Virus record (IMG/VR): IMGVR_UViG_3300042880_000852
Source of the DNA: a virus
Length of the DNA: 64,000 nucleotides
Direction: 5' to 3' (one strand)
The position numbers were made by a program, and so were the translations under genes. Positions 1-64,000 of this stretch are shown here, piece after piece. Below the pieces are notes generated by a model. That model ran no database searches. It was given only the letters and a program-made list of their open reading frames with translations, and had not been told where the DNA came from. Numbering within the stretch: position 1 is the stretch's first letter; each line of letters begins with the position of its first letter.

Positions 1-87
1 AAATATTAACAAAGTCAAAACAATTTTTTAATTAAACATAACGGTTGGGATAATAAAACTATATATGATGTTTAGATAATAACACAA

Positions 88-411
88 ATGAAAGAATCCA
101 AGGACATACAATTCAATACAACAACAAAAGCCTTAATAAAGCTACTCAAGTATATTGATAGTATAAGAGTAGATAGCAATGGTATACAATTAAACAAAAG
201 AAGAAATACACAGAGGAAAATGCGAGAAGAAAGAGACACAGATAAAAGTAGAATATACATCCTTCAAAATGATTTGGGTGATGGTACCAAAGTGGGTACA
301 ACAATAAGAGAAATGTCTGATGGTGGATATGAAACAGAAGATGAACATTATACATATTACTGGTGGACAGAAATAGAAAATAATCCAAACTGGAAAAGAA
401 TAGACAAATGA
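88..411 (+). CDS. hypothetical protein
   Basis: 107-aa ORF; AT-rich coding context; no recognisable motif. Confidence 0.4.
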   Translation: MKESKDIQFNTTTKALIKLLKYIDSIRVDSNGIQLNKRRNTQRKMREERDTDKSRIYILQNDLGDGTKVGTTIREMSDGGYETEDEHYTYYWWTEIENNPNWKRIDK

Positions 412-614
412 ATAAATACGAAAAAGGATTTAAAAGATATAGAAGATTCATAGAAAGAATGTCAGGATGGGAAACTGTTTATGCAGGATTGTCTTATGAA
501 ACATTCTGTACCTATGTAGACCTAGGAAAAAATCCTTATGTAAAGTATGTAATCATGGGTGAGAATGATTCTATGTTTATAGACAACTATATAAGAAAAC
601 ATAAGATGATATGA
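408..614 (+). CDS. hypothetical protein
   Basis: 68-aa ORF whose start overlaps the upstream stop (ATGA); followed by an intrinsic terminator. Confidence 0.4.
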   Translation: MNKYEKGFKRYRRFIERMSGWETVYAGLSYETFCTYVDLGKNPYVKYVIMGENDSMFIDNYIRKHKMI

Positions 615-641
615 AACCCTGAGTAACATCAGGGTTTTTTA
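614..641 (+). terminator. rho-independent terminator
   Basis: hairpin aaccctga/tcagggtt followed by a T6 run. Confidence 0.6.
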
Positions 642-662
642 TGCCATATAAAATTAAATTAT

Positions 663-670
663 TATATTTG
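663..670 (+). promoter_or_regulatory. TAnnTTTG (Bacteroidota -7-like) motif upstream of ATG 675
   Basis: TATATTTG 4 nt upstream of the start codon; the same motif recurs before many genes in this window. Confidence 0.45.
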
Positions 671-674
671 TAGT

Positions 675-863
675 ATGATATTCAGAAAAGGAGACATATA
701 CAAAAATACCCATAGTGAGGGTCTTGTTTATATAACAGAAGTAAACAATAACAAATATAAATTGGAATGGACAAACACTGATGGAACAAAGGTAGAGAAA
801 TGGTATATACATGAATTCTTATCCATGTGCGTTAATAAAGGCTTTATGAAATTAGTATCTTAA
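675..863 (+). CDS. small protein, K-G-D-I-Y family (paralog of 2467..2778)
   Basis: N-terminus M-IFRKGDIYKN aligns with LIKKGDIYRN of ORF 2467. Confidence 0.45.
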   Translation: MIFRKGDIYKNTHSEGLVYITEVNNNKYKLEWTNTDGTKVEKWYIHEFLSMCVNKGFMKLVS

Positions 864-929
864 CTCTACTTTAATAGTTAATCAGGTTTATTTGATTATA
901 TACGATAAACTATCGTTTATTGTCACCTT

Positions 930-1500
930 AATTAACTAAATGTGTGGAAGTCATCGATCCGTACAATAGGCAACGCCCGCTGCCAAAGCCAGTAAAAATC
1001 TCGATCCTACTATAGTTGCATAGGCAAAATAGGCAAGGGTGTGGTAAATAGTGGTAGAAAGTGGTGAGATGTGTTACAAAAGTGCTGGGCAATACAAAAG
1101 GGAACTGACCCCTTCGCGAGCCTTCCCCTAAATTTCCTGACAAAATAACAATGATCCGTGGACTGACAGTATGACAGGCCAAGAAAAGCGTATGTACCAT
1201 AATCCCACTAAACTGGGATTCTGTTTCAAGAGCCATAACCCAGCTAAAATGGGTAGTGACAGACTGTCATGTTAGGAGCGACCATTCAGAGGACAGTTGT
1301 CGAAAACCCGTTGCCACCATTTGAAGTTGTAGGGCGGTGACGATAACGAGCTACGTTATACAATTCCCTGAGAACGAGGTAAAGGTTCACTGTTTGTTTA
1401 AGGTACAAACACAACTTATAAAAAACCTCCAACAACCATTACCTTACTAAGATTAGTTTTTATTAGACAGTGGTACATTCGGTCTCTCGGTTGGGCTACG
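930..1500. other. GC-rich (about 45%) non-coding island with multiple hairpins; candidate large structured RNA
   Basis: abrupt GC rise in a 30%-GC genome; no credible ORF; stems such as aatccca..tgggatt and gacagactgtc; the class (intron or large ncRNA) cannot be assigned by eye. Confidence 0.3.
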
Positions 1501-1571
1501 AGATATTATCATTCCACTGTTACCGTCTTTTAGATCATCAATCTTTGTGTTGATGTCTTTTTCTCTTCAAA

Positions 1572-1748
1572 TTATTTTTTAAACTTATCAATCATTGGTG
1601 GAACTTCATATTGTTCCACGTAGACATTGTTGGTACCCAAAGCTTCAGCTCTTGCGTAAGCGTATAACGCACTTGGACTCCAATATTTTTCACCATCTTT
1701 TGTTTTATAAGAGTAGATGGACTCTATGTTATTATCTTTCTCAATCAT
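1572..1748 (-). CDS. small hypothetical protein (58 aa; absent from the track because it is under 60 aa)
   Basis: reverse-strand ORF MIEKDNNIESIYSYKTKDGEKYW...; TATATTTG motif (1753-1760, minus) immediately upstream. Confidence 0.3.
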   Translation of the reverse strand: MIEKDNNIESIYSYKTKDGEKYWSPSALYAYARAEALGTNNVYVEQYEVPPMIDKFKK

Positions 1749-1784
1749 AGTACAAATATACTGTTTTTTATTTTATGAATCAAA

Positions 1785-2288
1785 TTAATTTTGAATTAAT
1801 CTATAAGTTTTAATTAAGCTAAAATCAACCAAGGTTACTGATTCAACTTTAATACCCCAGTCTTCAACCATTACTTTTGATTTTTCTGTAATTAATGTAT
1901 CTAACTTTGTGGCATCACCCCATGTAAAATCTTCTATTACATTTTTAATTACGCCTTGTACAGTATCAACCAATACATCTCTTGCGCTATTAACCGAAAT
2001 TAAATATTTCTTTGGGTCCTCAATCTTATAACGGATAATGCCCTTTAATACAATATTCTTGTTATCCTTGGTGGTTAAAGTTTGTGATAATAAATCAACC
2101 GTTTGTGGCACGGTATGAACAACCCAAAACTGATCAATAAATGGGATTTTAAAATTTAATCCAGGTTGGGTGGATTTTAAAAACTTGCCAGCTCTCATAT
2201 GAATGCCACCTTCCCATTCATTAATAATTCTAACGGGTATTACCTCGTCTTTTAAATTTAAAACAAAATCAATTAACTTATCAAACAT
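1785..2288 (-). CDS. SPFH/band-7 (stomatin/prohibitin-like) domain protein
   Basis: PGLNFKIPFIDQ...TKDN..I.L...I.YKI.DP.KY pattern typical of the SPFH domain; TATATTTG (2293-2300, minus) just upstream of the ATG. Confidence 0.55.
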   Translation of the reverse strand: MFDKLIDFVLNLKDEVIPVRIINEWEGGIHMRAGKFLKSTQPGLNFKIPFIDQFWVVHTVPQTVDLLSQTLTTKDNKNIVLKGIIRYKIEDPKKYLISVNSARDVLVDTVQGVIKNVIEDFTWGDATKLDTLITEKSKVMVEDWGIKVESVTLVDFSLIKTYRLIQN

Positions 2289-2315
2289 GGTACAAATATA
2301 CAGTATATTAATTTA

Positions 2316-2405
2316 TTGGCCAAATAAATCTTATATGACATTGTGTCATATATTAAAATATAAGGCACGGTTGGCGCTGGATTCCCTCCTGTTATGATTG
2401 GCCAA
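2316..2405. promoter_or_regulatory. operator-like palindrome cluster
   Basis: ATTGGCCAA at 2315-2325 and 2397-2406 flank the perfect inverted repeat TATGACA-ttg-TGTCATA (2334-2350); located between divergent genes. Confidence 0.35.
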
Positions 2406-2431
2406 TCACTATACAAATATAAAAAAATTTT

Positions 2432-2460
2432 TTGACATGGTAAAATAATTTAAGTATTAT
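2432..2460 (+). promoter_or_regulatory. sigma70-like promoter, TTGACA-N17-TATTAT
   Basis: TTGACA 2432-2437, 17-nt spacer, TATTAT 2455-2460, about 7 nt before the GTG start at 2467. Confidence 0.4.
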
Positions 2461-2466
2461 TATGCT

Positions 2467-2778
2467 GTGTTAATTAAAAAAGGTGACATATATAGAAATC
2501 GAGAAACTAATATCGCATGCTTTATCCGACAGGTAAAGAATGATTCATGCCAAGTGGTATGGTCTTTTAAATCTGAACGAGGCGTTGGACATTGGGGTCG
2601 ACCATTACAAGAAGTAATAGAAGGCCCTGATGGTTATATGGAATATAGATGTATAAAGAAACATTCTGAAGTATTAAACGAAATGAGTATGGGCTACCTT
2701 AATACAGAATCATATGGTTACGAAGATACCTTTATACTCAACTGGATTCCCCAACATACTTTTATTGCCGCTATATAA
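2467..2778 (+). CDS. small protein, K-G-D-I-Y family; GTG start
   Basis: GTG start supported by alignment with the N-terminus of paralog 675..863. Confidence 0.4.
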   Translation: MLIKKGDIYRNRETNIACFIRQVKNDSCQVVWSFKSERGVGHWGRPLQEVIEGPDGYMEYRCIKKHSEVLNEMSMGYLNTESYGYEDTFILNWIPQHTFIAAI

Positions 2779-2798
2779 ATTATCCTTATCTTTGTTAT

Positions 2799-3248
2799 AT
2801 GATAGGATATTGGAAAAACGGTCACAGACCCATTACAACAACAGGGAATAACTTTATGGAGAACTTTGTTTTCCTAACTCCCAACTTTGGCATATTAATG
2901 TTTGTATTATTGATAGGCATACCAATTGCCTTTATCTACAACATAGTTAGCCCAACCAATACATATAAGTTTGAAGATTACCATAACTACTTAAAGATTA
3001 CATATCAAACAAGTGGTGATGAGGTAACAGGCACAATAGAAAAAATATGGGATGATAATGATAACAACTATCATGTTGATACCAAGTTTAAGGGCAAGAT
3101 AAATGGGAATACCCTAACCGTTGAATTGGAAAGCCCTTCAGTTAGAAAAGATGTTGGTGGACCTGTATGGGATTTAAATAAGATGGTTACATTAACAGTT
3201 AACAATAATAAGATTTACTTTGATGGTATTGAGGCAGAAAAGATTTGA
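2799..3248 (+). CDS. membrane-anchored protein (alternative start at 2856)
   Basis: hydrophobic helix FVFLTPNFGILMFVLLIGIPIAFIY followed by a soluble domain. Confidence 0.45.
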   Translation: MIGYWKNGHRPITTTGNNFMENFVFLTPNFGILMFVLLIGIPIAFIYNIVSPTNTYKFEDYHNYLKITYQTSGDEVTGTIEKIWDDNDNNYHVDTKFKGKINGNTLTVELESPSVRKDVGGPVWDLNKMVTLTVNNNKIYFDGIEAEKI

Positions 3249-3345
3249 TAGTCTCAAGTATTATAACTATATTTGTATATGAGTAAGAAGAAACATAAAG
3301 GCAAGAAGAAAGTATTCATTTGGGCCGAATAATATATAAAAGAAT

Positions 3346-3432
3346 ATGAACGTAGAAATAATATTAGCAATAAGCGTACCGATAGTTTTGTTCGGTGTGG
3401 GCATAGTAGTTAAGTTAAGGGATAAAAAGTAA
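3346..3432 (+). CDS. 28-aa hydrophobic micro-peptide (putative)
   Basis: MNVEIILAISVPIVLFGVGIVVKLRDKK, a single transmembrane-like helix; precedes the GC island. Confidence 0.25.
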   Translation: MNVEIILAISVPIVLFGVGIVVKLRDKK

Positions 3433-3580
3433 ACCTGACATATTGACAGGGTGGGCTAGACCCCATGGCCACCCCGCTGGGGTATGGCCCCCAGCTACCC
3501 TGCCGGTATCCCCCCTCCCCTAGGGAGAGCCCCCAGGGCCACAAAGGGGGGCTCGGTTCCGTTTTCAGATCTCGGGTTTG
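3433..3580. other. GC-rich (about 60-65%) island with nested palindromes
   Basis: ctgggg-tatggc-ccccag hairpin; CCCTAGGG palindrome; gagccccc/ggggggctc stem; C-tracts; very atypical for this genome. Confidence 0.3.
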
Positions 3581-3585
3581 CCAAT

Positions 3586-3673
3586 AAAAATTTTCCGGGA
3601 AAAATTCTCCCTAAAAATCGAGCGTATCCCCCATGTAATTCTAAAACCCCATAAAAAATTTCCGGAAAAATTT
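3586..3673 (+). promoter_or_regulatory. pair of near-palindromic operator-like sites, AAAAATTTTCCGGGAAAAATT and AAAAAATTTCCGGAAAAATTT
   Basis: two near-identical 21-mers (3586-3606 and 3653-3673) centred on TTCCGGAA, about 67 bp apart, upstream of TATATTTG (3695-3702) and ATG 3707. Confidence 0.4.
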
Positions 3674-3706
3674 GTCTATAAATTTCCTCTTATGTATATT
3701 TGTCTT

Positions 3707-4270
3707 ATGGAACATAAAATTATAAACACAGGGGATTATTTGCTAATAGTAGATGAAGATGTATATTCTATCAAAAATGGTGACTATTGTTATGACCTAG
3801 TAACTAAATCTATAAGACAATGGATTTCTGAAGATAGAGCCTTTATAGAGTTAAGAAAAATCATATCTCATTTACCACTCAACAACTCACCAATACTTAA
3901 AGGTGTAGATTTATTACCACCACTTGAAGATGATATTATAGGAAAACCTTTAGATAACTATATAAGAGAAAGGCATAATCAAGATGAGTGTGTTGGTTTT
4001 ATAGATGGCTACAACAAAGCCAAAGAGAAATATAAGTACACAGAGGAGGATGTTATGAAAGCATATGATTTTGGTAGTAATGCTTTATTGGGTGTATCTA
4101 AAAATAGTCTTATCCAATCCCTCCAACAACCAAAGATGCCTGTTGGGTTTAAGTGTAAAACAGATTGTTGTTATAGGTGTATTGAGGGACTAGATGAATG
4201 TAATCCAAATTTATTAACAACAACCAACTCACAAGGTTTTACTCAATGGGTAGGAGAATGGATTTATTAA
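3707..4270 (+). CDS. hypothetical protein (start moved to the ATG after the TAnnTTTG motif)
   Basis: track ORF begins at TTG 3578 inside the repeat/GC region; ATG 3707 is in frame and preceded by TATATTTG. Confidence 0.5.
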   Translation: MEHKIINTGDYLLIVDEDVYSIKNGDYCYDLVTKSIRQWISEDRAFIELRKIISHLPLNNSPILKGVDLLPPLEDDIIGKPLDNYIRERHNQDECVGFIDGYNKAKEKYKYTEEDVMKAYDFGSNALLGVSKNSLIQSLQQPKMPVGFKCKTDCCYRCIEGLDECNPNLLTTTNSQGFTQWVGEWIY

Positions 4271-4671
4271 ACAAAACTAATATGAAAAATGAATTTGTAA
4301 TATACGAACAAGCATTAGCTTTAAAAGAATTAGGATTTGATGAACCTTGTTTAGCATTTTATTCTCCTAAAGAAGAATTATATCCTGTATTTCAAGAACC
4401 ATCAAAAGGACCTTATTTCAATAATGGAAGTTTTATAGAAACTTTAAGAGCACCACTTTACCAACAAGCATTTAGATGGTTTAGAGAGAAACACAATCTA
4501 GTATTCAACTTTATAAGTTATAATATTGTAAAACCTGGAGAATATCATTGGTCTATAACATGGAATGATGAAGCTAAAGCATCAGGTATAGTTAAAACAT
4601 ATGAAGAAGCAGAACAAGCTTGTTTATCTAAACTTATAGAAATAGTAAATGACAAACGAAGAAATTCATAA
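4246..4671 (+). CDS. hypothetical protein
   Basis: 141-aa ORF overlapping its neighbours by a few codons. Confidence 0.45.
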   Translation: MGRRMDLLNKTNMKNEFVIYEQALALKELGFDEPCLAFYSPKEELYPVFQEPSKGPYFNNGSFIETLRAPLYQQAFRWFREKHNLVFNFISYNIVKPGEYHWSITWNDEAKASGIVKTYEEAEQACLSKLIEIVNDKRRNS

Positions 4672-4969
4672 TATTGAAGTTGGTGATAAGCTTTATGTTG
4701 ACCATAAGATTCATAAAAGAATTTTTAATGGTGATTGGTTTATTGTCTATAAGCCTGATAAATTCTATACCGTTTTTGAAATTGATAAAACAAAAGATTA
4801 TATTAAATTAACCACTGCTTCTGAATTGAGTTTGAATAAGCTTGTTGTTTATAAATCTTCTAATGTTAAAATTCCCATTTCCATTCCCACTCTTTATATG
4901 CAACATTTTAAATTGCTTAAGAAAAAAGATTATGAATTTATTAATATCGATTATTTTGCTCAGATATAG
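4649..4969 (+). CDS. hypothetical protein
   Basis: 106-aa ORF. Confidence 0.4.
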   Translation: MTNEEIHNIEVGDKLYVDHKIHKRIFNGDWFIVYKPDKFYTVFEIDKTKDYIKLTTASELSLNKLVVYKSSNVKIPISIPTLYMQHFKLLKKKDYEFINIDYFAQI

Positions 4970-4997
4970 ATATTTATCTATATAAAAGAAACTTAAT

Positions 4998-5324
4998 ATG
5001 GAAAAAAATATAAAAATAGTTAGGCTAACTGAAAACGATTTGGAGCGTATGGTTAAAAAAATTATAAAAGAAGATTCAGTTGAGCTTACCACTGTTAGGC
5101 TAATTGATGATACTTATGATTTACTAACAACTTTGGGTTATGAATATGTTGAAGATTTATATATTCAGGATTTGTATGAGGCCGCAGAAGTATTGGAGGA
5201 TGAATTATATGATGGTGATCATGGTCCTAATATGAATAAAGAAATTGAAGATTTGTTAACAAACATTTATGAAATAATTGGTTATCCTGATGAGGCCGAA
5301 GATTGGGATGAATCTGAATATTAA
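4998..5324 (+). CDS. small acidic protein with conserved N-terminal leader (VRLTENDLERMVKKIIKED)
   Basis: N-terminus matches the leaders of ORFs 55865 and 63068; the leader ends in I-K-E (an I/L-x-E motif). Confidence 0.5.
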   Translation: MEKNIKIVRLTENDLERMVKKIIKEDSVELTTVRLIDDTYDLLTTLGYEYVEDLYIQDLYEAAEVLEDELYDGDHGPNMNKEIEDLLTNIYEIIGYPDEAEDWDESEY

Positions 5325-5325
5325 C

Positions 5326-5760
5326 ATGAGAAAAAGAGATAAACTAAAAGCCATTAATGAGGCCAACCAAAGATTGGAGGAAAAGTGGTATCATACTTTG
5401 GCTACAACCGCTGCTTTACTTGCCTCTAGTCAGGGAGAATTAAAAGCACAAAATCAGCAAGATTATAAAAGTCATGAAATTGAACAAGTAACTGAAACTA
5501 AAGCTCAAAAGGAAATTAAAGCAATGATGGTCATTGGTCAGGATAATACAATTCCTTCTGTATATGTTGTTGGTAAATCACCAGATATTGCAACGGCAAA
5601 AAAAATAGCCTTAATGAATGCCAAACAAGAACTTATTAAGAAATATAAAGAAAACAAAGATATCTTTAAAAATCTTGGTATGTCAGATATGGGTATTAAA
5701 GCCGAGGTTATAAATAAAACCGAAGATGGAATTGAATATCATATCTTATTTGGCAAGTAA
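5326..5760 (+). CDS. hypothetical protein
   Basis: ATG 5326 in frame within track ORF 5278..5760; followed by a hairpin and T-run at about 5775-5812. Confidence 0.45.
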   Translation: MRKRDKLKAINEANQRLEEKWYHTLATTAALLASSQGELKAQNQQDYKSHEIEQVTETKAQKEIKAMMVIGQDNTIPSVYVVGKSPDIATAKKIALMNAKQELIKKYKENKDIFKNLGMSDMGIKAEVINKTEDGIEYHILFGK

Positions 5761-5918
5761 AAAATTTTTATAATTAATTAATCCCATGGGCATTCTCTGT
5801 GGGATTTTTTGTTTTATCTAATATGTGGAAATGGTTTTTGATGTCCGGAATCCGTCTTTTATCCCCCTACCCCCTTTTTTTATTTGGTCATTTAATTTAT
5901 TCTTCTTATATTTGTCTT

Positions 5919-6155
5919 ATGAAAACATTTGTTAAAATTTTATTGTTCGTTTCTTTTATTATGTCATTTATTTTTGTGGGTGGTGTGGTTGTGGATGGTC
6001 TGATGGCTTTGTTTCCCGTTTCTGCTAGTGAATGGTTTCCCGTTATCAGATTTATCTTGTGGATATTTACCTTTACCTTTAATTTAATTTTAACTTTTAT
6101 TTTATATTTTATATTGGTTTATATTATTTCTGTGGTAATGAGTTTGTTGATGTAA
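5919..6155 (+). CDS. small multi-pass membrane protein
   Basis: TATATTTG at 5907-5914, then ATG 5919; about three hydrophobic helices. Confidence 0.45.
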   Translation: MKTFVKILLFVSFIMSFIFVGGVVVDGLMALFPVSASEWFPVIRFILWIFTFTFNLILTFILYFILVYIISVVMSLLM

Positions 6156-6183
6156 AATAAAATTATTATATTTGTATTAATAA

Positions 6184-6432
6184 ATGGAGGTAGGCAGAAA
6201 ATATAAATTTAAAGATTCGTTAAACTTTGAATCTATTAGAGGTTATGAATTTATCTTTTTGGGCTTTACCGGCCGACACAATGATACTTGTGTGGCCAAT
6301 CTTATTATTGGTGGATTACCTAGTCCTGTTTGTAAACATTTTAATACTATTTCTTGGGATTTATTGGTTGAACCCGATTATGTACCACCCATACAAGGTG
6401 AATCAAGATTAATTTTTAGATTTATTCGTTAA
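6184..6432 (+). CDS. hypothetical protein
   Basis: TATATTTG at 6167-6174 upstream; 82 aa. Confidence 0.4.
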   Translation: MEVGRKYKFKDSLNFESIRGYEFIFLGFTGRHNDTCVANLIIGGLPSPVCKHFNTISWDLLVEPDYVPPIQGESRLIFRFIR

Positions 6433-6644
6433 TGGAAATAGTTAAGGTTATAATTAGAAAGGCAACATTACCAACTTATTGGTATGCCGATAAAATAGGA
6501 CAAGTCTTTGAATGTTATCAACGTGGTTCAAATCAATACCAAGTTGTGGAACATAAAGGTTCGGTTTGTTTTATTGTTGCTGACGATTGTATTCCTACTG
6601 ATTGTATTGGTCGTAAACCAATTAAAAGATTAAAATTAATATAA
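6432..6644 (+). CDS. hypothetical protein
   Basis: tightly packed 70-aa ORF whose start overlaps the previous stop. Confidence 0.35.
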   Translation: MEIVKVIIRKATLPTYWYADKIGQVFECYQRGSNQYQVVEHKGSVCFIVADDCIPTDCIGRKPIKRLKLI

Positions 6645-6829
6645 TGGAAAGACAAGAAGGATATTATTGGGTTAAATATAAAACAGGACATCAAATTGCT
6701 TATTGGGGTGTATGGATATCAAGTAAATTTGCTTGGTTTTGTATAGGAAGTGAAGAACAATATGAAGATTCGGATTTTGAACACATTAATGAAATAAGAA
6801 TTAAACAACCTGGGGAGTTACCTGATTAA
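6644..6829 (+). CDS. hypothetical protein
   Basis: 61-aa ORF in an operon-like array. Confidence 0.3.
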   Translation: MERQEGYYWVKYKTGHQIAYWGVWISSKFAWFCIGSEEQYEDSDFEHINEIRIKQPGELPD

Positions 6830-6832
6830 ACT

Positions 6833-7072
6833 ATGATTGAAGTAGGTCGATATTCTTTTTACGGTGTTACGCATATTAACGTCATGGATATTAAATATGA
6901 AGATGGTGATGTCCACTATTTTGTTCAACCCGATGTAAACCCTGAAGGTTGGTGGGTTAATTCTAATAATATGAAACGTATCTGTACTGATTTTAATTTA
7001 ACGTATGTCGGTCCTTATGTCCCCATCCAACCAAAACCTTATCTAAAGGAATTTCGTTTTCCTGTCGACTAA
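6833..7072 (+). CDS. hypothetical protein
   Basis: 79-aa ORF. Confidence 0.35.
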   Translation: MIEVGRYSFYGVTHINVMDIKYEDGDVHYFVQPDVNPEGWWVNSNNMKRICTDFNLTYVGPYVPIQPKPYLKEFRFPVD

Positions 7073-7082
7073 TTTTATTTTC

Positions 7083-9101
7083 TTGTTGGATATTTATTAT
7101 TTAGTGAGAGAACAATACAATATAGAAGACTTGGATTTTTTCTATAACGCTAGAACATTATTTTATGAAATTGGTTATGATGATAAACCTGTAAAAATTC
7201 ATGATGCTGTTAGTGATGATAATGGTTATTTAATACATGTTGGTATTCGTGATGGTGAATATAATATTTGTTATTATATTTTCGTTGGTGAGGATAGTAC
7301 TGAAGTTGAGGAATGTATTGCAGGTCAAAAGTTATTGCTGAATGCTTTAAATAACGGGAATATTGAACCAATTATGTCAAGTCTTGATGTAGAAGATGTT
7401 TTTAATTCATTAAATGAATCGACCGACAATTACCAACCAAAATTATATCTAAGATTTGAACCACCGATTCATAACGATACTCTTGGCATTAGACAATTGG
7501 ATAAAATTTTAATTTTGATTGAAAATGAATACCCAACAGTTAGTTGGTTTCAAGGTCAAGAACCTTCCCAATACAATCCTTTTATCCAAGAAGGTGAAGA
7601 TATCCCCGAACAAGTTAAATCTATCACCATTGGTTATTGGCCTGATAAACCAAATCTTTTAACTTATGGTCAGTGGGATGATAATGAAGAAGGTTATACA
7701 AATACAATTGACGGTTGGTTGTGGCTTGAAGAACGTGATGTTGATTATGATAAAACTTCCGATTTATTTAATTCATTGAATGAATCCGATGAATCAAGAA
7801 TTCCTAGTGCCGGTGATTATCTTATTTTTGTTGGCAGTGAATATGGTAAATGGTTCCACCCACTTTTTACAGTTGGTAAAGTTTATAAAGTGTTTAACAC
7901 CTCAGAAGGCATTATAGAAGTTCAAAATGATAGGGGTGGTCTATCAAATTTTAGTGTTGATTTACTTGACAATCTTAATTGGGAAACTTGGTTTCGATTA
8001 GCCAAATTTGATTATGACAAAACAACAGAAATCTTCAATCAATTAAACGAATCCACGTACCAACCAAAATTAAATTTAAGATTTGAGGATGGTATTTCTG
8101 ATGCTAATGAACTTGATAAGGTATTAAAAGTTTTAAGTCTTGTTTATCCTGGATTAAAATGGCTAGGAGGCGACCCAATTACGTCACACAATGTTATTCG
8201 TAATGTTGAAGATGATGAAAGAGAAGATTTTATATACGACCCAATTTATTATTTAACAATTGGTTATTTTCCTCACGCTCCAGATAAACTTACTTATACA
8301 AATGGACCTGATGATGATATTGGTTATGCGGATGAGGAACAACATGGTTATAATTGGGTTGACGGTTGGGAATGGGTACAAAAAAATGAGGTTGACTATG
8401 ATGAAACATCAGATATCTTTAATCAACTAAATGAATCGTATGATTTTCTTAAAACAACAAATTTAATTGGTTATAGTTTTAAAACTGTAGCTACTACTGA
8501 CTCTAGGTATTGGATTATTCGTCATGTTTTTAATGATAAAGGTGGTTACGTAACTGTTACTATGGAATACTCACCACTTTTTATTACAGACGTAGGAATA
8601 GAAGGTTTTCCAACAACAAAAACAATAAAAAAAGATAAGGTTATTGATTTTATTAGTTCTGGTAAATGGGAAATTGTTAGTGTACCTAATCAGATTGATT
8701 CTTTTGATGTTTTTGATAAACTAAATGAATCTACTCGAAAAGAAGATGGATTTACTTTAATTTTTGACCCACCAATTGAGGACCCAAAAACAATGGAAAT
8801 GGTTTTGATGAAATTACAAATTATTCATCCTGATTGGACTTGGGTTAATGATAAAAGATTGATTGATTACAATATTTTTGATTCGGGTGAAATAGGGTTT
8901 TATAAAGGACAATATGATACTGTAGTTGGTGCCTTAACCGTTAACCATCCTGAATGGGAAAACTCAAAAGGGGTTAGTTGGAGTTCTACCGATTATGACG
9001 AACCTTATATCAGAAATATGCCAAAATATAATGGTTGGGAGTATATAGAAGAATTAGGTGACATACCAACTACTGAAGACATTTTTAATCAATTAGGTTA
9101 A
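7083..9101 (+). CDS. tandem-module repeat protein (FN-x-LNES-linked modules)
   Basis: at least 5 modules, each introduced by D(I/L/V)FN(S/Q)LNES and often preceded by DYDKT; two alternating module types; C-terminus EDIFNQLG; the track start is TTG, so the true start is uncertain. Confidence 0.5.
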   Translation: MLDIYYLVREQYNIEDLDFFYNARTLFYEIGYDDKPVKIHDAVSDDNGYLIHVGIRDGEYNICYYIFVGEDSTEVEECIAGQKLLLNALNNGNIEPIMSSLDVEDVFNSLNESTDNYQPKLYLRFEPPIHNDTLGIRQLDKILILIENEYPTVSWFQGQEPSQYNPFIQEGEDIPEQVKSITIGYWPDKPNLLTYGQWDDNEEGYTNTIDGWLWLEERDVDYDKTSDLFNSLNESDESRIPSAGDYLIFVGSEYGKWFHPLFTVGKVYKVFNTSEGIIEVQNDRGGLSNFSVDLLDNLNWETWFRLAKFDYDKTTEIFNQLNESTYQPKLNLRFEDGISDANELDKVLKVLSLVYPGLKWLGGDPITSHNVIRNVEDDEREDFIYDPIYYLTIGYFPHAPDKLTYTNGPDDDIGYADEEQHGYNWVDGWEWVQKNEVDYDETSDIFNQLNESYDFLKTTNLIGYSFKTVATTDSRYWIIRHVFNDKGGYVTVTMEYSPLFITDVGIEGFPTTKTIKKDKVIDFISSGKWEIVSVPNQIDSFDVFDKLNESTRKEDGFTLIFDPPIEDPKTMEMVLMKLQIIHPDWTWVNDKRLIDYNIFDSGEIGFYKGQYDTVVGALTVNHPEWENSKGVSWSSTDYDEPYIRNMPKYNGWEYIEELGDIPTTEDIFNQLG

Positions 9102-9154
9102 AAAACTTTTCAATTTAAAGTTAATTTATTATCTTTGTTTAAATAATTAAATCT

Positions 9155-9403
9155 ATGAAATTCGGAACATTTTTATCTTTATTAGGTGGTACCACTAATC
9201 TTATCCTCACTATTGTTAATTTACTTGAAGGACAAAATCAAATAGCTTCAGTATGGGGTACAGCATCTATTTGGGCCTTTTCTACTTTTTTTACTGAATT
9301 AAACCTTAGTAAAAAAGAAAAACAAATTCAAAACATTAAAGACGCTATTGTTTCTTCTGAAAACGAAGTTGAGGCGATTAACAAAATTAACGACATACTT
9401 TAA
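9155..9403 (+). CDS. small membrane protein
   Basis: two hydrophobic helices in the N-terminal half. Confidence 0.4.
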   Translation: MKFGTFLSLLGGTTNLILTIVNLLEGQNQIASVWGTASIWAFSTFFTELNLSKKEKQIQNIKDAIVSSENEVEAINKINDIL

Positions 9404-9405
9404 AT

Positions 9406-9627
9406 ATGATTCGTACTGTCACTGTAAACTACAAAGGTCTTGAACTAGAATGTAAGGGTTATCATACACCTTATAAAAATAATGGGCGGGATAATCCACC
9501 TGATAATGAATGTTTTGAAATTGATACCGTTATTTGGAACGGTGTGGATATTTTAGAAGTACTTGATTCTTTAAATGTTGATTGGTGTGAGTTAGAATCG
9601 GTATGTCTCGAGTTTTTAAACGACTAA
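9406..9627 (+). CDS. hypothetical protein
   Basis: 73-aa ORF. Confidence 0.4.
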   Translation: MIRTVTVNYKGLELECKGYHTPYKNNGRDNPPDNECFEIDTVIWNGVDILEVLDSLNVDWCELESVCLEFLND

Positions 9628-9645
9628 TAGAGATATTTATTATCG

Positions 9646-10683
9646 ATGAGTAATATAAATTCTTTCTACGATAAAAAAATTATTTGGTTGGCTGACTACA
9701 ATATTTGTGGTGATAATTTTAACTATTTTAAAAATCAACTAATAACCATACTAAGATCTTTAAAAGAATTAGATAACCATGTTATAGAAACACTTAATAA
9801 TATTGGAATTGATTTAAAAAAATATAATGGTTGTTTATTGTATGTAAGATTCATCAACAGAAGTACTAATATTAAGTATTATTCTGTTGATGATTATGAA
9901 CAAGGGGATGATGCACATTTAGATGCTTTGGAGGCTTATCAAGATTTTGTTGATCGTGGATATTCACCTTTAATATGGTCCGATTTAATAGGTAATACTA
10001 CAGATACTTACGATATTTTTGATAAAATAAGTGAGTCAAATGAGTACTCAAATGTTTCACATTTAATTAATAAAAAAATTTGGTTTGACTATCCAACCGA
10101 AAGGGAAGACATTGAAAAAGTAAATCAATTTTTTATCGATAACGGTTTCCGTGGTTTAAAGAGTGATAATATAGACGAGTTTGAAGATTTTATTTATGAT
10201 AATGATGCAGCTTATTTTAAATTAACACAACATACATCACCTTTACATAGTGTTGAAGAAAGAAGACCTTATATTGATTATTTTTCTTTGGATTGGACAA
10301 ACCCTGAAAGATTAAAAAATGACCCAAGCTTTATTTATTATCAAGATATTTTAAATATGACTGATACCACTTTAGACATTCTTTCCAATTTGAATGAGTC
10401 GGTAGAAGAAATGCAACCAAAAATCGGTGACTACCTTTATTGTCATAAAGAAGTTGTTATGGATGATGGTAGCAAAGAAACAACAGTAGGTAAATTCTAC
10501 CAAATTAAAAATGTAATGCGTGATAGGTTGGAGATATTAAATGACCATAGAGGTGACCACGTATTTGGTACTAACCCTAAAACATATTGGTATTATGGTA
10601 TTTGGTTCCATTTAATACCAAAAGAACATAAAAAAGATTTTGATTCTTTTAATCCTGAAGACATCTTCAATCAGTTAGATTAA
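9646..10683 (+). CDS. repeat protein related to 7083..9101 (LNES-linked modules; C-terminal EDIFNQLD)
   Basis: internal ILSNLNES and IFDKISES linkers; C-terminal motif identical to that of ORF 7083. Confidence 0.5.
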   Translation: MSNINSFYDKKIIWLADYNICGDNFNYFKNQLITILRSLKELDNHVIETLNNIGIDLKKYNGCLLYVRFINRSTNIKYYSVDDYEQGDDAHLDALEAYQDFVDRGYSPLIWSDLIGNTTDTYDIFDKISESNEYSNVSHLINKKIWFDYPTEREDIEKVNQFFIDNGFRGLKSDNIDEFEDFIYDNDAAYFKLTQHTSPLHSVEERRPYIDYFSLDWTNPERLKNDPSFIYYQDILNMTDTTLDILSNLNESVEEMQPKIGDYLYCHKEVVMDDGSKETTVGKFYQIKNVMRDRLEILNDHRGDHVFGTNPKTYWYYGIWFHLIPKEHKKDFDSFNPEDIFNQLD

Positions 10684-10731
10684 CCCTATTATTTTTATTT
10701 CTAAGAACTATATTTATCTAATATAGATAAA

Positions 10732-11091
10732 TTGGTTATGACAGGTACTACAAAAAACGAAACATATAGTGTTAGAGCATTATATGAAGTCATCAAACTT
10801 AGTCTTTTAATGCGAGATAGAGATTTAGTCCATTTCATTAGAACAATGAATGATAATATCATCGAGGACTTTGAAAAGATTAAAAAAAATCCTAATACAC
10901 CTTTAAATGATATTATAAAATACTATGAAAATTATACCATAGTTTTTATGATGATTAGAGCGATAATGCAAGAAGCTAACATTTCTTTTTACCAAGAAAA
11001 AACAAGGGAAGTTACAAATTATTTTTTAACTGACGAATTATATATAAAATCAGAGAAACCATCAAAATCAGTTTATGATGATGAAGATTAG
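10732..11091 (+). CDS. hypothetical protein
   Basis: 119-aa ORF. Confidence 0.4.
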   Translation: MVMTGTTKNETYSVRALYEVIKLSLLMRDRDLVHFIRTMNDNIIEDFEKIKKNPNTPLNDIIKYYENYTIVFMMIRAIMQEANISFYQEKTREVTNYFLTDELYIKSEKPSKSVYDDED

Positions 11092-11108
11092 CATATTTAT
11101 TTGATAGA

Positions 11109-12497
11109 ATGAAAAATATTTTTAAATACGTCATATTAGAACAACTCTTAACTGAGAATAGAATACAACAGGCAAAGGATAAATATCCTTGTTTACCACC
11201 AAAATTGATAGATTATCTATCTAATGGTGATCCTTCAGGTAATAACAAATATCTTGATTGGATGTGTAAACAAGTTTGGGATTCTGATGGAAATAATACT
11301 TTTGGTACTTTTGATGAAAACCAAGGTATATATACTTGGTTGGAGGATAATGGTGACTACAATATAAATAACCCAACAAGTTCACCTGATTGTCAAAAAG
11401 TTTGGTCTGAAAATTATAGAAGAGGTGATTTTAATGTCATACCTGTTGAAGGTTGGCTTAAAGACGTAGCTGATTATATTATAGAAGAAGTTGTTTACTT
11501 CAACCGTTTTTCAGGTTCTTTAGAAAAAAAAGATATAAATAGTTATAGTTATGACACTTTAGCAAAGGCTTTAGCAATTAAAAAACTTCAGTCAAAAGAA
11601 AAAGAATTAGCTAAAGATGTTACTAAAATCTATGAAGATAGTAGTTGGTTGATTGTTTCACCAAAATCACATCAAGCTTCTTGTACTTATGGTGCAAATA
11701 CAAAATGGTGTGTTACTACAAAAAATAACCCTGAATACTTTAAACGTTATACAAACGAACCACAATACTTAATTTTTGTTATCAATAAAGGAAGTAATCA
11801 AAAATGGGCTATTAATACCGCTAGAAAACAAGGTCAGGAAAGTGAAGAAGAAGTAACTGTACCTTGGCATAAAGAAGTTAAAAATTTAGGAAGACGTTAC
11901 GTCAATCCTGAAAATGTGGGGGAAAAATTTGGTACTATAGCAGCACAAAAAACTGAGACAGGTAGAAGATATGCTCAGGCTGGAGAATATCAAACAACAT
12001 ATTGGAACCCTGAAGATTATGAAATTGGGTGGGGTGCGTTTATTAAAGAATCTAGTTTACCTAAAAACTTACAAGAATTATTAAAATTTGTTGAAAAACG
12101 AGTTAAAGTTAACTTCCAAAAAAAAGAAAAAAATCAAAAAGCCTACGAAACAAACCCAAACCCTATTCGTCTTAAAAAAGGTGATAAAGTTAAACTTTTA
12201 GCGAGTGGATATGGTTTATATAAAGGTGATGAAGGTTATGTAATTTCTACTTATATCGGAGCACCTGGTAGAGAAAGAGAGGTATATACAGGTAATGCCG
12301 GTGTTTATGTTATACATGTTAATGATAGAAAATTAGATTACGAGGCTAATAGAGGTGTTAATTTAAAAAAAACTGATAAATTATTAACTAAACTAAAATT
12401 AAGTGACCCTGAAAAAGATAATTTTAGAAATTATGAAAGTTATGTAAACGTTACAGGTATACCAGTTAACGGTTTATTCTTACAAAAAATAAAATAA
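11109..12497 (+). CDS. paralog-family protein A (NKYLDWM ... YGA-x-TKWC core)
   Basis: shares an N-terminal helical region and a conserved core (WLIVSPKSHQASCTYGANTKWCVTT...LIFVINK) with ORFs 20407, 43000 and 62206(-). Confidence 0.55.
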   Translation: MKNIFKYVILEQLLTENRIQQAKDKYPCLPPKLIDYLSNGDPSGNNKYLDWMCKQVWDSDGNNTFGTFDENQGIYTWLEDNGDYNINNPTSSPDCQKVWSENYRRGDFNVIPVEGWLKDVADYIIEEVVYFNRFSGSLEKKDINSYSYDTLAKALAIKKLQSKEKELAKDVTKIYEDSSWLIVSPKSHQASCTYGANTKWCVTTKNNPEYFKRYTNEPQYLIFVINKGSNQKWAINTARKQGQESEEEVTVPWHKEVKNLGRRYVNPENVGEKFGTIAAQKTETGRRYAQAGEYQTTYWNPEDYEIGWGAFIKESSLPKNLQELLKFVEKRVKVNFQKKEKNQKAYETNPNPIRLKKGDKVKLLASGYGLYKGDEGYVISTYIGAPGREREVYTGNAGVYVIHVNDRKLDYEANRGVNLKKTDKLLTKLKLSDPEKDNFRNYESYVNVTGIPVNGLFLQKIK

Positions 12498-12503
12498 AAA
12501 AAA

Positions 12504-13364
12504 ATGAAAAAATTTATACTTTCCGAATTACAATATAGAAATATAAGAAAATACTTAATAGAGTCTAAACTTAGATCTTACGTTTTCGATTGGGACGATA
12601 ACATCCTAAGAATGCCAACAAAGGTTAATATGGAAAAAAATGAAAACGGTAAGTGGGTTCCAGTAAAAGTTTCAACCGAAGAGTTTGCTCATTTTAGAAC
12701 AGATCCTAATTATAGAACAACTTCAAATTCATTTGCTGACTTTACAAACAACGAACCTTTTTTGGTTGACGCTGAAAAGGCCATTCATAACGGAAGTTTC
12801 GCACCAAGCTATAAAAAATTTATTGAAGCTTTGACACATGCAAATCCTTTTGCAATTAATACCGCTAGAGGTCACAGTCCTGAAACTTTAAAAAAAGGTG
12901 TTAAACTTTTTGTTAAAATGGTTTTAAGTGATGATGAAAAAAGAATGATGTTTACAAACATACAGAAAGAACTACCAAACGCTTTAACCCAAGGTCTTAA
13001 TGCCTCACAACTACTAGATTTATATATGGATGAAAGAGGTGAATTTTATCCTGTTTCATCTGAAGAGTTTGGTGAAAGATTTGGTCTTGAGGTTAAAGGA
13101 GGAGCATCAAATCCTGAACATGCTAAGAAAGTAGCAATTGAAAACTTTGTTAAGAAATTAATTGACGGTGTTAAAAAACATATGGTTGCTGGTAAATACA
13201 AAAAAATATCTTTAGGTTTTTCTGATGATGATAAAAGAAATGTTAAAGCGGCACAAGAATTTTTACAAAACGAATTAAGTCAAATGTATCCAGAGGTACA
13301 TTTTGTAATCTACGATACTTCCGAAGGTGGTAAAAGAAAAATTGTTATTGAAAAGGAATCTTAA
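12504..13364 (+). CDS. hypothetical protein, possible HAD-like hydrolase
   Basis: YVFDWDDNIL resembles HAD motif I (DxDx[T/N]) and GFSDDDKRN resembles motif IV; the N-terminus carries an IRKYLIES leader-like segment; weak. Confidence 0.35.
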   Translation: MKKFILSELQYRNIRKYLIESKLRSYVFDWDDNILRMPTKVNMEKNENGKWVPVKVSTEEFAHFRTDPNYRTTSNSFADFTNNEPFLVDAEKAIHNGSFAPSYKKFIEALTHANPFAINTARGHSPETLKKGVKLFVKMVLSDDEKRMMFTNIQKELPNALTQGLNASQLLDLYMDERGEFYPVSSEEFGERFGLEVKGGASNPEHAKKVAIENFVKKLIDGVKKHMVAGKYKKISLGFSDDDKRNVKAAQEFLQNELSQMYPEVHFVIYDTSEGGKRKIVIEKES

Positions 13365-13729
13365 GTAAACTTAAAGGGTTTAATGCTTTGTGATACACTA
13401 CCACTATCTATAACATTTTTTAATGCCATAGAATAACCGTAGTTCATTCCATTAACTATACTGTCCACTATTGCAATATCTGTACTATAATAGTTTTGTA
13501 CTCTTTGGCCTTTAAAGGATATGTATTTACCTTCATGATTAATCTCAAATGGTCTAACACTGTAAGAGCCATCATCATCGATAATTGAGCCTGTACCAAC
13601 AACTTTTTCTAAAAATTCTTTTAATTCCATTTTAATATAAGTTTTCTGAAAATTATCATAAAGAAAAGTTAAATAAATTCCTCTAAACAAAACACACTTA
13701 ATTAAGTGTATCAGTTTTGACCTTTTCAA
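13361..13729 (-). CDS. hypothetical protein
   Basis: 122-aa ORF; alternative start at MELKEF. Confidence 0.35.
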   Translation of the reverse strand: MKRSKLIHLIKCVLFRGIYLTFLYDNFQKTYIKMELKEFLEKVVGTGSIIDDDGSYSVRPFEINHEGKYISFKGQRVQNYYSTDIAIVDSIVNGMNYGYSMALKNVIDSGSVSQSIKPFKFT

Positions 13730-13943
13730 CCCATTTGATTTTTTCTATAGTAATAGTGTCATAAATTTTTATGACTTTTTTAACGGATACGGTATCGTAA
13801 ATTTTTACATGATCCTCAACTTTAATGTCTGTGTTATTTTTTTCTGAAATAATTGGTAGTATGATTAAAATAATCAAAACAAAAAAAGGCAAACCAATAA
13901 GTATTAACCCTGTGTATAATAGATTGTTAAATTGTTTCTTCAT
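13698..13943 (-). CDS. small membrane protein
   Basis: N-terminal transmembrane helix LYTGLILIGLPFFVLIILIILPII. Confidence 0.4.
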   Translation of the reverse strand: MKKQFNNLLYTGLILIGLPFFVLIILIILPIISEKNNTDIKVEDHVKIYDTVSVKKVIKIYDTITIEKIKWVEKVKTDTLN

Positions 13944-14355
13944 TTATTAAACTTTTATAAATGTTAGATAATGAGTGTTTTACATTTGATTTAATTTCTT
14001 TTTCCATAGCAGATCTCCTAGACTCAACCTCATTATCGAAAATATGGATTAATCTTTCACAAGCTTTAGGGTGTAAATCTATTGTGTAACTATATTGATG
14101 ATTGACTATGGTTAAAGTCCTATTTGATTCAAAAATAATGAATATTCTTTTTTGGTCATTTTTTATATAACGTTTTTTAGAAATAGGTGAGATTAAAAGT
14201 TTTGAATCTTCTCTTGAAATTAAATTTTTACAAATAGAAAGACCTTCATTTTCAAAATCACCGTGTTCAAATTGTTCATCTAAAGAAAAAAGCTTGAAAT
14301 ATTTTATAGCAATTTTTTGAATTTTTCTTTTAATTTTATGTTTTAAATTTTTCAT
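13927..14355 (-). CDS. hypothetical protein
   Basis: 142-aa ORF. Confidence 0.4.
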   Translation of the reverse strand: MKNLKHKIKRKIQKIAIKYFKLFSLDEQFEHGDFENEGLSICKNLISREDSKLLISPISKKRYIKNDQKRIFIIFESNRTLTIVNHQYSYTIDLHPKACERLIHIFDNEVESRRSAMEKEIKSNVKHSLSNIYKSLINEETI

Positions 14356-14363
14356 CTTTAATT

Positions 14364-14570
14364 TTAAATTTTAACGTCACTAATATCAACACCACCTAAT
14401 TCATAAAATCTTTTTTCTATATGATTTTTAAAAGTACTAGAGTAAACTACGTCATCTAAGTGTTTGTTGGACCAAAACATTAACATTTTTGACGCACCTT
14501 TTAATTGTTCAATAGTTACACAACTATCGATAACACTTAAAACTTTTTTATAATCTTCCCAAATTTTCAT
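14364..14570 (-). CDS. hypothetical protein
   Basis: 68-aa ORF. Confidence 0.35.
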   Translation of the reverse strand: MKIWEDYKKVLSVIDSCVTIEQLKGASKMLMFWSNKHLDDVVYSSTFKNHIEKRFYELGGVDISDVKI

Positions 14571-14604
14571 AATAAATTTTACTTTACTAATATAATAAAC
14601 TTAT

Positions 14605-15903
14605 TTAAACATTTCTACCGTTTTCGTAAATATATTTTAAAACAGGAAATCTAAGACTAATTCCACCTTCTTGATTTTTAGTTTCTTCAAAATATTGAAT
14701 ATTTACAGTTTTACCCACAATTTTGGATGAATCTTTATAGAATTCTTGACGTTGTTCGATACTAAAACCACTACCAACACCAACCTCAAATCCTTTATGC
14801 TCAATCACAATTTGTGATGTCATAGTTTCAGTAACTTCTTTACCGTTAATAATAATACGAATAGGTCCATAAGTAATTCCTTTAACTACATACTCAGCAT
14901 CATGGAATTTTTTAGCCTTTAAAAGGTCCTTACTACGTTTACCTTTGTAAGTAACATTTTTACGTACCATCACACCTTCCCATTTACCTTCTTCAGACTT
15001 ATCCATCCATTCTTGAAAGTGTTTTACGTCACGTATTTTTTCTTGTGGTAAAATTTCAAGAGTACAATTATTTTCATTACAAATAATAGTTTCACCTAAA
15101 ACTTTAAGACGTTCAGAAAGTTTACGAACACTTCTTTGGTTAGAAAATTCTTCTAAACTTAAACAATCAAATACTTTATACTTAACATTTTGAATGGTGT
15201 GATTTTTTCTACGAATTTCTTTCATAATAGATTGGAAATCTTCGTCACCATTTTCATCGACCATACAAATCTCACCGTCAAAAACAATATTACGAAGTCC
15301 AAGATTAGTAATCACTTCCTCAACTTTGTCTAGAGTATCAAATATTTTACCCTGACGAGAGTAAGAAGTTACTTGACCATTTTCCCCAACAACTGTAATA
15401 CAACGAACACCATCAAGTTTACGAGATACATACCACTCTTCAGTTTCAAAGTTAACCATTTCAGGTTCAAATTTTTCAGCGAGAGCAACATCAAATGTTG
15501 GTACAGTTCCAGGAACGGCTTTATTGATAAGACTTTCACCGACACGACATTTCAAATCTTTGTCAATTATATTAAAAATTAATTCTTTATGTTCAGAATT
15601 TAATTCTACAAATGAATTTACAAGTCCAATAGCATTATGACCTGTAACTTCGCGAGTACGTAACTCATCCAACAATTCAAAAATATTATATTCTTTTTCG
15701 GTTAAAAAAAGAAGTGTGTGTAACTTTTTGCAATTATCGGAAGTTATGTGAAACTGATAAAAAGGATTTGTGACATACATCACAAGTTTCTTCAAATCAG
15801 AATCGTGAAGATATTCTTTTAAAAGTTCTACTTTTTTGTTTGAGGAAGAGTCTGATTGTAACTTAGTAACTAATTCTTGAAGACGTGATAGAATATTTTT
15901 CAT
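14605..15903 (-). CDS. ATP-dependent DNA ligase
   Basis: nucleotidyltransferase motifs: I KLDGVR, III FDGEI, IV EGVMVRK, V DLLKAKKF; size comparable to T7/T4-type ligases. Confidence 0.8.
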   Translation of the reverse strand: MKNILSRLQELVTKLQSDSSSNKKVELLKEYLHDSDLKKLVMYVTNPFYQFHITSDNCKKLHTLLFLTEKEYNIFELLDELRTREVTGHNAIGLVNSFVELNSEHKELIFNIIDKDLKCRVGESLINKAVPGTVPTFDVALAEKFEPEMVNFETEEWYVSRKLDGVRCITVVGENGQVTSYSRQGKIFDTLDKVEEVITNLGLRNIVFDGEICMVDENGDEDFQSIMKEIRRKNHTIQNVKYKVFDCLSLEEFSNQRSVRKLSERLKVLGETIICNENNCTLEILPQEKIRDVKHFQEWMDKSEEGKWEGVMVRKNVTYKGKRSKDLLKAKKFHDAEYVVKGITYGPIRIIINGKEVTETMTSQIVIEHKGFEVGVGSGFSIEQRQEFYKDSSKIVGKTVNIQYFEETKNQEGGISLRFPVLKYIYENGRNV

Positions 15904-15949
15904 TCTACAAAGATACGATTATTAATTTAATATACAAATTTAATAAAAT

Positions 15950-15976
15950 AAAAAAAGGACCTCTAAGGTCCTTTTC
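15950..15976. terminator. bidirectional intrinsic terminator
   Basis: ggacc-tctaa-ggtcc hairpin with A7 upstream and T4 downstream; follows the minus-strand lipoprotein gene. Confidence 0.55.
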
Positions 15977-15995
15977 CCAATTCAGTGTTCTACTT

Positions 15996-16178
15996 TTATT
16001 TTGTAGCTGTAGATACTGCTGTTGAATCAGTAACAACTACTGATTCTGTAGCAACAACTGCAGTTGTGTCAACTGCGGCTACAACTGTACTATCAGTTTT
16101 AGGAGCTTCAGATTCTGATGAAGATCCACAAGCGGTCATAAGACCAATAACACTTAGAACTAAGATAACTTTTTTCAT
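15996..16178 (-). CDS. small secreted lipoprotein (putative)
   Basis: signal peptide plus lipobox LMTAC; Thr/Ser/Ala/Val-rich mature part; locally higher GC. Confidence 0.45.
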   Translation of the reverse strand: MKKVILVLSVIGLMTACGSSSESEAPKTDSTVVAAVDTTAVVATESVVVTDSTAVSTATK

Positions 16179-16248
16179 TTTGTTTTTGTTTTTGTTTTTT
16201 TGTTTATGTGATTAATTATAATTAATTTATTTCTAATTGTAAATATGT

Positions 16249-17160
16249 TTAGACTAATAAAAGTCCGAATTTTTTACGATATTCTAACACAGAAAGTTCT
16301 TTTGCCTTAGATTCAAACATTAAATCTAAATCATAACCGTAAGTGTCAACTTCGTTTTGAATATAGTCATGGTGTGCACGAAAATTTTGTTCATCACGAG
16401 GTTCAGAAATATGAACAACTGGTGTTATATCAGAAGGCCAAGTTGCCACGGCAAGTTTTAAGGCATCTTCGATACTCATACCATCATTGTGACAGTTATG
16501 GTGATGATAGTCGAATACAATAGGTATTTTGGTGTTTTCATGGATATATAACAAGTCTTTAACAGTAAACATATTTGGCTTGTCATCATTCTCAACAGTC
16601 AAACGTTTTTTGGTGTTTTCACCAAGTAATTGGAAGTTATCAACCCAACGTTTCATCGCATCTTGTTTATTACCATAGGCACCACCAACGTGAATGTTAA
16701 TTTTAGAAAAAGGTGAAACAGGCAAACCTATCATATCCATAATTTCTGAATGTTTGTCTAATTCTGAAATTGTTTTTTTAACAACATTTTCACTAGGTGA
16801 GGCTAAAACATTAAATGGACCTGGGTGAAAACTTAAACGATGGTTATATTGTCTGACAAGGTTACCTAAACCATTTAATAAGTTTTTAATTTTACCAATG
16901 TCAGGTAAGTCATCAAAATTATATTCACTCGACCAAGGAAACATATCAGAACTCATGCGGTAAAGATTGATACCGTTTTTTTCATTCCATTTAATAACTT
17001 CAATAAGGTCCCGAACATTTTGTAAAGAAAGTTCTGACACATAATTAAGCCCTTTGGAGTCAAAAGTTTTTCGAATCATACCACGATTAGTCGTAATATT
17101 TTTCTCACCTAGGGTCATGTTGATACACGCGTAACCAATTTTCATAATACAAACATACAC
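16249..17160 (-). CDS. uvdE: UV DNA damage endonuclease (UvdE family)
   Basis: N-terminal IGYACIN..L......T.R motif, HPGPF and INIHVGG...VENDD TIM-barrel signatures of UVDE. Confidence 0.7.
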   Translation of the reverse strand: MYVCIMKIGYACINMTLGEKNITTNRGMIRKTFDSKGLNYVSELSLQNVRDLIEVIKWNEKNGINLYRMSSDMFPWSSEYNFDDLPDIGKIKNLLNGLGNLVRQYNHRLSFHPGPFNVLASPSENVVKKTISELDKHSEIMDMIGLPVSPFSKINIHVGGAYGNKQDAMKRWVDNFQLLGENTKKRLTVENDDKPNMFTVKDLLYIHENTKIPIVFDYHHHNCHNDGMSIEDALKLAVATWPSDITPVVHISEPRDEQNFRAHHDYIQNEVDTYGYDLDLMFESKAKELSVLEYRKKFGLLLV

Positions 17161-17362
17161 ATTTATATTTTATTGTACAATATTAATCTTATGAAAAATT
17201 ATTTTGTTAATGCTTATGTTAGAAGTAGGTCATCTAGTTTTATAGACGCTCATATAAGAATGATGGAAATGTATGTACCGTATCTTAAAAACGGTAAATT
17301 AGAATACAAAGAAAAATCGATTGAACCTGAATATAGGTTAAAACCACATATATTTATTAGCA

Positions 17363-17602
17363 ATGGAAGATAAAGCTAGTAAAGTGTTTATTATTTTGGA
17401 TTCACTACTTGAATCTAAAGCTAGATATATTGAAATATCTAAAAACGGTGAGTCTATTTTTAAAGTTAAATTGATTACTGAGGCTGAAGACATGGTTGAG
17501 TTTTTGGATGGTTTTTTTGATAACGGTTTTACTGTTAAAGAAATTAGTAAAAAAGAATTTGACGATTTTGAAGGTATAGAAACTTTAAAATTTAATATCT
17601 AA
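17363..17602 (+). CDS. hypothetical acidic protein
   Basis: 79-aa ORF. Confidence 0.35.
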   Translation: MEDKASKVFIILDSLLESKARYIEISKNGESIFKVKLITEAEDMVEFLDGFFDNGFTVKEISKKEFDDFEGIETLKFNI

Positions 17603-17633
17603 AGACATATTTATTATTAAACATAAAGGTAAA

Positions 17634-18047
17634 ATGAAAAAGAGAGTTAGAATTAACAATGATAAAGTTAAAAAACTTGTTAGTGAAAAACTAAAACAGG
17701 GTGGTACCTTTGTGCATGAATCTAAAATTGATAAAGCAATTAAACAATATTTAAGTGAACGTAAAGAAGGTTTAGACCCTGAAAACGCTCCTGAATATGA
17801 AGAAAAAAACTTTAGTGATAGAGCTAGAAAAAGTTTTAGTGATATGACTAAGGCTTTATACGATATTGTAGAAGATTTAATGATAATTCAGGCCAAAGAA
17901 CCAGATGTTTTAGTAGATATGTACCCAGAAGAGGTATATTCGGAAGGTTATATAGAGGAAGTTGTTAACCAATTAGAGCTTATTATAGAACATCTTGAAT
18001 ACTTGGAAGGTCTTAACCCGGAAGATTTCGAGGATTTTAAAAAGTAA
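17634..18047 (+). CDS. hypothetical acidic protein with leader-like N-terminus (VRINNDKVKKLVSEKLKQ)
   Basis: N-terminal similarity to the VRLNENDIE-LVKKIIKE leader family. Confidence 0.4.
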   Translation: MKKRVRINNDKVKKLVSEKLKQGGTFVHESKIDKAIKQYLSERKEGLDPENAPEYEEKNFSDRARKSFSDMTKALYDIVEDLMIIQAKEPDVLVDMYPEEVYSEGYIEEVVNQLELIIEHLEYLEGLNPEDFEDFKK

Positions 18048-18097
18048 TATTTAGTATCAATTATAAATTATTTAGTTTTATCTAAACAATCAAATTT

Positions 18098-18343
18098 ATG
18101 ATAGATGAATTATACGATTCCGTATTAAGTATTACAAATCAAACAGGTTATATAGATAAAATAGCAGAATTTGAAGATAAAAAATCTTATTTACGCTGGT
18201 CTTCGAACAATCTATTCAAACACAATAACCATAAAATTTACAATCCAAATTACCCAATAAAAACTTTTTCACACGATTACAATTTTAGACTACCTTTTTC
18301 TTTTATAATAAAAGAAGATGGTACCATTGACAATGTTGATTGA
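18098..18343 (+). CDS. hypothetical protein
   Basis: 81-aa ORF. Confidence 0.35.
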   Translation: MIDELYDSVLSITNQTGYIDKIAEFEDKKSYLRWSSNNLFKHNNHKIYNPNYPIKTFSHDYNFRLPFSFIIKEDGTIDNVD

Positions 18344-18355
18344 TATTTATATCTG

Positions 18356-19573
18356 ATGGCAATTAAAGGACATAAAGAAAGAGCGTTATTACGTAGAGGT
18401 TATCAAGTTCAAGAGGCATTAAAAAGAAGACCTATGTTGAATGAAACTTCTTTTTTACGTAGAAGTCTGATTTCTGAAAGTATTGATGCAGAAAAAAATT
18501 TAAAACTAAGCCAACTTTGTGGGGAAGATATATCACACAACATCAAAGATAGTGTGTATTGTGATTTAGCTAAAATTTTAGATGAATTACCACAAGCTTT
18601 AGCTGAAGAAACTTATGGTGCAATAGTTAATTTATATAACTTTTTTAAACCCATTAAAAAAGATAATAGGATTGTTTTTATAAAAACTATCAAAGTTATT
18701 TTAAAAAATGAAAATCCAGCCAACTCTTTAAGGTTAATATCTAAATTTTTAAAAGACCCTGAATTTGAAAAAGATGATGTTAAAAAAGCACTTATAAGTT
18801 TTAGAAATAAAGAATCTGTACCACAAAACCAGTTAGAAGAATTTTTAAAGAAAGCTAGATATAAAGAGTATTCTAAATACGAAGAATCTTTTTCAGGTAA
18901 TAATTTTGATTTATTAAGAGGTAAAAGTAAATTAAGTCATGGTCAAATAAATCCCGAAACTGGTAAATCAGAATCATTTTTTAAAATGGTTAGAAGTGTT
19001 TATGAAGGAAATATTGATGTTAAATTATTTATCGATTCAGTCTCTAAGGCTGTATTAAATACTGATATAGAAGACTTACTTTTTAAATCAGATTTAAAAG
19101 TAAAAAGTGATTTAATGGTTGGTGAAGATGTTATAATCCCACAGGGTTCCAGTATTGAGGTTAAAAAATTTGATTACGAAATTGATAGTTATTTTTCAGA
19201 ATATTTTGCTATATACAAAAATAGTGACATACCTGAAATAGCTTACGAGGAAGATTTTAAAGATTTATATAATTACATTATTGATAGTATTTTTAAAAAT
19301 GTTGAAAAAAATGGTCAATACATGATTAACAAAATCTCTGATAATGTTGATGGTATTATGTACGACAGAAACATTATTGTGTTAAAAAAAGATATTGAGT
19401 TTTACTGGAGTAATAAAGGTCAAAGAGGTTGTGATGAACGTAGATTAAGTGTTAGGTTTAGAATAAAAAACCCAAACATTATCGCTTACACGTATGATTC
19501 AAAAACACACAGTAACCAGTTAATCCCTCAAGAGCTTGACGTTGATGTTAAGTCTAAAGTTTTTTGTCAGTAA
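18356..19573 (+). CDS. hypothetical protein
   Basis: 405-aa ORF, no recognised motif. Confidence 0.5.
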   Translation: MAIKGHKERALLRRGYQVQEALKRRPMLNETSFLRRSLISESIDAEKNLKLSQLCGEDISHNIKDSVYCDLAKILDELPQALAEETYGAIVNLYNFFKPIKKDNRIVFIKTIKVILKNENPANSLRLISKFLKDPEFEKDDVKKALISFRNKESVPQNQLEEFLKKARYKEYSKYEESFSGNNFDLLRGKSKLSHGQINPETGKSESFFKMVRSVYEGNIDVKLFIDSVSKAVLNTDIEDLLFKSDLKVKSDLMVGEDVIIPQGSSIEVKKFDYEIDSYFSEYFAIYKNSDIPEIAYEEDFKDLYNYIIDSIFKNVEKNGQYMINKISDNVDGIMYDRNIIVLKKDIEFYWSNKGQRGCDERRLSVRFRIKNPNIIAYTYDSKTHSNQLIPQELDVDVKSKVFCQ

Positions 19574-20361
19574 TTTTTAACGACACTTTTAGCTGTTATA
19601 GCGTTGTAGTTAATTAAAATTTTACACAAATCTATTGGTATTATTACTCTGTCAGATTCAAAAATAAATTTTTTAGGTTGATTATCGAAAACTGCGACGT
19701 GATACTCCTGACCACTCTGTTTCCCAAAAATTATCAAATCAGTGTTGTAATCTCTTCTTAGAGAATCTGTCGATACATACCAATATTTTTTACCTTTTGA
19801 TAGATTTTCAAAAGTTTTAACTTGTGCAGTTGACGATTTTCTAGGAAATCCGTTATAATTTGATTCTATAGACATATCAATACCTGCAAAATCTAAACTA
19901 CCACCAGCTTCGGAAACCATAGTAACTTTAGTTTCAGGTAATGATTCTAAAACAATTTTAACAAAATTTTCCCTTTTAACCCCACTACGTCTTGTTTTAT
20001 TTACCGTATTTACAATATCATTTTTTAAAGTAGAGTTTGGACCAAAAATATTTTGTCTTTCTTGCCATAATAATCTAAAAAAATTACGGTTACCTTCATC
20101 TTCGGTGTAACTTTTATTAAAATCTATAGTAAAATCACCAATATTTTTTAAATAAGGTATAACAATTTTATCTCTAACAATATAATGTGTATTAATAAAA
20201 TTATAATTTGACCAATTAAGGTCATCTTCGTCAGTCAAAGGTCTAACTACGCCTTCATTACCGGCAGAACCAATACCCCAATATGGAGTATTTTCATATA
20301 TATCTTTAATAATGTTACTTATCGCAACTTTATAATCGTTTTCAAATTTAGTACGTGCCAT
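19567..20361 (-). CDS. hypothetical protein
   Basis: 264-aa ORF convergent with 18356..19573. Confidence 0.5.
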   Translation of the reverse strand: MARTKFENDYKVAISNIIKDIYENTPYWGIGSAGNEGVVRPLTDEDDLNWSNYNFINTHYIVRDKIVIPYLKNIGDFTIDFNKSYTEDEGNRNFFRLLWQERQNIFGPNSTLKNDIVNTVNKTRRSGVKRENFVKIVLESLPETKVTMVSEAGGSLDFAGIDMSIESNYNGFPRKSSTAQVKTFENLSKGKKYWYVSTDSLRRDYNTDLIIFGKQSGQEYHVAVFDNQPKKFIFESDRVIIPIDLCKILINYNAITAKSVVKNY

Positions 20362-20406
20362 TTAGTTAAATTTTGATATTTATAAATATAATCAAAAATT
20401 TCTTTA

Positions 20407-22083
20407 ATGAACATAATTTTAGAAAACATAAGAAAAGTTTTATTAGAAAACAGGGTTGATGATGTTAAGAAAAAATATCCTGAAGTTGACCCTGCTATTA
20501 TTGACTATTTTGTAAAAGAAGACCCGTCAGGTAACAACAAATATCTTGATTGGTTGGTTAAGGCTATGACCCATGGACCAACAATCCAATCTGTTGAAGA
20601 TATTTTGGATGAGGCTATGCAATTTAACACACCTCAAGAGTTTTTAATGATGTTGGTTAAAAAATTTCACGAATTATTACCTTATATGGTATATGTTGAA
20701 GATGGTAAGAAAGTTGGTACTACTGATTTGTATCAATATAAATTTACTGACAGTGAAATGATTAATTTTTTGGGTTTTGATTTATCTCAAGCAAAAGAAA
20801 GAAAAGACGAAAAGAATAAACAAAAAGACGCGAAGAAAAATTCTGATAAAATCTATGAAGATAAAAATTGGTTGGTAGTTAGACCAAAAAATTGGGAGTC
20901 TTCTTGTGTATATGGAGCCGGTACTAAGTGGTGTACAACATCCAAAGAAAATAGTTCACACTTTAAACGTGAAACTGACCGTAACTTTTTAATTTACGTA
21001 ATTAACAAAAATAAAACTTCTAAAGATACTGAATACAAGGTTGCTTGGCAAATTCCTTATACGAAAAAAGTAAATAAATACGTTACCTCAACACCAGGTA
21101 ACCCATCAGTTTGGACTTTAAATACCGATAAAATTAAATTATGGAATGCTGAGGATACTAATATAGCAAGTAGAGGTTCTTCTGGTTATGATTATTTAGA
21201 TACGGTTCCGGCCTCTGTTAAGGGGAATATTTTAAAATACATGCAAAGACAAATGGATGAAATGTATGCCAACATGGCTTACGTTGAAGATCCTTACACC
21301 CAAGCTTTGGTTGAGCATTTGGCTTTAAGTGAAGAAGAAGTTGAAGAGGTTGAACAAAGAGATTACGGTTATTACGGTATGCGTGTTTATACCGTAGACG
21401 GTAGTGATGATTATGCTGTAGCAACAACAGATGAGGTTGAGAGGGCGAAACACGAATGGGCGGAAAATTATATTAACGATTTAGGTATTTGGGAAGCTAT
21501 TGGTAATAATCCCGAAAAATACATTTATATTAACGACCCAAGGACTATAGCAAATGATATGGCTGAAAATTATATAGGGGATTTAAATGTAACTGACGAT
21601 ATATTACACGAAGGAAAAAGATTGGACAAAGAAACCAAAGCTATGGTTGAAGAATGGGAAGTTAATCAATCAATCATGGAAACTAATCAAGAAGATATTG
21701 ATGATATGATGGAAAGATATGGTGAATTAGATGAAGACGAAGAACAAGAATTGTCAGAATTAGAAATTGAAAATGAATCAATAGAAAAAACAAACGATAA
21801 ACTTTTACAATCTATTAAAGATAGAATTCGTGACGATTATTATGAAACTTATGTTACTCGTATGACAGACGACCCATTAGATTGGTTGGAAGAGTTTGGT
21901 TACTGGAGTAGTAAAACTGGTTTAGATAAATTTGCCATTAAAAACGGTTTGGTTGGTATTGACGAAACCGAATTAATTAATGATATGGCAGATGATTTAG
22001 ATTACGAATATTTTAGTAGGACTGGTAATTACGAGTATGTAAACATAGAAGGTGATAGATACTACATCTTCCCAACAGATTAA
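20407..22083 (+). CDS. paralog-family protein B (NKYLDWL ... YGAGTKWCTT core) with acidic C-terminal region
   Basis: core WLVVRPKNWESSCVYGAGTKWCTTSKENSSHFKRE...LIYVINK aligns with ORFs 11109, 43000 and 62206. Confidence 0.55.
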   Translation: MNIILENIRKVLLENRVDDVKKKYPEVDPAIIDYFVKEDPSGNNKYLDWLVKAMTHGPTIQSVEDILDEAMQFNTPQEFLMMLVKKFHELLPYMVYVEDGKKVGTTDLYQYKFTDSEMINFLGFDLSQAKERKDEKNKQKDAKKNSDKIYEDKNWLVVRPKNWESSCVYGAGTKWCTTSKENSSHFKRETDRNFLIYVINKNKTSKDTEYKVAWQIPYTKKVNKYVTSTPGNPSVWTLNTDKIKLWNAEDTNIASRGSSGYDYLDTVPASVKGNILKYMQRQMDEMYANMAYVEDPYTQALVEHLALSEEEVEEVEQRDYGYYGMRVYTVDGSDDYAVATTDEVERAKHEWAENYINDLGIWEAIGNNPEKYIYINDPRTIANDMAENYIGDLNVTDDILHEGKRLDKETKAMVEEWEVNQSIMETNQEDIDDMMERYGELDEDEEQELSELEIENESIEKTNDKLLQSIKDRIRDDYYETYVTRMTDDPLDWLEEFGYWSSKTGLDKFAIKNGLVGIDETELINDMADDLDYEYFSRTGNYEYVNIEGDRYYIFPTD

Positions 22084-22262
22084 AAAGGGTAAGTATTTGT
22101 TAGAGCAAATATTTTTTCACACTCAAATCTTTCTTTATTTTCCTCATAAAAATCCACAATAGCTTTATCCTCTTGTTGTTTAAGCCATTCTGTGTACTGA
22201 TAATCGTAGTCTTCATTTACACGATTAATTTCATCAATAAATTGTTCTTTAATTCTGCTCAT
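22080..22262 (-). CDS. hypothetical protein
   Basis: 60-aa ORF. Confidence 0.3.
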   Translation of the reverse strand: MSRIKEQFIDEINRVNEDYDYQYTEWLKQQEDKAIVDFYEENKERFECEKIFALTNTYPF

Positions 22263-22498
22263 ACGAATGATAATTTTTTAAGTTCTTGTTTTGGTTTAAT
22301 ATTTTCGATAATTTTTATAACACCCATATTAATATCTCTTTTGAAAATTTCATACCCATACCAACCAGGGTGAACACTATTATTGGTGTTGTAAGTAAAA
22401 CCAGCTACTTCACCATCCAAACCGTAGTTTGGTTCAAAATAATGTTCGAAATAATAATTTGGATATCTTTCTGATAGTGGGTAAACTCTTACTTTCAT
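22259..22498 (-). CDS. hypothetical protein
   Basis: 79-aa ORF. Confidence 0.35.
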   Translation of the reverse strand: MKVRVYPLSERYPNYYFEHYFEPNYGLDGEVAGFTYNTNNSVHPGWYGYEIFKRDINMGVIKIIENIKPKQELKKLSFV

Positions 22499-22510
22499 AC
22501 CACAAAGATA

Positions 22511-22551
22511 TAAAAAAAATGGGAACCTAAAAAGATTCCCATTGATTTTTT
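22511..22551 (-). terminator. intrinsic terminator for gene 22564..23664
   Basis: atgggaa/ttcccat hairpin with a T8 run on the minus strand. Confidence 0.5.
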
Positions 22552-22563
22552 CTAACTAATTTT

Positions 22564-23664
22564 TTAGAAAACAAATTCACAATCATGTTCCTTTTTGAAC
22601 ATAAATAAACCAGCTTGTTTTCTCAAATCAGCTTTCGCATATTCACCGATACCCATACCATAATCGTGAGATGCCACATCAGTCAAAGAGTTAAGAAGTT
22701 CCCAAGAAGTCATGTTAGTCTTAGCATTTTTCCAATGACGATTAGTCAAAGTATCAAGGTTGTAACCTTTTTGATTGTAATCTGCCTTAATTTCGTTTGT
22801 AGGGAAGAAACGGTCAAGAACTGCCTCAACACGTGCGTCATTCTTGTCAGTAACTTTGTTTGCCACCATTTCACGAAGTTTCATAACTTCATTATAAGAA
22901 GCTGAAATTGAATTCATTTTTCTTACTTGGTCAGAAAACACCCCTTGAAATTTTTGGTTAGTTTCAGCCAAACCTTTAACATCTGTCATAAATTTGTTGA
23001 TACTTTCAATAGAGTTATCCATCAAACGAGGACCCATTTCAAGACGACGAGGACCAACCATCCCGTTCTCACAAACAAGACGAAGAATATAAGGGTCAAT
23101 TGCGATATCCTCAGTAGGACCTGCGGTTACAATAACACCTGTATGGAAAGCTTCATCCTTCAAATCAGGAATATCAAAACCCCAATTACTTTTTACAGTA
23201 GAGATTTGGATGTTTCCGTCACTTGAGATTGACATGTTACCAACATCCAATTGGTGGTCATTGATTACATTTTCAACCATATCAAAATAGAAATCTGTTG
23301 AAATGTATGGTTTACTTGCGTCAGTGATAGCCACAACTCTCATAGTTGAAGGGGATATATAAATCGCCACTTTCATGTCTTTTTGAGTTGCCATCTTGGT
23401 TTTAATGACTTTTACCAATTGGTTACGAGAATTCATACCGAAGATATCAGTAAATTTACCCATAAAAGAATCACTAATCTTAAGAGTTTTAAGTAATGAC
23501 TTAAAAGCCCCAGACGATAGTTTTAATTTTACTCCGTCAATAGAGATATTACCATTACGACTTTCAACATCTTCAAAATCAATGTTAAGTTCAGCAAGAG
23601 TCATATTCTTACGGATGGGATAATTGTCTTTTACTTCTTTTTTAAAATTTTCGTAGTTTTCCAT
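22564..23664 (-). CDS. hypothetical protein
   Basis: 366-aa ORF; TAnnTTTG-like motif upstream on the minus strand. Confidence 0.5.
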   Translation of the reverse strand: MENYENFKKEVKDNYPIRKNMTLAELNIDFEDVESRNGNISIDGVKLKLSSGAFKSLLKTLKISDSFMGKFTDIFGMNSRNQLVKVIKTKMATQKDMKVAIYISPSTMRVVAITDASKPYISTDFYFDMVENVINDHQLDVGNMSISSDGNIQISTVKSNWGFDIPDLKDEAFHTGVIVTAGPTEDIAIDPYILRLVCENGMVGPRRLEMGPRLMDNSIESINKFMTDVKGLAETNQKFQGVFSDQVRKMNSISASYNEVMKLREMVANKVTDKNDARVEAVLDRFFPTNEIKADYNQKGYNLDTLTNRHWKNAKTNMTSWELLNSLTDVASHDYGMGIGEYAKADLRKQAGLFMFKKEHDCEFVF

Positions 23665-23726
23665 ATTTTTTTATTGTTTATACAAATATAATGATTTTTT
23701 TAATAAATACAACACTTTATAGATAA

Positions 23727-24740
23727 TTATCTACCCATTTGGATTATTCTTTCCGCCTCAATTTCATCATCAGATTCACCCTCAAACTCTCTCATTATTT
23801 GTTCTTCAGTTTCACTAGTAAATAAAACATCACTAACGGTATCTTCTTCAACAAATTCTTTTACCAAAGGAACCTTACTATAAATTTCTTTGTCAGAAGT
23901 TTCTGATTGTTGGAGAAGTTCCAAAAGTTTTTGGTCATTTTCATTTTGAAATGAATCCATTTGTTTTTGAATTTCAATAGCCTTTTCTAACTCATTGTAT
24001 TTTTTAGAGTCATAGTTAATCTCACCACTAATTTTATCTAAAACCATATAAAGTTTTTTACGTGTATCACCTCTACGGTTTTTAACATAAACTAAATAAC
24101 GTTGTCCAGTAACTTCATCAACACGAACAAACATCATAGCTGTTGTATTGTGTTTAAGTTTAGTAGAACCTGCGTACTCACCACCTTTAGTGATATGTTG
24201 GATAACATCGAAAGATGTATATTTTTTAAGTTCGTTTTGACCTTTAGTGTGTTTAACTAATAGATTAATTAACCAAGTTTCAACGGTTGAAGCGTTCATC
24301 TTACTTTGTGAGTCTTTGATTTTATCTTTCACATCCATAAAAGAGTCCATGATAACATAATCCCAACCCATATCAAGAGCTTGTTCCAAGGCTAATTTAG
24401 GATTTTCATAATCCGCCATGTAAAGTGTATTCAAATTCATTAATTGTGGGAGTTCTTCAGCTAATTCACGGTTGTCAATTGGATTCATTTCAGATGAAAT
24501 ATAAAGACATTTTTTGTCGGGGTTATAACGTTCAATACCAGTCATTTTATCAACTAACATTGTGGTTTTACCTGAACCTGGTTCACCAACTACAACCGAA
24601 ATGGTTGCTGGCATGGTACCACCTTTTTTAGATATTACAGTATCGATGAATTTACCACTTTTTAATGGGATAAAAACTTCAGGCGGAAAATTAAAGTCAG
24701 TTAGTTTTACAATTTGTACCGATTCTTTTTGTTTTGTCAT
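23727..24740 (-). CDS. RecA-superfamily ATPase (DnaB-C/KaiC/Sak4-like) with acidic C-terminal tail
   Basis: Walker A VVVGEPGSGKTT, YISSEM and VIMDSF (Walker B-like) motifs. Confidence 0.5.
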   Translation of the reverse strand: MTKQKESVQIVKLTDFNFPPEVFIPLKSGKFIDTVISKKGGTMPATISVVVGEPGSGKTTMLVDKMTGIERYNPDKKCLYISSEMNPIDNRELAEELPQLMNLNTLYMADYENPKLALEQALDMGWDYVIMDSFMDVKDKIKDSQSKMNASTVETWLINLLVKHTKGQNELKKYTSFDVIQHITKGGEYAGSTKLKHNTTAMMFVRVDEVTGQRYLVYVKNRRGDTRKKLYMVLDKISGEINYDSKKYNELEKAIEIQKQMDSFQNENDQKLLELLQQSETSDKEIYSKVPLVKEFVEEDTVSDVLFTSETEEQIMREFEGESDDEIEAERIIQMGR

Positions 24741-24809
24741 ACAGTTTGTGTTTAGTTTTATTTACTCTTACAAAGATATAATATTGTTATTTAACAAACA
24801 AATTTATTT

Positions 24810-25046
24810 ATGGAAAACAAAGAAATGGTTAGTCATCCACAACATTATGGTGGTAAAGATAACGTTTATGAGGCAATTAAAGTAATAGATGCTTGGGATT
24901 TAGGATTTTCTTTGGGGAATACCATAAAATATATCTCAAGAGCTGGTAAAAAGAATCAAACTAAAGAATTAGAGGATTTAAAAAAAGCCTTATGGTATTT
25001 AAATCACCATATTAAAACATTAGAAAGTAAATTGAAAGAAAATTAG
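24810..25046 (+). CDS. DUF3310-like phage protein
   Basis: SHPxHY...E.IKVIDAWDLGF.LGN.IKYI.RAG.K pattern of the DUF3310 family. Confidence 0.45.
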   Translation: MENKEMVSHPQHYGGKDNVYEAIKVIDAWDLGFSLGNTIKYISRAGKKNQTKELEDLKKALWYLNHHIKTLESKLKEN

Positions 25047-25073
25047 TGATATTTATTATTAAAGTAATTTTTA

Positions 25074-26504
25074 ATGTCAACTTTATTATTAGAAAACAAA
25101 TATCTCATAACTGAATCTGGTATCAGAGATATAAACAAATTAGCACAACGTTATGATAACGCTAAAATATACTTCCACCAAGACTTAGATGGTGTAACCA
25201 CCGCTATTGCAATGAAAAACTACCTTGAACAAAATGGTATCAAAGTTGTTGAAACAGAAGTTATACAGTATGGTGATAAAGAATTTAGTATTAAAAAACC
25301 AATGGCAAGAGGTGATATAATGCCGGTTTTGGTTGACTTTGCACACGGTAAACCAATGTTTGTTATTCATACTGATCATCACGATAAACAGGTTGGTGCT
25401 GAAAAAGGAGCGTCAACATCTTTTAGACAATCACGTTCAAACGTTGAAACTATTTCACAAATAGTTTCCCCAAAAGAAATATTCCCATACTTAGATGTTT
25501 TAATGATTTCTACTGTTGATAGTGCGGATTATGCTAAAATGGGTATTACCCCTGAACAAGTTATGAACTATGTGTTTGTTTTGGATAAGGAAAAAAGTCT
25601 TGAAAAGAATAAAAAGATGATGGCCCTTGTAACTAACAAATTATTGTTAGCTTATAAAAACAAACCTAAATTTTTAGAAAGGCTGGTTATGGAATCTTCC
25701 GCATCCCTTTTAAGTATATATCAAAATATAGTTAGATTAGCAAAAGAAGAAGGTTATACTTCACCTGAAGTAATGACACAACACGCTAAGGAATACGCTG
25801 AATCAATGAAGACTAGTAAAAATGTATCATATGACCCTACAACTGGTATTATTTCACAGTATGGTGGTGGTTACATGGTAAAACCTGGTTCTTATGATAG
25901 ATACGTACCTTTTAAAAACTTTCCTGAGGCTAATTTCTTAATTATAGCATGGCCTTTAGGTTTACTACAAGCTAGTTGTAACCCATTTAAGGCTGAAAGA
26001 AGTCTTAAAGGTGTTAATTTGGGTGAAATAGCTCAAGAAGTTTTAGTCAAATTTAAACCACAATTAGAACAGTTTGAAATTACTGTTGATACAATCAAAT
26101 ATTTTGCTGAAAAACACAAAGATTTTAGTCAAGAATCAGTTGGTTTTACCTATAATGACCTTATGGCAATTTATGGTCAGACAGAAGGTGGTATCACTGG
26201 TTTAAATACGGTACCCGAAGGTGCTAAAGAAGGTTACACGGTTGAAAGGTGGAGGGAAGCTATTAAAAAAGTTATGGATAAACCTTATACAAGTTTGGGT
26301 GAGAAAGAAATTAAAGCCTTAAAAATGTTAAAAGTTTCGGGGTGGGATATCATTCAAGCTAATAGTGGTGGTCACAAGTGTATAACCAATATTTCAGGTC
26401 TTATGTATTTTGGAAAACAAGGTGTACCTTATCTTAAAGAATTTCAAGCTGAGTTTGAAAAAGAACTTAGAACAAAAATATTAACAAACAATCAAACAAA
26501 ATAA
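25074..26504 (+). CDS. DHH-family phosphoesterase
   Basis: DHH motifs: I HQDLDGV, II VLVDFAHG, III HTDHHD. Confidence 0.65.
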   Translation: MSTLLLENKYLITESGIRDINKLAQRYDNAKIYFHQDLDGVTTAIAMKNYLEQNGIKVVETEVIQYGDKEFSIKKPMARGDIMPVLVDFAHGKPMFVIHTDHHDKQVGAEKGASTSFRQSRSNVETISQIVSPKEIFPYLDVLMISTVDSADYAKMGITPEQVMNYVFVLDKEKSLEKNKKMMALVTNKLLLAYKNKPKFLERLVMESSASLLSIYQNIVRLAKEEGYTSPEVMTQHAKEYAESMKTSKNVSYDPTTGIISQYGGGYMVKPGSYDRYVPFKNFPEANFLIIAWPLGLLQASCNPFKAERSLKGVNLGEIAQEVLVKFKPQLEQFEITVDTIKYFAEKHKDFSQESVGFTYNDLMAIYGQTEGGITGLNTVPEGAKEGYTVERWREAIKKVMDKPYTSLGEKEIKALKMLKVSGWDIIQANSGGHKCITNISGLMYFGKQGVPYLKEFQAEFEKELRTKILTNNQTK

Positions 26505-26530
26505 AAAAGGGGTTTTTAACCCCTTTTTTA
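26503..26530. terminator. bidirectional intrinsic terminator
   Basis: aaaaaaggggtt-ttt-aacccctttttt between convergent genes. Confidence 0.6.
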
Positions 26531-27124
26531 ATCTTTAACATATTTTTCAATATTATCAGCAATGTTTTTTAAATCGGAAAGATAATTCACGTTTCCCGGG
26601 TGTTCGGTATCAAAATAATTCATCTCTTTTAAAAACTGTAAGTAATCTTCTTCTGTTTTTATTTTACTTAAACCTATATAAGTTTGGTAAAAAGCATAAT
26701 CTATGACAGCGTCCTTCCAAGTATCGTAATAAGCGTGTCCGTGTTGTGACCCATTTTGTTTATTTGGTCTTTTATTAGCCTCTTTCATACCAAAAGGGTT
26801 GTGATTATCTTTCCATATTCTAGATTTAAACCCACTTTCTTTAATTGCTTGAGCAAAAACAAGATTAGGAAACTTAATATTAATTTTTTTCAGGTATTCG
26901 TAAAAATTTTTCTTACTAAAAGAGTTATTTTCAGAATCCATGTAAAGTAAAACAACATCATTTTCCGTTATCTTTTCATTTTTACCCACTTTTACCCCTT
27001 GTTTGTAACAAATAACGCTAATTACAAAATAAAACCATATAACTGCTAATATTACAAATAAAATAGTTTTAGGATTTATTTTAACCATTTCAAGTCCTGT
27101 TTTGTCCCATCGATAAATTTTCAT
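26528..27124 (-). CDS. glucosaminidase-domain (GH73/FlgJ-like) peptidoglycan hydrolase with N-terminal transmembrane anchor
   Basis: FAQAIKESGFKS...NPFGMK glucosaminidase signature; N-terminal helix ILFVILAVIWFYFVISVI. Confidence 0.6.
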   Translation of the reverse strand: MKIYRWDKTGLEMVKINPKTILFVILAVIWFYFVISVICYKQGVKVGKNEKITENDVVLLYMDSENNSFSKKNFYEYLKKINIKFPNLVFAQAIKESGFKSRIWKDNHNPFGMKEANKRPNKQNGSQHGHAYYDTWKDAVIDYAFYQTYIGLSKIKTEEDYLQFLKEMNYFDTEHPGNVNYLSDLKNIADNIEKYVKD

Positions 27125-27170
27125 AATTTAATTTTTTTTAATTTAAACAAATATAATCAAAATATTAACA

Positions 27171-27199
27171 AAAAACCCCTCAAAAGAGGGGTTTTTTAG
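27171..27199. terminator. bidirectional intrinsic terminator
   Basis: aaaaa-cccctc-aaaa-gagggg-tttttt; follows the ClpC-like gene on the minus strand. Confidence 0.6.
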
Positions 27200-27201
27200 T
27201 A

Positions 27202-29718
27202 TTACTTACCTTTATCTTCCTTTTTTTTAGAATTTTTAGGTTTTTTGATATCAACTTTAACATCTTCAATTTTGGTATTGTAAGAAATTGTGATTGTATC
27301 ACCAATACTAAGTTCACCCTCGAGTACTTTTTCAGAAATTGGGTCTTCTACGTACTTTTGGATTGCTCTATTTAAAGGACGTGCTCCATATTTTTCGTCA
27401 TAACCTTTTTCAACCAAATACTCTTTTAAAGTATCTTCAATTTTAAGGACATAACCCATTTCTTTAACACGACCAACTACTTCACTTAAAGGAATATCGA
27501 CAATTCTCTTAATATTTTCTTTGTCAAGTGATTTGAAAACAATAACATCGTCGATACGATTTAAAAATTCAGGTGAAAAGGCCTTCTTTAATGAATCTTG
27601 TATCACACCTTCAGCTATTTCATCGTGAGCATTATTTTTAGATTGAGTACCAAAACCCACACCAGTTCCAAACTCTTGAAGTTTACGAGCTCCTACGTTT
27701 GAAGTCATAATGATAAGACAGTTTTTAAAATCAACTTTACGACCTAAACCATCACTTAAATGACCATCATCAAATACTTGAAGTAAAACATTAAAAACAT
27801 CTGGATGTGCTTTTTCAACTTCATCTAAAAGAATTACCGAAAATGGTTTTCTTCTAATTTTTTCAGTCAACTGACCACCTTCTTCATACCCAACATAACC
27901 TGGAGGAGCCCCGATTAATTTAGATACCGTGTGTTTTTCCATATACTCAGACATGTCAACACGAATTAAAGATTCAGGAGAACCAAAAATACTTTCAGCT
28001 AACATTTTAGCTAAGTGAGTTTTACCTACACCTGTTGGACCTAGAAACATAAAAGAACCTATCGGTTTCTTTTGGTTTTTAATACCTACACGATTACGTT
28101 TAATTGCTTTAGTAATTTTATCGATAGCATTATCTTGACCAATAACTTTAGTCTTAATTTCCTTATCCATGTTACGGAGTTTTTCATTTTCACTTTGTGA
28201 AACTTTAGTAACAGGAATACCTGTAACCATAGAAACAACTTTGGCAACATCATCTTCATTAACAGTAGGTCTTACTCTATCAAGATTTTTGGCCCACTCA
28301 TTAGTGGAATGTTCTAAATCATCTTGTAAATGTTTTTCTTCATCACGAAGTTTTGCTGCGTCTTCATAACGTTGTTGTTTTACAACTTCAATTTTTTGAC
28401 GACCTACTTCAGTTATTTTTTCTTCAAGGTCAATAATTTCTTGTGGGGGTTTAATATGAACTTGCATTCTAGCCCCAACCTCATCTAAAATATCTATAGC
28501 TTTATCAGGTTGTTCACGGTCACTAATATAACGGTCAGCTAAATTAACACAAGCCTCAATAGCTTCAGTTGTATAATTCACCTTGTGATGGTCTTCATAC
28601 TTATTCTTAATGTTGTTAAGAATTATAAGTGTTTCATCTTTAGAAGGTGGATCAACCACTACCATTTGAAAACGTCTAGCCAAAGCTCCATCTTTTTCAA
28701 TATTCTCACGATATTCGTCAAGGGTTGTTGCCCCAATACATTGAACTTCTCCACGAGCCAAAGCTGGTTTTAAAATATTAGAAGCGTCTAGAGAACCTGA
28801 AGCATTACCCGCTCCAACCATTGTGTGAATTTCATCAATAAAAAGAATAACATCATCGGCTTTTTCAAGTTCTTGCATGATACCTTTCATTCTTTCTTCA
28901 AATTGACCCCGATATTTGGTTCCAGCAACTAAAGATGCTAAATCCAAACTTACAACACGTTTGTCAAAAAGAATACGAGGACATTTCCTCTCAACAATTT
29001 TAAGAGCTAACCCCTCAACGATTGCGGTTTTACCCACACCAGGTTCACCAATAAGAATTGGATTGTTCTTTTTACGTCTTGAAAGAATTTGTGACACTCT
29101 CTCAATCTCATCTTCCCTTCCAATAATTGGGTCTATCTGACCTTCAGAGGCAAGTTTTGTAATGTCTCGACCAAAATTGTCAAGTACTGGGGTTGTTGAT
29201 TTACCTTGAGCAGCTTTTTTAGCTTTTTTACCCAAGTCGTCGATTTCTTCAAAGTCTCCTGTCATATTCATTATTTTTTGTTTCTTTAAATGTAATAAAG
29301 TTTCTTTAAAAGTTCTATAGGTAATACCCTGATTTCCTAAAACTTTTGTACCGTCTAACGATTTATTTTTTAAAATAGATAAAAACAAATGTTCCACACC
29401 AATAGAATCATCACGTAATTTATCAGATTCAAGTTCAGCGGAACTGATAGCGTTTTTTGATGACTCACTAAAAGGTACTATTTTTAGTTCTACAATATTA
29501 GGATTTTTTATTTTAAATCTCAAGTAACCTTCTAATTTTTCCATCAAATCGTCAACATCAGAACCCATGGCCTCTAACACCTCAATTACTTGATTATCAT
29601 CAAGGTTTAAAATAGAAAGTAATAGATGTTCGGGTTTTATTTTGTTTTCACCAAATCTTACTGATTCTTTAAAAGCCTCTTTCATTATAGCTTTTAAATT
29701 AGGCGTCATTTTTTTCAT
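27202..29718 (-). CDS. ClpC/ClpA-like double-ring AAA+ unfoldase (Clp ATPase)
   Basis: Clp N-domain repeats; Walker A in AAA-1 GEPGVGKTA and in AAA-2 GPTGVGKT; sensor motifs; short UVR-like linker; start chosen at MKKMTPNL (29718). Confidence 0.85.
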   Translation of the reverse strand: MKKMTPNLKAIMKEAFKESVRFGENKIKPEHLLLSILNLDDNQVIEVLEAMGSDVDDLMEKLEGYLRFKIKNPNIVELKIVPFSESSKNAISSAELESDKLRDDSIGVEHLFLSILKNKSLDGTKVLGNQGITYRTFKETLLHLKKQKIMNMTGDFEEIDDLGKKAKKAAQGKSTTPVLDNFGRDITKLASEGQIDPIIGREDEIERVSQILSRRKKNNPILIGEPGVGKTAIVEGLALKIVERKCPRILFDKRVVSLDLASLVAGTKYRGQFEERMKGIMQELEKADDVILFIDEIHTMVGAGNASGSLDASNILKPALARGEVQCIGATTLDEYRENIEKDGALARRFQMVVVDPPSKDETLIILNNIKNKYEDHHKVNYTTEAIEACVNLADRYISDREQPDKAIDILDEVGARMQVHIKPPQEIIDLEEKITEVGRQKIEVVKQQRYEDAAKLRDEEKHLQDDLEHSTNEWAKNLDRVRPTVNEDDVAKVVSMVTGIPVTKVSQSENEKLRNMDKEIKTKVIGQDNAIDKITKAIKRNRVGIKNQKKPIGSFMFLGPTGVGKTHLAKMLAESIFGSPESLIRVDMSEYMEKHTVSKLIGAPPGYVGYEEGGQLTEKIRRKPFSVILLDEVEKAHPDVFNVLLQVFDDGHLSDGLGRKVDFKNCLIIMTSNVGARKLQEFGTGVGFGTQSKNNAHDEIAEGVIQDSLKKAFSPEFLNRIDDVIVFKSLDKENIKRIVDIPLSEVVGRVKEMGYVLKIEDTLKEYLVEKGYDEKYGARPLNRAIQKYVEDPISEKVLEGELSIGDTITISYNTKIEDVKVDIKKPKNSKKKEDKGK

Positions 29719-29828
29719 TTTCCTAACTTTATTTAAATGAAATATATTTAAAAATAAGGGAAAGAAAAGTTTACAGAACAATTCCCTTTTATTGGTAAAA
29801 TTATTAGTTTTAAATAAAAATTAGACAT

Positions 29829-30020
29829 ATGTTATACAAAAAACTTACACTTTGGATTAAAGACAATGGTTCTGTAATCGCTTTAGAATATCACAGGGTT
29901 ATGGTGACAGTATCTGGTGATTACATGATACTTTCACTTCATAATGATGATAGTACAGAAGTTACTACTGAGGTACACCATTTAAGTACCATAAAGAATT
30001 GGAAAACTTACATTAATTAA
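29829..30020 (+). CDS. hypothetical protein
   Basis: 63-aa ORF. Confidence 0.35.
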   Translation: MLYKKLTLWIKDNGSVIALEYHRVMVTVSGDYMILSLHNDDSTEVTTEVHHLSTIKNWKTYIN

Positions 30021-30340
30021 TGTTTATAGAAAGAAATGAAAAAGACGGGGTAATTTCCTGTCTTTTTAAATCATCCAATATCTTGGCATCAGATTATAAT
30101 CAAGAAAAAAAAGAATTAACTATAATCTTTAACGCAGGACGTAGATATACATATTCTGATGTTAATCACAAAGATTACCATCGTTTTGAAATGGCTGAGA
30201 GTCAAGGTCAATTTTTCAATAAGTACATTAAAAAGTACCCAACAAAGAAAAATAGTGATATTAACCCAGCAGAATTGTTAAACAGAGTAACAGAAATTTT
30301 AAATGAGCAAAATAGAACAACAATACCTAAATCTTCTTAA
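30020..30340 (+). CDS. KTSC-domain protein
   Basis: L.I.F..G..Y.Y.DV....Y..F..A.S.G.FFN.YI..Y matches the KTSC domain pattern. Confidence 0.5.
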   Translation: MFIERNEKDGVISCLFKSSNILASDYNQEKKELTIIFNAGRRYTYSDVNHKDYHRFEMAESQGQFFNKYIKKYPTKKNSDINPAELLNRVTEILNEQNRTTIPKSS

Positions 30341-30517
30341 AGATATCTTAGAAAATGGAACAAGAAAAAATGGATGAAAAATACTTAGAAGATAACATGG
30401 ATATGATATTTGGTACTGAATGTATAAACGGTAGTTTTAGTGTAAATCTTCGTAAAAAATTAGAAAATAATGTAGTAGAAAAAGATGATAGAACATATTT
30501 ATCTAATAAAGAAAAAT

Positions 30518-31261
30518 ATGGTAATATACAAGACTACAAATTTGGTGAATGATAAAATCTATATCGGACAAGACAAAAACAATAACCCAAATTATTTAGG
30601 TTCTGGTAAAAAATTAAAAAGAGCTATTAAAAAATACGGTAAAAATAATTTTTTAAAAGAGGTTATTGAAATTTGTGATAGTGAAGAGTTACTAAATGAA
30701 AGGGAGATTTTTTGGATATCTTATTATAAATCAACAGATAGAAAAACAGGTTATAACATAAGTGACGGTAGTAAAGAAGGTGATAGAAGATTAGGGTATA
30801 ATTCTCTTATAAAAAAAGGTAGGTATAAAACTTGGTTAGAAAAATACGGTAAAGAGGAGGCTGATAGAAAACATCATGAATGGAAACAAAAAATATCCGA
30901 TTATCAAAAAATAAAAATGTTAAATGGTTGGTCTCACACTGAAGAGGTTAGAAAAAAAATCTCAGAAGCACAAAAAGGTAAAATTCTTACTCAAGAAACA
31001 AGAGATAAGATGAGAAAACCAAAACCAAATGGGTTTTCAGAAACCATATCAAAAATTAAAAAAGGTGTGCCTTTAGGACCTTCAAAAAGAAGAAAACCGG
31101 TTGACCAATTTGATTTAAAATGGAATTATATTAAAACTTGGGAGAGTATAAGTAAAGTTGAACAAGAGTTGAGAATTTATAACATAAACGCGGTCTGTAA
31201 AGATAAACAAGATACTGCCGGTGGGTATAGATGGAAATATAGTATAAAAGAAAATGAATAA
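30518..31261 (+). CDS. GIY-YIG homing endonuclease (Seg/I-TevI-like) with NUMOD3-like repeats
   Basis: VIYKTTNLVNDKIYIGQD...YLGSG..L..AI.KYG GIY-YIG motif; C-terminal GWSHTEEVRKKISEAQKGK NUMOD3 repeats; overlaps the thyA start. Confidence 0.7.
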   Translation: MVIYKTTNLVNDKIYIGQDKNNNPNYLGSGKKLKRAIKKYGKNNFLKEVIEICDSEELLNEREIFWISYYKSTDRKTGYNISDGSKEGDRRLGYNSLIKKGRYKTWLEKYGKEEADRKHHEWKQKISDYQKIKMLNGWSHTEEVRKKISEAQKGKILTQETRDKMRKPKPNGFSETISKIKKGVPLGPSKRRKPVDQFDLKWNYIKTWESISKVEQELRIYNINAVCKDKQDTAGGYRWKYSIKENE

Positions 31262-32498
31262 ATTAGATTTAGATTACCAAAACCTATTAAGAGATATATT
31301 AGAGAATGGTACAAAAAAAGAAACTAGAAATGGTGGCACTATCTCAGTATTTGGAAGACAACTCCGACATGATTTTCGGGACGGATTTCCTCTACTCACC
31401 ACCAAGCGAATGGCTTTTAAAGCGATTGTCACCGAGTTATTATGGTTTCTTAGAGGAGACACAAACATCAAATACTTAGTTGACAACAATTGTCATATTT
31501 GGGATGGTGATGCTTATAAGAACTTTGAAAAGAGATATTATAAAGAGATTTTTAATTATGAAACGGGTTCTCATAATAGATTAATGAGTTTAGATGAATT
31601 CATACTCAATATCAAAACAAATGATGAGTTTGCTAATAAGTGGGGTGATTTAGGTCCAATTTATGGTAAGCAATGGAGAAGTTGGGAAGGTGTAATAAAA
31701 AAACAATTAACATCTATAAGCTATGAAATGAATTGGGGTAGTCTTGACCAAATCACAAACCTAATCAATGACCTTAAAACAAATCCAGACTCAAGACGAT
31801 TAATGGTTAATGCTTGGAATGTAGGTGAATTAGACCAAATGGTACTTCCACCTTGTCATTATGGATTTCAAGTTTATACAAGAGAGTTGAGTTTAGAAGA
31901 GAGAAAACAAATCTTCGATGACAGAGGCTATGTTTGTGATTTATGGCCTTTTAATGGTGATTGGCACGGTGAGTATGATGGTTTTGGAATACCTAGTAGA
32001 GCAATCTCATTAATGTGGAATCAACGTTCAGTAGATACATTCTTAGGTTTACCATTCAACATTGCTTCTTATGGATTGTTATTAGAGATAATCGCTAAAG
32101 CAGTCAACATGATTCCTGATGAATTGATTGGTAATTTAGGTGATGTACATTTATATTCAAATCATGTTGAACAAGCTAAGGAACAGATTGGTAGAGATTA
32201 TTCAGTTGGAGAAAGATTAGAATTTTTATCTGAAAAAAAACCTGACTTTAATCCTGAAACCGCTTTTGGTATTACAAAACACATTGATAGTTATTGTCAT
32301 TATGTTATTGACGATTACAGTATTCCTAGAAGAACAAGGGAACCTTATCCACTACCTAAACTAAATATTAATTCAGGTAACGAAAATTGGCATCTATTAG
32401 ATATTGATGATATTATAAATTCTTTAGATAATGAACTAACTTTTAAATTAGAAAACTATCAATCACACCCTAAAATATCAGCACCTTTAAGTAATTAA
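31254..32498 (+). CDS. thyA: thymidylate synthase (ThyA) with lineage-specific insertions
   Basis: LWFL.GDTN, GDLGPIYGKQWR, DQIT..I..LK.NPDSRR..V.AWN, catalytic PPCH, DTFLGLPFNIASYGLL and HLYSNH motifs. Confidence 0.9.
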   Translation: MNKLDLDYQNLLRDILENGTKKETRNGGTISVFGRQLRHDFRDGFPLLTTKRMAFKAIVTELLWFLRGDTNIKYLVDNNCHIWDGDAYKNFEKRYYKEIFNYETGSHNRLMSLDEFILNIKTNDEFANKWGDLGPIYGKQWRSWEGVIKKQLTSISYEMNWGSLDQITNLINDLKTNPDSRRLMVNAWNVGELDQMVLPPCHYGFQVYTRELSLEERKQIFDDRGYVCDLWPFNGDWHGEYDGFGIPSRAISLMWNQRSVDTFLGLPFNIASYGLLLEIIAKAVNMIPDELIGNLGDVHLYSNHVEQAKEQIGRDYSVGERLEFLSEKKPDFNPETAFGITKHIDSYCHYVIDDYSIPRRTREPYPLPKLNINSGNENWHLLDIDDIINSLDNELTFKLENYQSHPKISAPLSN

Positions 32499-32501
32499 AT
32501 T

Positions 32502-32822
32502 ATGTCAAAAAGAAGAGCAAAATACCAAAAAATAATTAAAGAATGGAATGAAGCTACACCACAAGAAATATGGGAAGGCATCAGAGACAATTTTACTTTT
32601 GGTTTCATAGGTGCAACACTTGTTGTATTTATAGCATTAAAAATAGATATAGCCGTTTTAGTTGGTTACTTATCTTATTACATGTTTATGGGTAAAATAG
32701 TAAACAGACCTAAATATGTAACTGATTTAGGACAACTTATAGTATTCCCAGTACCATCCGCTTTAGGGGCATTTACTGGTTATAAACTATCATACGCTTT
32801 AATTCAACTTTTAACTTATTAA
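32502..32822 (+). CDS. small membrane protein
   Basis: two hydrophobic helices. Confidence 0.4.
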   Translation: MSKRRAKYQKIIKEWNEATPQEIWEGIRDNFTFGFIGATLVVFIALKIDIAVLVGYLSYYMFMGKIVNRPKYVTDLGQLIVFPVPSALGAFTGYKLSYALIQLLTY

Positions 32823-32833
32823 AAATATAAAAT

Positions 32834-33037
32834 ATGGAAAATAAAAAATACGAGGCTGGTTCAGTTAATACAGCTGAAATTAAAGAAACAATAAAATCAA
32901 TTGAGGTATTAACTTCTCAGTATAAAAAAAGAAGATTAAATACTGAAAACTACATTAAGTTAATACACGAAAATTTGTCTAACTTAACAAATCAAAGAAA
33001 CTATAGGGAATATTTAAATAAAATCGGACAAAATTAA
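32834..33037 (+). CDS. hypothetical protein
   Basis: 67-aa ORF. Confidence 0.35.
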   Translation: MENKKYEAGSVNTAEIKETIKSIEVLTSQYKKRRLNTENYIKLIHENLSNLTNQRNYREYLNKIGQN

Positions 33038-33038
33038 T

Positions 33039-33275
33039 ATGTTCATACAAATTTTACCTGACGAATTAATAGAGGAGTTCAGAGCTCCTTGGAAACAACA
33101 ATTGATTAAAAATCTACACATAGATTATGCGACTAATGCGATACATGGTTGGTTTGAAGACAAAGAAGTTATTATTTTTAGATTTAAAGATTATGGTTGG
33201 GTTATGGATAATAGAAATTCTGGGTATAAAATATCAAATGGTGGTGCCGGAATTTTAATTTGTGTAAAAACTTAA
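33039..33275 (+). CDS. hypothetical protein
   Basis: 78-aa ORF. Confidence 0.35.
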   Translation: MFIQILPDELIEEFRAPWKQQLIKNLHIDYATNAIHGWFEDKEVIIFRFKDYGWVMDNRNSGYKISNGGAGILICVKT

Positions 33276-33287
33276 ATATTTATAATT

Positions 33288-33539
33288 ATGAAAAAAATTT
33301 ATTATCTAATCATATTTTTAGGGTTTTATAGTTGTACACCTAAGTACAAAGAATTATTTGACCTAAAATATAAAGAACATGAGTCTTTGAAGAAAAAATA
33401 CGAAAGTTTACATTACGAGTACATAACAATAAAAGACGAAAAAGAATACTTAAGAGACCAATGTAGAGTTTTCTATATGGAAAAAGAAAACCTTAACTTT
33501 AAAATAGATTCTTTGAAAAAAGTTATATCAGGAAAATAA
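33288..33539 (+). CDS. small putative lipoprotein
   Basis: MKKIYYLIIFLGFYSC signal with Cys16 (lipobox-like). Confidence 0.35.
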   Translation: MKKIYYLIIFLGFYSCTPKYKELFDLKYKEHESLKKKYESLHYEYITIKDEKEYLRDQCRVFYMEKENLNFKIDSLKKVISGK

Positions 33540-33615
33540 AAAAGATATTATTATATTTGAAAAAAATTGGTGATGCTCAAATAAGAATGATGTTACATTC
33601 TGGTTGGGGTAAGTT

Positions 33616-33948
33616 TTAAATTTGTTGATAAACTTTAACGTCATATATTGTTAAACAAGGTCTGTCATCAGCAGTAACTTCAGATTTTGTTTTATAAAAA
33701 AATACAGGACCTTCCGTATAGGCAATATATCGAAGGTCTTTTGTTTGCTCATCATAACCTAAAAATAAAACTTTAATATCTTCATATCCGTATTTAGTTA
33801 ATATTTTTTTAACCAAATACTTTAAATCAGCACCAGTACATTCTATTGATTCTAACTTAGTTGCAATATCCTCAATATTAAAGTCGTTGATACGAGTTTC
33901 AATTAATTTCTTAAGTTGATGTTCTTTTAGTATGATTTTTCTCTTCAT
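33616..33948 (-). CDS. hypothetical protein with N-terminal leader (MKRKIILKE...)
   Basis: in-frame ATG at 33948 gives N-terminus MKRKIILKEHQLKKLIE, matching the KIL(K/R)E leader family. Confidence 0.4.
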   Translation of the reverse strand: MKRKIILKEHQLKKLIETRINDFNIEDIATKLESIECTGADLKYLVKKILTKYGYEDIKVLFLGYDEQTKDLRYIAYTEGPVFFYKTKSEVTADDRPCLTIYDVKVYQQI

Positions 33949-33952
33949 TTTA

Positions 33953-34549
33953 TTACAATAATCTGTTTCTTTTGATATTACGATTAACCTTACTACAAAG
34001 TGGCTGTAAATTTGTGTAATGAAATAATTGTAATAACTCATCTTTAGTCTTTACCGAAGATAAGGGTGTGATATAATCTATATCCCAACCGTAATTTAAC
34101 TCACCGTTATATAAACCGTAATTATCCCAAGACATCCAATCTTCAAATTTAGATTCTAAATGTCTTTTAAAATCTTCAAATGAACAACCTAAAATTTGAT
34201 TTGCTTTTACTTGTGAAGTGTATTTTTTTCTTTTAAGACTTTGTTTAACCTGATTTTTTATTTTAATGGATAATTTAAACAAGGGATTATTTTTTCTTTT
34301 TAGTTTTTGATACTCTACACTATTTTTTACTATTTTTTCTTTATTACTTGAATAATACTTTTCCCAGTAATTTGAATTATTGTCCTTCCATAACTTATTA
34401 TATTCAGTCAACTTATCTTTATTTATTTTTTTATAAGTTTTTTGGTAATTTTTTCTTTTTTCTTTATATTCAGGGTCATTTTTTTTACTAAGATAATGTT
34501 GTTTTCTTTTTTCTAAAATATCTTTTTTATTTCTTTCGTAGTAAGTCAT
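33953..34549 (-). CDS. HNH-endonuclease-like protein, probably degenerate (paralog of 60612..61544)
   Basis: shares the lysine-rich repeat region and MSWDNYG...NLQPL with ORF 60612, but the HVDH catalytic site is replaced by DIDY. Confidence 0.45.
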   Translation of the reverse strand: MTYYERNKKDILEKRKQHYLSKKNDPEYKEKRKNYQKTYKKINKDKLTEYNKLWKDNNSNYWEKYYSSNKEKIVKNSVEYQKLKRKNNPLFKLSIKIKNQVKQSLKRKKYTSQVKANQILGCSFEDFKRHLESKFEDWMSWDNYGLYNGELNYGWDIDYITPLSSVKTKDELLQLFHYTNLQPLCSKVNRNIKRNRLL

Positions 34550-34605
34550 AAAATAATCTTCTTTTTCATTCTTTTTAATAAATATCTCGAATATTTATAA
34601 TGTAG

Positions 34606-35427
34606 ATGAAAAAGGCTACACAAATAAAAGAAATTAGTAAAGTTACTAAAAGTGATAGGTATGTAGATTTAACAGGTTTTAAAATGCAAGATGATTTAAA
34701 TCCTAAAATTTGGGATAAAAATCAAAAATTACGTCCTGAAATTAGAAAAAACTTACTTAAAATTGCTGACGATTATATTGAAAGTTTAGAAATTGAAAAT
34801 CTTGACATTGATGACGTTACTTTTACAGGTAGTTTAGCGAATTATAATTGGTCACAATACTCTGATGTTGATTTACACATTCTTATTGATTATAAGGAAA
34901 TCCCTGTCGATGAGACCTTAGTTCAAGATTTTTTAAAATCTAAAAGTACGGCATGGAATCAAAATCATGATATAAAAATTTATGGTTATGATGTTGAACT
35001 TTACGTTCAGGATATATCAGAAGAACATGTTTCAACTGGTGTTTATTCCATTTTAAAAAATGAATGGATAGTACAACCTGAAAAAAAAGTTATCACTGTT
35101 GATGATAAAAACGTAAGGCTAAAAGCTAATCGTATAATGGATTCAATTGATGATTTATACGATGAAATGAAAAAATCAAAAAATTACGACGATGTTGTAA
35201 TTAAATCAGATAAAATAAAAGATAAAATTAAAAAAATGCGTCAAGCTGGTTTAGATGAGGCAGGTGAATTTTCAGTAGAAAACATGGTCTTTAAAGTATT
35301 AAGACGTAATGGTATGTTGGAAAGACTTTCTGATATCAAAACTGTGGCTTACGATAAATCTGTTACGTTAGAAAATAACAGATATTTATATAAAAAAATA
35401 TTAAAAAATGGCATGTCGTTGTTATAA
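34606..35427 (+). CDS. Pol-beta-superfamily nucleotidyltransferase
   Basis: GS-x(10)-DVD signature (FTGSLANYNWSQYSDVDLHIL) of minimal/CD-type nucleotidyltransferases. Confidence 0.5.
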   Translation: MKKATQIKEISKVTKSDRYVDLTGFKMQDDLNPKIWDKNQKLRPEIRKNLLKIADDYIESLEIENLDIDDVTFTGSLANYNWSQYSDVDLHILIDYKEIPVDETLVQDFLKSKSTAWNQNHDIKIYGYDVELYVQDISEEHVSTGVYSILKNEWIVQPEKKVITVDDKNVRLKANRIMDSIDDLYDEMKKSKNYDDVVIKSDKIKDKIKKMRQAGLDEAGEFSVENMVFKVLRRNGMLERLSDIKTVAYDKSVTLENNRYLYKKILKNGMSLL

Positions 35428-35767
35428 AATAGTTCAAGGTGGCTCAGGAGCCTGTGACTTTGATTATATAGATTGTAATGGTGTTTCAGGTACAACTAGT
35501 TTTCTTGCTGAATCAACAAATTATATTTGTATTAGGTCGGTTACAAGTTCTACTTGTGATTCTTATACAGATAACGCACCTTGTTATAATGGTGTTTGTT
35601 TAACTGGTACAACTGACCAATTATTATACGGTTTATTAAACACATTGGGACCTTGTCCTGATATCTGTGACGGAACAACCCCTGTTGGTGGTCCTGCTGG
35701 CATTGGCCTTGTTGATATTAAAACAGGTCGAGCTTTAAAACCTAACGGTGAATCTTACTTACCTTAA
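35408..35767 (+). CDS. Cys-rich small protein sharing a C-terminal module with 35776..38082
   Basis: C-terminus PCYNGVC...DQLLYGLLNTLGPCPDICDG..GGPAGIGLVDIKTG parallels the C-terminus of the next ORF. Confidence 0.5.
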   Translation: MACRCYKIVQGGSGACDFDYIDCNGVSGTTSFLAESTNYICIRSVTSSTCDSYTDNAPCYNGVCLTGTTDQLLYGLLNTLGPCPDICDGTTPVGGPAGIGLVDIKTGRALKPNGESYLP

Positions 35768-35775
35768 TTTAAAAT

Positions 35776-38082
35776 ATGGCCTGTAATCTCTATTCAGTTA
35801 TACTACCACCCTCCAGTACTAATCAATACAACATTTTAGATTGTTCTGGTAATACACAATCAAAATTATATTTACCATTCGGTGGTGGTGAAATTAAATT
35901 TTGTGCTAACGAAATTGTAGAATTTACAGGAGCCACACCTTCTGTAACTTCAGGGGCTTGTCAAAGTAATTGTACATGTTTTACAACTAATTTATTAACA
36001 AATGAAAGTAATTTAACTAATTTAACTTATGTAGATTGTAACAACAATTATTATGTTGATAAGGGACCTGCGTTTGCTCCTGATAAACAAATCTTAAATG
36101 CTCAACCAGGTGAATTTTTTGATTTTTGTGCTTTATATGTTTCTGTAAACACCAGAGGTTGGTCTGTTACTAATAATGGTGATTGTGAAACTGGTTGTAC
36201 TTTTTGTCGATGTATAATTGTTAGTAATACAACCAGCGAACTGACCGAAAATTTTACTTATACTGATTGTAACGGTAGCCCAAATTTAGTCACACTTAAT
36301 CCTAAAGAAACAATCACTTTTTGTGGGTTAGATACAGATATTACTGTTGCACAGTCTACCAACAATTTAGCGGTTAACTACGGTAATCAATGTGTTGATG
36401 ATCCAGGTGCTGATTATCCTTTTAAATGCCCTTGTAAGTGTACAACATTTTCTAATGACACACAAGCGTATAATGATGATGTTTATTTACTTTATACTGA
36501 CTGTGATAACAACACCAACACAATACAACCAAATATAAGTACAAAATTTGAAACTATTACTTGTGTTCAAAATTTTGTGTCCATAATTCCTGGAATTCCG
36601 AATGATAGACCAGAACCAAATGCTTGGTCTGCAACATATCAATCAGATTGTACAGATGGTTCGTGCCCTTGTTATTGTTATAGTATTTTCAACGATGGAC
36701 CTGAATTTTCACTTGGTTATGTAGATTGTGGTGCGACTGGAACAACAATTCATACTATTTACAATTCCTTTTTCGGTATAAATACTTCTTTTTGTAGTCC
36801 TTCAATTATTACTCAACAAGACATAACTGAATTATCAACCAACAGCAAATTATACACAGGTAATACTTGTTCTAGTGGTAGTTGTGTTTGTAATTGTTAT
36901 AGTTTGACAAATAATAATGGTTTTAGAACACAACCTAAATATATCGATTGTAACGGTAATTTACAAACTATATCATTAGAAGATGGGGAAACACAAAAAG
37001 TTTGTAGCATTGGTTTAAGTTATAGTGATACTGAAAATATAGATATAATAAATGAAGGTCCTTGTATTGATGGTGAATGTCCATCCACACCAATAACTGG
37101 TGATTGTACTTGTTATTATGTTATATCAACAAATGGTCTTGAAACTATAGATGTTTCAATAGTAGATTGTGACAATATTCCCAATGTTTTAACTTTAACA
37201 GAAGGTAAAGGTTTTTGTGCGAAAAGTTATATTTCAGCTAGTGAAGTGGGTAGTTTAATAGGTAGGAGTAATGGTTTATGTACAGGGGGTGAATGCCCTC
37301 AAAATGTTAATTGTTACAATATAGATGCTGGTGGAAGTTCAGATGTTCAAACATATTATATTGATCCCGAAGGAATTGTTAGTTTAATATCAGAACCTGG
37401 TCCCGTTAGTTTTTGTGCAAAAGTTGTTTTAACTGAATATGATAGTACGGGAAATCCTGTCGGTAATGAACTGGGTACTGTTACAAATACAGGTGATTGT
37501 ATTTTTAACGAAACTGAAGGTCTTTATAACTGTCCGGCACCTTGTTATTGTCTTTATTCATTCAATTCTACGTTTGTTGATTACATTAACTGTAATTACG
37601 AATCTGTAACTTTATCTTTAAGTCCAGGATTTAATAAAATTTGTGCACAATCCGTGATTAGTTCTGATGGTACTTTTTTTGATAGTGGGTTACTTTGTGA
37701 TAATAATAGATGTCCTAATTACTGTTGTAATTGTTATACTATTACTAATTTAGGGTCAAGACCATTTATCGGTTTTACTTATTTAACATGTGATTTAACT
37801 ATGTCAGAACCGTATGATATTCCGGCAAGTGAATCTTTAACAGTTTGTGCATTAAACGTACCTCCTGATGCTAATGGAGGGGCAGCCAGATATAGCGTGA
37901 CTTTAAACGGACCTTGTTACAATGGACAATGTGTAGATACAATGTCAATTCAAGATCAATTATTATATGACATTTTAACAACATACGGACCTTGTCCTGA
38001 TATATGTTGTGGTAAAAACGAAGGTTTTGGTGGTCCAGTTGGTATCGATATCAACGACATCAAATCTGGTAAAGTTCTATAA
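35776..38082 (+). CDS. Cys-rich tandem-repeat protein (about 8 Y-x-DC...FC modules); candidate adhesin or fibre component
   Basis: repeated modules such as YTDCNGSPNLVTLNPKETITFCG and YIDCNGNLQTISLEDGETQKVCS; conserved C-terminal GPCPDICCG..GGPVGIDINDIKSG. Confidence 0.5.
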   Translation: MACNLYSVILPPSSTNQYNILDCSGNTQSKLYLPFGGGEIKFCANEIVEFTGATPSVTSGACQSNCTCFTTNLLTNESNLTNLTYVDCNNNYYVDKGPAFAPDKQILNAQPGEFFDFCALYVSVNTRGWSVTNNGDCETGCTFCRCIIVSNTTSELTENFTYTDCNGSPNLVTLNPKETITFCGLDTDITVAQSTNNLAVNYGNQCVDDPGADYPFKCPCKCTTFSNDTQAYNDDVYLLYTDCDNNTNTIQPNISTKFETITCVQNFVSIIPGIPNDRPEPNAWSATYQSDCTDGSCPCYCYSIFNDGPEFSLGYVDCGATGTTIHTIYNSFFGINTSFCSPSIITQQDITELSTNSKLYTGNTCSSGSCVCNCYSLTNNNGFRTQPKYIDCNGNLQTISLEDGETQKVCSIGLSYSDTENIDIINEGPCIDGECPSTPITGDCTCYYVISTNGLETIDVSIVDCDNIPNVLTLTEGKGFCAKSYISASEVGSLIGRSNGLCTGGECPQNVNCYNIDAGGSSDVQTYYIDPEGIVSLISEPGPVSFCAKVVLTEYDSTGNPVGNELGTVTNTGDCIFNETEGLYNCPAPCYCLYSFNSTFVDYINCNYESVTLSLSPGFNKICAQSVISSDGTFFDSGLLCDNNRCPNYCCNCYTITNLGSRPFIGFTYLTCDLTMSEPYDIPASESLTVCALNVPPDANGGAARYSVTLNGPCYNGQCVDTMSIQDQLLYDILTTYGPCPDICCGKNEGFGGPVGIDINDIKSGKVL

Positions 38083-38184
38083 TCCTATTTATCTTAACTA
38101 TAATGGTATAATTACCGCATTTAGTGCATATTTATTAAGAAATAATGGAAATATGCCAGTAACTCATTTTAATTATATAAAAAT

Positions 38185-40719
38185 ATGAAAAATATAACAA
38201 ATAAAGATTTACAAAGAATGATAAGTTTAATGGGTAATAAAAAACCTATTACTGAAAATAAAATTCATTCATCTCTTGAATTAATCAAAAAATCTCCAAA
38301 CGGCAAATATTATGGTGTTGTTAGAGAAACAAAAAAATACTATATAAAAGAATCTAATGATGGTTCTAATTTTGATTTTATCGGCGGTGTTGCTAATAAA
38401 ATTAAAAATCAGTTTGAATCTTACGAACAAGCTGTTAGAAAACTTAATTTAATGTTAGAAGATACTGATGTATTAACTCCAGACATTATTCAAGAAAAAA
38501 AGTTTGTTATTAAAACAAAAAAGAAAAAATCTGTTGAGCCTAAAGCTGAAGAAACACCTGAAGGTGGGGGTGATTTTAGTTTTGGTGGTGAGGAAACTGA
38601 AAGTGAAGAAGAAGGTGGTGATTTTGGCAGTGAAGAAGGTGGTGAAGATTTTAATTTTGGTGGTGAAGAAGAAACAGAAGAAAGTGATGAGTTTGGTGGT
38701 GAAGAAGAAACAGAAGGTGGAGAAGATTTTGAATTTGGTGGTGAAGAAGAAGAAAGTACTGAGGATACTGAAGAAGAAACCGACGAAGATTTAGATTTAG
38801 AAGACGAGGGTGAAGATTCTATTAAATACATTCAAAAAATGACTGGTAAATTAGGTCAAAAACTTAGAGATACTGAAGATTTATCATCGGATACAATGAA
38901 ATGGGTTGCTAAAAGTGTTCTTTCAGCATTAGACCTTGACCAAATGGATTCTGAAGATAAAAAAGATATTATTCGTACTGTTAAAAAGAAAAAAGAAGAA
39001 AGTTCTGACGAAGAATTTGATTTCATGAACGACAAACAAGTTATGTCAACACCAATCATGACTTATATGTCTAATGACGATATGGTCGATTGGAATAAAT
39101 TGTCTGACCAAGAAAAGGCTCAAATTGTTAATAACGGTGATGATGATTTAATGGATATGGAAGAAACAAACACTTGTTCACACTGTAATGGTTTAGGTCT
39201 TGATGATATGACAGGTGAAGAATGTGAGTGGTGTATGGGAACTGGTGTTGAAGACATGGAAGATTATATGATGGATTCAAAAGAAGAAGATGATATGTAC
39301 GGACCTGGTGAAGATAAAATTGAAAGTGGTGAAGAAATATTATCTGATGATAATTGTTCTTATGGTAGTGACCGTAATCAACCTTACTATGGTGAAACTG
39401 AAATGGAAGGTTATCCAGGTATGGAAGAAGACTGGATGTCTGATAAAAAAGACTACATGTCAAGATTCGCTAAAAACGTTAAACGTTCAGTCCAAGGTAA
39501 AAAAATGGATGAAGAAGAACTTGATTCTCATTTAAGAAAAATTAAAAATAAATTAGGTGGTTCAGATATTAGTATAGATGACAATAAAGTTGTAGGTAGA
39601 TTTGGTTACGTTGACGTAAAGTCTAATGGTTATACAGTTCATTTAGAAGGTCAAAAATTTGGTAAAACTTTTCAATTCAATGAATTAGGTAAATTACACG
39701 ATTATGTTAGAGAAATGGGTGAAGATTATATGGATGACCCATATATGATGCCTCAACCAGCTCCAGCAAGACCTCAGACAAGACCTGATACACCTACAAA
39801 ACCTGCTAAACCAGGTACCGATAAACCAAGTCCTTCAAAACGTCCTTTTACACCTCCGCCTCATATTACACCTGGTGAAGAACCAAATCCTAAAGCAGGG
39901 TATGATGAATATGGTATGGAAAGTTACGGACCAACTGAAGGTATGGATTATATGGAAGATGATACTATAGAAATGTGTTCAGCCTGTGAAGGTAGAGGAC
40001 ATGAATATGGTCGTATAGGTTTTAATCGTCAAACAAACTTTTGTATTACTTGTGCAGGTACTGGTATGGTTCCTAGAATGGAAATTAATGGTGAGGTTGA
40101 TGAGCCTTATACGGACGATGCTAACCCTATGTACGGTAATCAAACAAATACTTTACCAAAAGGTATGGGTACTAGATACCAATACAAAGAAAAATTTACT
40201 TTTCCATTTGGTATGGGTGAAAATAGTAAACGTAACAAAAAAACTATTAAAGAAGACCATTTAAACAATAAAATGGCTTCTTATGAACAGGATATGGCTT
40301 ACGAAGATGTTGAAGATATGGCTAGACAACACGGTATGGATGTTGAATTTTGTCACAAAGATATGGCTAAAGACCCTGAAGAACAAACCATTTATTTGGA
40401 TTTAATGAAAAAGGGTAAGGTTGTGGCTAAGATTAGAATTAACACGGCAGGTGATATTGAAATGGGTGGTATGAAAGGTAAAGTTTTTAAAGGTGAACCA
40501 GTTGACTCTCATTCAGATTTTGACGAAGTTTTAGATGAAAAAGGAATAAAAATGATGCCTCAACCAGCTCCAGCAAGACCACAAACAAGACCTGAAACAC
40601 CTGTTAAACCGGCAAAACCGGGAACAGATAAACCATCTCCATCTAAGAGACCGTTTACACCTCCGCCTCATATTACACCTGGTGAAGAACCAAATCCTAA
40701 GGCAAGATATAGAAGATAA
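38185..40719 (+). CDS. large acidic repeat protein with two DnaJ-type CxxCxGxG zinc-finger pairs and a duplicated Pro-rich C-terminal segment
   Basis: GGDF/EE tandem repeats (38560-38770); CSHCNGLG..CEWCMGTG and CSACEGRG..CITCAGTG; 155-nt direct repeat at 39745-39899 and 40552-40706. Confidence 0.55.
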   Translation: MKNITNKDLQRMISLMGNKKPITENKIHSSLELIKKSPNGKYYGVVRETKKYYIKESNDGSNFDFIGGVANKIKNQFESYEQAVRKLNLMLEDTDVLTPDIIQEKKFVIKTKKKKSVEPKAEETPEGGGDFSFGGEETESEEEGGDFGSEEGGEDFNFGGEEETEESDEFGGEEETEGGEDFEFGGEEEESTEDTEEETDEDLDLEDEGEDSIKYIQKMTGKLGQKLRDTEDLSSDTMKWVAKSVLSALDLDQMDSEDKKDIIRTVKKKKEESSDEEFDFMNDKQVMSTPIMTYMSNDDMVDWNKLSDQEKAQIVNNGDDDLMDMEETNTCSHCNGLGLDDMTGEECEWCMGTGVEDMEDYMMDSKEEDDMYGPGEDKIESGEEILSDDNCSYGSDRNQPYYGETEMEGYPGMEEDWMSDKKDYMSRFAKNVKRSVQGKKMDEEELDSHLRKIKNKLGGSDISIDDNKVVGRFGYVDVKSNGYTVHLEGQKFGKTFQFNELGKLHDYVREMGEDYMDDPYMMPQPAPARPQTRPDTPTKPAKPGTDKPSPSKRPFTPPPHITPGEEPNPKAGYDEYGMESYGPTEGMDYMEDDTIEMCSACEGRGHEYGRIGFNRQTNFCITCAGTGMVPRMEINGEVDEPYTDDANPMYGNQTNTLPKGMGTRYQYKEKFTFPFGMGENSKRNKKTIKEDHLNNKMASYEQDMAYEDVEDMARQHGMDVEFCHKDMAKDPEEQTIYLDLMKKGKVVAKIRINTAGDIEMGGMKGKVFKGEPVDSHSDFDEVLDEKGIKMMPQPAPARPQTRPETPVKPAKPGTDKPSPSKRPFTPPPHITPGEEPNPKARYRR

Positions 40720-41135
40720 TGAAAGAATTGTATTTAATATACATAAATAAAATCGGAACGAACTTTAGAGGGGAGCACATTTTTGAGTTCCTCTTTTCAG
40801 ATCGAACTAATTACGATTGGGATGAAACTTGGTATGAATCTTCTGTTGTTACCGATAAAAATGATTTGACTCCAGACCCAAGTTTTATTAAACTTGTTGG
40901 TGGTTTAAAAACTCCTGAATTAGATTTAGAATTAATTCAAAATTCGGGTGTATTTCAAATTTATAATGCAGTAGAAGGTATTATTGCATTAGGTTGGGAA
41001 AAACTACAAGACGACCAAGACTACCCTGAAGAAAGGTTGGTTTTTAGATTTGGTGAAACCAAAGAATCAGTAGAAGAAAAGTTATATTCTCTTGATTTGG
41101 TTTTAAATTATGATGAAAGTAAAGTTAAAAAGTAA
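40719..41135 (+). CDS. hypothetical protein
   Basis: 138-aa ORF overlapping by ATGA. Confidence 0.4.
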   Translation: MKELYLIYINKIGTNFRGEHIFEFLFSDRTNYDWDETWYESSVVTDKNDLTPDPSFIKLVGGLKTPELDLELIQNSGVFQIYNAVEGIIALGWEKLQDDQDYPEERLVFRFGETKESVEEKLYSLDLVLNYDESKVKK

Positions 41136-42877
41136 TGTCTAAAAAATACATAAAAGAGGCTGACGAAAATTTTGATAGTAAAGTTGCTACCGTAGATGAA
41201 AAACTTAAAAACTTAAACGAAAAATTGATAGAACTTAATAAAAGAATATCTAACAGTAAAACAGAAGCGACGGCAGCAAATTCTCAAGCTAATAAAGCGG
41301 TAGGTGTTAATCCTGAGGCTCAAACACAGGATAAAAAAATGAAAATGGCACAAGCAGCAAAGTCAATAGCTGATTCAAGGTATTATCAAGAAGAACTTAA
41401 AAAAATTAAAAATGAGATTAGTTTGGTAAACCAAGAAAAATCTGATTTATTAAAAAATAAAAATACTCAAACAGAAAATATAATGGCAAAATTAACAAAA
41501 AAAGATATTCTTAAAATGGTTGAATCCAGTGAACCCGCTAGAATGACAAAAAGAGAATTAGTAGAATCTGTTACTAACAGATTGTTACTATCTGAAGATA
41601 TGAATGACGATTTAAGACGTAAAATTGAACGTGGTGAACACGATTATTCGGAACATATAGATCCTGAAACTGTTAAAAGAATGTCTGACGAAATTGTTAG
41701 AGCTGCCAAAGAAAATATTGAATCAAGAGGTGGTAGAGCTAACCTTGAGGGGGCTCAAGAATTAATGTCCCGTGGTTTAATGGGTGCGTTACAAAAAGAA
41801 GCACGTCACAAAAGAGAATTAGAACAATTAGCTATTAAATTAGTTAGTGAAGAATACGGTGTACCCCAAGACGCGGTTGATTTTGAGGCAAAAATTACTG
41901 GTCACCCACAGTTAGGTGGAGAAGAAATCCGTAAAACAGGTTTAAAAATGAGAAAAGGTGATAAGAGACCACCACAAGGTAAAACCGCTGAAGAATTAAA
42001 ACCTAATGTTACAAAACGTAGATTAATGAATGCGATGATGCATGGTGCAGCACGTAAAGGGCAAAATCTTTTCCATATGGCATCAGATGATTTACGTAGA
42101 ATAGACCCAAGTTTAGCTCAAGATTATAGTAAACTTATGGCTGGTAATGATTTTATGTATTGGGCATTAAGTGATGATACAATTGCACAAGAAAGTGAAA
42201 GTGGTGTACATGCTGGACAAGTAAAAGTTAGTCTTGCCGGACCAAAACCAAAAATTATTGCTCAAGGTATGACATTCCCTTTCTTACTTCATGAATTAAC
42301 AAAAGGTGTGTTAGAATTAATTTCTTTACATGGCCTTGATGTTGATAAAGAAACAAGAGATTATGTTTTAGACAAAACCGATAATCTTGAATCTGAACCA
42401 ATGGATATTCGTTTAGGTGTTAAAATTTGGGAAAAACTTTTAGAAACTATGGATGTTGACGCTTTACCTTATAAGGCTCAAATTTTTACTAGAATGTCTG
42501 AATTATCTCCTTCTGAATTTAATAACATTGTTAACGGATTGTTAAATGATTCTGAACAAGCAAAAGAAAAAGTTAGAGAGATTGTTTATGATGTTATTAG
42601 AGAAAATAATGAAGATGATGTTGAACAGGCTATGAAACAATTCCGTGAACCAGAAGGCCCAAGTCCTGATGATGAAGGCCCAGTAGCACCTGAAGGTCCA
42701 GATGATGAAGATGATGAATTAGCAAAACTTTTAGGTAAAAAAGGTGGTGAAGAAGAAGTTGACGACCCAAGAACTTGGTCTAAACGTGAACTTGAAAATG
42801 CTAGAGATGAGGCTTTAGATAATGAAGATTATAAAATGGTGGCTTTTTATCAAACTATTTTAGATGAAAAGTATTAA
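41135..42877 (+). CDS. coiled-coil protein with acidic C-terminus
   Basis: 580 aa; heptad-rich N-terminus; DDEGPVAPEGPDDEDDE tail. Confidence 0.5.
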   Translation: MSKKYIKEADENFDSKVATVDEKLKNLNEKLIELNKRISNSKTEATAANSQANKAVGVNPEAQTQDKKMKMAQAAKSIADSRYYQEELKKIKNEISLVNQEKSDLLKNKNTQTENIMAKLTKKDILKMVESSEPARMTKRELVESVTNRLLLSEDMNDDLRRKIERGEHDYSEHIDPETVKRMSDEIVRAAKENIESRGGRANLEGAQELMSRGLMGALQKEARHKRELEQLAIKLVSEEYGVPQDAVDFEAKITGHPQLGGEEIRKTGLKMRKGDKRPPQGKTAEELKPNVTKRRLMNAMMHGAARKGQNLFHMASDDLRRIDPSLAQDYSKLMAGNDFMYWALSDDTIAQESESGVHAGQVKVSLAGPKPKIIAQGMTFPFLLHELTKGVLELISLHGLDVDKETRDYVLDKTDNLESEPMDIRLGVKIWEKLLETMDVDALPYKAQIFTRMSELSPSEFNNIVNGLLNDSEQAKEKVREIVYDVIRENNEDDVEQAMKQFREPEGPSPDDEGPVAPEGPDDEDDELAKLLGKKGGEEEVDDPRTWSKRELENARDEALDNEDYKMVAFYQTILDEKY

Positions 42878-42927
42878 AAATCTTAGCGTTAGGACCGTTA
42901 AGTTATGAAGGTGAAAGCCCTCAAATT

Positions 42928-42960
42928 AAAACCCATCTTTCGCTCAGATGGGTTTTTTTA
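42928..42960 (+). terminator. intrinsic terminator
   Basis: cccatct-ttcgctc-agatggg hairpin followed by T7. Confidence 0.6.
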
Positions 42961-42999
42961 TGCTTTAGTTTCTAATTTAAATTCAGATATTTATTTGAT

Positions 43000-45771
43000 A
43001 TGAGAAATATATTTTTGTTAGAAGAATTACTTTTAGAAAATAGAATAGATGATGTTAAAAAGAAATATCCTAACGTACCTTCTGAAGTTATAGAAGAGTT
43101 TGCTAGTAATGACCCTTCTGGTACCAACAAATATTTGGATTGGATGGTTTATACCAAGTCTATAGGTTTTCCCGGTATTGGTACGTCAAATGTTATTAAA
43201 AATATAAATTTATTTCATAAAAACATTAACAAATTAACCAAAGAATTTTTTGATGAATTTATTAAAGAAAATAAATTTGAATGGTTACTTACTGATAACT
43301 CACCTGTAGCCAAAACTTTTCAAAATATTTATAAAAGTCCTAAAGATATTAATACTTACAAAGATTACGGTATTGCTTCAGTAATTTTTAAATCTGTTGA
43401 TAACGTGTTATCTAAATCTGAGGTTAAAAAATTAGAAGCAAATGTTTTATACAACTCTGATGATTTATTAATCATGATTCCTAAATCACATAGAGCATCT
43501 TGTTACTACGGAGCTGGAACTAAATGGTGTACAACAAATAAAGAAAGTGATAATTATTTTAAAAATTATACTAATAAAGGTACTTTAATTTATGTTATAA
43601 ATAAAAAAGAACCTGAAACAAACCCTTGGTATAAAACTGCCTTTTTAATTGAAAAAGAAAATGGTAAAGTTCAAGCCTATGATGCTCCAGACCATCCGAC
43701 CGATATAAATATTGCGGCAGAAAAATTAGGTGATAATTGGGGAATTATCAGAGACGTTATTGTAGAATATCTTTATAAAAATGAATTAAAAGGTATTGAA
43801 AACCTTTATTTTGGACAAGATTTGATTGCTTGGTTAGAATCCAAAGATATTGATCCACTTAAAACTTTAAATTCAAATCAATTAATTGAAAAATTGGGTC
43901 ACAATACTTTAATATCTTATTTAAATAAAAGGGGTATTAATATATACGAATATCTACCGTATAGACAAATATTAGAAATTTATTCGATTCAAAAAATATG
44001 GGAAGGTTATAAAAATATCGGTATTAACCCGTTAACCAAAATGTTTATCAAACGTAATGACGCAGACGATTTAATTCAGGCAATAAAAAATAAAACCATT
44101 TCTTTAGATGAGTTTTTACATTTAAGTTCTGACCCAAAATTTTTAGAATCTGTTTCAGGTGGTGAAGTACAAGGAACTAAAAACATTTTTACAATAATGA
44201 ATTTGTTTTTTGGAAGTAGTAGACCGGACGATTGGATGAGTTCTAGAATAGCACCAGCCTTAATAGAATTATTTAACAATGATGTTGATTTGATATTTGG
44301 TTACGCTAAAAACATAGGAGTAAACTTATTCCAAGCTTTAGATGTTAGGGGTATGAACCATCTTTTAAATAAAAAATTTGATTTTGAAAATGCTTTAAAA
44401 TATACCTTACAAAATAAAGATTATTTAAAAAGTACTTTAGTTAATTACGGTTTCCCTAAAAAAGAAGTTATTGAGTATCTTTCTAAACAACCCAACGGAA
44501 TAGAGTTATTTAAAGAATTAGTTGACAAGGACTTAATAAAAGATTTAAGGATAGAAGAAGTTTTACCGTTTTTTAAAGATGACAGAAAAGAAGTTTTTTT
44601 ATTTTGGTTAAAATCTAAATTTAGAGGCAGGTTTGATGTTGAGGATGTTTTGGATGCTGCAGGTCCCGAAATAGGTAAAGTTTTTTCAAACATAGAATCT
44701 TTTGAAGCTTTTATAAGTGAAAATTATTTACACAAAGATTACGATATTTTAAAATCTGTTTCCATAAAATCTTTATGGAAAAGTTTTTTCAACAAAGATT
44801 TTTATCAATTATATAAAACGTTTTTAGAAAAAGGTAGAGCTAATGAACTAGATACTTTGATGTTGATAAAGGCTTATGAAGATGCTCCTGTTGAAGAGGG
44901 TACTGGGTTAAAAAATATTGTTTTAGAAAGAGCTCATTATGAATTAAAAGGCGATAACAGATGTAAATTAGAAACTAGAGACGGTGTTGATTATATCATT
45001 TTTGAAGATTTGGACCGTGTTTTAGGGTTATTTGATGATAATGCTGATTATTACAGTGTCCTATCAAGTAGTTTTAACCCTGATACTTATGAAAATTTTT
45101 CTGATATAAGTTATTTTTTAGACAATGAAATCACAATTAAAGTAATTAAAGATTACCTAATGGATAATTTTAGAGAAAAAAAGGTGGGTTTAAATTTAGA
45201 CTGGTTGGAAGATTTTGATGATTTAGGTGATAGAATTAAAATAGACGACATCAACGATAAATTTTATTTTAAATTATATGATGAATTAATTCAGGGGATG
45301 TCTGGTTATAATATATTAGTATTAGTTGAAAACTCACCTGAATTAAAAAAACTTAAAGAAGTAATTGAATCGTCTTACAGTATTGTTTATAAAGATTTAC
45401 TTAGGAAAGAACTTAAAGATGAGTTGACATCGAAAATGGAAGGTATTTTTGGTGATGATTTTATGCGAACTAAAAAAATTCAAAATAAATATAAAGAACC
45501 GAAAACTGTTTATGAATTTAGGTATGATTATTTAATGGATGATATTATCACTTTTGCTGATGATTTTGTTTTTTATGAAGAAGAACTACCCAATTCGGTT
45601 TATGATTTAATTGTATCGTTAATGGAGAATAATAAAGGTAGGTTTGACGGTACTGTTAGTTTAGATTTAGAATATGTTATGGAAATTTGGTCCCCGTATG
45701 AAAATCAGGAATTGTTTTTAGAAACTTTTACCAATGAACTATATCAAACCCTAAGTAAATCCGAAGATTAG
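43000..45771 (+). CDS. paralog-family protein C (NKYLDWMV ... YGAGTKWCTT core) with a roughly 700-aa C-terminal extension
   Basis: core LLIMIPKSHRASCYYGAGTKWCTTNKESDNYFKNYTNKGTLIYVINK; lies immediately upstream of the large terminase. Confidence 0.55.
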   Translation: MRNIFLLEELLLENRIDDVKKKYPNVPSEVIEEFASNDPSGTNKYLDWMVYTKSIGFPGIGTSNVIKNINLFHKNINKLTKEFFDEFIKENKFEWLLTDNSPVAKTFQNIYKSPKDINTYKDYGIASVIFKSVDNVLSKSEVKKLEANVLYNSDDLLIMIPKSHRASCYYGAGTKWCTTNKESDNYFKNYTNKGTLIYVINKKEPETNPWYKTAFLIEKENGKVQAYDAPDHPTDINIAAEKLGDNWGIIRDVIVEYLYKNELKGIENLYFGQDLIAWLESKDIDPLKTLNSNQLIEKLGHNTLISYLNKRGINIYEYLPYRQILEIYSIQKIWEGYKNIGINPLTKMFIKRNDADDLIQAIKNKTISLDEFLHLSSDPKFLESVSGGEVQGTKNIFTIMNLFFGSSRPDDWMSSRIAPALIELFNNDVDLIFGYAKNIGVNLFQALDVRGMNHLLNKKFDFENALKYTLQNKDYLKSTLVNYGFPKKEVIEYLSKQPNGIELFKELVDKDLIKDLRIEEVLPFFKDDRKEVFLFWLKSKFRGRFDVEDVLDAAGPEIGKVFSNIESFEAFISENYLHKDYDILKSVSIKSLWKSFFNKDFYQLYKTFLEKGRANELDTLMLIKAYEDAPVEEGTGLKNIVLERAHYELKGDNRCKLETRDGVDYIIFEDLDRVLGLFDDNADYYSVLSSSFNPDTYENFSDISYFLDNEITIKVIKDYLMDNFREKKVGLNLDWLEDFDDLGDRIKIDDINDKFYFKLYDELIQGMSGYNILVLVENSPELKKLKEVIESSYSIVYKDLLRKELKDELTSKMEGIFGDDFMRTKKIQNKYKEPKTVYEFRYDYLMDDIITFADDFVFYEEELPNSVYDLIVSLMENNKGRFDGTVSLDLEYVMEIWSPYENQELFLETFTNELYQTLSKSED

Positions 45772-45819
45772 GACTTAAATAATGTTCTTGATATTTATAT
45801 ATCAAAAGAACGTTATATT

Positions 45820-47649
45820 ATGTCAAATGTACCACAAAATAAGGCTCAAAAATTAATGGAGATTGGAAAGTCCATGAAGGACCCAATTTATGCCATTGAG
45901 AACTATCTTGAGACTTTTGATCAAACACAAAAAAGTTTTGTCAGATTTAAATTATTTCCCAAACAAAAAGAATTAATAACGGCGTATAAAAACAACCGTT
46001 TTAATATAGTGATGAAACCCCGTCAGGCTGGTGTTTCTACTACAACAGCAGCTTATATAGCTGTTATGACAGCATTAGCTGACCCAAACAATCCACAAAG
46101 GGTTCTTATTTTAGCCAATAAACAAGAAACAGCGATTGAGTTTCTTAAAAAAATTAAAGATTTTACTTCACAAATACCAACATGGATGAATGTTTGGACA
46201 TCAGGAAATGATGATTCTTGGTACGATGCTGAAAAAAACTCTGCAAAACATTATCGTTTAAAAAATGGTTCTGAAATTAAAGCAGTGGCAACTTCTTTAG
46301 ATGCGTTACGTGGTTATACACCTACGTTACTTGTTATGGATGAGGCGGCTTATATTGAGGGTGGTGAAGAAGTTTACGCGGCAGCTCAACCAGCTTTATC
46401 GACGGGTGGTGGAGCCATTCTTATTAGTACACCTAATGGTATGGACCCATTATACTATAAAACTTACATGTCAGCTAAAACTAAAGATAAAACAAACAAT
46501 CCTTTTAATATCGTTGAAATGAGATGGTTCCAAGACCCACGTTATAATAAGGGTATGGTTTGGCAGAAAAAAGATGAAGTGGGTGAAGTAATAGAAGAAA
46601 AGGTTGACATGGACTACGCAAATTTTGAACAGTTAGAGTCTGAAGGTTGGCAACCAACTGCCCCTTGGTTTGAGATGATGTGTGGTCAGTTAAATAATAA
46701 CCCAAGAACTATTGCACAAGAGTTATTATGTGCATTTAACGGTTCGGGTGATAATGTTATAAACTCAAAATACGTTGAGTATCAAAAGAAAAATAACGTC
46801 AAAGACCCTATTAGAACTGAATGGTTAGACGGTAACATGTGGATATGGGAAGACCCACAATTAGGTCACGAATATATTTTATCTGTCGATGCCGCTTCTG
46901 GTTCGGCTGATGACTTCGCATCTATTTGTGTTATGGATTTTACTACAGGTCACCAAGTTGCTGAATATCACGGTAAAATTGCACCCGATACTTTGGGTGA
47001 AATCGCGGTAGAATATGGTAATCGATATGAGGCATTTGTGGTTGTTGATATTACGGGTGGTTATGGTGTGTCTTCAGTTTTAAAAATGATTGAGATGGGT
47101 TATTCTTCTAAAAAAATGTATTATGACGTTGTTTTAGGTATTGATTCTGTTACAAACAATAAAAATTTAGAAAGACATATGAGAGATGGTAAATTACCTG
47201 GTCTAAACTTTCAAAAAAATAGAAATACTATTATTACTAAATTAGAAGAGGCTGTTAGATTAGATTCTTTTAAAGTACGTTCTATTAGGTCTATTGCTGA
47301 AATGGATACATTTGTATTTAAAAACGGTCGTCCTGACCATATGAAAGGTTACCACGATGATTTATTAATGGCAATAGCGATGTGTTGTTTTGTATCTCAA
47401 ACTTCTTTTAAAGATTTTGAAAAAAGTAAGGGTCAAACTAAAGCGATGTTAGATTCTTGGGTTGTTTCAACCAACACTAGTGAAACAGTTGACGCATTAA
47501 ATACTTCAGAATATAACGCAGTAGTTAATAGAGAAGCGACAGCAAAACAAGTACAACATGCTTTATCTGAACATAATTGGGTTTTTGCTGGTATGAAAGG
47601 TTTTAAGGACATGGATAAAAACAAAAAAATAATAAATAGAAGAAGTTAA
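45820..47649 (+). CDS. terL: terminase large subunit (T4 gp17-like)
   Basis: Walker A-like KPRQAGVSTT; ATPase motif LLVMDEAAY; ILISTPNG; C-terminal nuclease region. Confidence 0.9.
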   Translation: MSNVPQNKAQKLMEIGKSMKDPIYAIENYLETFDQTQKSFVRFKLFPKQKELITAYKNNRFNIVMKPRQAGVSTTTAAYIAVMTALADPNNPQRVLILANKQETAIEFLKKIKDFTSQIPTWMNVWTSGNDDSWYDAEKNSAKHYRLKNGSEIKAVATSLDALRGYTPTLLVMDEAAYIEGGEEVYAAAQPALSTGGGAILISTPNGMDPLYYKTYMSAKTKDKTNNPFNIVEMRWFQDPRYNKGMVWQKKDEVGEVIEEKVDMDYANFEQLESEGWQPTAPWFEMMCGQLNNNPRTIAQELLCAFNGSGDNVINSKYVEYQKKNNVKDPIRTEWLDGNMWIWEDPQLGHEYILSVDAASGSADDFASICVMDFTTGHQVAEYHGKIAPDTLGEIAVEYGNRYEAFVVVDITGGYGVSSVLKMIEMGYSSKKMYYDVVLGIDSVTNNKNLERHMRDGKLPGLNFQKNRNTIITKLEEAVRLDSFKVRSIRSIAEMDTFVFKNGRPDHMKGYHDDLLMAIAMCCFVSQTSFKDFEKSKGQTKAMLDSWVVSTNTSETVDALNTSEYNAVVNREATAKQVQHALSEHNWVFAGMKGFKDMDKNKKIINRRS

Positions 47650-47735
47650 TACATTCACATTTAAAGATAGATGGTTTACTTTTAGTATGAATATTTATTT
47701 CTAAATATAATATAACAAGGTTTGAAAATTAATTA

Positions 47736-49661
47736 ATGGCCGACAATAAAGATTTAACAGTATATCAGAAATTATTTTACCTTTTTGGTCAAAATAAAAA
47801 ACCTGAAAGAACTACCCCAAAATATAGTTTTGGTGACGGTGATTTAATCACCATGCAATCAAAACAAGATTACGATAAACAAAAATTAGAATTACAACAA
47901 AAAAGTTATCTTGAGTCGCAATGGCAAAGAGTAGATAATGAACTTTATCAAAAAGCTGTTTACTATGAGACCTCAAGAATTGCTTCATATATGGATTATG
48001 AGGCTATGGAATTTACACCTGAAATTTCTGCCGCTTTAGATATTATGGCAGAAGAATCTTGTACACCAAGTGAACAAGGTAAAGTACTTACCATACAATC
48101 AAACTCTAAAAGAGTTAAAAATGTTTTAGAAGATTTATTTTACAACGTAGTTGATATTCAAACTAATTTACCAATGTGGACTCGTAATACATGTAAGTAT
48201 GGTGATAATTTTGTTTTCTTAAAAATTGATAATAAAAGAGGTATTATAGGTTCTTCACAATTAACTAATATTGAAATAGAACGTAAAGAAGAGGGTATGT
48301 TTCCTACACAAAAAGAAGGTAACACAACACCTATGCAAGAACAAAAGAAAAAACAAGTTATATTTCATTGGCGTGAAAAGGCCATGGATTTTAACCCATG
48401 GGAGATTGCACATTTTCGTTTATTAGGTGATGATAGACGTTTACCTTACGGTACTTCGGTGTTGGAAAAGGCTAGACGTATTTGGAAACAAATGTTATTA
48501 TCTGAAGATGCGATGTTAGTTTATCGTGTTGTTAGAGCACCTGAAAGACGTGTATTTAAAATTTATGTCGGTAACATTGATGATAAAGATGTTGATGCTT
48601 ATGTACAAAAAGTAGCTAATAAATTTAAAAGACAACAAATTGTTGACCAAAAAACAGGACAGGTTGATTTACGTTACAACACATTAGCTGTAGATCAAGA
48701 TTATTTCGTTCCTGTTCGTGACCCTAACGCACCAAACCCAATAGATACTTTGGCGGGTGCTAGTAATTTAGATCAAATTGCTGACATTGAGTATATTCAA
48801 AAGAAATTATTAACAGCGCTTAGAGTACCTAAAGCATTTTTAGGTTTTGATGAATCTCCTGGTGACGGTAAAAATTTAGCTTTATTAGATATTCGTTTCG
48901 CTAGAACAATTAATAGAATTCAACAATCTATGATTCAAGAATTGAATAAATTAGCTATTATTCATTTATTTATTTTAGGGTTTACTGATGATTTAAATAA
49001 TTTTACTTTAAATCTTACTAACCCATCTACTCAGGGTGAAATGTTAAAAGTTGAACAATGGAAAGAAAAAGTTCTTCTTTATAAAGATTTAGTGACTCAA
49101 GTTGATGGTGGTATAGCTCCTTCATCACATACTTGGGCTAAGAAAAATATTTTTAATTGGACCGATGAGGAAATTAAAACCGACCTTGAACAACAAATGA
49201 TGGAGAGAGCTGCATCTAAAGAATTAGAAAACACACCTGAAGTTGTTAAGAAAACAGGTTTCTTTGATAGGGTTACTAAACTTTATGGTGAAATTGGTGG
49301 ACCTACTCCTGCAGCTGGAGCTGAAGGTGGTGGGGTTGAAGAAGGTGGAGCTGAAGCTGGCGGTGGATTTGGTGGCGGAGGAGGATTTGGTGGTGGTGGC
49401 CTTGAACTAGGTGGTGGTGAAGAAATTGGTGGTGGAGCTGAAGTTGGTGAAGAAGGTGGTGAAGAAGGTGGTGGGGCTGAAACCGGATTTGGTGAAAGTT
49501 TTCGTTATAAAGACAAATCAATTATCGATAAGTTATTAATGGAGGGTAGAAGAAAAAATGAGGATATTATGATGATGACCGAAGGAATTAAAAATTTAAT
49601 AGGTGAAGAAGAAGAAAATAGTGACAAAGATTTAGATGACTTTAATTTATTACAAGATTAA
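47736..49661 (+). CDS. portal protein (gp20-like) with Gly/Glu-rich low-complexity C-terminal insertion
   Basis: position after terL; loose similarity to the T4 gp20 N-terminal region; (G)n-E tract encoded at about 49300-49500. Confidence 0.65.
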   Translation: MADNKDLTVYQKLFYLFGQNKKPERTTPKYSFGDGDLITMQSKQDYDKQKLELQQKSYLESQWQRVDNELYQKAVYYETSRIASYMDYEAMEFTPEISAALDIMAEESCTPSEQGKVLTIQSNSKRVKNVLEDLFYNVVDIQTNLPMWTRNTCKYGDNFVFLKIDNKRGIIGSSQLTNIEIERKEEGMFPTQKEGNTTPMQEQKKKQVIFHWREKAMDFNPWEIAHFRLLGDDRRLPYGTSVLEKARRIWKQMLLSEDAMLVYRVVRAPERRVFKIYVGNIDDKDVDAYVQKVANKFKRQQIVDQKTGQVDLRYNTLAVDQDYFVPVRDPNAPNPIDTLAGASNLDQIADIEYIQKKLLTALRVPKAFLGFDESPGDGKNLALLDIRFARTINRIQQSMIQELNKLAIIHLFILGFTDDLNNFTLNLTNPSTQGEMLKVEQWKEKVLLYKDLVTQVDGGIAPSSHTWAKKNIFNWTDEEIKTDLEQQMMERAASKELENTPEVVKKTGFFDRVTKLYGEIGGPTPAAGAEGGGVEEGGAEAGGGFGGGGGFGGGGLELGGGEEIGGGAEVGEEGGEEGGGAETGFGESFRYKDKSIIDKLLMEGRRKNEDIMMMTEGIKNLIGEEEENSDKDLDDFNLLQD

Positions 49662-49687
49662 TAATATTTATATATTAAAAGCTAAAA

Positions 49688-50458
49688 ATGAATTTCGGTA
49701 TAATTAAAAACACATACGCAAAATCCCTAATAGATTCATACATAAACGAATCAAAAGGAGGTAACAAAAAGAAATATAAAGAATTTATTAAAAGTATTTC
49801 TGAAAGTCCTATTCTAAGAACACAGTTTATTGTTTATAAAAACATTGAGAACGGTTGTTTTGACTCAGAAGTTAATGCCACTGAATATTTAAAAGAAAAT
49901 ATTTCATTATTTAATGAGTTTGGTAAAAAAGATATCATTAAAGAAAATGAAAAGTTAGGTAATAAAATAAAAATTACTTCTTTTGGTTATGAATTAAAAC
50001 AGTTACACGAATCTTTAAATGATTTAATTGTTTTAGAAAAAAAGGCTGAAACTATTAATAAAATCCACAATTCTTTTGAGTACGTTAAAAAATGGTTACT
50101 TTCACCTAAAAAAATTAACGAATCGACAAGTAATGTAAAACCTGTTGATGCTAATAAATTTTTAGATATTGTAACTAAAAAATATAACGAAAAGTATTCT
50201 AATATTTCTGAAGAAGAAAAAAAAGTTTTAAAAACTATTCTTTCTACAAATGATATAGAAAAAGAAAGTTTATTAAAAGACATGGTTAAAGAATCTATCA
50301 CACTTATCAACAACTCTTTAAAACAATTTGGTGATAATTTAGAAATTAAATCTAAATTATTAGAGGCTAAAGATGTTGTTTATAATTTAGAGTATAACAA
50401 GGACTCTTTTAAAGAAGATATTTTAAAAGTTTACGAACTTAAAACAAATTTAAGTTAA
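49688..50458 (+). CDS. hypothetical protein (head-module position; possible prohead core component)
   Basis: 256 aa, Lys/Glu-rich; no recognised motif. Confidence 0.4.
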   Translation: MNFGIIKNTYAKSLIDSYINESKGGNKKKYKEFIKSISESPILRTQFIVYKNIENGCFDSEVNATEYLKENISLFNEFGKKDIIKENEKLGNKIKITSFGYELKQLHESLNDLIVLEKKAETINKIHNSFEYVKKWLLSPKKINESTSNVKPVDANKFLDIVTKKYNEKYSNISEEEKKVLKTILSTNDIEKESLLKDMVKESITLINNSLKQFGDNLEIKSKLLEAKDVVYNLEYNKDSFKEDILKVYELKTNLS

Positions 50459-50483
50459 TAACAAATTTTAAAACCCGTTTCTA

Positions 50484-50729
50484 ATGATTAAAACAGAATC
50501 AGAAAATTTAGTAAAGTTACGTCAAATAGTAAAAGAAATCGAATCTAAAGAATTTGATTTTGGTGATGATAAAGATTATCAGAGACTTATTGAAAGTGTT
50601 GATAGTTTGATACATAATGAAATGGGTAAGATTAATTGTGAAACTAATAAAGATTGTAAAATAAAATCTTACGAAACTTTATTCACGTCTATTATAACAA
50701 TTTTAGAAGGTAGTAAACATTTAATTTAA
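50484..50729 (+). CDS. hypothetical protein
   Basis: 81-aa ORF. Confidence 0.35.
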   Translation: MIKTESENLVKLRQIVKEIESKEFDFGDDKDYQRLIESVDSLIHNEMGKINCETNKDCKIKSYETLFTSIITILEGSKHLI

Positions 50730-50730
50730 A

Positions 50731-51066
50731 ATGTCACAACAAGAAGAAAATTTCAAAACACTTTGGGCTGAATATTCTAAGTTGGTCCTTAAAGAACTTG
50801 ATAGGATGAACAACAACTATGAAAATTTAAGAGAGAATATTGAAAATATTAACTCTAAATTAAATGATGTTAAAAACACAGAAAAATCCTTACATGATTT
50901 AAAAATTTGGCAAGAAAAAATAAATGATGTGTGGTCACCTTCTCAAATGAAAGAAGCTAAAGATGAGGTTTATAAACAAAAAAATCGTTGGACAGCGACT
51001 ATAGCAATTTTATTATTTATACAAATAATAGTCGGAATTATTGTCTCACTAAAAGTATTTTTTTAA
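50731..51066 (+). CDS. coiled-coil protein with C-terminal transmembrane anchor
   Basis: C-terminal helix TATIAILLFIQIIVGIIVSL. Confidence 0.4.
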   Translation: MSQQEENFKTLWAEYSKLVLKELDRMNNNYENLRENIENINSKLNDVKNTEKSLHDLKIWQEKINDVWSPSQMKEAKDEVYKQKNRWTATIAILLFIQIIVGIIVSLKVFF

Positions 51067-51067
51067 T

Positions 51068-51093
51068 AAACCCTCCAATTGGAGGGTTTTTTG
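51068..51093 (+). terminator. intrinsic terminator
   Basis: ccctcc-aatt-ggaggg hairpin followed by T6. Confidence 0.6.
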
Positions 51094-51168
51094 TTTATAG
51101 CGGTTTTCTAAATGGATTAAATTTAGTATAATTAAAACATATAACAAAAAATAAATAATAACAAAATT

Positions 51169-52320
51169 ATGAGTAAAGTTTTTTTAGAATACATTTGGTT
51201 AGATGGTAATAGTCCCCAAAATCTAAGAAGTAAAACAAAAGTTGTTGACAGTACAGATATACTTGAAAGAGATGGTAATTCTAAACAAGGTTACCCTGAA
51301 TCCTATCCACTTTGGAGTTTCGATGGCAGTTCAACAAAACAAGCCGGTGAGGAATTTGGTTTTGATGGTACTGATTGTGTTTTAAAACCTGTCTGTGTTG
51401 TTAGTGACCCTTTTAGAAGTAAAAGTTCATCTTACCTTCACAAATTAGTTTTTTGTGAGGTTTTTAACCCTGACGGTAAAACACCACATAAAACAAACAC
51501 AAGAAGTAAGTTAAGGGATTTATTAGCCGACCTTAAATTCAAAGAGTATGACGCAAATCATTCAGAAGTTCCTTGGTTTGGGTGGGAACAAGAATACGTT
51601 ATAACACACGCTCCAGACCCGAATAACCATTTTAGGTATGGTGGAGGATTTCCTTTAGGTTTTTTAGCCGGTGATTCAGGTAAACCAAGACCACAAGGTG
51701 ATTACTACTGTGGTGTCGGTGGACTTAACGTTATTGGTAGAGACATTGTAGAAGAACATCTTACAAAATGTGCAGAAATAGGGTTAGATATAGGTGGAAT
51801 TAATGCCGAGGTATTGATAGGTCAATGGGAATATCAAATAGGCCCTGTGACTGCTTTAAACGGTTCTGACCAATTATGGATTTCACGTTACATACTTGAA
51901 AGAGTTGCTGAGAAAAAAGGTTTAGGAATTTCTTATCACCCAAAACCTGTTAACGGTGATTGGAATGGTAGTGGTTGTCACGTAAACTTTTCAACCAAAG
52001 AAATGAGAGAAAAAGGTGGAATTAAAAAAATTCTTGAATCATGTGATAAATTGTCTGAAAGACATAAAGAACATATTGAAGTTTACGGTGAGTTTAATGA
52101 AAAACGTTTAACTGGTAAACACGAAACATCTAGTATGGAAAAATTTAGTTTTGGTAATTCTGATAGAGGTTCAAGTATTAGAATACCTGTACATACATAT
52201 ACCAACGAAAGGGGTTATTTCGAAGATAGAAGGCCAGCGGCTAACTGTGACCCATACAAAGTTTCTAACGTAATGATTGAAACAGTATTTGATAAGGCTG
52301 GAATAACAGTGGAACAATAA
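51169..52320 (+). CDS. glnA: glutamine synthetase, type II-like
   Basis: N-terminal EYIWLDG beta-grasp motif; about 380 aa, typical of GS-II; catalytic-domain conservation (WFGWEQEY, GPCH-like region). Confidence 0.7.
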   Translation: MSKVFLEYIWLDGNSPQNLRSKTKVVDSTDILERDGNSKQGYPESYPLWSFDGSSTKQAGEEFGFDGTDCVLKPVCVVSDPFRSKSSSYLHKLVFCEVFNPDGKTPHKTNTRSKLRDLLADLKFKEYDANHSEVPWFGWEQEYVITHAPDPNNHFRYGGGFPLGFLAGDSGKPRPQGDYYCGVGGLNVIGRDIVEEHLTKCAEIGLDIGGINAEVLIGQWEYQIGPVTALNGSDQLWISRYILERVAEKKGLGISYHPKPVNGDWNGSGCHVNFSTKEMREKGGIKKILESCDKLSERHKEHIEVYGEFNEKRLTGKHETSSMEKFSFGNSDRGSSIRIPVHTYTNERGYFEDRRPAANCDPYKVSNVMIETVFDKAGITVEQ

Positions 52321-52327
52321 CTGTTTT

Positions 52328-52759
52328 ATGAAAAGAGGAAAAGAAATTAAACTGAATTTACCTTATGAATATAATGTAATTTCAGGAGCTGTGGACAATA
52401 GAAATCCAGAATCAATATACATTCAAATATCAGCTTGGGGTAAACCTAAAAATAAAGAAGAAGAAGATTTTGATTCAATAATTAAACAAAAATCTAAAAG
52501 AGTTAAAAAGAAATTATTTGAGGTGTTAGATACTGAACAATTTTTACCAAAAGTGATTGTTGATTTTAACATGGCCTCTTCAGGTGTTTCTTATGAAAAA
52601 AGAAGTTACATGTCAGTAGAAATGACACTGTTTCAGAAAAACCCAATACCTGTAAACTCTGATAAACTATTACCTACTTTAAATAAAATATCGGAAAAAA
52701 TAATAACCGATATTTTTGAAAAAGATGAGGACTTTAAATTCTTTAAAAGAAAAGGATAA
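52328..52759 (+). CDS. hypothetical protein
   Basis: 143-aa ORF. Confidence 0.4.
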   Translation: MKRGKEIKLNLPYEYNVISGAVDNRNPESIYIQISAWGKPKNKEEEDFDSIIKQKSKRVKKKLFEVLDTEQFLPKVIVDFNMASSGVSYEKRSYMSVEMTLFQKNPIPVNSDKLLPTLNKISEKIITDIFEKDEDFKFFKRKG

Positions 52760-52788
52760 AAAAAACCCCGAATAATCGGGGTTTTTTA
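52759..52788. terminator. bidirectional intrinsic terminator
   Basis: aaaaaaa-ccccga-ataa-tcgggg-tttttt between convergent genes. Confidence 0.6.
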
Positions 52789-52790
52789 TT

Positions 52791-53429
52791 TTAAGCCTTT
52801 GGGGACTTAAGTTGGAGTTGTGGTTCCACTTCGGCTAACAAAGTTGTAACGTTTACACCTTTATCTTTTGCCACCTTATAGATACTGTCAATCAAACCTT
52901 TTTTAACAGAGTACTTAGTTACACCTACAATAAGGGTTTCTTTATCCTTATCAGATATTTTATCACAAGTTTCAATTAACTCAGAGATAACTTCTTGGTT
53001 ACGTTCAAGAACTTCGTTGTTAAACTTAAACTCAGTAGCCTCGTCAACGATATCTTCACCGTAAGTTTCTTTAAGGTAATTGGCTCTTTCTTCGTTGATA
53101 GATTTGTACTTATCTTGAACAACCACCATTACTGATGCACCTTGTTCGGAAGCCATAATGAATGAAGACTCACGTTTACCTGTACGCTCAATTAAATTAG
53201 AAAATTCAGACATACCCAATTCACGAACATAACCATCAGCGTCTTTGATTTCAGCCTCAAGCTTGTCAATTTGTTCTTTAAGGGTTGCTAACTTCACCAA
53301 TTTAGCGTGGAATTCTGCCATTTCAACAGGTGATTCAAACGCTGGTATAACGTGTGATTTGTCTTTTGATTTTGCAGTCTTAGTGTCTGTAGATTTTGCT
53401 TTCGCCTTGTTGAAAAGATTTGATGCCAT
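52791..53429 (-). CDS. hypothetical protein
   Basis: 212-aa ORF, Lys/Glu-rich. Confidence 0.45.
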   Translation of the reverse strand: MASNLFNKAKAKSTDTKTAKSKDKSHVIPAFESPVEMAEFHAKLVKLATLKEQIDKLEAEIKDADGYVRELGMSEFSNLIERTGKRESSFIMASEQGASVMVVVQDKYKSINEERANYLKETYGEDIVDEATEFKFNNEVLERNQEVISELIETCDKISDKDKETLIVGVTKYSVKKGLIDSIYKVAKDKGVNVTTLLAEVEPQLQLKSPKA

Positions 53430-53494
53430 ATGTATTGTTTTTTAGTGATTGATTAACAATACAAAGATATAAAGTTTTTTGACTTAGGCAAAAA

Positions 53495-55027
53495 TTAAAT
53501 AGAAATTTCTTCTACTTTTCCTTCAACTTCAAAAGGATATATTGGAGACCATTCTGTAATATCGTTTGACATTACGGGTTTACCACCTTCCATTCTATTA
53601 ACAGCAATTGTAATATGTGGGATTTTATTTTGTGTTTTAATTTCGGATTCCACCTTAACAGCCACAACTTTGTCTGTTTGTCCTATATGAGTTACTAATA
53701 AATCAAAGGGTTGGTCTAAAAGAGGTTTAGACTCTTCTTTAAGTGGGCCCATATTGATGGTCATGTGATGCCCAATAAATTCCCAATCTTTTGGGTGCGG
53801 AATATATTTTTTTAATAGTTTTCTTGATTCTTCATTAAGAATTACGCCTGAATAACTTACCTTTTTTTTAGATTCATTCATAAGTTTTAAAAATTTTTCT
53901 TTTTCTATTCTTTCTTTTTCTTGGCCAATTTCACGACCTTTAAAACCTTTTTTTATTAGGTCATCACCTGAAGTTGTTATTTTATATTCTAAAAAAGTGT
54001 CTACAATTTTATTAGGTATTTTCATTAAGTTACTAAATGTTCTTAGTGTTTCTTCAGATATCCCGATAACTTCAAATCTTTCACGTAATTTATAAACATC
54101 TGTCCCGTATTGTAAAAACTTAATTAAGAAACTGATTTCTTTTACTTCATCAACTGTATACTTAAGCTTGTTAACTAATGTTTTTTCAACCAATGTAGGC
54201 TCGTTACTTTGTAGTAAAACAGCTATAAGTACGTTAGCCTCTTTAGTCTCAATTAAAGGTTCTGTTGTAACTACAAGTCTACCAAATATCCAGTCCCAAA
54301 GATTGTACTTAGTTATTAATTGTGTAAAATACCCTACAGACTGTGCTTGTTTAATACCTTTAAGAAATTCATCTCTAATACGTTCTTGTGATATTGGAAG
54401 TCCGTTACCACTAATAGTGGTTTTATCTTTACTTATAGCACTTTCAATGTCTTTATCCACATCGGAACCAACACGGGCGGCAAATCTAAGTGCTCTAAGT
54501 ACACGTAGTTTATCCTCATCGAAACGCTCTACTGCTGAACCAACTGTTCTAACCACGTTTCTTTCAATGTCACCAATACCACCAACCAAGTCAACCACTT
54601 CACCTTTATCTATATCATAGAAAAGAGCGTTGATGGTTAAATCACGACGCTTAACATCTTGGTCAATTGTAGTAAACTCTACAGAGTCAGGTCGTCTACC
54701 TTTACCAATGTCTTTACGGAAAGTAGCTATTTCATATTGACCATCTTCCGTGACTACGTTAACAATCCCAAATTGTTCACCCAATTCAATTGTACGGTAC
54801 ATGTTTAGAATAGACTTAATTTCTTCGGGTTTAGCGTTAGTAGCTAAATCAAAATCTTTAGGTTCATTACCATAAAGTAAATCCCGCACAGCACCACCAA
54901 CAACATATAACTCATAACCGTTTTCCTTGAAAATTTGGTTCATTTTCAATACGGAATTAGGTAGGTCCATGTGTATTTTCTTTCTTACCACTTCTTCTTT
55001 TAAGATTTTTCGAATCAGGTTCTTCAT
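53495..55027 (-). CDS. tRNA nucleotidyltransferase (CCA-adding / class II poly(A) polymerase head) fused to a C-terminal 2H phosphoesterase (LigT-like) domain; N-terminal leader MKNLIRKILKEE
   Basis: LYVVGGAVRDLL...DFDLAT head motif and RRDLTINAL; C-terminal paired H-x-T-x motifs GHHMTI and PHITIA typical of 2H phosphoesterases. Confidence 0.75.
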   Translation of the reverse strand: MKNLIRKILKEEVVRKKIHMDLPNSVLKMNQIFKENGYELYVVGGAVRDLLYGNEPKDFDLATNAKPEEIKSILNMYRTIELGEQFGIVNVVTEDGQYEIATFRKDIGKGRRPDSVEFTTIDQDVKRRDLTINALFYDIDKGEVVDLVGGIGDIERNVVRTVGSAVERFDEDKLRVLRALRFAARVGSDVDKDIESAISKDKTTISGNGLPISQERIRDEFLKGIKQAQSVGYFTQLITKYNLWDWIFGRLVVTTEPLIETKEANVLIAVLLQSNEPTLVEKTLVNKLKYTVDEVKEISFLIKFLQYGTDVYKLRERFEVIGISEETLRTFSNLMKIPNKIVDTFLEYKITTSGDDLIKKGFKGREIGQEKERIEKEKFLKLMNESKKKVSYSGVILNEESRKLLKKYIPHPKDWEFIGHHMTINMGPLKEESKPLLDQPFDLLVTHIGQTDKVVAVKVESEIKTQNKIPHITIAVNRMEGGKPVMSNDITEWSPIYPFEVEGKVEEISI

Positions 55028-55082
55028 ATAATGTAAATATATGAATTTATTGCATATTTATATAGAAAAACTTTTTATAAAA

Positions 55083-55868
55083 ATGAAAATTTTAAAATCT
55101 AACGAAACAGGTAAAGGTATCTTAGTCGAATATGACGCGGGTTATATTTCACCTGATATATCGTATAAAGGTACAAAAAATGCTGATTTAATTCGTGAAT
55201 TTAAATCAGGTACAAATATAGGAAAAGACGGTAGTCTACCAGACGTAGTTATTGTTTACGCAGTACTTCAAAAATGGGGTATTGAAAATAAAAACGGAAG
55301 ATTATACCCAAAAGAAATTCTTGAAAGAGAAAATACTAGATACCAAGAATATATTAAAATGGGTACATCTCTTGGTGAGTTAAACCACCCTGAATCTTCC
55401 ATCATTGATGCAGACAGAGTATCTCACAGAATTACTAAAACTTGGTGGGATGGTAAAACACTTATGGGTGAGATGGAATTGGATACAACTCCAGGATATC
55501 ACAAGTTAGGTGTTATTTCTTCGGTTGGTGATAAAGTTGTTAACATGATTAGAAAAGGTTGGACTGTTGGTATTTCATCTCGTGGTGTTGGATCACTTAA
55601 AGTTGAAAACGGTAAAAACGTAGTACAAGATGACTTTGAATTAATTTGTTGGGATATTGTAACATCTCCGTCAACCCCAGGTTCTTGGATTTCAACTGAC
55701 GCTGGTGATTTAAAAACATTTACAGAATCAACCCAAGGTTGTAACGGTTACTCTTGTCAATGGAACCTAATTGAAGAGGCCCCTAAAAAAGAAACTGTAA
55801 GTTTCAAAGATATCACTAACCATAATAGTGATAAATTATTAAACAGTTTAAATAAATTTTTAAAATGA
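55083..55868 (+). CDS. prohead protease (T4 gp21-like), putative
   Basis: LGELNHP...VSH...W.DG..L.G and ISSRGVGS region consistent with the prohead serine protease fold; head-module position; alternative start at 55041. Confidence 0.5.
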   Translation: MKILKSNETGKGILVEYDAGYISPDISYKGTKNADLIREFKSGTNIGKDGSLPDVVIVYAVLQKWGIENKNGRLYPKEILERENTRYQEYIKMGTSLGELNHPESSIIDADRVSHRITKTWWDGKTLMGEMELDTTPGYHKLGVISSVGDKVVNMIRKGWTVGISSRGVGSLKVENGKNVVQDDFELICWDIVTSPSTPGSWISTDAGDLKTFTESTQGCNGYSCQWNLIEEAPKKETVSFKDITNHNSDKLLNSLNKFLK

Positions 55869-56149
55869 GTAAAGTAGTTAGATTAAACGAAAAAGATATT
55901 GAAAGATTGGTTAGAAAAATCATGTCCGAAGATAAACAATCGAAGACGGTTGATATGAAAGGTAAGAAGTGTACCAATTGTAAAAAAGGTAAATACGGTG
56001 AAACATCACAACTTGACGATTTAGAAGGTGTACTTCATTGTACAAATTGTGGAAAAAAAACCGATAGATATGTAGATAAAACCGTAAAAGAATCTTGGCC
56101 AAAAAGAGAATTAGAAAGAAAAGTAATTAATTTCCGTAGAGATATTTAA
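55865..56149 (+). CDS. zinc-ribbon protein with N-terminal leader (VVRLNEKDIERLVRKIMSED)
   Basis: CTNCKKGK...CTNCGKK four-Cys ribbon; leader ends in I-M-S-E. Confidence 0.5.
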   Translation: MSKVVRLNEKDIERLVRKIMSEDKQSKTVDMKGKKCTNCKKGKYGETSQLDDLEGVLHCTNCGKKTDRYVDKTVKESWPKRELERKVINFRRDI

Positions 56150-56218
56150 ATTGCGCAGCTGCGCTTTTGCAAAAGCAGCTTAGCAAGCAGCAAAAGATCT
56201 AAAAAATTAAAAATGGAA

Positions 56219-56250
56219 GGGGATATGTAGTTTACATATCCCTTTTTTTT
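56219..56250 (+). terminator. intrinsic terminator
   Basis: ggatatgta-gtt-tacatatcc hairpin followed by T8; preceded by the palindromes GCGCAGCTGCGC and TTTTGCAAAA (56153-56174). Confidence 0.65.
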
Positions 56251-56288
56251 ATATAAAATTACCGTATAACAATTAAAATAATAAACAA

Positions 56289-56522
56289 ATGGATAATAAT
56301 GTAGCAAAATACTTTTTAGTAAAAGTAGAATTTGAAACCATTAATGAAAGTAATGGTAAACAGAAAAAAATTAGAACACAATATCTTGTGGATGCAATGA
56401 CTTGTACTGAGGCTGAAGCTCGTACTCGTACTTATTTAAAAGATTCTGTAATGGATTATGAAATTGTAAGTACAACAAAAAGTCCTATTGAAGACGTTAT
56501 TGAAGTACTTGTAAAGGCTTAA
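56289..56522 (+). CDS. hypothetical protein
   Basis: 77-aa ORF. Confidence 0.4.
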   Translation: MDNNVAKYFLVKVEFETINESNGKQKKIRTQYLVDAMTCTEAEARTRTYLKDSVMDYEIVSTTKSPIEDVIEVLVKA

Positions 56523-56998
56523 TGACGATATTGTTTTGGTAAACCTACTTTGTTAGCAACCTTTTGGAAAACCCCACCATGGTTTCTAGCTTCAGTATCT
56601 TCCAATCCGTGAGCGGCATGAATTAATTCGTGTTTAATAATATCTTCAACGTATTCAGTATCATTAAGGGCCTTGGGATGAATCTTCATTATTCCAAGGT
56701 CTTTTTTATTTTCAGGATGTTTAAATGAACCTATCTTTCCGGCTTTAATTTTATCATCCACTTTAACAACAATGTTATCGTCACTAACAGGTTCTTCACC
56801 TGTAATTTCTTTATAAGCTTTTTCTACCTTTTTTTTAATACGGTCCTTCATGTTGTCAACTTTTTTAGTTTCTTTTGGAAACTTGGAATTCTTTGTTGCC
56901 TTTTCCTGAGCATAGTCAACTTTTCTCATAAAATCATTCGATTCTAAATGATCCTCAATAAATTCTCGTAATATTTTTCTGATATTATTTCTCATCAT
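56519..56998 (-). CDS. SprT-like HExxH zinc-metallopeptidase-domain protein with N-terminal leader (MMRNNIRKILRE)
   Basis: HELIHAAHG...HGGVF motif; start chosen at the in-frame ATG 56998. Confidence 0.5.
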   Translation of the reverse strand: MMRNNIRKILREFIEDHLESNDFMRKVDYAQEKATKNSKFPKETKKVDNMKDRIKKKVEKAYKEITGEEPVSDDNIVVKVDDKIKAGKIGSFKHPENKKDLGIMKIHPKALNDTEYVEDIIKHELIHAAHGLEDTEARNHGGVFQKVANKVGLPKQYRH

Positions 56999-57134
56999 AA
57001 ATAAATATCCCAATTTTTTAATAAAAAAATTACTTTTTTCTCTTGACTTGTTGCACTTTACTGTAGGCAAACATATTTATTTAAAAATCTTGCATAAGTG
57101 TGCAAGATAAATTATAATTCGTTAAAAAATAAAA

Positions 57135-58685
57135 ATGAAAATGGCAAACGAAAAGAAATCAATTATTGAGGAAGCTCTTCTTGAAGCCGAGCAAATCGAC
57201 GCCGCTTTCAAATCTAACGCAAAAGAAATACTGTCTCAGACAATGAGTTCAGAAATTGAAGAAATGGTAAAGGAATCATTAACTGGTTCGAAAAAAAGAT
57301 TGAAGGAGGAAGATGAAGAGGAAGAAATGGATTTAGACCTTGAATTAGACACCGAAGAAGGTGAAGAAGAAGGGGAAGAATTCGAAGAAATGGATTTAGA
57401 TATGGACACCGAAGAAGGTGAAGAATCTGAAGACATGGATTTAGACATGGACATGGATACTGAAGACATGGGTATGGACTTAGATTTAGGCGATGAGTCT
57501 GAAGAAGGTTCTGAAATGGATTTAGATATGGATATGGACATGGAAAATGAACCGTCTGGTGAGGAAATGGAAACAGTAGACCTTACTAACGTTAGTGATG
57601 ATTCTAAATTAATCTCCGTTTTTAAAAAAATGGGCCCAGAAGATGAAATAGAAGTTGTTAACGATAACGGAATGGTTACATTAAAAGATAACAAATCTGG
57701 TTCTGAGTACAGAATCGAACTTAATTCAACTGGAGGAGTTTCTAACGTTGAGACTTCTGAAATTGAATTGGGTGAAGGTACTGAAGAATCTGGTCAAATT
57801 ATTTATGAAATCGTTGTGGATGATGAAGACGAAATGTCTGATTACATGATGGATTACGCATCTGATGAAGACGAAATGTCTGATTACATGATGGACTACG
57901 CATCTGATGAAGATAAAATGATGGACCATATGGATTACGCATCTGATGAAGATGAAATGTCTTCTTACATGGATTATAAGAAAAGTGGTTTAAAGAACCC
58001 AGGTAAAGCTGATTTAAATAAAGACCATGACATTACCCCTTACGAAAAGAAAAGAGGAATGGCAATCGAAAAATCTATGGCCGGTAAAGATGATGAAGAT
58101 GAAATGTCTTATATGTCTAGAAGAGTAACTACTAAAGGTAGATACGCTACTGGAAATAGAACAAACACTAATGCCATTAACAGAATGGGTGGTGCTGAAT
58201 CTTATAAGTCTACTTACGGAATGTCTGAATCAAAAACTCCACAGATTACAAAACTCATCAAAGAAAATACAAATTTAAATACAAAATTAACATCTATTGA
58301 AAGTGAAAATACTGAATTAAAAGATACTCAAGAAAAAATGGTTGAGGCTCTTAAACAATTCAGAAAGAAACTTCAAGAGGTGGCTGTCTTTAACAGCAAT
58401 CTTACTTACGCTGTAAGATTATTCACTGAAAACTCTACTACAAAAGAAGAAAAACAAGAAATTTTAAAAAGATTAGATTCGGCTAAAGATTTAAAAGAAT
58501 CTCAATCAATTTATAAACAACTTGTTAAAGAATACACCAACGGTAAAGCTACTATTAAGGAATCTATCGAAGAGAAAATTAACAAGACTGCTTCTAGTGG
58601 GGCACAAATTAGTGAATCAAGCGTATTTGTACACCCTGAGTTACAAAACATGAAAAAACTTTGGGAGTACTCATATAAAAAATAA
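57135..58685 (+). CDS. acidic scaffold / prohead core protein (gp22-like position) with tandem repeats
   Basis: extreme Asp/Glu content; MDLD and DEDEMSDYMMDYASDE tandem repeats; immediately upstream of the major capsid gene. Confidence 0.55.
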   Translation: MKMANEKKSIIEEALLEAEQIDAAFKSNAKEILSQTMSSEIEEMVKESLTGSKKRLKEEDEEEEMDLDLELDTEEGEEEGEEFEEMDLDMDTEEGEESEDMDLDMDMDTEDMGMDLDLGDESEEGSEMDLDMDMDMENEPSGEEMETVDLTNVSDDSKLISVFKKMGPEDEIEVVNDNGMVTLKDNKSGSEYRIELNSTGGVSNVETSEIELGEGTEESGQIIYEIVVDDEDEMSDYMMDYASDEDEMSDYMMDYASDEDKMMDHMDYASDEDEMSSYMDYKKSGLKNPGKADLNKDHDITPYEKKRGMAIEKSMAGKDDEDEMSYMSRRVTTKGRYATGNRTNTNAINRMGGAESYKSTYGMSESKTPQITKLIKENTNLNTKLTSIESENTELKDTQEKMVEALKQFRKKLQEVAVFNSNLTYAVRLFTENSTTKEEKQEILKRLDSAKDLKESQSIYKQLVKEYTNGKATIKESIEEKINKTASSGAQISESSVFVHPELQNMKKLWEYSYKK

Positions 58686-58719
58686 TAATAAAAAATAACA
58701 AAAACAAAAACCTATAAAA

Positions 58720-60516
58720 ATGGGATATTTATTAAAATCAGGTGAGGTTGGTAATATCGGATTAAAGCACCAAAAAGCTATCCGTGAGGCAACTGTAAAC
58801 AAATGGGAATCTTTAGGATTCTTAGAAGGCTTAGAAGGCCATATCAGAGAAAACATCGCTTTGTTATATGAAAACCAAGCGTCAGTTCTTATCAATGAAA
58901 CTACCACTGCTGGTGGTGTTGGTACACAAGGAAGTTCTTCTGGTTCTTTCGAAACAGTTGTATTTCCTATCGTAAGACGTGTGTTCTCTAAATTATTAGC
59001 TAACGACATCGTTTCTGTACAAGCATTAAACTTACCTATCGGTAAATTATTCTACTTCGTACCTAAACGTTCTGAGAGAATTGATGATTCAGCTTTCTTG
59101 GCAGGTACAAATGGTGGTACATCTAAACATGGTGAGCCTATCGTTACAACTTGTGTTGATGCAGCTAGTAACTGTGATTTAACATCATACAGTGCTTGTT
59201 TAAAGAATCTTTATGATGCTTTCTACAATGACGGTCTTTTTGATCAATCAAAAGGTATGATAACTTTAAAAGTTGTTACAGGTTCTACTTGTGTAGTATG
59301 GACAGCTTGTACTAATGGATTTGAATTTGGTGCAGGAAAAACTCCAGCAGCAACTGATGGTTCATTACGTCACCAAATTATTGAAGTTACAGGATTTAAT
59401 TCAACCGGTGCTGGTCGTTTAATCACTCCAGACGGTAATGAAATGGATACTGAATCTTTCTTAGCATCTTTAACTGTTTCTGCAACTGCAAACATTCTTG
59501 ACCCAGCTGGTCAAACAATTTACAGTAACGGTGATTCAATTCCTTTCCGTGTGGTAACACAAAAATATGGTAAAGGTATTGTTCAGTACGGTGATATCTG
59601 TACAGCTGATGGTAAACTTTATATTGAAGTTGACTTAACTCACCCAACTTGTGTAACTTGTGGTACTAACACATTTGATGGTTACATTGGAGCTGATTAT
59701 ACTGGAACTACTTGTTCTGAAATCGCTGGTTTCATTTCTTGGAGACAATACTCTGACCTTGAAGCTGAATCAGAAATGGGAGAAGTTTCTTTCGAACTTC
59801 AATCTGTAACTGTATCTGTTACTGAAAGAAAATTAAGAGCTACTTGGACTCCTGAATTAGCACAAGACGTTAGTGCATTCCACAACATCGATGCTGAAGC
59901 TGAATTAACAGCATTATTATCTGAGCAAGTTGCAGCTGAAATTGACCGTGAAATCTTAATCGATTTACGTAAAGGTGCAGCATGGCAATTACGTTGGGAT
60001 TACAACGGTTGGAAGCGTTTACCAAACAACAATGGTTACACTCAAAAAGATTGGAACCAAACTTTGATGACAGCTATCAACCAAATCTCAGCTCAAATCC
60101 ATAAATCTACATTAAGAGGTGGAGCTAACTTTATCGTTGTATCTTCTGAGGTATCAGCAGTATTCGATGATTTAGAATATTTCCACGTATCTAACGCAGC
60201 TCCTGAGCAAGATCAGTATAACATGGGTATTGAAAGAGTAGGTTCATTAAGTGGACGTTACACTGTATACCGTGACCCTTACGCTCCAGCATATTCAGTT
60301 ATCATTGGACACAAAGGTAAGTCATTGTTAGACACTGGTTACATCTACGCTCCATACGTACCGATGCAGTTAACACCTACAATGTACAATCCGTTTAACT
60401 TCGTACCTGTTAAAGGTATCATGACTCGTTACGCTAAAAAAATGGTGAACAACCGCTTTTACGGCCATATCAGAGTTGACGGTTTACGTACTTTTGATGT
60501 TAGAGAATTACGTTAA
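58720..60516 (+). CDS. major capsid protein (T4 gp23-like)
   Basis: FPIVRRVFSKLLANDIVSVQALNLPIGKLFY resembles the T4 gp23 region MVRRAIPNLIAFDICGVQPMNSPTGQVFAL; N-terminal propeptide ends VLINE (an I-x-E motif). Confidence 0.85.
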   Translation: MGYLLKSGEVGNIGLKHQKAIREATVNKWESLGFLEGLEGHIRENIALLYENQASVLINETTTAGGVGTQGSSSGSFETVVFPIVRRVFSKLLANDIVSVQALNLPIGKLFYFVPKRSERIDDSAFLAGTNGGTSKHGEPIVTTCVDAASNCDLTSYSACLKNLYDAFYNDGLFDQSKGMITLKVVTGSTCVVWTACTNGFEFGAGKTPAATDGSLRHQIIEVTGFNSTGAGRLITPDGNEMDTESFLASLTVSATANILDPAGQTIYSNGDSIPFRVVTQKYGKGIVQYGDICTADGKLYIEVDLTHPTCVTCGTNTFDGYIGADYTGTTCSEIAGFISWRQYSDLEAESEMGEVSFELQSVTVSVTERKLRATWTPELAQDVSAFHNIDAEAELTALLSEQVAAEIDREILIDLRKGAAWQLRWDYNGWKRLPNNNGYTQKDWNQTLMTAINQISAQIHKSTLRGGANFIVVSSEVSAVFDDLEYFHVSNAAPEQDQYNMGIERVGSLSGRYTVYRDPYAPAYSVIIGHKGKSLLDTGYIYAPYVPMQLTPTMYNPFNFVPVKGIMTRYAKKMVNNRFYGHIRVDGLRTFDVRELR

Positions 60517-60537
60517 TCGTATTATACTCTATAAATT

Positions 60538-60567
60538 TAAAAGGGTGGTTTTTACCACCCTTTTTTA
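60538..60567 (+). terminator. intrinsic terminator
   Basis: gggtgg-ttttta-ccaccc hairpin followed by T6. Confidence 0.65.
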
Positions 60568-60611
60568 TGATCTATTTATAATAAACGTTAATATGGGTAT
60601 ATTTATATTAT

Positions 60612-61544
60612 ATGGGAAAGAAAAGAATTGAAATACCTGAAGATGTTTTATTAGAAATGGTAAGATTATATAATGAAGAATATGTTGGTACCCCATCATT
60701 GTCAGATAGATTTGGTTACCATAAATCTATTATATTAAGAAGTTTTAAAAACAAAGGTGTTGTCTTAGGTCCATCTGGTCGTAAATGGACTGGTGGTAGA
60801 GAGATTGCTGATAAAAAATGGAGAGAAAAAAATAAAGAAAAATTATCCGAATATCATAAAGAATGGTCAGAAAAAAACCGAGAATATTTACGTGAATATC
60901 ATGCCAAATGGCGTGAAGTAAATCGTGAATCATTAAACGAATATAAAAGACATTACGAAAAAACCAAAAAAGATTCTGACCCAGCTTATAAATTGGCTTG
61001 TTACACCAGAACTGCCATCTATACTTGTTTAAAAGAAAGAAATGTTGATAAATATAAAAATACTTTTGATTTATTACCTTATACGTTGGAAGAGCTGATT
61101 CAACATTTGGAACTTAGATTTCAAGAAGGTATGTCGTGGGATAATTATGGAAGATGGCATGTTGATCACATTAAACCAATGGTTTCTTTTAATATTAAAG
61201 AACCGACTGATAAAGAATTTCAAGATTGTTGGTCTTTAAGTAATTTACAACCATTATGGGAACAAGATAATTTATCCAAAGGTGGTAGATATTTATATTA
61301 TATGCCAAAGAACTATATACCATACGATCTAGCCTTAAAATTGAATGAAAAGGGTTATAATGTATCCACTCATGCTTATTATAACATCTATAATAAACAT
61401 ATATTTATTCACACACCTGTCAATCATAATGAAGCTATATGGGCACCAACTTTTGGTGAGACTATTGATTGGTTCAAAGAAAATTACGATATTGATGTAC
61501 AACCAAATGTAGAATCTATTGAAGAGGCTTTGAATAAAATATGA
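60612..61544 (+). CDS. HNH homing endonuclease
   Basis: HVDHIKP...NLQPLWEQDNLSKG HNH motif; Lys/Glu/Tyr-rich repeat region; classic position after the capsid gene. Confidence 0.6.
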   Translation: MGKKRIEIPEDVLLEMVRLYNEEYVGTPSLSDRFGYHKSIILRSFKNKGVVLGPSGRKWTGGREIADKKWREKNKEKLSEYHKEWSEKNREYLREYHAKWREVNRESLNEYKRHYEKTKKDSDPAYKLACYTRTAIYTCLKERNVDKYKNTFDLLPYTLEELIQHLELRFQEGMSWDNYGRWHVDHIKPMVSFNIKEPTDKEFQDCWSLSNLQPLWEQDNLSKGGRYLYYMPKNYIPYDLALKLNEKGYNVSTHAYYNIYNKHIFIHTPVNHNEAIWAPTFGETIDWFKENYDIDVQPNVESIEEALNKI

Positions 61545-61858
61545 AAGATTTAATTCTTAAAATACTAAAAGAATCGGAAGATGAATTTGATTGGATTGAG
61601 TCACCTTTCGGTATTGACGATAATCTAATGAACTATCTAATCCAAAATTACCGTGTTGGGGAATATAATGACATGGCAAAAGAGTTCTTAGGTGATAAAT
61701 ACGTGATGGTTGATGATAAAATGTATCCACTTGAAGGCCATAAAAAACAATTAACTAATAAAATCTATTGGGAGGTTGTTGATGAATTTCCTAACATGAA
61801 CCAACCTGTTTTAAGAAGAACAATTAAAACTTTTTTAAACAATATCACTAGTAACTAA
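61541..61858 (+). CDS. hypothetical protein with N-terminal leader (MKDLILKILKESEDEFDW); paralog of 63544..63930
   Basis: N-terminus nearly identical to MKHLIRKILKESDFDW of ORF 63544(-). Confidence 0.45.
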   Translation: MKDLILKILKESEDEFDWIESPFGIDDNLMNYLIQNYRVGEYNDMAKEFLGDKYVMVDDKMYPLEGHKKQLTNKIYWEVVDEFPNMNQPVLRRTIKTFLNNITSN

Positions 61859-62182
61859 ATGTTGCCACACATTACCGTCCCAATATTCCAATCTTTGTAA
61901 TTCTTGATTCCAAATTACGGTTCCAACTGAATGTAATCTACCCGTAACCCACATATCACCATCAGCATCTAAAACAAGTCTTTCTTGACCCCCTAAATTA
62001 ACTTGCCACATGTTTGGGTATGTATCGTTTGTAAGTGGGCCTCCAATGGTTATTACATCACCACCTAAATCAATATCATAATGTAATTCTTCCGAATGTA
62101 GTATAAGACGGTGTTTTTTAATTCTTTTTTTAATCACAAAACAAAAATAAAAATGGGAAGTACTTTTGTAAATACTTCCCAT
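61835..62182 (-). CDS. hypothetical protein
   Basis: 115-aa ORF; Gly/Trp-rich C-terminal half. Confidence 0.4.
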   Translation of the reverse strand: MGSIYKSTSHFYFCFVIKKRIKKHRLILHSEELHYDIDLGGDVITIGGPLTNDTYPNMWQVNLGGQERLVLDADGDMWVTGRLHSVGTVIWNQELQRLEYWDGNVWQHLVTSDIV

Positions 62183-62205
62183 TCTATTATATATGATTAA
62201 AAAAA

Positions 62206-62964
62206 TTAACCTTTATAAGTATCGTCTTTGATGCCTCTTTCTTTAGCAATTTCCTTATTGGTCTTACCTTTAAGAGTTGTATTAACCACTTTCATAACAT
62301 CTTGTGGTATAATCTCCATTAATTCCATCATACCTACAGCTGTAACTGGAATATCTTTAGAATCCCAAATTGTGGTTGCTGAATGACCTGTTTTGGTTTT
62401 GTCATAGTGAAAAGCCACCTTAGAAAAGATGTTATCACGAGTTTGTTCTTCTTTGATTGATTTGTCAATCACAAACACAAGAACACCATTCTCAGTGTAT
62501 TGGTTAAAATACTTTTTAAAGTCATTTTGGTCGGAAGAAACACACCACTTAGTTGACTTACCGTAAACATTAGAACTACGAGAAGTAAGTGGTTGGAGTA
62601 CTACAAATCTGTCGTCTTCGTGTACAGTAATAGTTTCAAATTTCTTAACTTGACTCTTAGTCACTTTTTCACGTGCCAATTTAATTGTGTCAACAATTTC
62701 TTGGTTAGAACCATAAGAGTAGATATCTTTATTTTCTAAAAGATTTTTATCAGAAAGTTCTTCAAATTCTTTTACAATATCAAACATTTCTTTAAATGTA
62801 TTTGACTTTAATTCTTCTTTAAGCCAATCCACCCAAGATTCTGCTTGTTTAACCATAAACGGTAAGTATTTATTAGTACTTGAAGGATCATTTTTAGCCA
62901 AAATTTCAACTAAATCAATAACAAATTTTGGGTTCTGTTCTTTAAGGTCTTTCTTTTTTGCCAT
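62206..62964 (-). CDS. paralog-family protein D (TNKYLPFMV ... YGKSTKWCVSS core), shortest member
   Basis: core FVVLQPLTSRSSNVYGKSTKWCVSSDQNDFKKY...LVFVIDK aligns with ORFs 11109, 20407 and 43000. Confidence 0.5.
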   Translation of the reverse strand: MAKKKDLKEQNPKFVIDLVEILAKNDPSSTNKYLPFMVKQAESWVDWLKEELKSNTFKEMFDIVKEFEELSDKNLLENKDIYSYGSNQEIVDTIKLAREKVTKSQVKKFETITVHEDDRFVVLQPLTSRSSNVYGKSTKWCVSSDQNDFKKYFNQYTENGVLVFVIDKSIKEEQTRDNIFSKVAFHYDKTKTGHSATTIWDSKDIPVTAVGMMELMEIIPQDVMKVVNTTLKGKTNKEIAKERGIKDDTYKG

Positions 62965-63067
62965 ATCTTATTTGTATTACAGTACAAAGATATGATTTTT
63001 ATTTTAAGTCGTCAACAGATATTGATATTTTATTTAATAATGAGATATTTATATAGAAAATGTAATT

Positions 63068-63490
63068 ATGAAAGTAGTTAGACTAAACGAAAACGATATA
63101 GAAAATTTGGTTAAAAAAATTATCAAAGAAGATGAGGGTCAAATGAAGCCTTCGGAACCAAAAGAAAAATCACTTGTATTATTAAAAACTAATAATGGTG
63201 AATTATCTACGGTTGATGAAATTGTTAGAGCAATTCAACACGCTAAAATAGCTTTTGAAGATTTGTGTAACTCTAAGTTAACTGGTAAAGACGGTTATTC
63301 TAGAGAAATTGATGGTATTGTAAATGACTTTACAAAACTAGAAGATAAAGTTCGTAAATCAAAAGAAACTATCGGCAAATTTGTTCAACAAAAAGGTAAA
63401 CAAGACCATATGGCTTATATGAAAAAAAGAAAAATGGATTATATGGCAAACCAAGAAAAAGCACGTAAGAGAGGTAGTTACTACGCATAA
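63068..63490 (+). CDS. hypothetical protein with N-terminal leader (VVRLNENDIENLVKKIIKEDE)
   Basis: leader matches ORFs 4998 and 55865. Confidence 0.45.
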   Translation: MKVVRLNENDIENLVKKIIKEDEGQMKPSEPKEKSLVLLKTNNGELSTVDEIVRAIQHAKIAFEDLCNSKLTGKDGYSREIDGIVNDFTKLEDKVRKSKETIGKFVQQKGKQDHMAYMKKRKMDYMANQEKARKRGSYYA

Positions 63491-63511
63491 GGATTTTGAG
63501 AAATTGTATGT

Positions 63512-63543
63512 AAAAAGAAACCCCGATAATTCGGGGTTTTTTG
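63512..63543. terminator. bidirectional intrinsic terminator
   Basis: aaaaagaaa-ccccga-taat-tcgggg-tttttt between convergent genes. Confidence 0.6.
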
Positions 63544-63930
63544 TTATGAGTATGGTGGTCCTGGATTAGAACCCCTTACTTTAATATTTTCCGGATCAAA
63601 TACGTTAAATCTTTTCCAAGCGTATGGGTTTATTGACATTTTTAAGTAATCTAAAGCCCAATCGATATCATCACCTTCTTGAAATGACATACCTCGCCAA
63701 CGTGTAATGTCTCCGATGGCGTTTCTAATATTTTGTTTACTCGGATTTCTTTTTATATTTTCGATTGCATTACCTATCTCATCATCTTCTTGATAGGCAT
63801 AACCCTTCCATTCTTCAAACCCTTTAATACCGTCTTCAACCCAAGGCCAATAAACATTGTTAGGTAAACCCAATTCGTCAACCCAATCAAAATCACTTTC
63901 TTTTAATATTTTTCTAATTAAATGTTTCAT
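63544..63930 (-). CDS. hypothetical protein with N-terminal leader (MKHLIRKILKESDFDW)
   Basis: leader family member; paralog of ORF 61541. Confidence 0.45.
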   Translation of the reverse strand: MKHLIRKILKESDFDWVDELGLPNNVYWPWVEDGIKGFEEWKGYAYQEDDEIGNAIENIKRNPSKQNIRNAIGDITRWRGMSFQEGDDIDWALDYLKMSINPYAWKRFNVFDPENIKVRGSNPGPPYS

Positions 63931-64000
63931 TACGGAAATTTATCTAATCCGTAAGCTTTACACCAATCCTCTTCGGAAACAATTGTAAAAGGTATAATTG

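Follow-up and report, generated by a model that had tools for sequence, protein, structure and literature searches.

A probable RNA 3'-end repair enzyme, predicted to join a class II nucleotidyltransferase to a minimal 2H phosphoesterase, encoded in the head module of a T4-like phage

What would a phage do with an enzyme that resembles a tRNA nucleotidyltransferase at one end and a phosphoesterase at the other, and why would it encode such an enzyme among its head genes? The gene that raises this question lies in a 64,000-nucleotide stretch of viral DNA (the window), whose source is probably a T4-like phage infecting Bacteroidetes. As the original prediction had it, the gene is in a head module and next to the protease. 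The module is of T4 type; besides the S77 protease it contains a gp20 portal, a gp23 MCP and an acidic protein that resembles a scaffold.

53495..55027, minus strand: nucleotidyltransferase (NTase)-2H fusion gene, a single ORF of 510 amino acids in the ORF list, with its stop codon at 53495-53497
55028..55082, no strand: intergenic spacer between the divergent fusion and protease genes, counted to the likely protease ATG, read from the sequence
55083..55868, plus strand: S77 (T4 gp21-like) prohead protease, divergent to the fusion gene (PF03420, E=4e-28; phrog_207)

If the longest protease ORF is taken, 13 nt separate it from the start of the fusion gene; with the likely protease start, the ATG at 55083, the distance is 55 nt. 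That ATG was chosen on the basis that the protease N-terminus begins MKILK in homologous loci. The position of the fusion gene is syntenic in 11 related viral contigs, and its adjacency to the protease is kept in 10 related loci. Identical (100%) copies of the 510-residue protein were found on 60 metagenomic contigs, and its full-length homologs reach down to 44% identity. In some related loci a homing endonuclease splits the fusion gene; both halves were intact in the three such loci that were read, which suggests purifying selection. An Rfam search of the split NTase genes (loci L006 and L009) found no group I intron, its sole match being a borderline rimP-leader elsewhere in L009.

The N-terminal half of the protein is, by its sequence, a class II tRNA-nucleotidyltransferase-type enzyme. 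The PF01743 match (126.7 bits; gathering score 23) covers profile positions 1-126 of 126, and phrog_2244 (tRNA nucleotidyltransferase) spans residues 37-391, with an E-value of 1e-55 for the PHROG tRNA nucleotidyltransferase annotation. The catalytic motifs on which the head domain was first recognized (GGAVRD...DFDLAT, residues 44-63, and RRDLTINAL, residues 127-135) are intact and align to those of the CCA-adding enzyme 1miv, as is a third, nucleotide-selecting motif.

54548..54910, minus strand: class II nucleotidyltransferase head domain (PF01743), residues 40-160 (Pfam PolyA_pol, E=8.6e-37)
54848..54898, minus strand: motif A (residues 44-60), GGAVRDLLYGNEPKDFD, which includes the catalytic carboxylates, D58 and D60; invariant in 21 homologs and aligned to GGAVRDLLLGRPIGDVD of 1miv
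54626..54649, minus strand: motif B (residues 127-134), RRDLTINA; its aligned counterpart in 1miv is RRDFTMNA
54503..54517, minus strand: motif D (residues 171-175), EDKLR, of the E/D-D-x-x-R form that selects the nucleotide; its aligned counterpart in 1miv is EDALR
53876..54547, minus strand: helical neck, body and tail plus linker, residues 161-384 (phrog_2244; all-helical in the AF2 model)

Across the same 21 homologs the invariant residues of motif B are R127, R128, D129, L130, T131, N133 and A134, and those of motif D are E171, D172, K173, L174 and R175. The AF2 pLDDT of the neck, body and tail region (161-384) was ~68-95 by 10-residue blocks.

The C-terminal ~126 residues are confidently predicted by structure modeling to fold as a 2H phosphoesterase, a fold of two pseudo-symmetric β-lobes. 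Two H-x-T-x motifs in this part of the protein had been put forward as diagnostic of such enzymes. Both are present, but chance produces two H-x-T tripeptides within ~120 residues often enough that the pair by itself is weak evidence; it is conservation across homologs that gives the motifs meaning. Twenty-one full-length homologs, the most distant of them at 45% identity, all keep H421, T423, H471 and T473, and among 83 homologs of the isolated domain H37, H87 and T89 (domain numbering) are invariant and T39 is kept in at least 90%.

53498..53875, minus strand: mini 2H phosphoesterase domain (mini-2H; Trl1-CPD/CNPase-like), residues 385-510 (PF08302, predicted fold)
53756..53770, minus strand: first H-x-T-x motif, HHMTI, residues 420-424 (GHHMTI being residues 419-424); H421 and T423 invariant, predicted β-strand 421-425
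53603..53620, minus strand: second H-x-T-x motif, PHITIA, residues 470-475; P470, H471 and T473 invariant, predicted β-strand 471-476

Profile searches with each half of the protein thus returned PF01743 for the N-terminal part and, for the isolated C-terminal domain, PF08302 at 24.1 bits against a gathering score of 23, over profile positions 138-218 of 250 only. The full-length protein scored 19.6 bits with PF08302, under the gathering score, and 76 of the 83 domain homologs matched it (E<0.01; best 2e-7). By sequence, then, the mini-2H would be a marginal, divergent member of PF08302, the Trl1-CPD family. In the AF2 model of the domain (pLDDT 95.2, pTM 0.86) the motifs occupy predicted β-strands (37-41 and 87-92 in domain numbering), with the two histidines presumably juxtaposed; Foldseek matches of the model were CNPase, RICH, the Trl1 kinase-CPD structure 6u05 and giant-virus Trl1-like ligases. 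PDB sequence searches with the domain (phmmer) or with a profile of the 83 sequences gave chance matches and no 2H protein; the 2H kinship is therefore detectable only through Pfam and the fold. Together, these data retain the 2H family of the original prediction and move the domain from the LigT branch to the Trl1-CPD/CNPase branch. A 2H profile match and a predicted 2H fold for the C-terminal part were the two checks on which that prediction had staked its 2H claim, and both went its way. Acb1 was not borne out as its nearest structural or profile relative.

The mini-2H is small. With 126 residues it has ~60% of the length of CNPase catalytic domains (204-222 in the targets), its histidines are 50 residues apart, and its sequence identity to Trl1-CPD and CNPase is just 11-18%. 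Trl1-CPD is coupled to a kinase and a ligase, whereas the mini-2H is coupled to a nucleotidyltransferase. Of these 2H superfamily members, Trl1-CPD is a domain of fungal, plant and giant-virus tRNA ligases, and CNPase is a vertebrate enzyme. As a predicted minimal 2H enzyme, the domain would be of use for structural and mechanistic work.

Evidence that the two halves act in one pathway came from the genomic contexts of the mini-2H family. Among 80 viral mini-2H loci, a CCA-type NTase gene lay within 6 kb in 45 and a SAK-type ("Swiss-army-knife") HAD phosphatase gene in 40, always on the same strand; stand-alone mini-2H genes are directly downstream of CCA-type NTase genes, and HAD_SAK_1 genes come next. 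The family comprises 2,921 clusters at 50% identity, and in the best 150 of the 2,921 representatives we counted 42 fusions of NTase and 2H (in either order), five of NTase, 2H and HAD, and two of 2H and HAD. In addition, sister NTases ~50% identical to that of the fusion protein are fused instead to a cREC_REC "cyclic-phosphate processing" domain, which indicates that this NTase clade has repeatedly been joined to cyclic-phosphate-handling modules. These huge-phage fusions (PF20274 with PF01743) look like a parallel solution, although in them the accessory domain precedes the NTase and its receiver-like fold is unrelated to 2H. Further mini-2H contexts include an RNA ligase and a TROVE/Ro60-like gene. 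The fusion belongs to a large, so far unannotated phage repair module. In all deposited phages that encode a mini-2H, crAss-like phages included, the family is labelled "hypothetical protein".

The product of the gene is, in our view, probably a bifunctional enzyme for RNA 3'-end repair, as predicted from its two domains. A metal-independent ribonuclease, such as a host toxin or defense effector, would cut at or near the 3' end of a tRNA, which we infer to be the substrate in preference to other RNA, and the resulting 2',3'-cyclic phosphate would block both aminoacylation and nucleotide addition. The mini-2H (H421-x-T423 and H471-x-T473) would then hydrolyze this end group in the manner of Trl1-CPD and CNPase, leaving, by analogy, a 3'-OH/2'-phosphate end. 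The phosphomonoester would have to be removed, in most related phages presumably by the adjacent or fused SAK-type HAD phosphatase, and the N-terminal class II nucleotidyltransferase would re-add the missing C, C and A. This repair logic, opening of a cyclic phosphate and rebuilding of CCA, had been proposed from the sequence of this one gene and is strongly reinforced by the gene neighborhoods and the independent fusions.

The step without an assigned enzyme in this phage is removal of the phosphomonoester, because no HAD_SAK homolog was found in the window (tblastn), within 6 kb of the fused-lineage loci (L006-L014, L020, L026 and L065), or on the contigs of that lineage, where a DNA-pattern scan for the HAD string GWWGRPE gave zero hits among the matches listed (80 of 101 viral stretches), its sensitivity being limited by the exactness of the pattern. 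One ORF (12504-13364) with a string like HAD motif I, FDWDDNIL, was dropped as it had no profile support. A set of 20 larger ORFs of the window included no RNA ligase or PNK; they did include an ATP-dependent DNA ligase, a weak DHH match and a weak MTPAP-like NTase match. The idea of a single-polypeptide repair enzyme was accordingly borne out in that NTase and 2H share one chain, but the chain is probably incomplete as a pathway, since related systems mostly add a HAD phosphatase; with no HAD partner found in this lineage, one polypeptide may or may not suffice.

The closest precedent for such a design is the E. coli-type Cca (NF008137, named "multifunctional CCA addition/repair protein"), in which a class II NTase head and a phosphohydrolase that opens cyclic phosphates are likewise in one chain, and in which the 3' end is likewise unblocked before CCA is rebuilt. 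The difference is that Cca has a C-terminal HD domain where the phage fusion has a metal-independent, unrelated 2H fold; the fusion protein has no Pfam match to an HD phosphohydrolase domain, and its NF008137 match is confined to residues 39-237, with 86 bits against a cut-off of 451. The activities of the E. coli Cca HD domain were reportedly described by Yakunin and colleagues in 2004. That domain is also a 2'-nucleotidase/phosphatase, whereas the phage 2H cyclic phosphodiesterase would be expected to stop at the monoester. The replacement of HD by 2H had been thought unusual, and so it is for deposited phage genomes, from which the NTase-2H fusion is absent, but in metagenomes the fusion is not rare. 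It also goes unmentioned in the retrieved passages of PMC7824862.

A second precedent is the T4 Pnkp and Rnl1 system, which acts on PrrC-cleaved tRNA-Lys and was named as an analogy in the original prediction. It is a phage RNA end-healing response to damage of tRNA by a host nuclease, as the system proposed here would be. T4 heals and seals an anticodon-loop break with a kinase/phosphatase and a ligase, whereas the phage fusion is without ligase or kinase; because it would extend the end by nucleotide addition, damage at the acceptor 3' end is implied.

The same chemistry could serve a different purpose, and the counter-defense role that we infer was weighed against a housekeeping one, in which the enzyme would mature or maintain tRNAs for late translation (CCA-less phage tRNAs, host end turnover) and the 2H domain would clear occasional cyclic-phosphate ends. 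CCA-type NTases are indeed common in large phages, where they are annotated merely as tRNA nucleotidyltransferases, and the fusion gene is stably syntenic in the core head module instead of a variable defense island and has an upstream motif that also precedes structural-region genes. We nevertheless regard this as unlikely. Searches of the 64-kb window found no tRNA or tmRNA genes to be served, and no Rfam families. That the NTase is coupled to a phosphatase and to an enzyme that opens cyclic phosphates implies that metal-independent RNases do the damage; damage of this kind is not a product of normal tRNA processing (RNase P/Z, exonuclease chemistry). In addition, polyvalent proteins embed the mini-2H/NTase module together with SAM lyase, ART and Acb1/LigT-like 2H domains, which are typical of counter-defense.

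The specificity of the NTase half bears on a further alternative, which is that the enzyme is a poly(A) or oligo(A) polymerase acting after the 2H domain unblocks cyclic-phosphate ends, so that RNA 3' ends would be healed and tailed in general and host mRNA and rRNA cleavage products sent to decay and nucleotide recycling. The closest PDB sequence matches were the CCA-adding enzymes 1miv and 6ibp, but E. coli PAP I was near them in score (118 bits against 131). Similarly, the NCBIfam CCA model PRK13299 scored 193 bits (cut-off 290) and the pcnB model TIGR01942 185 bits (cut-off 306), and there was a weak PolyA_pol_RNAbd match. As neither NCBIfam score attains its equivalog cut-off, poly(A)- or A-adding specificity has to be reckoned with, and of the earlier name "CCA-adding enzyme" it is the class II NTase that stands, the HMM scores not settling CCA against A or poly(A) addition. 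The arrangement of the head domain points the other way. Motifs A, B and D and the RRPxSVxF loop are colinear with those of 1miv and 6ibp, and the loop between motifs A and B (RRPDSVEF segment) aligns with them with small gaps only, whereas E. coli PAP requires three insertions there; this colinearity, a sequence criterion, is supportive only, in favor of CCA addition. PHROG families that span almost the whole NTase are annotated as tRNA nucleotidyltransferases, and NTases of relatives in the same cassette match the tRNA_NucTran2_2 tail domain. Tailing is, on this evidence, quite improbable, and CCA addition the specificity that we would expect. A role for the 2H domain in degrading anti-phage signals (cyclic oligonucleotides or 2'-5' oligoadenylate-like messengers, in the manner of Acb1, ns2 and VP3), with the NTase fusion regulatory or unrelated, we regard as very improbable indeed.

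If the repair of tRNA acceptor ends is indeed the function of the module, phages would possess a widespread pathway composed of a cyclic phosphodiesterase, a phosphatase and a CCA-adding enzyme, built on a family of ~2,900 clusters (50% identity) and separate from the T4 kinase/ligase route for anticodon-loop breaks. A family now known from hypothetical proteins would thereby gain a function. Such a pathway would imply that bacteria, probably Bacteroidetes in the present case, commonly deploy tRNA 3'-end nucleases that leave cyclic phosphates, and it would therefore be a handle for finding those effectors.

A further consideration is whether the enzyme is a virion protein. The original prediction had given it a putative capsid-targeting leader, and its N-terminus does carry a leader that is found on other proteins.

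54995..55027, minus strand: N-terminal leader MKNLIRKILKE, residues 1-11, ending L-K-E; recurs at the N-termini of unrelated ORFs

The leader in this form (type A) is on four ORFs of the window (55027-, 56998-, 63930- and 61541+), and related types are on about seven more. The copies differ at synonymous codon positions, and a DNA-level repeat or recombination cassette was rejected for that reason. Compared with the Geobacillus CCA enzyme, which aligns from query residue 28 onward, the leader is an extra N-terminal segment, and the AF2 pLDDT of residues 1-15 was <50. The NCBI and ENA gene callers place the start 19 codons later, at M20; we favor the longer ORF because the peptide of residues 1-19 is conserved in homologs of ~50% identity. 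Most homologs have the leader and some lack it. A similar N-terminal helix is on most homologous NTases, stand-alone ones included, and the leader may therefore be a feature of the enzyme family.

The T4 capsid-targeting sequence (CTS) is MKTYQEFIAE. It shares with the phage leader its place on the N-termini of unrelated proteins (the internal proteins and Alt), its shortness, its (L/I)-x-E end and a gp21-type protease, whose gene the leader-bearing fusion gene adjoins; it differs in that there is no sequence similarity between the two. In T4 the first 10 residues are enough to bring a protein into the head, and cleavage depends on positions 8 and 10 (PMC9026906). The formal resemblance of the leader to this signal, and an upstream motif common to portal and structural genes, make virion delivery conceivable. 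The fusion protein, a SprT-like metalloprotease and several small proteins would then be prohead cargo, targeted by an MKxLIRKILKE leader, cleaved by the S77 protease after L-x-E and injected with the DNA, so that an enzyme for tRNA 3'-end repair would be at hand to counter defenses aimed at tRNA ends before phage expression. The case for packaging via a capsid-targeting leader is only circumstantial, and we rate this cargo scenario as doubtful. Hints in its direction are the place of the gene beside the protease, the shared upstream motif, module relatives inside giant "polyvalent" proteins with Alt-like ART, and a leader that keeps the extreme N-terminal place even when extra domains have been inserted after it. 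If the leader is a capsid-targeting signal, it would be a useful tool, and RNA-repair enzymes would join the proteins that can be virion cargo.

The upstream motif in question lies in the divergent intergenic region.

55033-55040, minus strand: ATATTTAC, 13 nt upstream of the fusion gene ATG
55055-55062, plus strand: TATTTATA, upstream of the protease

The motif of the fusion gene also precedes the portal gene and further genes of the structural region; an ATATTTA motif was found upstream of 25 of 84 genes, the portal included. The idea that a T4 late promoter (TATAAATA) precedes the fusion gene was considered and rejected, as the recurrent coding-strand element is ATATTTAT; the TATAAATA at 55055-55062 is the reverse complement of ATATTTAT and serves the divergent protease gene.

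On the other side of the fusion gene, the minus-strand unit continues into one further ORF. No terminator was found between the two genes, and profile searches with the 212-residue product gave zero matches.

52791..53429, minus strand: 212-aa ORF directly downstream of the fusion gene in the ORF list, preceded by a TAnnTTTG-type promoter box of its own within the 65-nt spacer
52760..52787, minus strand: strong intrinsic terminator, read from the sequence as a 12-bp stem and a T-run, which closes the minus-strand unit

The fusion gene is a single 510-aa ORF on the minus strand (53495-55027) in the ORF listing of the window, and all the motifs quoted in the original prediction were found in its translation. 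Some pipelines would use the alternative start M20, giving a 491-aa protein; residues 1-19 form a peptide that is conserved in homologs of ~50% identity, and we therefore accepted the longer reading frame. Base composition is AT-rich across the window (GC 0.27-0.35) and does not shift at the fusion locus. Copies of the protein that are 100% identical are encoded by 60 metagenomic contigs, and its two-part architecture, an N-terminal nucleotidyltransferase (NTase) followed by a minimal 2H domain (mini-2H), is kept in full-length homologs down to 44% identity.

The N-terminal half matched the Pfam PolyA_pol head domain (residues 40-160, E=8.6e-37) and phrog_2244, "tRNA nucleotidyltransferase" (residues 37-391, E=1.4e-55). 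In residue alignments motif A (GGAVRD...DFD), motif B (RRDLTINA) and motif D (EDKLR) were intact, and these residues and those of the A-B loop were invariant across 21 homologs, which bore out the proposed class II tRNA nucleotidyltransferase head. We concluded that this half is predicted to be an active class II nucleotidyltransferase, and it is probably CCA-adding. The NCBIfam model PRK13299 (CCA tRNA nucleotidyltransferase) scored 193 bits against 185 bits for pcnB, both below the equivalog cut-off. The nearest solved proteins were the CCA-adding enzymes of Geobacillus (1miv, 131 bits) and Planococcus (6ibp, 125 bits), followed by E. coli poly(A) polymerase (118 bits), and the A-B loop (…GRRPDSVEF…) was colinear with CCA enzymes, whereas alignment with the poly(A) polymerase required three insertions. 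Pfam and NCBIfam searches found no HD domain in the fusion protein.

Two H-x-T tripeptides are by themselves unremarkable; those of the C-terminal half gain meaning from a profile match, conservation among homologs, the predicted fold and structural matches. The last 126-128 aa, when isolated, matched PF08302 (24.1 bits; gathering score 23), the CPD domain of fungal tRNA ligase and a 2H family, and also phrog_36523, a family with no assigned function. The domain has >160 close homologs, of which the majority stand alone, at 122-150 aa. Alignment of 83 sequences showed H37, M38, H87, T89 and S103 (domain numbering) to be invariant, and 76 of the 83 members matched PF08302 independently (best E-value 2e-7). 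The AlphaFold2 model from this alignment (pLDDT 95.2, pTM 0.86) placed both H-x-T motifs on β-strands; Foldseek matched it to CNPase, goldfish RICH and the Candida Trl1 kinase-CPD (6u05), and its best viral-library matches were Trl1-like RNA ligases of giant viruses. Sequence searches of the PDB with the mini-2H found no 2H protein. Since neither the profile search nor the structure prediction contradicted it, the 2H identity stands; the LigT-like branch originally proposed gives way to similarity with Trl1-CPD/CNPase (PF08302, Foldseek), and the modelled domain is best described as a very compact 2H phosphoesterase of that branch, not of LigT. As judged from the alignments, the catalytic modules of both halves are intact and conserved.

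The fusion occurred in 0 of 50,697 deposited phage genomes (tblastn; no match covering at least 80% of the protein), and the mini-2H in only 19 of them, always annotated "hypothetical protein". In one related contig (L026) NTase and 2H are separate, adjacent ORFs. Three related viral contigs carry split genes:

L006, 3762-6381: split NTase-2H gene
L009, 3957-6420: split NTase-2H gene
L010: split NTase-2H gene

The split follows ~residue 105, within the A-B loop, and the insert is a 224-aa GIY-YIG homing-endonuclease ORF. Both halves are intact ORFs that have gained new terminal tails, and Rfam detected no group I intron; the product is possibly a fragmented yet functional enzyme.

NTase and 2H show genomic coupling, which in most lineages extends to a HAD phosphatase. 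Stand-alone mini-2H genes lie directly 3' of CCA-type NTase genes and just 5' of a gene for a HAD phosphatase with a match to HAD_SAK_1, the "Swiss Army Knife RNA repair" HAD of Pfam, and one further stand-alone gene has an RNA ligase gene at 5 kb. We found 399 viral stretches encoding the mini-2H and fetched 80 for neighbourhood counts: an NTase lay no more than 6 kb away at 45 loci and a HAD at 40, in every case on the same strand. An exhaustive profile search gave 2,921 clusters at 50% identity, and among the best 150 of these there were 81 stand-alone proteins, 42 that join NTase and 2H in either order, five that combine all three domains (2H-NTase-HAD or NTase-2H-HAD) and two that join 2H to HAD. 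As a parallel, cREC_REC (PF20274), the "cyclic-phosphate processing receiver domain" of Pfam, is fused N-terminally to NTases that share ~50% identity with the window enzyme. Some phages have the NTase-mini-2H pair at the C-terminal end of >2,100-aa polyvalent proteins that also carry a SAM lyase, ART-PolyVal and a second 2H (LigT/Acb1-like), with a SAK-type HAD gene immediately 3'; another locus (L004) encodes an ART-PolyVal-NTase fusion, then a mini-2H. In cultured crAss-like phages a mini-2H annotated "hypothetical protein" is followed ~1.1 kb downstream by a TROVE (Ro60-like) gene; this arrangement suggests a cluster devoted to RNA repair or quality control.

P0086, P0089, P0095, P0097, P0099: cREC_REC-NTase fusions, metagenomic, contigs up to 538 kb
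L046:1-6384 and L048: polyvalent proteins, IMG/VR contigs 3300025018_000187 and 3300008255_000293
L086, 95656-96063: crAss-like mini-2H, Bacteroides phage PhiCrAssBcn4 (OQ221539.1)

Together, the neighbourhoods, viral loci, fusions, cREC_REC parallel, polyvalent proteins and crAss-like example led us to regard NTase and 2H as functionally linked.

The chemistry of Trl1-CPD/CNPase is established, and by analogy the 2H domain would open 2',3'-cyclic phosphates, leaving a 2'-phosphate and a 3'-OH, a phosphatase would next take off the monoester, and the NTase would then rebuild C, C and A. The predicted substrate, tRNA, follows from the NTase family. The phosphatase step is the weak point of this scheme for the window phage: no SAK-type HAD was found within the 64-kb window, within 6 kb of any fused-lineage locus or, by motif scan among the matches listed, on fused-lineage contigs, including one of 318 kb. 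Possibly a host phosphatase, or one encoded elsewhere in the phage genome, acts on the monoester, the NTase accepts a 2'-phosphate end, or the regiochemistry of the 2H domain departs from the Trl1-CPD/CNPase analogy. The original prediction of a single-polypeptide repair enzyme thus holds in that both modules lie on one ORF, but its sufficiency is overstated for now, as no SAK-type HAD was found for the phosphatase step. Genomic context strengthens the proposed repair role, and a counter-defence role for such a phage module is credible.

The unblock-then-rebuild logic is that of E. coli Cca, which however uses an HD domain of unrelated fold; having no HD domain, the fusion protein falls outside that family. 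It is alike in purpose to T4 Pnkp/Rnl1 and, having no ligase or kinase, lies outside that family too. It qualifies as a class II NTase plus a divergent 2H enzyme of Trl1-CPD type. Its components and repair "syntax" are already known; we found no description in the literature searched of the NTase-2H combination, of the minimal 2H family or of the NTase-2H-HAD cassette. In the portion of Iyer et al. (2021, PMC7824862) available, 2H enzymes, SAK-type HADs and CCA-adding enzymes of jumbo phages are listed separately as RNA-repair components, and no NTase-2H fusion or cassette is described there. NTase-2H-HAD would be a coherent, widespread predicted phage RNA-repair module and, for specialists, domain shuffling of an expected kind.

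The window phage is a T4-like myophage distant from cultured phages; its best MCP matches, ~40% identical, were to Flavobacterium and Microcystis phages. From the portal side, the head module runs through small ORFs, glutamine synthetase, the fusion gene (-), the S77 protease, a small Zn-ribbon-like ORF, a SprT-like ORF (-), an acidic scaffold-like protein and the gp23 MCP:

47736-49661: portal
51169-52320 (+): glutamine synthetase homolog, 383 aa, Gln-synt_C E=8e-18
56519-56998 (-): SprT-like metalloprotease ORF, PF10263, 26.1 bits, HExxH present

The placement of the fusion gene in this module beside the protease was confirmed, and the gene order is kept in 11 related contigs, across which the fusion protein is 51-81% and the portal 80-94% identical. 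The position of glutamine synthetase between portal and protease is likewise kept in related phages (58-89% identity), as is the SprT-like ORF, with its type A leader, between the protease and scaffold genes. The longest protease ORF probably over-extends at 55041-55082 (+); protease homologs begin at MKILK, the ATG at 55083, and a promoter-like TATTTATA motif lies inside the extension.

A TAnnTTTG box, of the Bacteroidetes -7 type, precedes ~14 genes, including DNA ligase, UvdE and g52791, the 212-aa ORF that directly follows the fusion gene. There is no terminator between these two genes and a strong one after the ORF (52760-52787). For 25 of 84 genes a second motif, ATATTTAT, stands 10-45 nt before the gene. 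The portal and other large genes of the structural region belong to this class, as do the SprT-like gene and the fusion gene, which has ATATTTAC at a distance of 13 nt; no such motif lies within 60 nt upstream of the MCP and scaffold genes.

45791-45797: example upstream-motif site
47691-47697: example upstream-motif site
55034-55040 (-): example upstream-motif site

This suggests a phage-specific, possibly late, promoter class, and the shared motif class is why the fusion gene may belong to the temporal class of the head genes. The two motif classes together suggest a Bacteroidetes host.

The type A leader of the fusion protein, MKNLIRKILKE (family MKxLIRKILKE), is shared by three other ORFs, and related N-terminal peptides, VVRLNExDIExLVKKIIKE (type B) and LLENRIDDVKKKYP (type C), occur on about seven more:

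54995-55027 (-): type A, fusion protein
56966-56998 (-): type A, SprT-like ORF
63898-63930 (-): type A, g63544
61541-61573 (+): type A, g61541
4998+, 55865+, 63068+, 20407+, 43000+, 11109+, 17634+: further leader-bearing ORFs

Eight of ten matches to the leader-family regular expression lay at ORF N-termini, the ORFs being otherwise unrelated, and the type A copies differ at synonymous sites, indicating that selection is at the peptide level. The leader ends L-K-E, formatted like a gp21-type cleavage site. For T4, an N-terminal CTS of 10 residues is enough for head incorporation (PMC9026906). In longer homologs the leader is still at the extreme N-terminus, with inserted "DFDW" domains coming after it. 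Capsid targeting is one candidate function of these peptides. A similar N-terminal helix is found on most NTase homologs, stand-alone ones included, so the leader could instead be typical of the NTase family or serve a different purpose; a few full-length homologs lack it. We consider it unlikely that the fusion protein is packaged in the virion.

Elsewhere in the window, 27202-29718 (-) encodes an 838-aa ClpB/ClpC-like double-AAA+ chaperone (Clp_N, AAA, AAA_2, ClpB_D2-small), and 1785-2288 (-) an SPFH/Band-7 protein (PF01145, E=8e-21); a scaffold function in some RNA-repair systems has been proposed for Band-7 modules. Two weak matches under the Pfam threshold, a second Pol-beta-type nucleotidyltransferase palm (MTPAP-like, 34606-35427 (+), E=9e-4) and a DHH phosphoesterase (25074-26504 (+), E=6e-4), could represent further RNA-end-processing enzymes. 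At 30485-32498 (+) a 258-aa GIY-YIG ORF immediately precedes and overlaps the ORF of a 414-aa thymidylate synthase, whose ThyA match spans 321 residues for 235 profile positions, suggesting an insertion.
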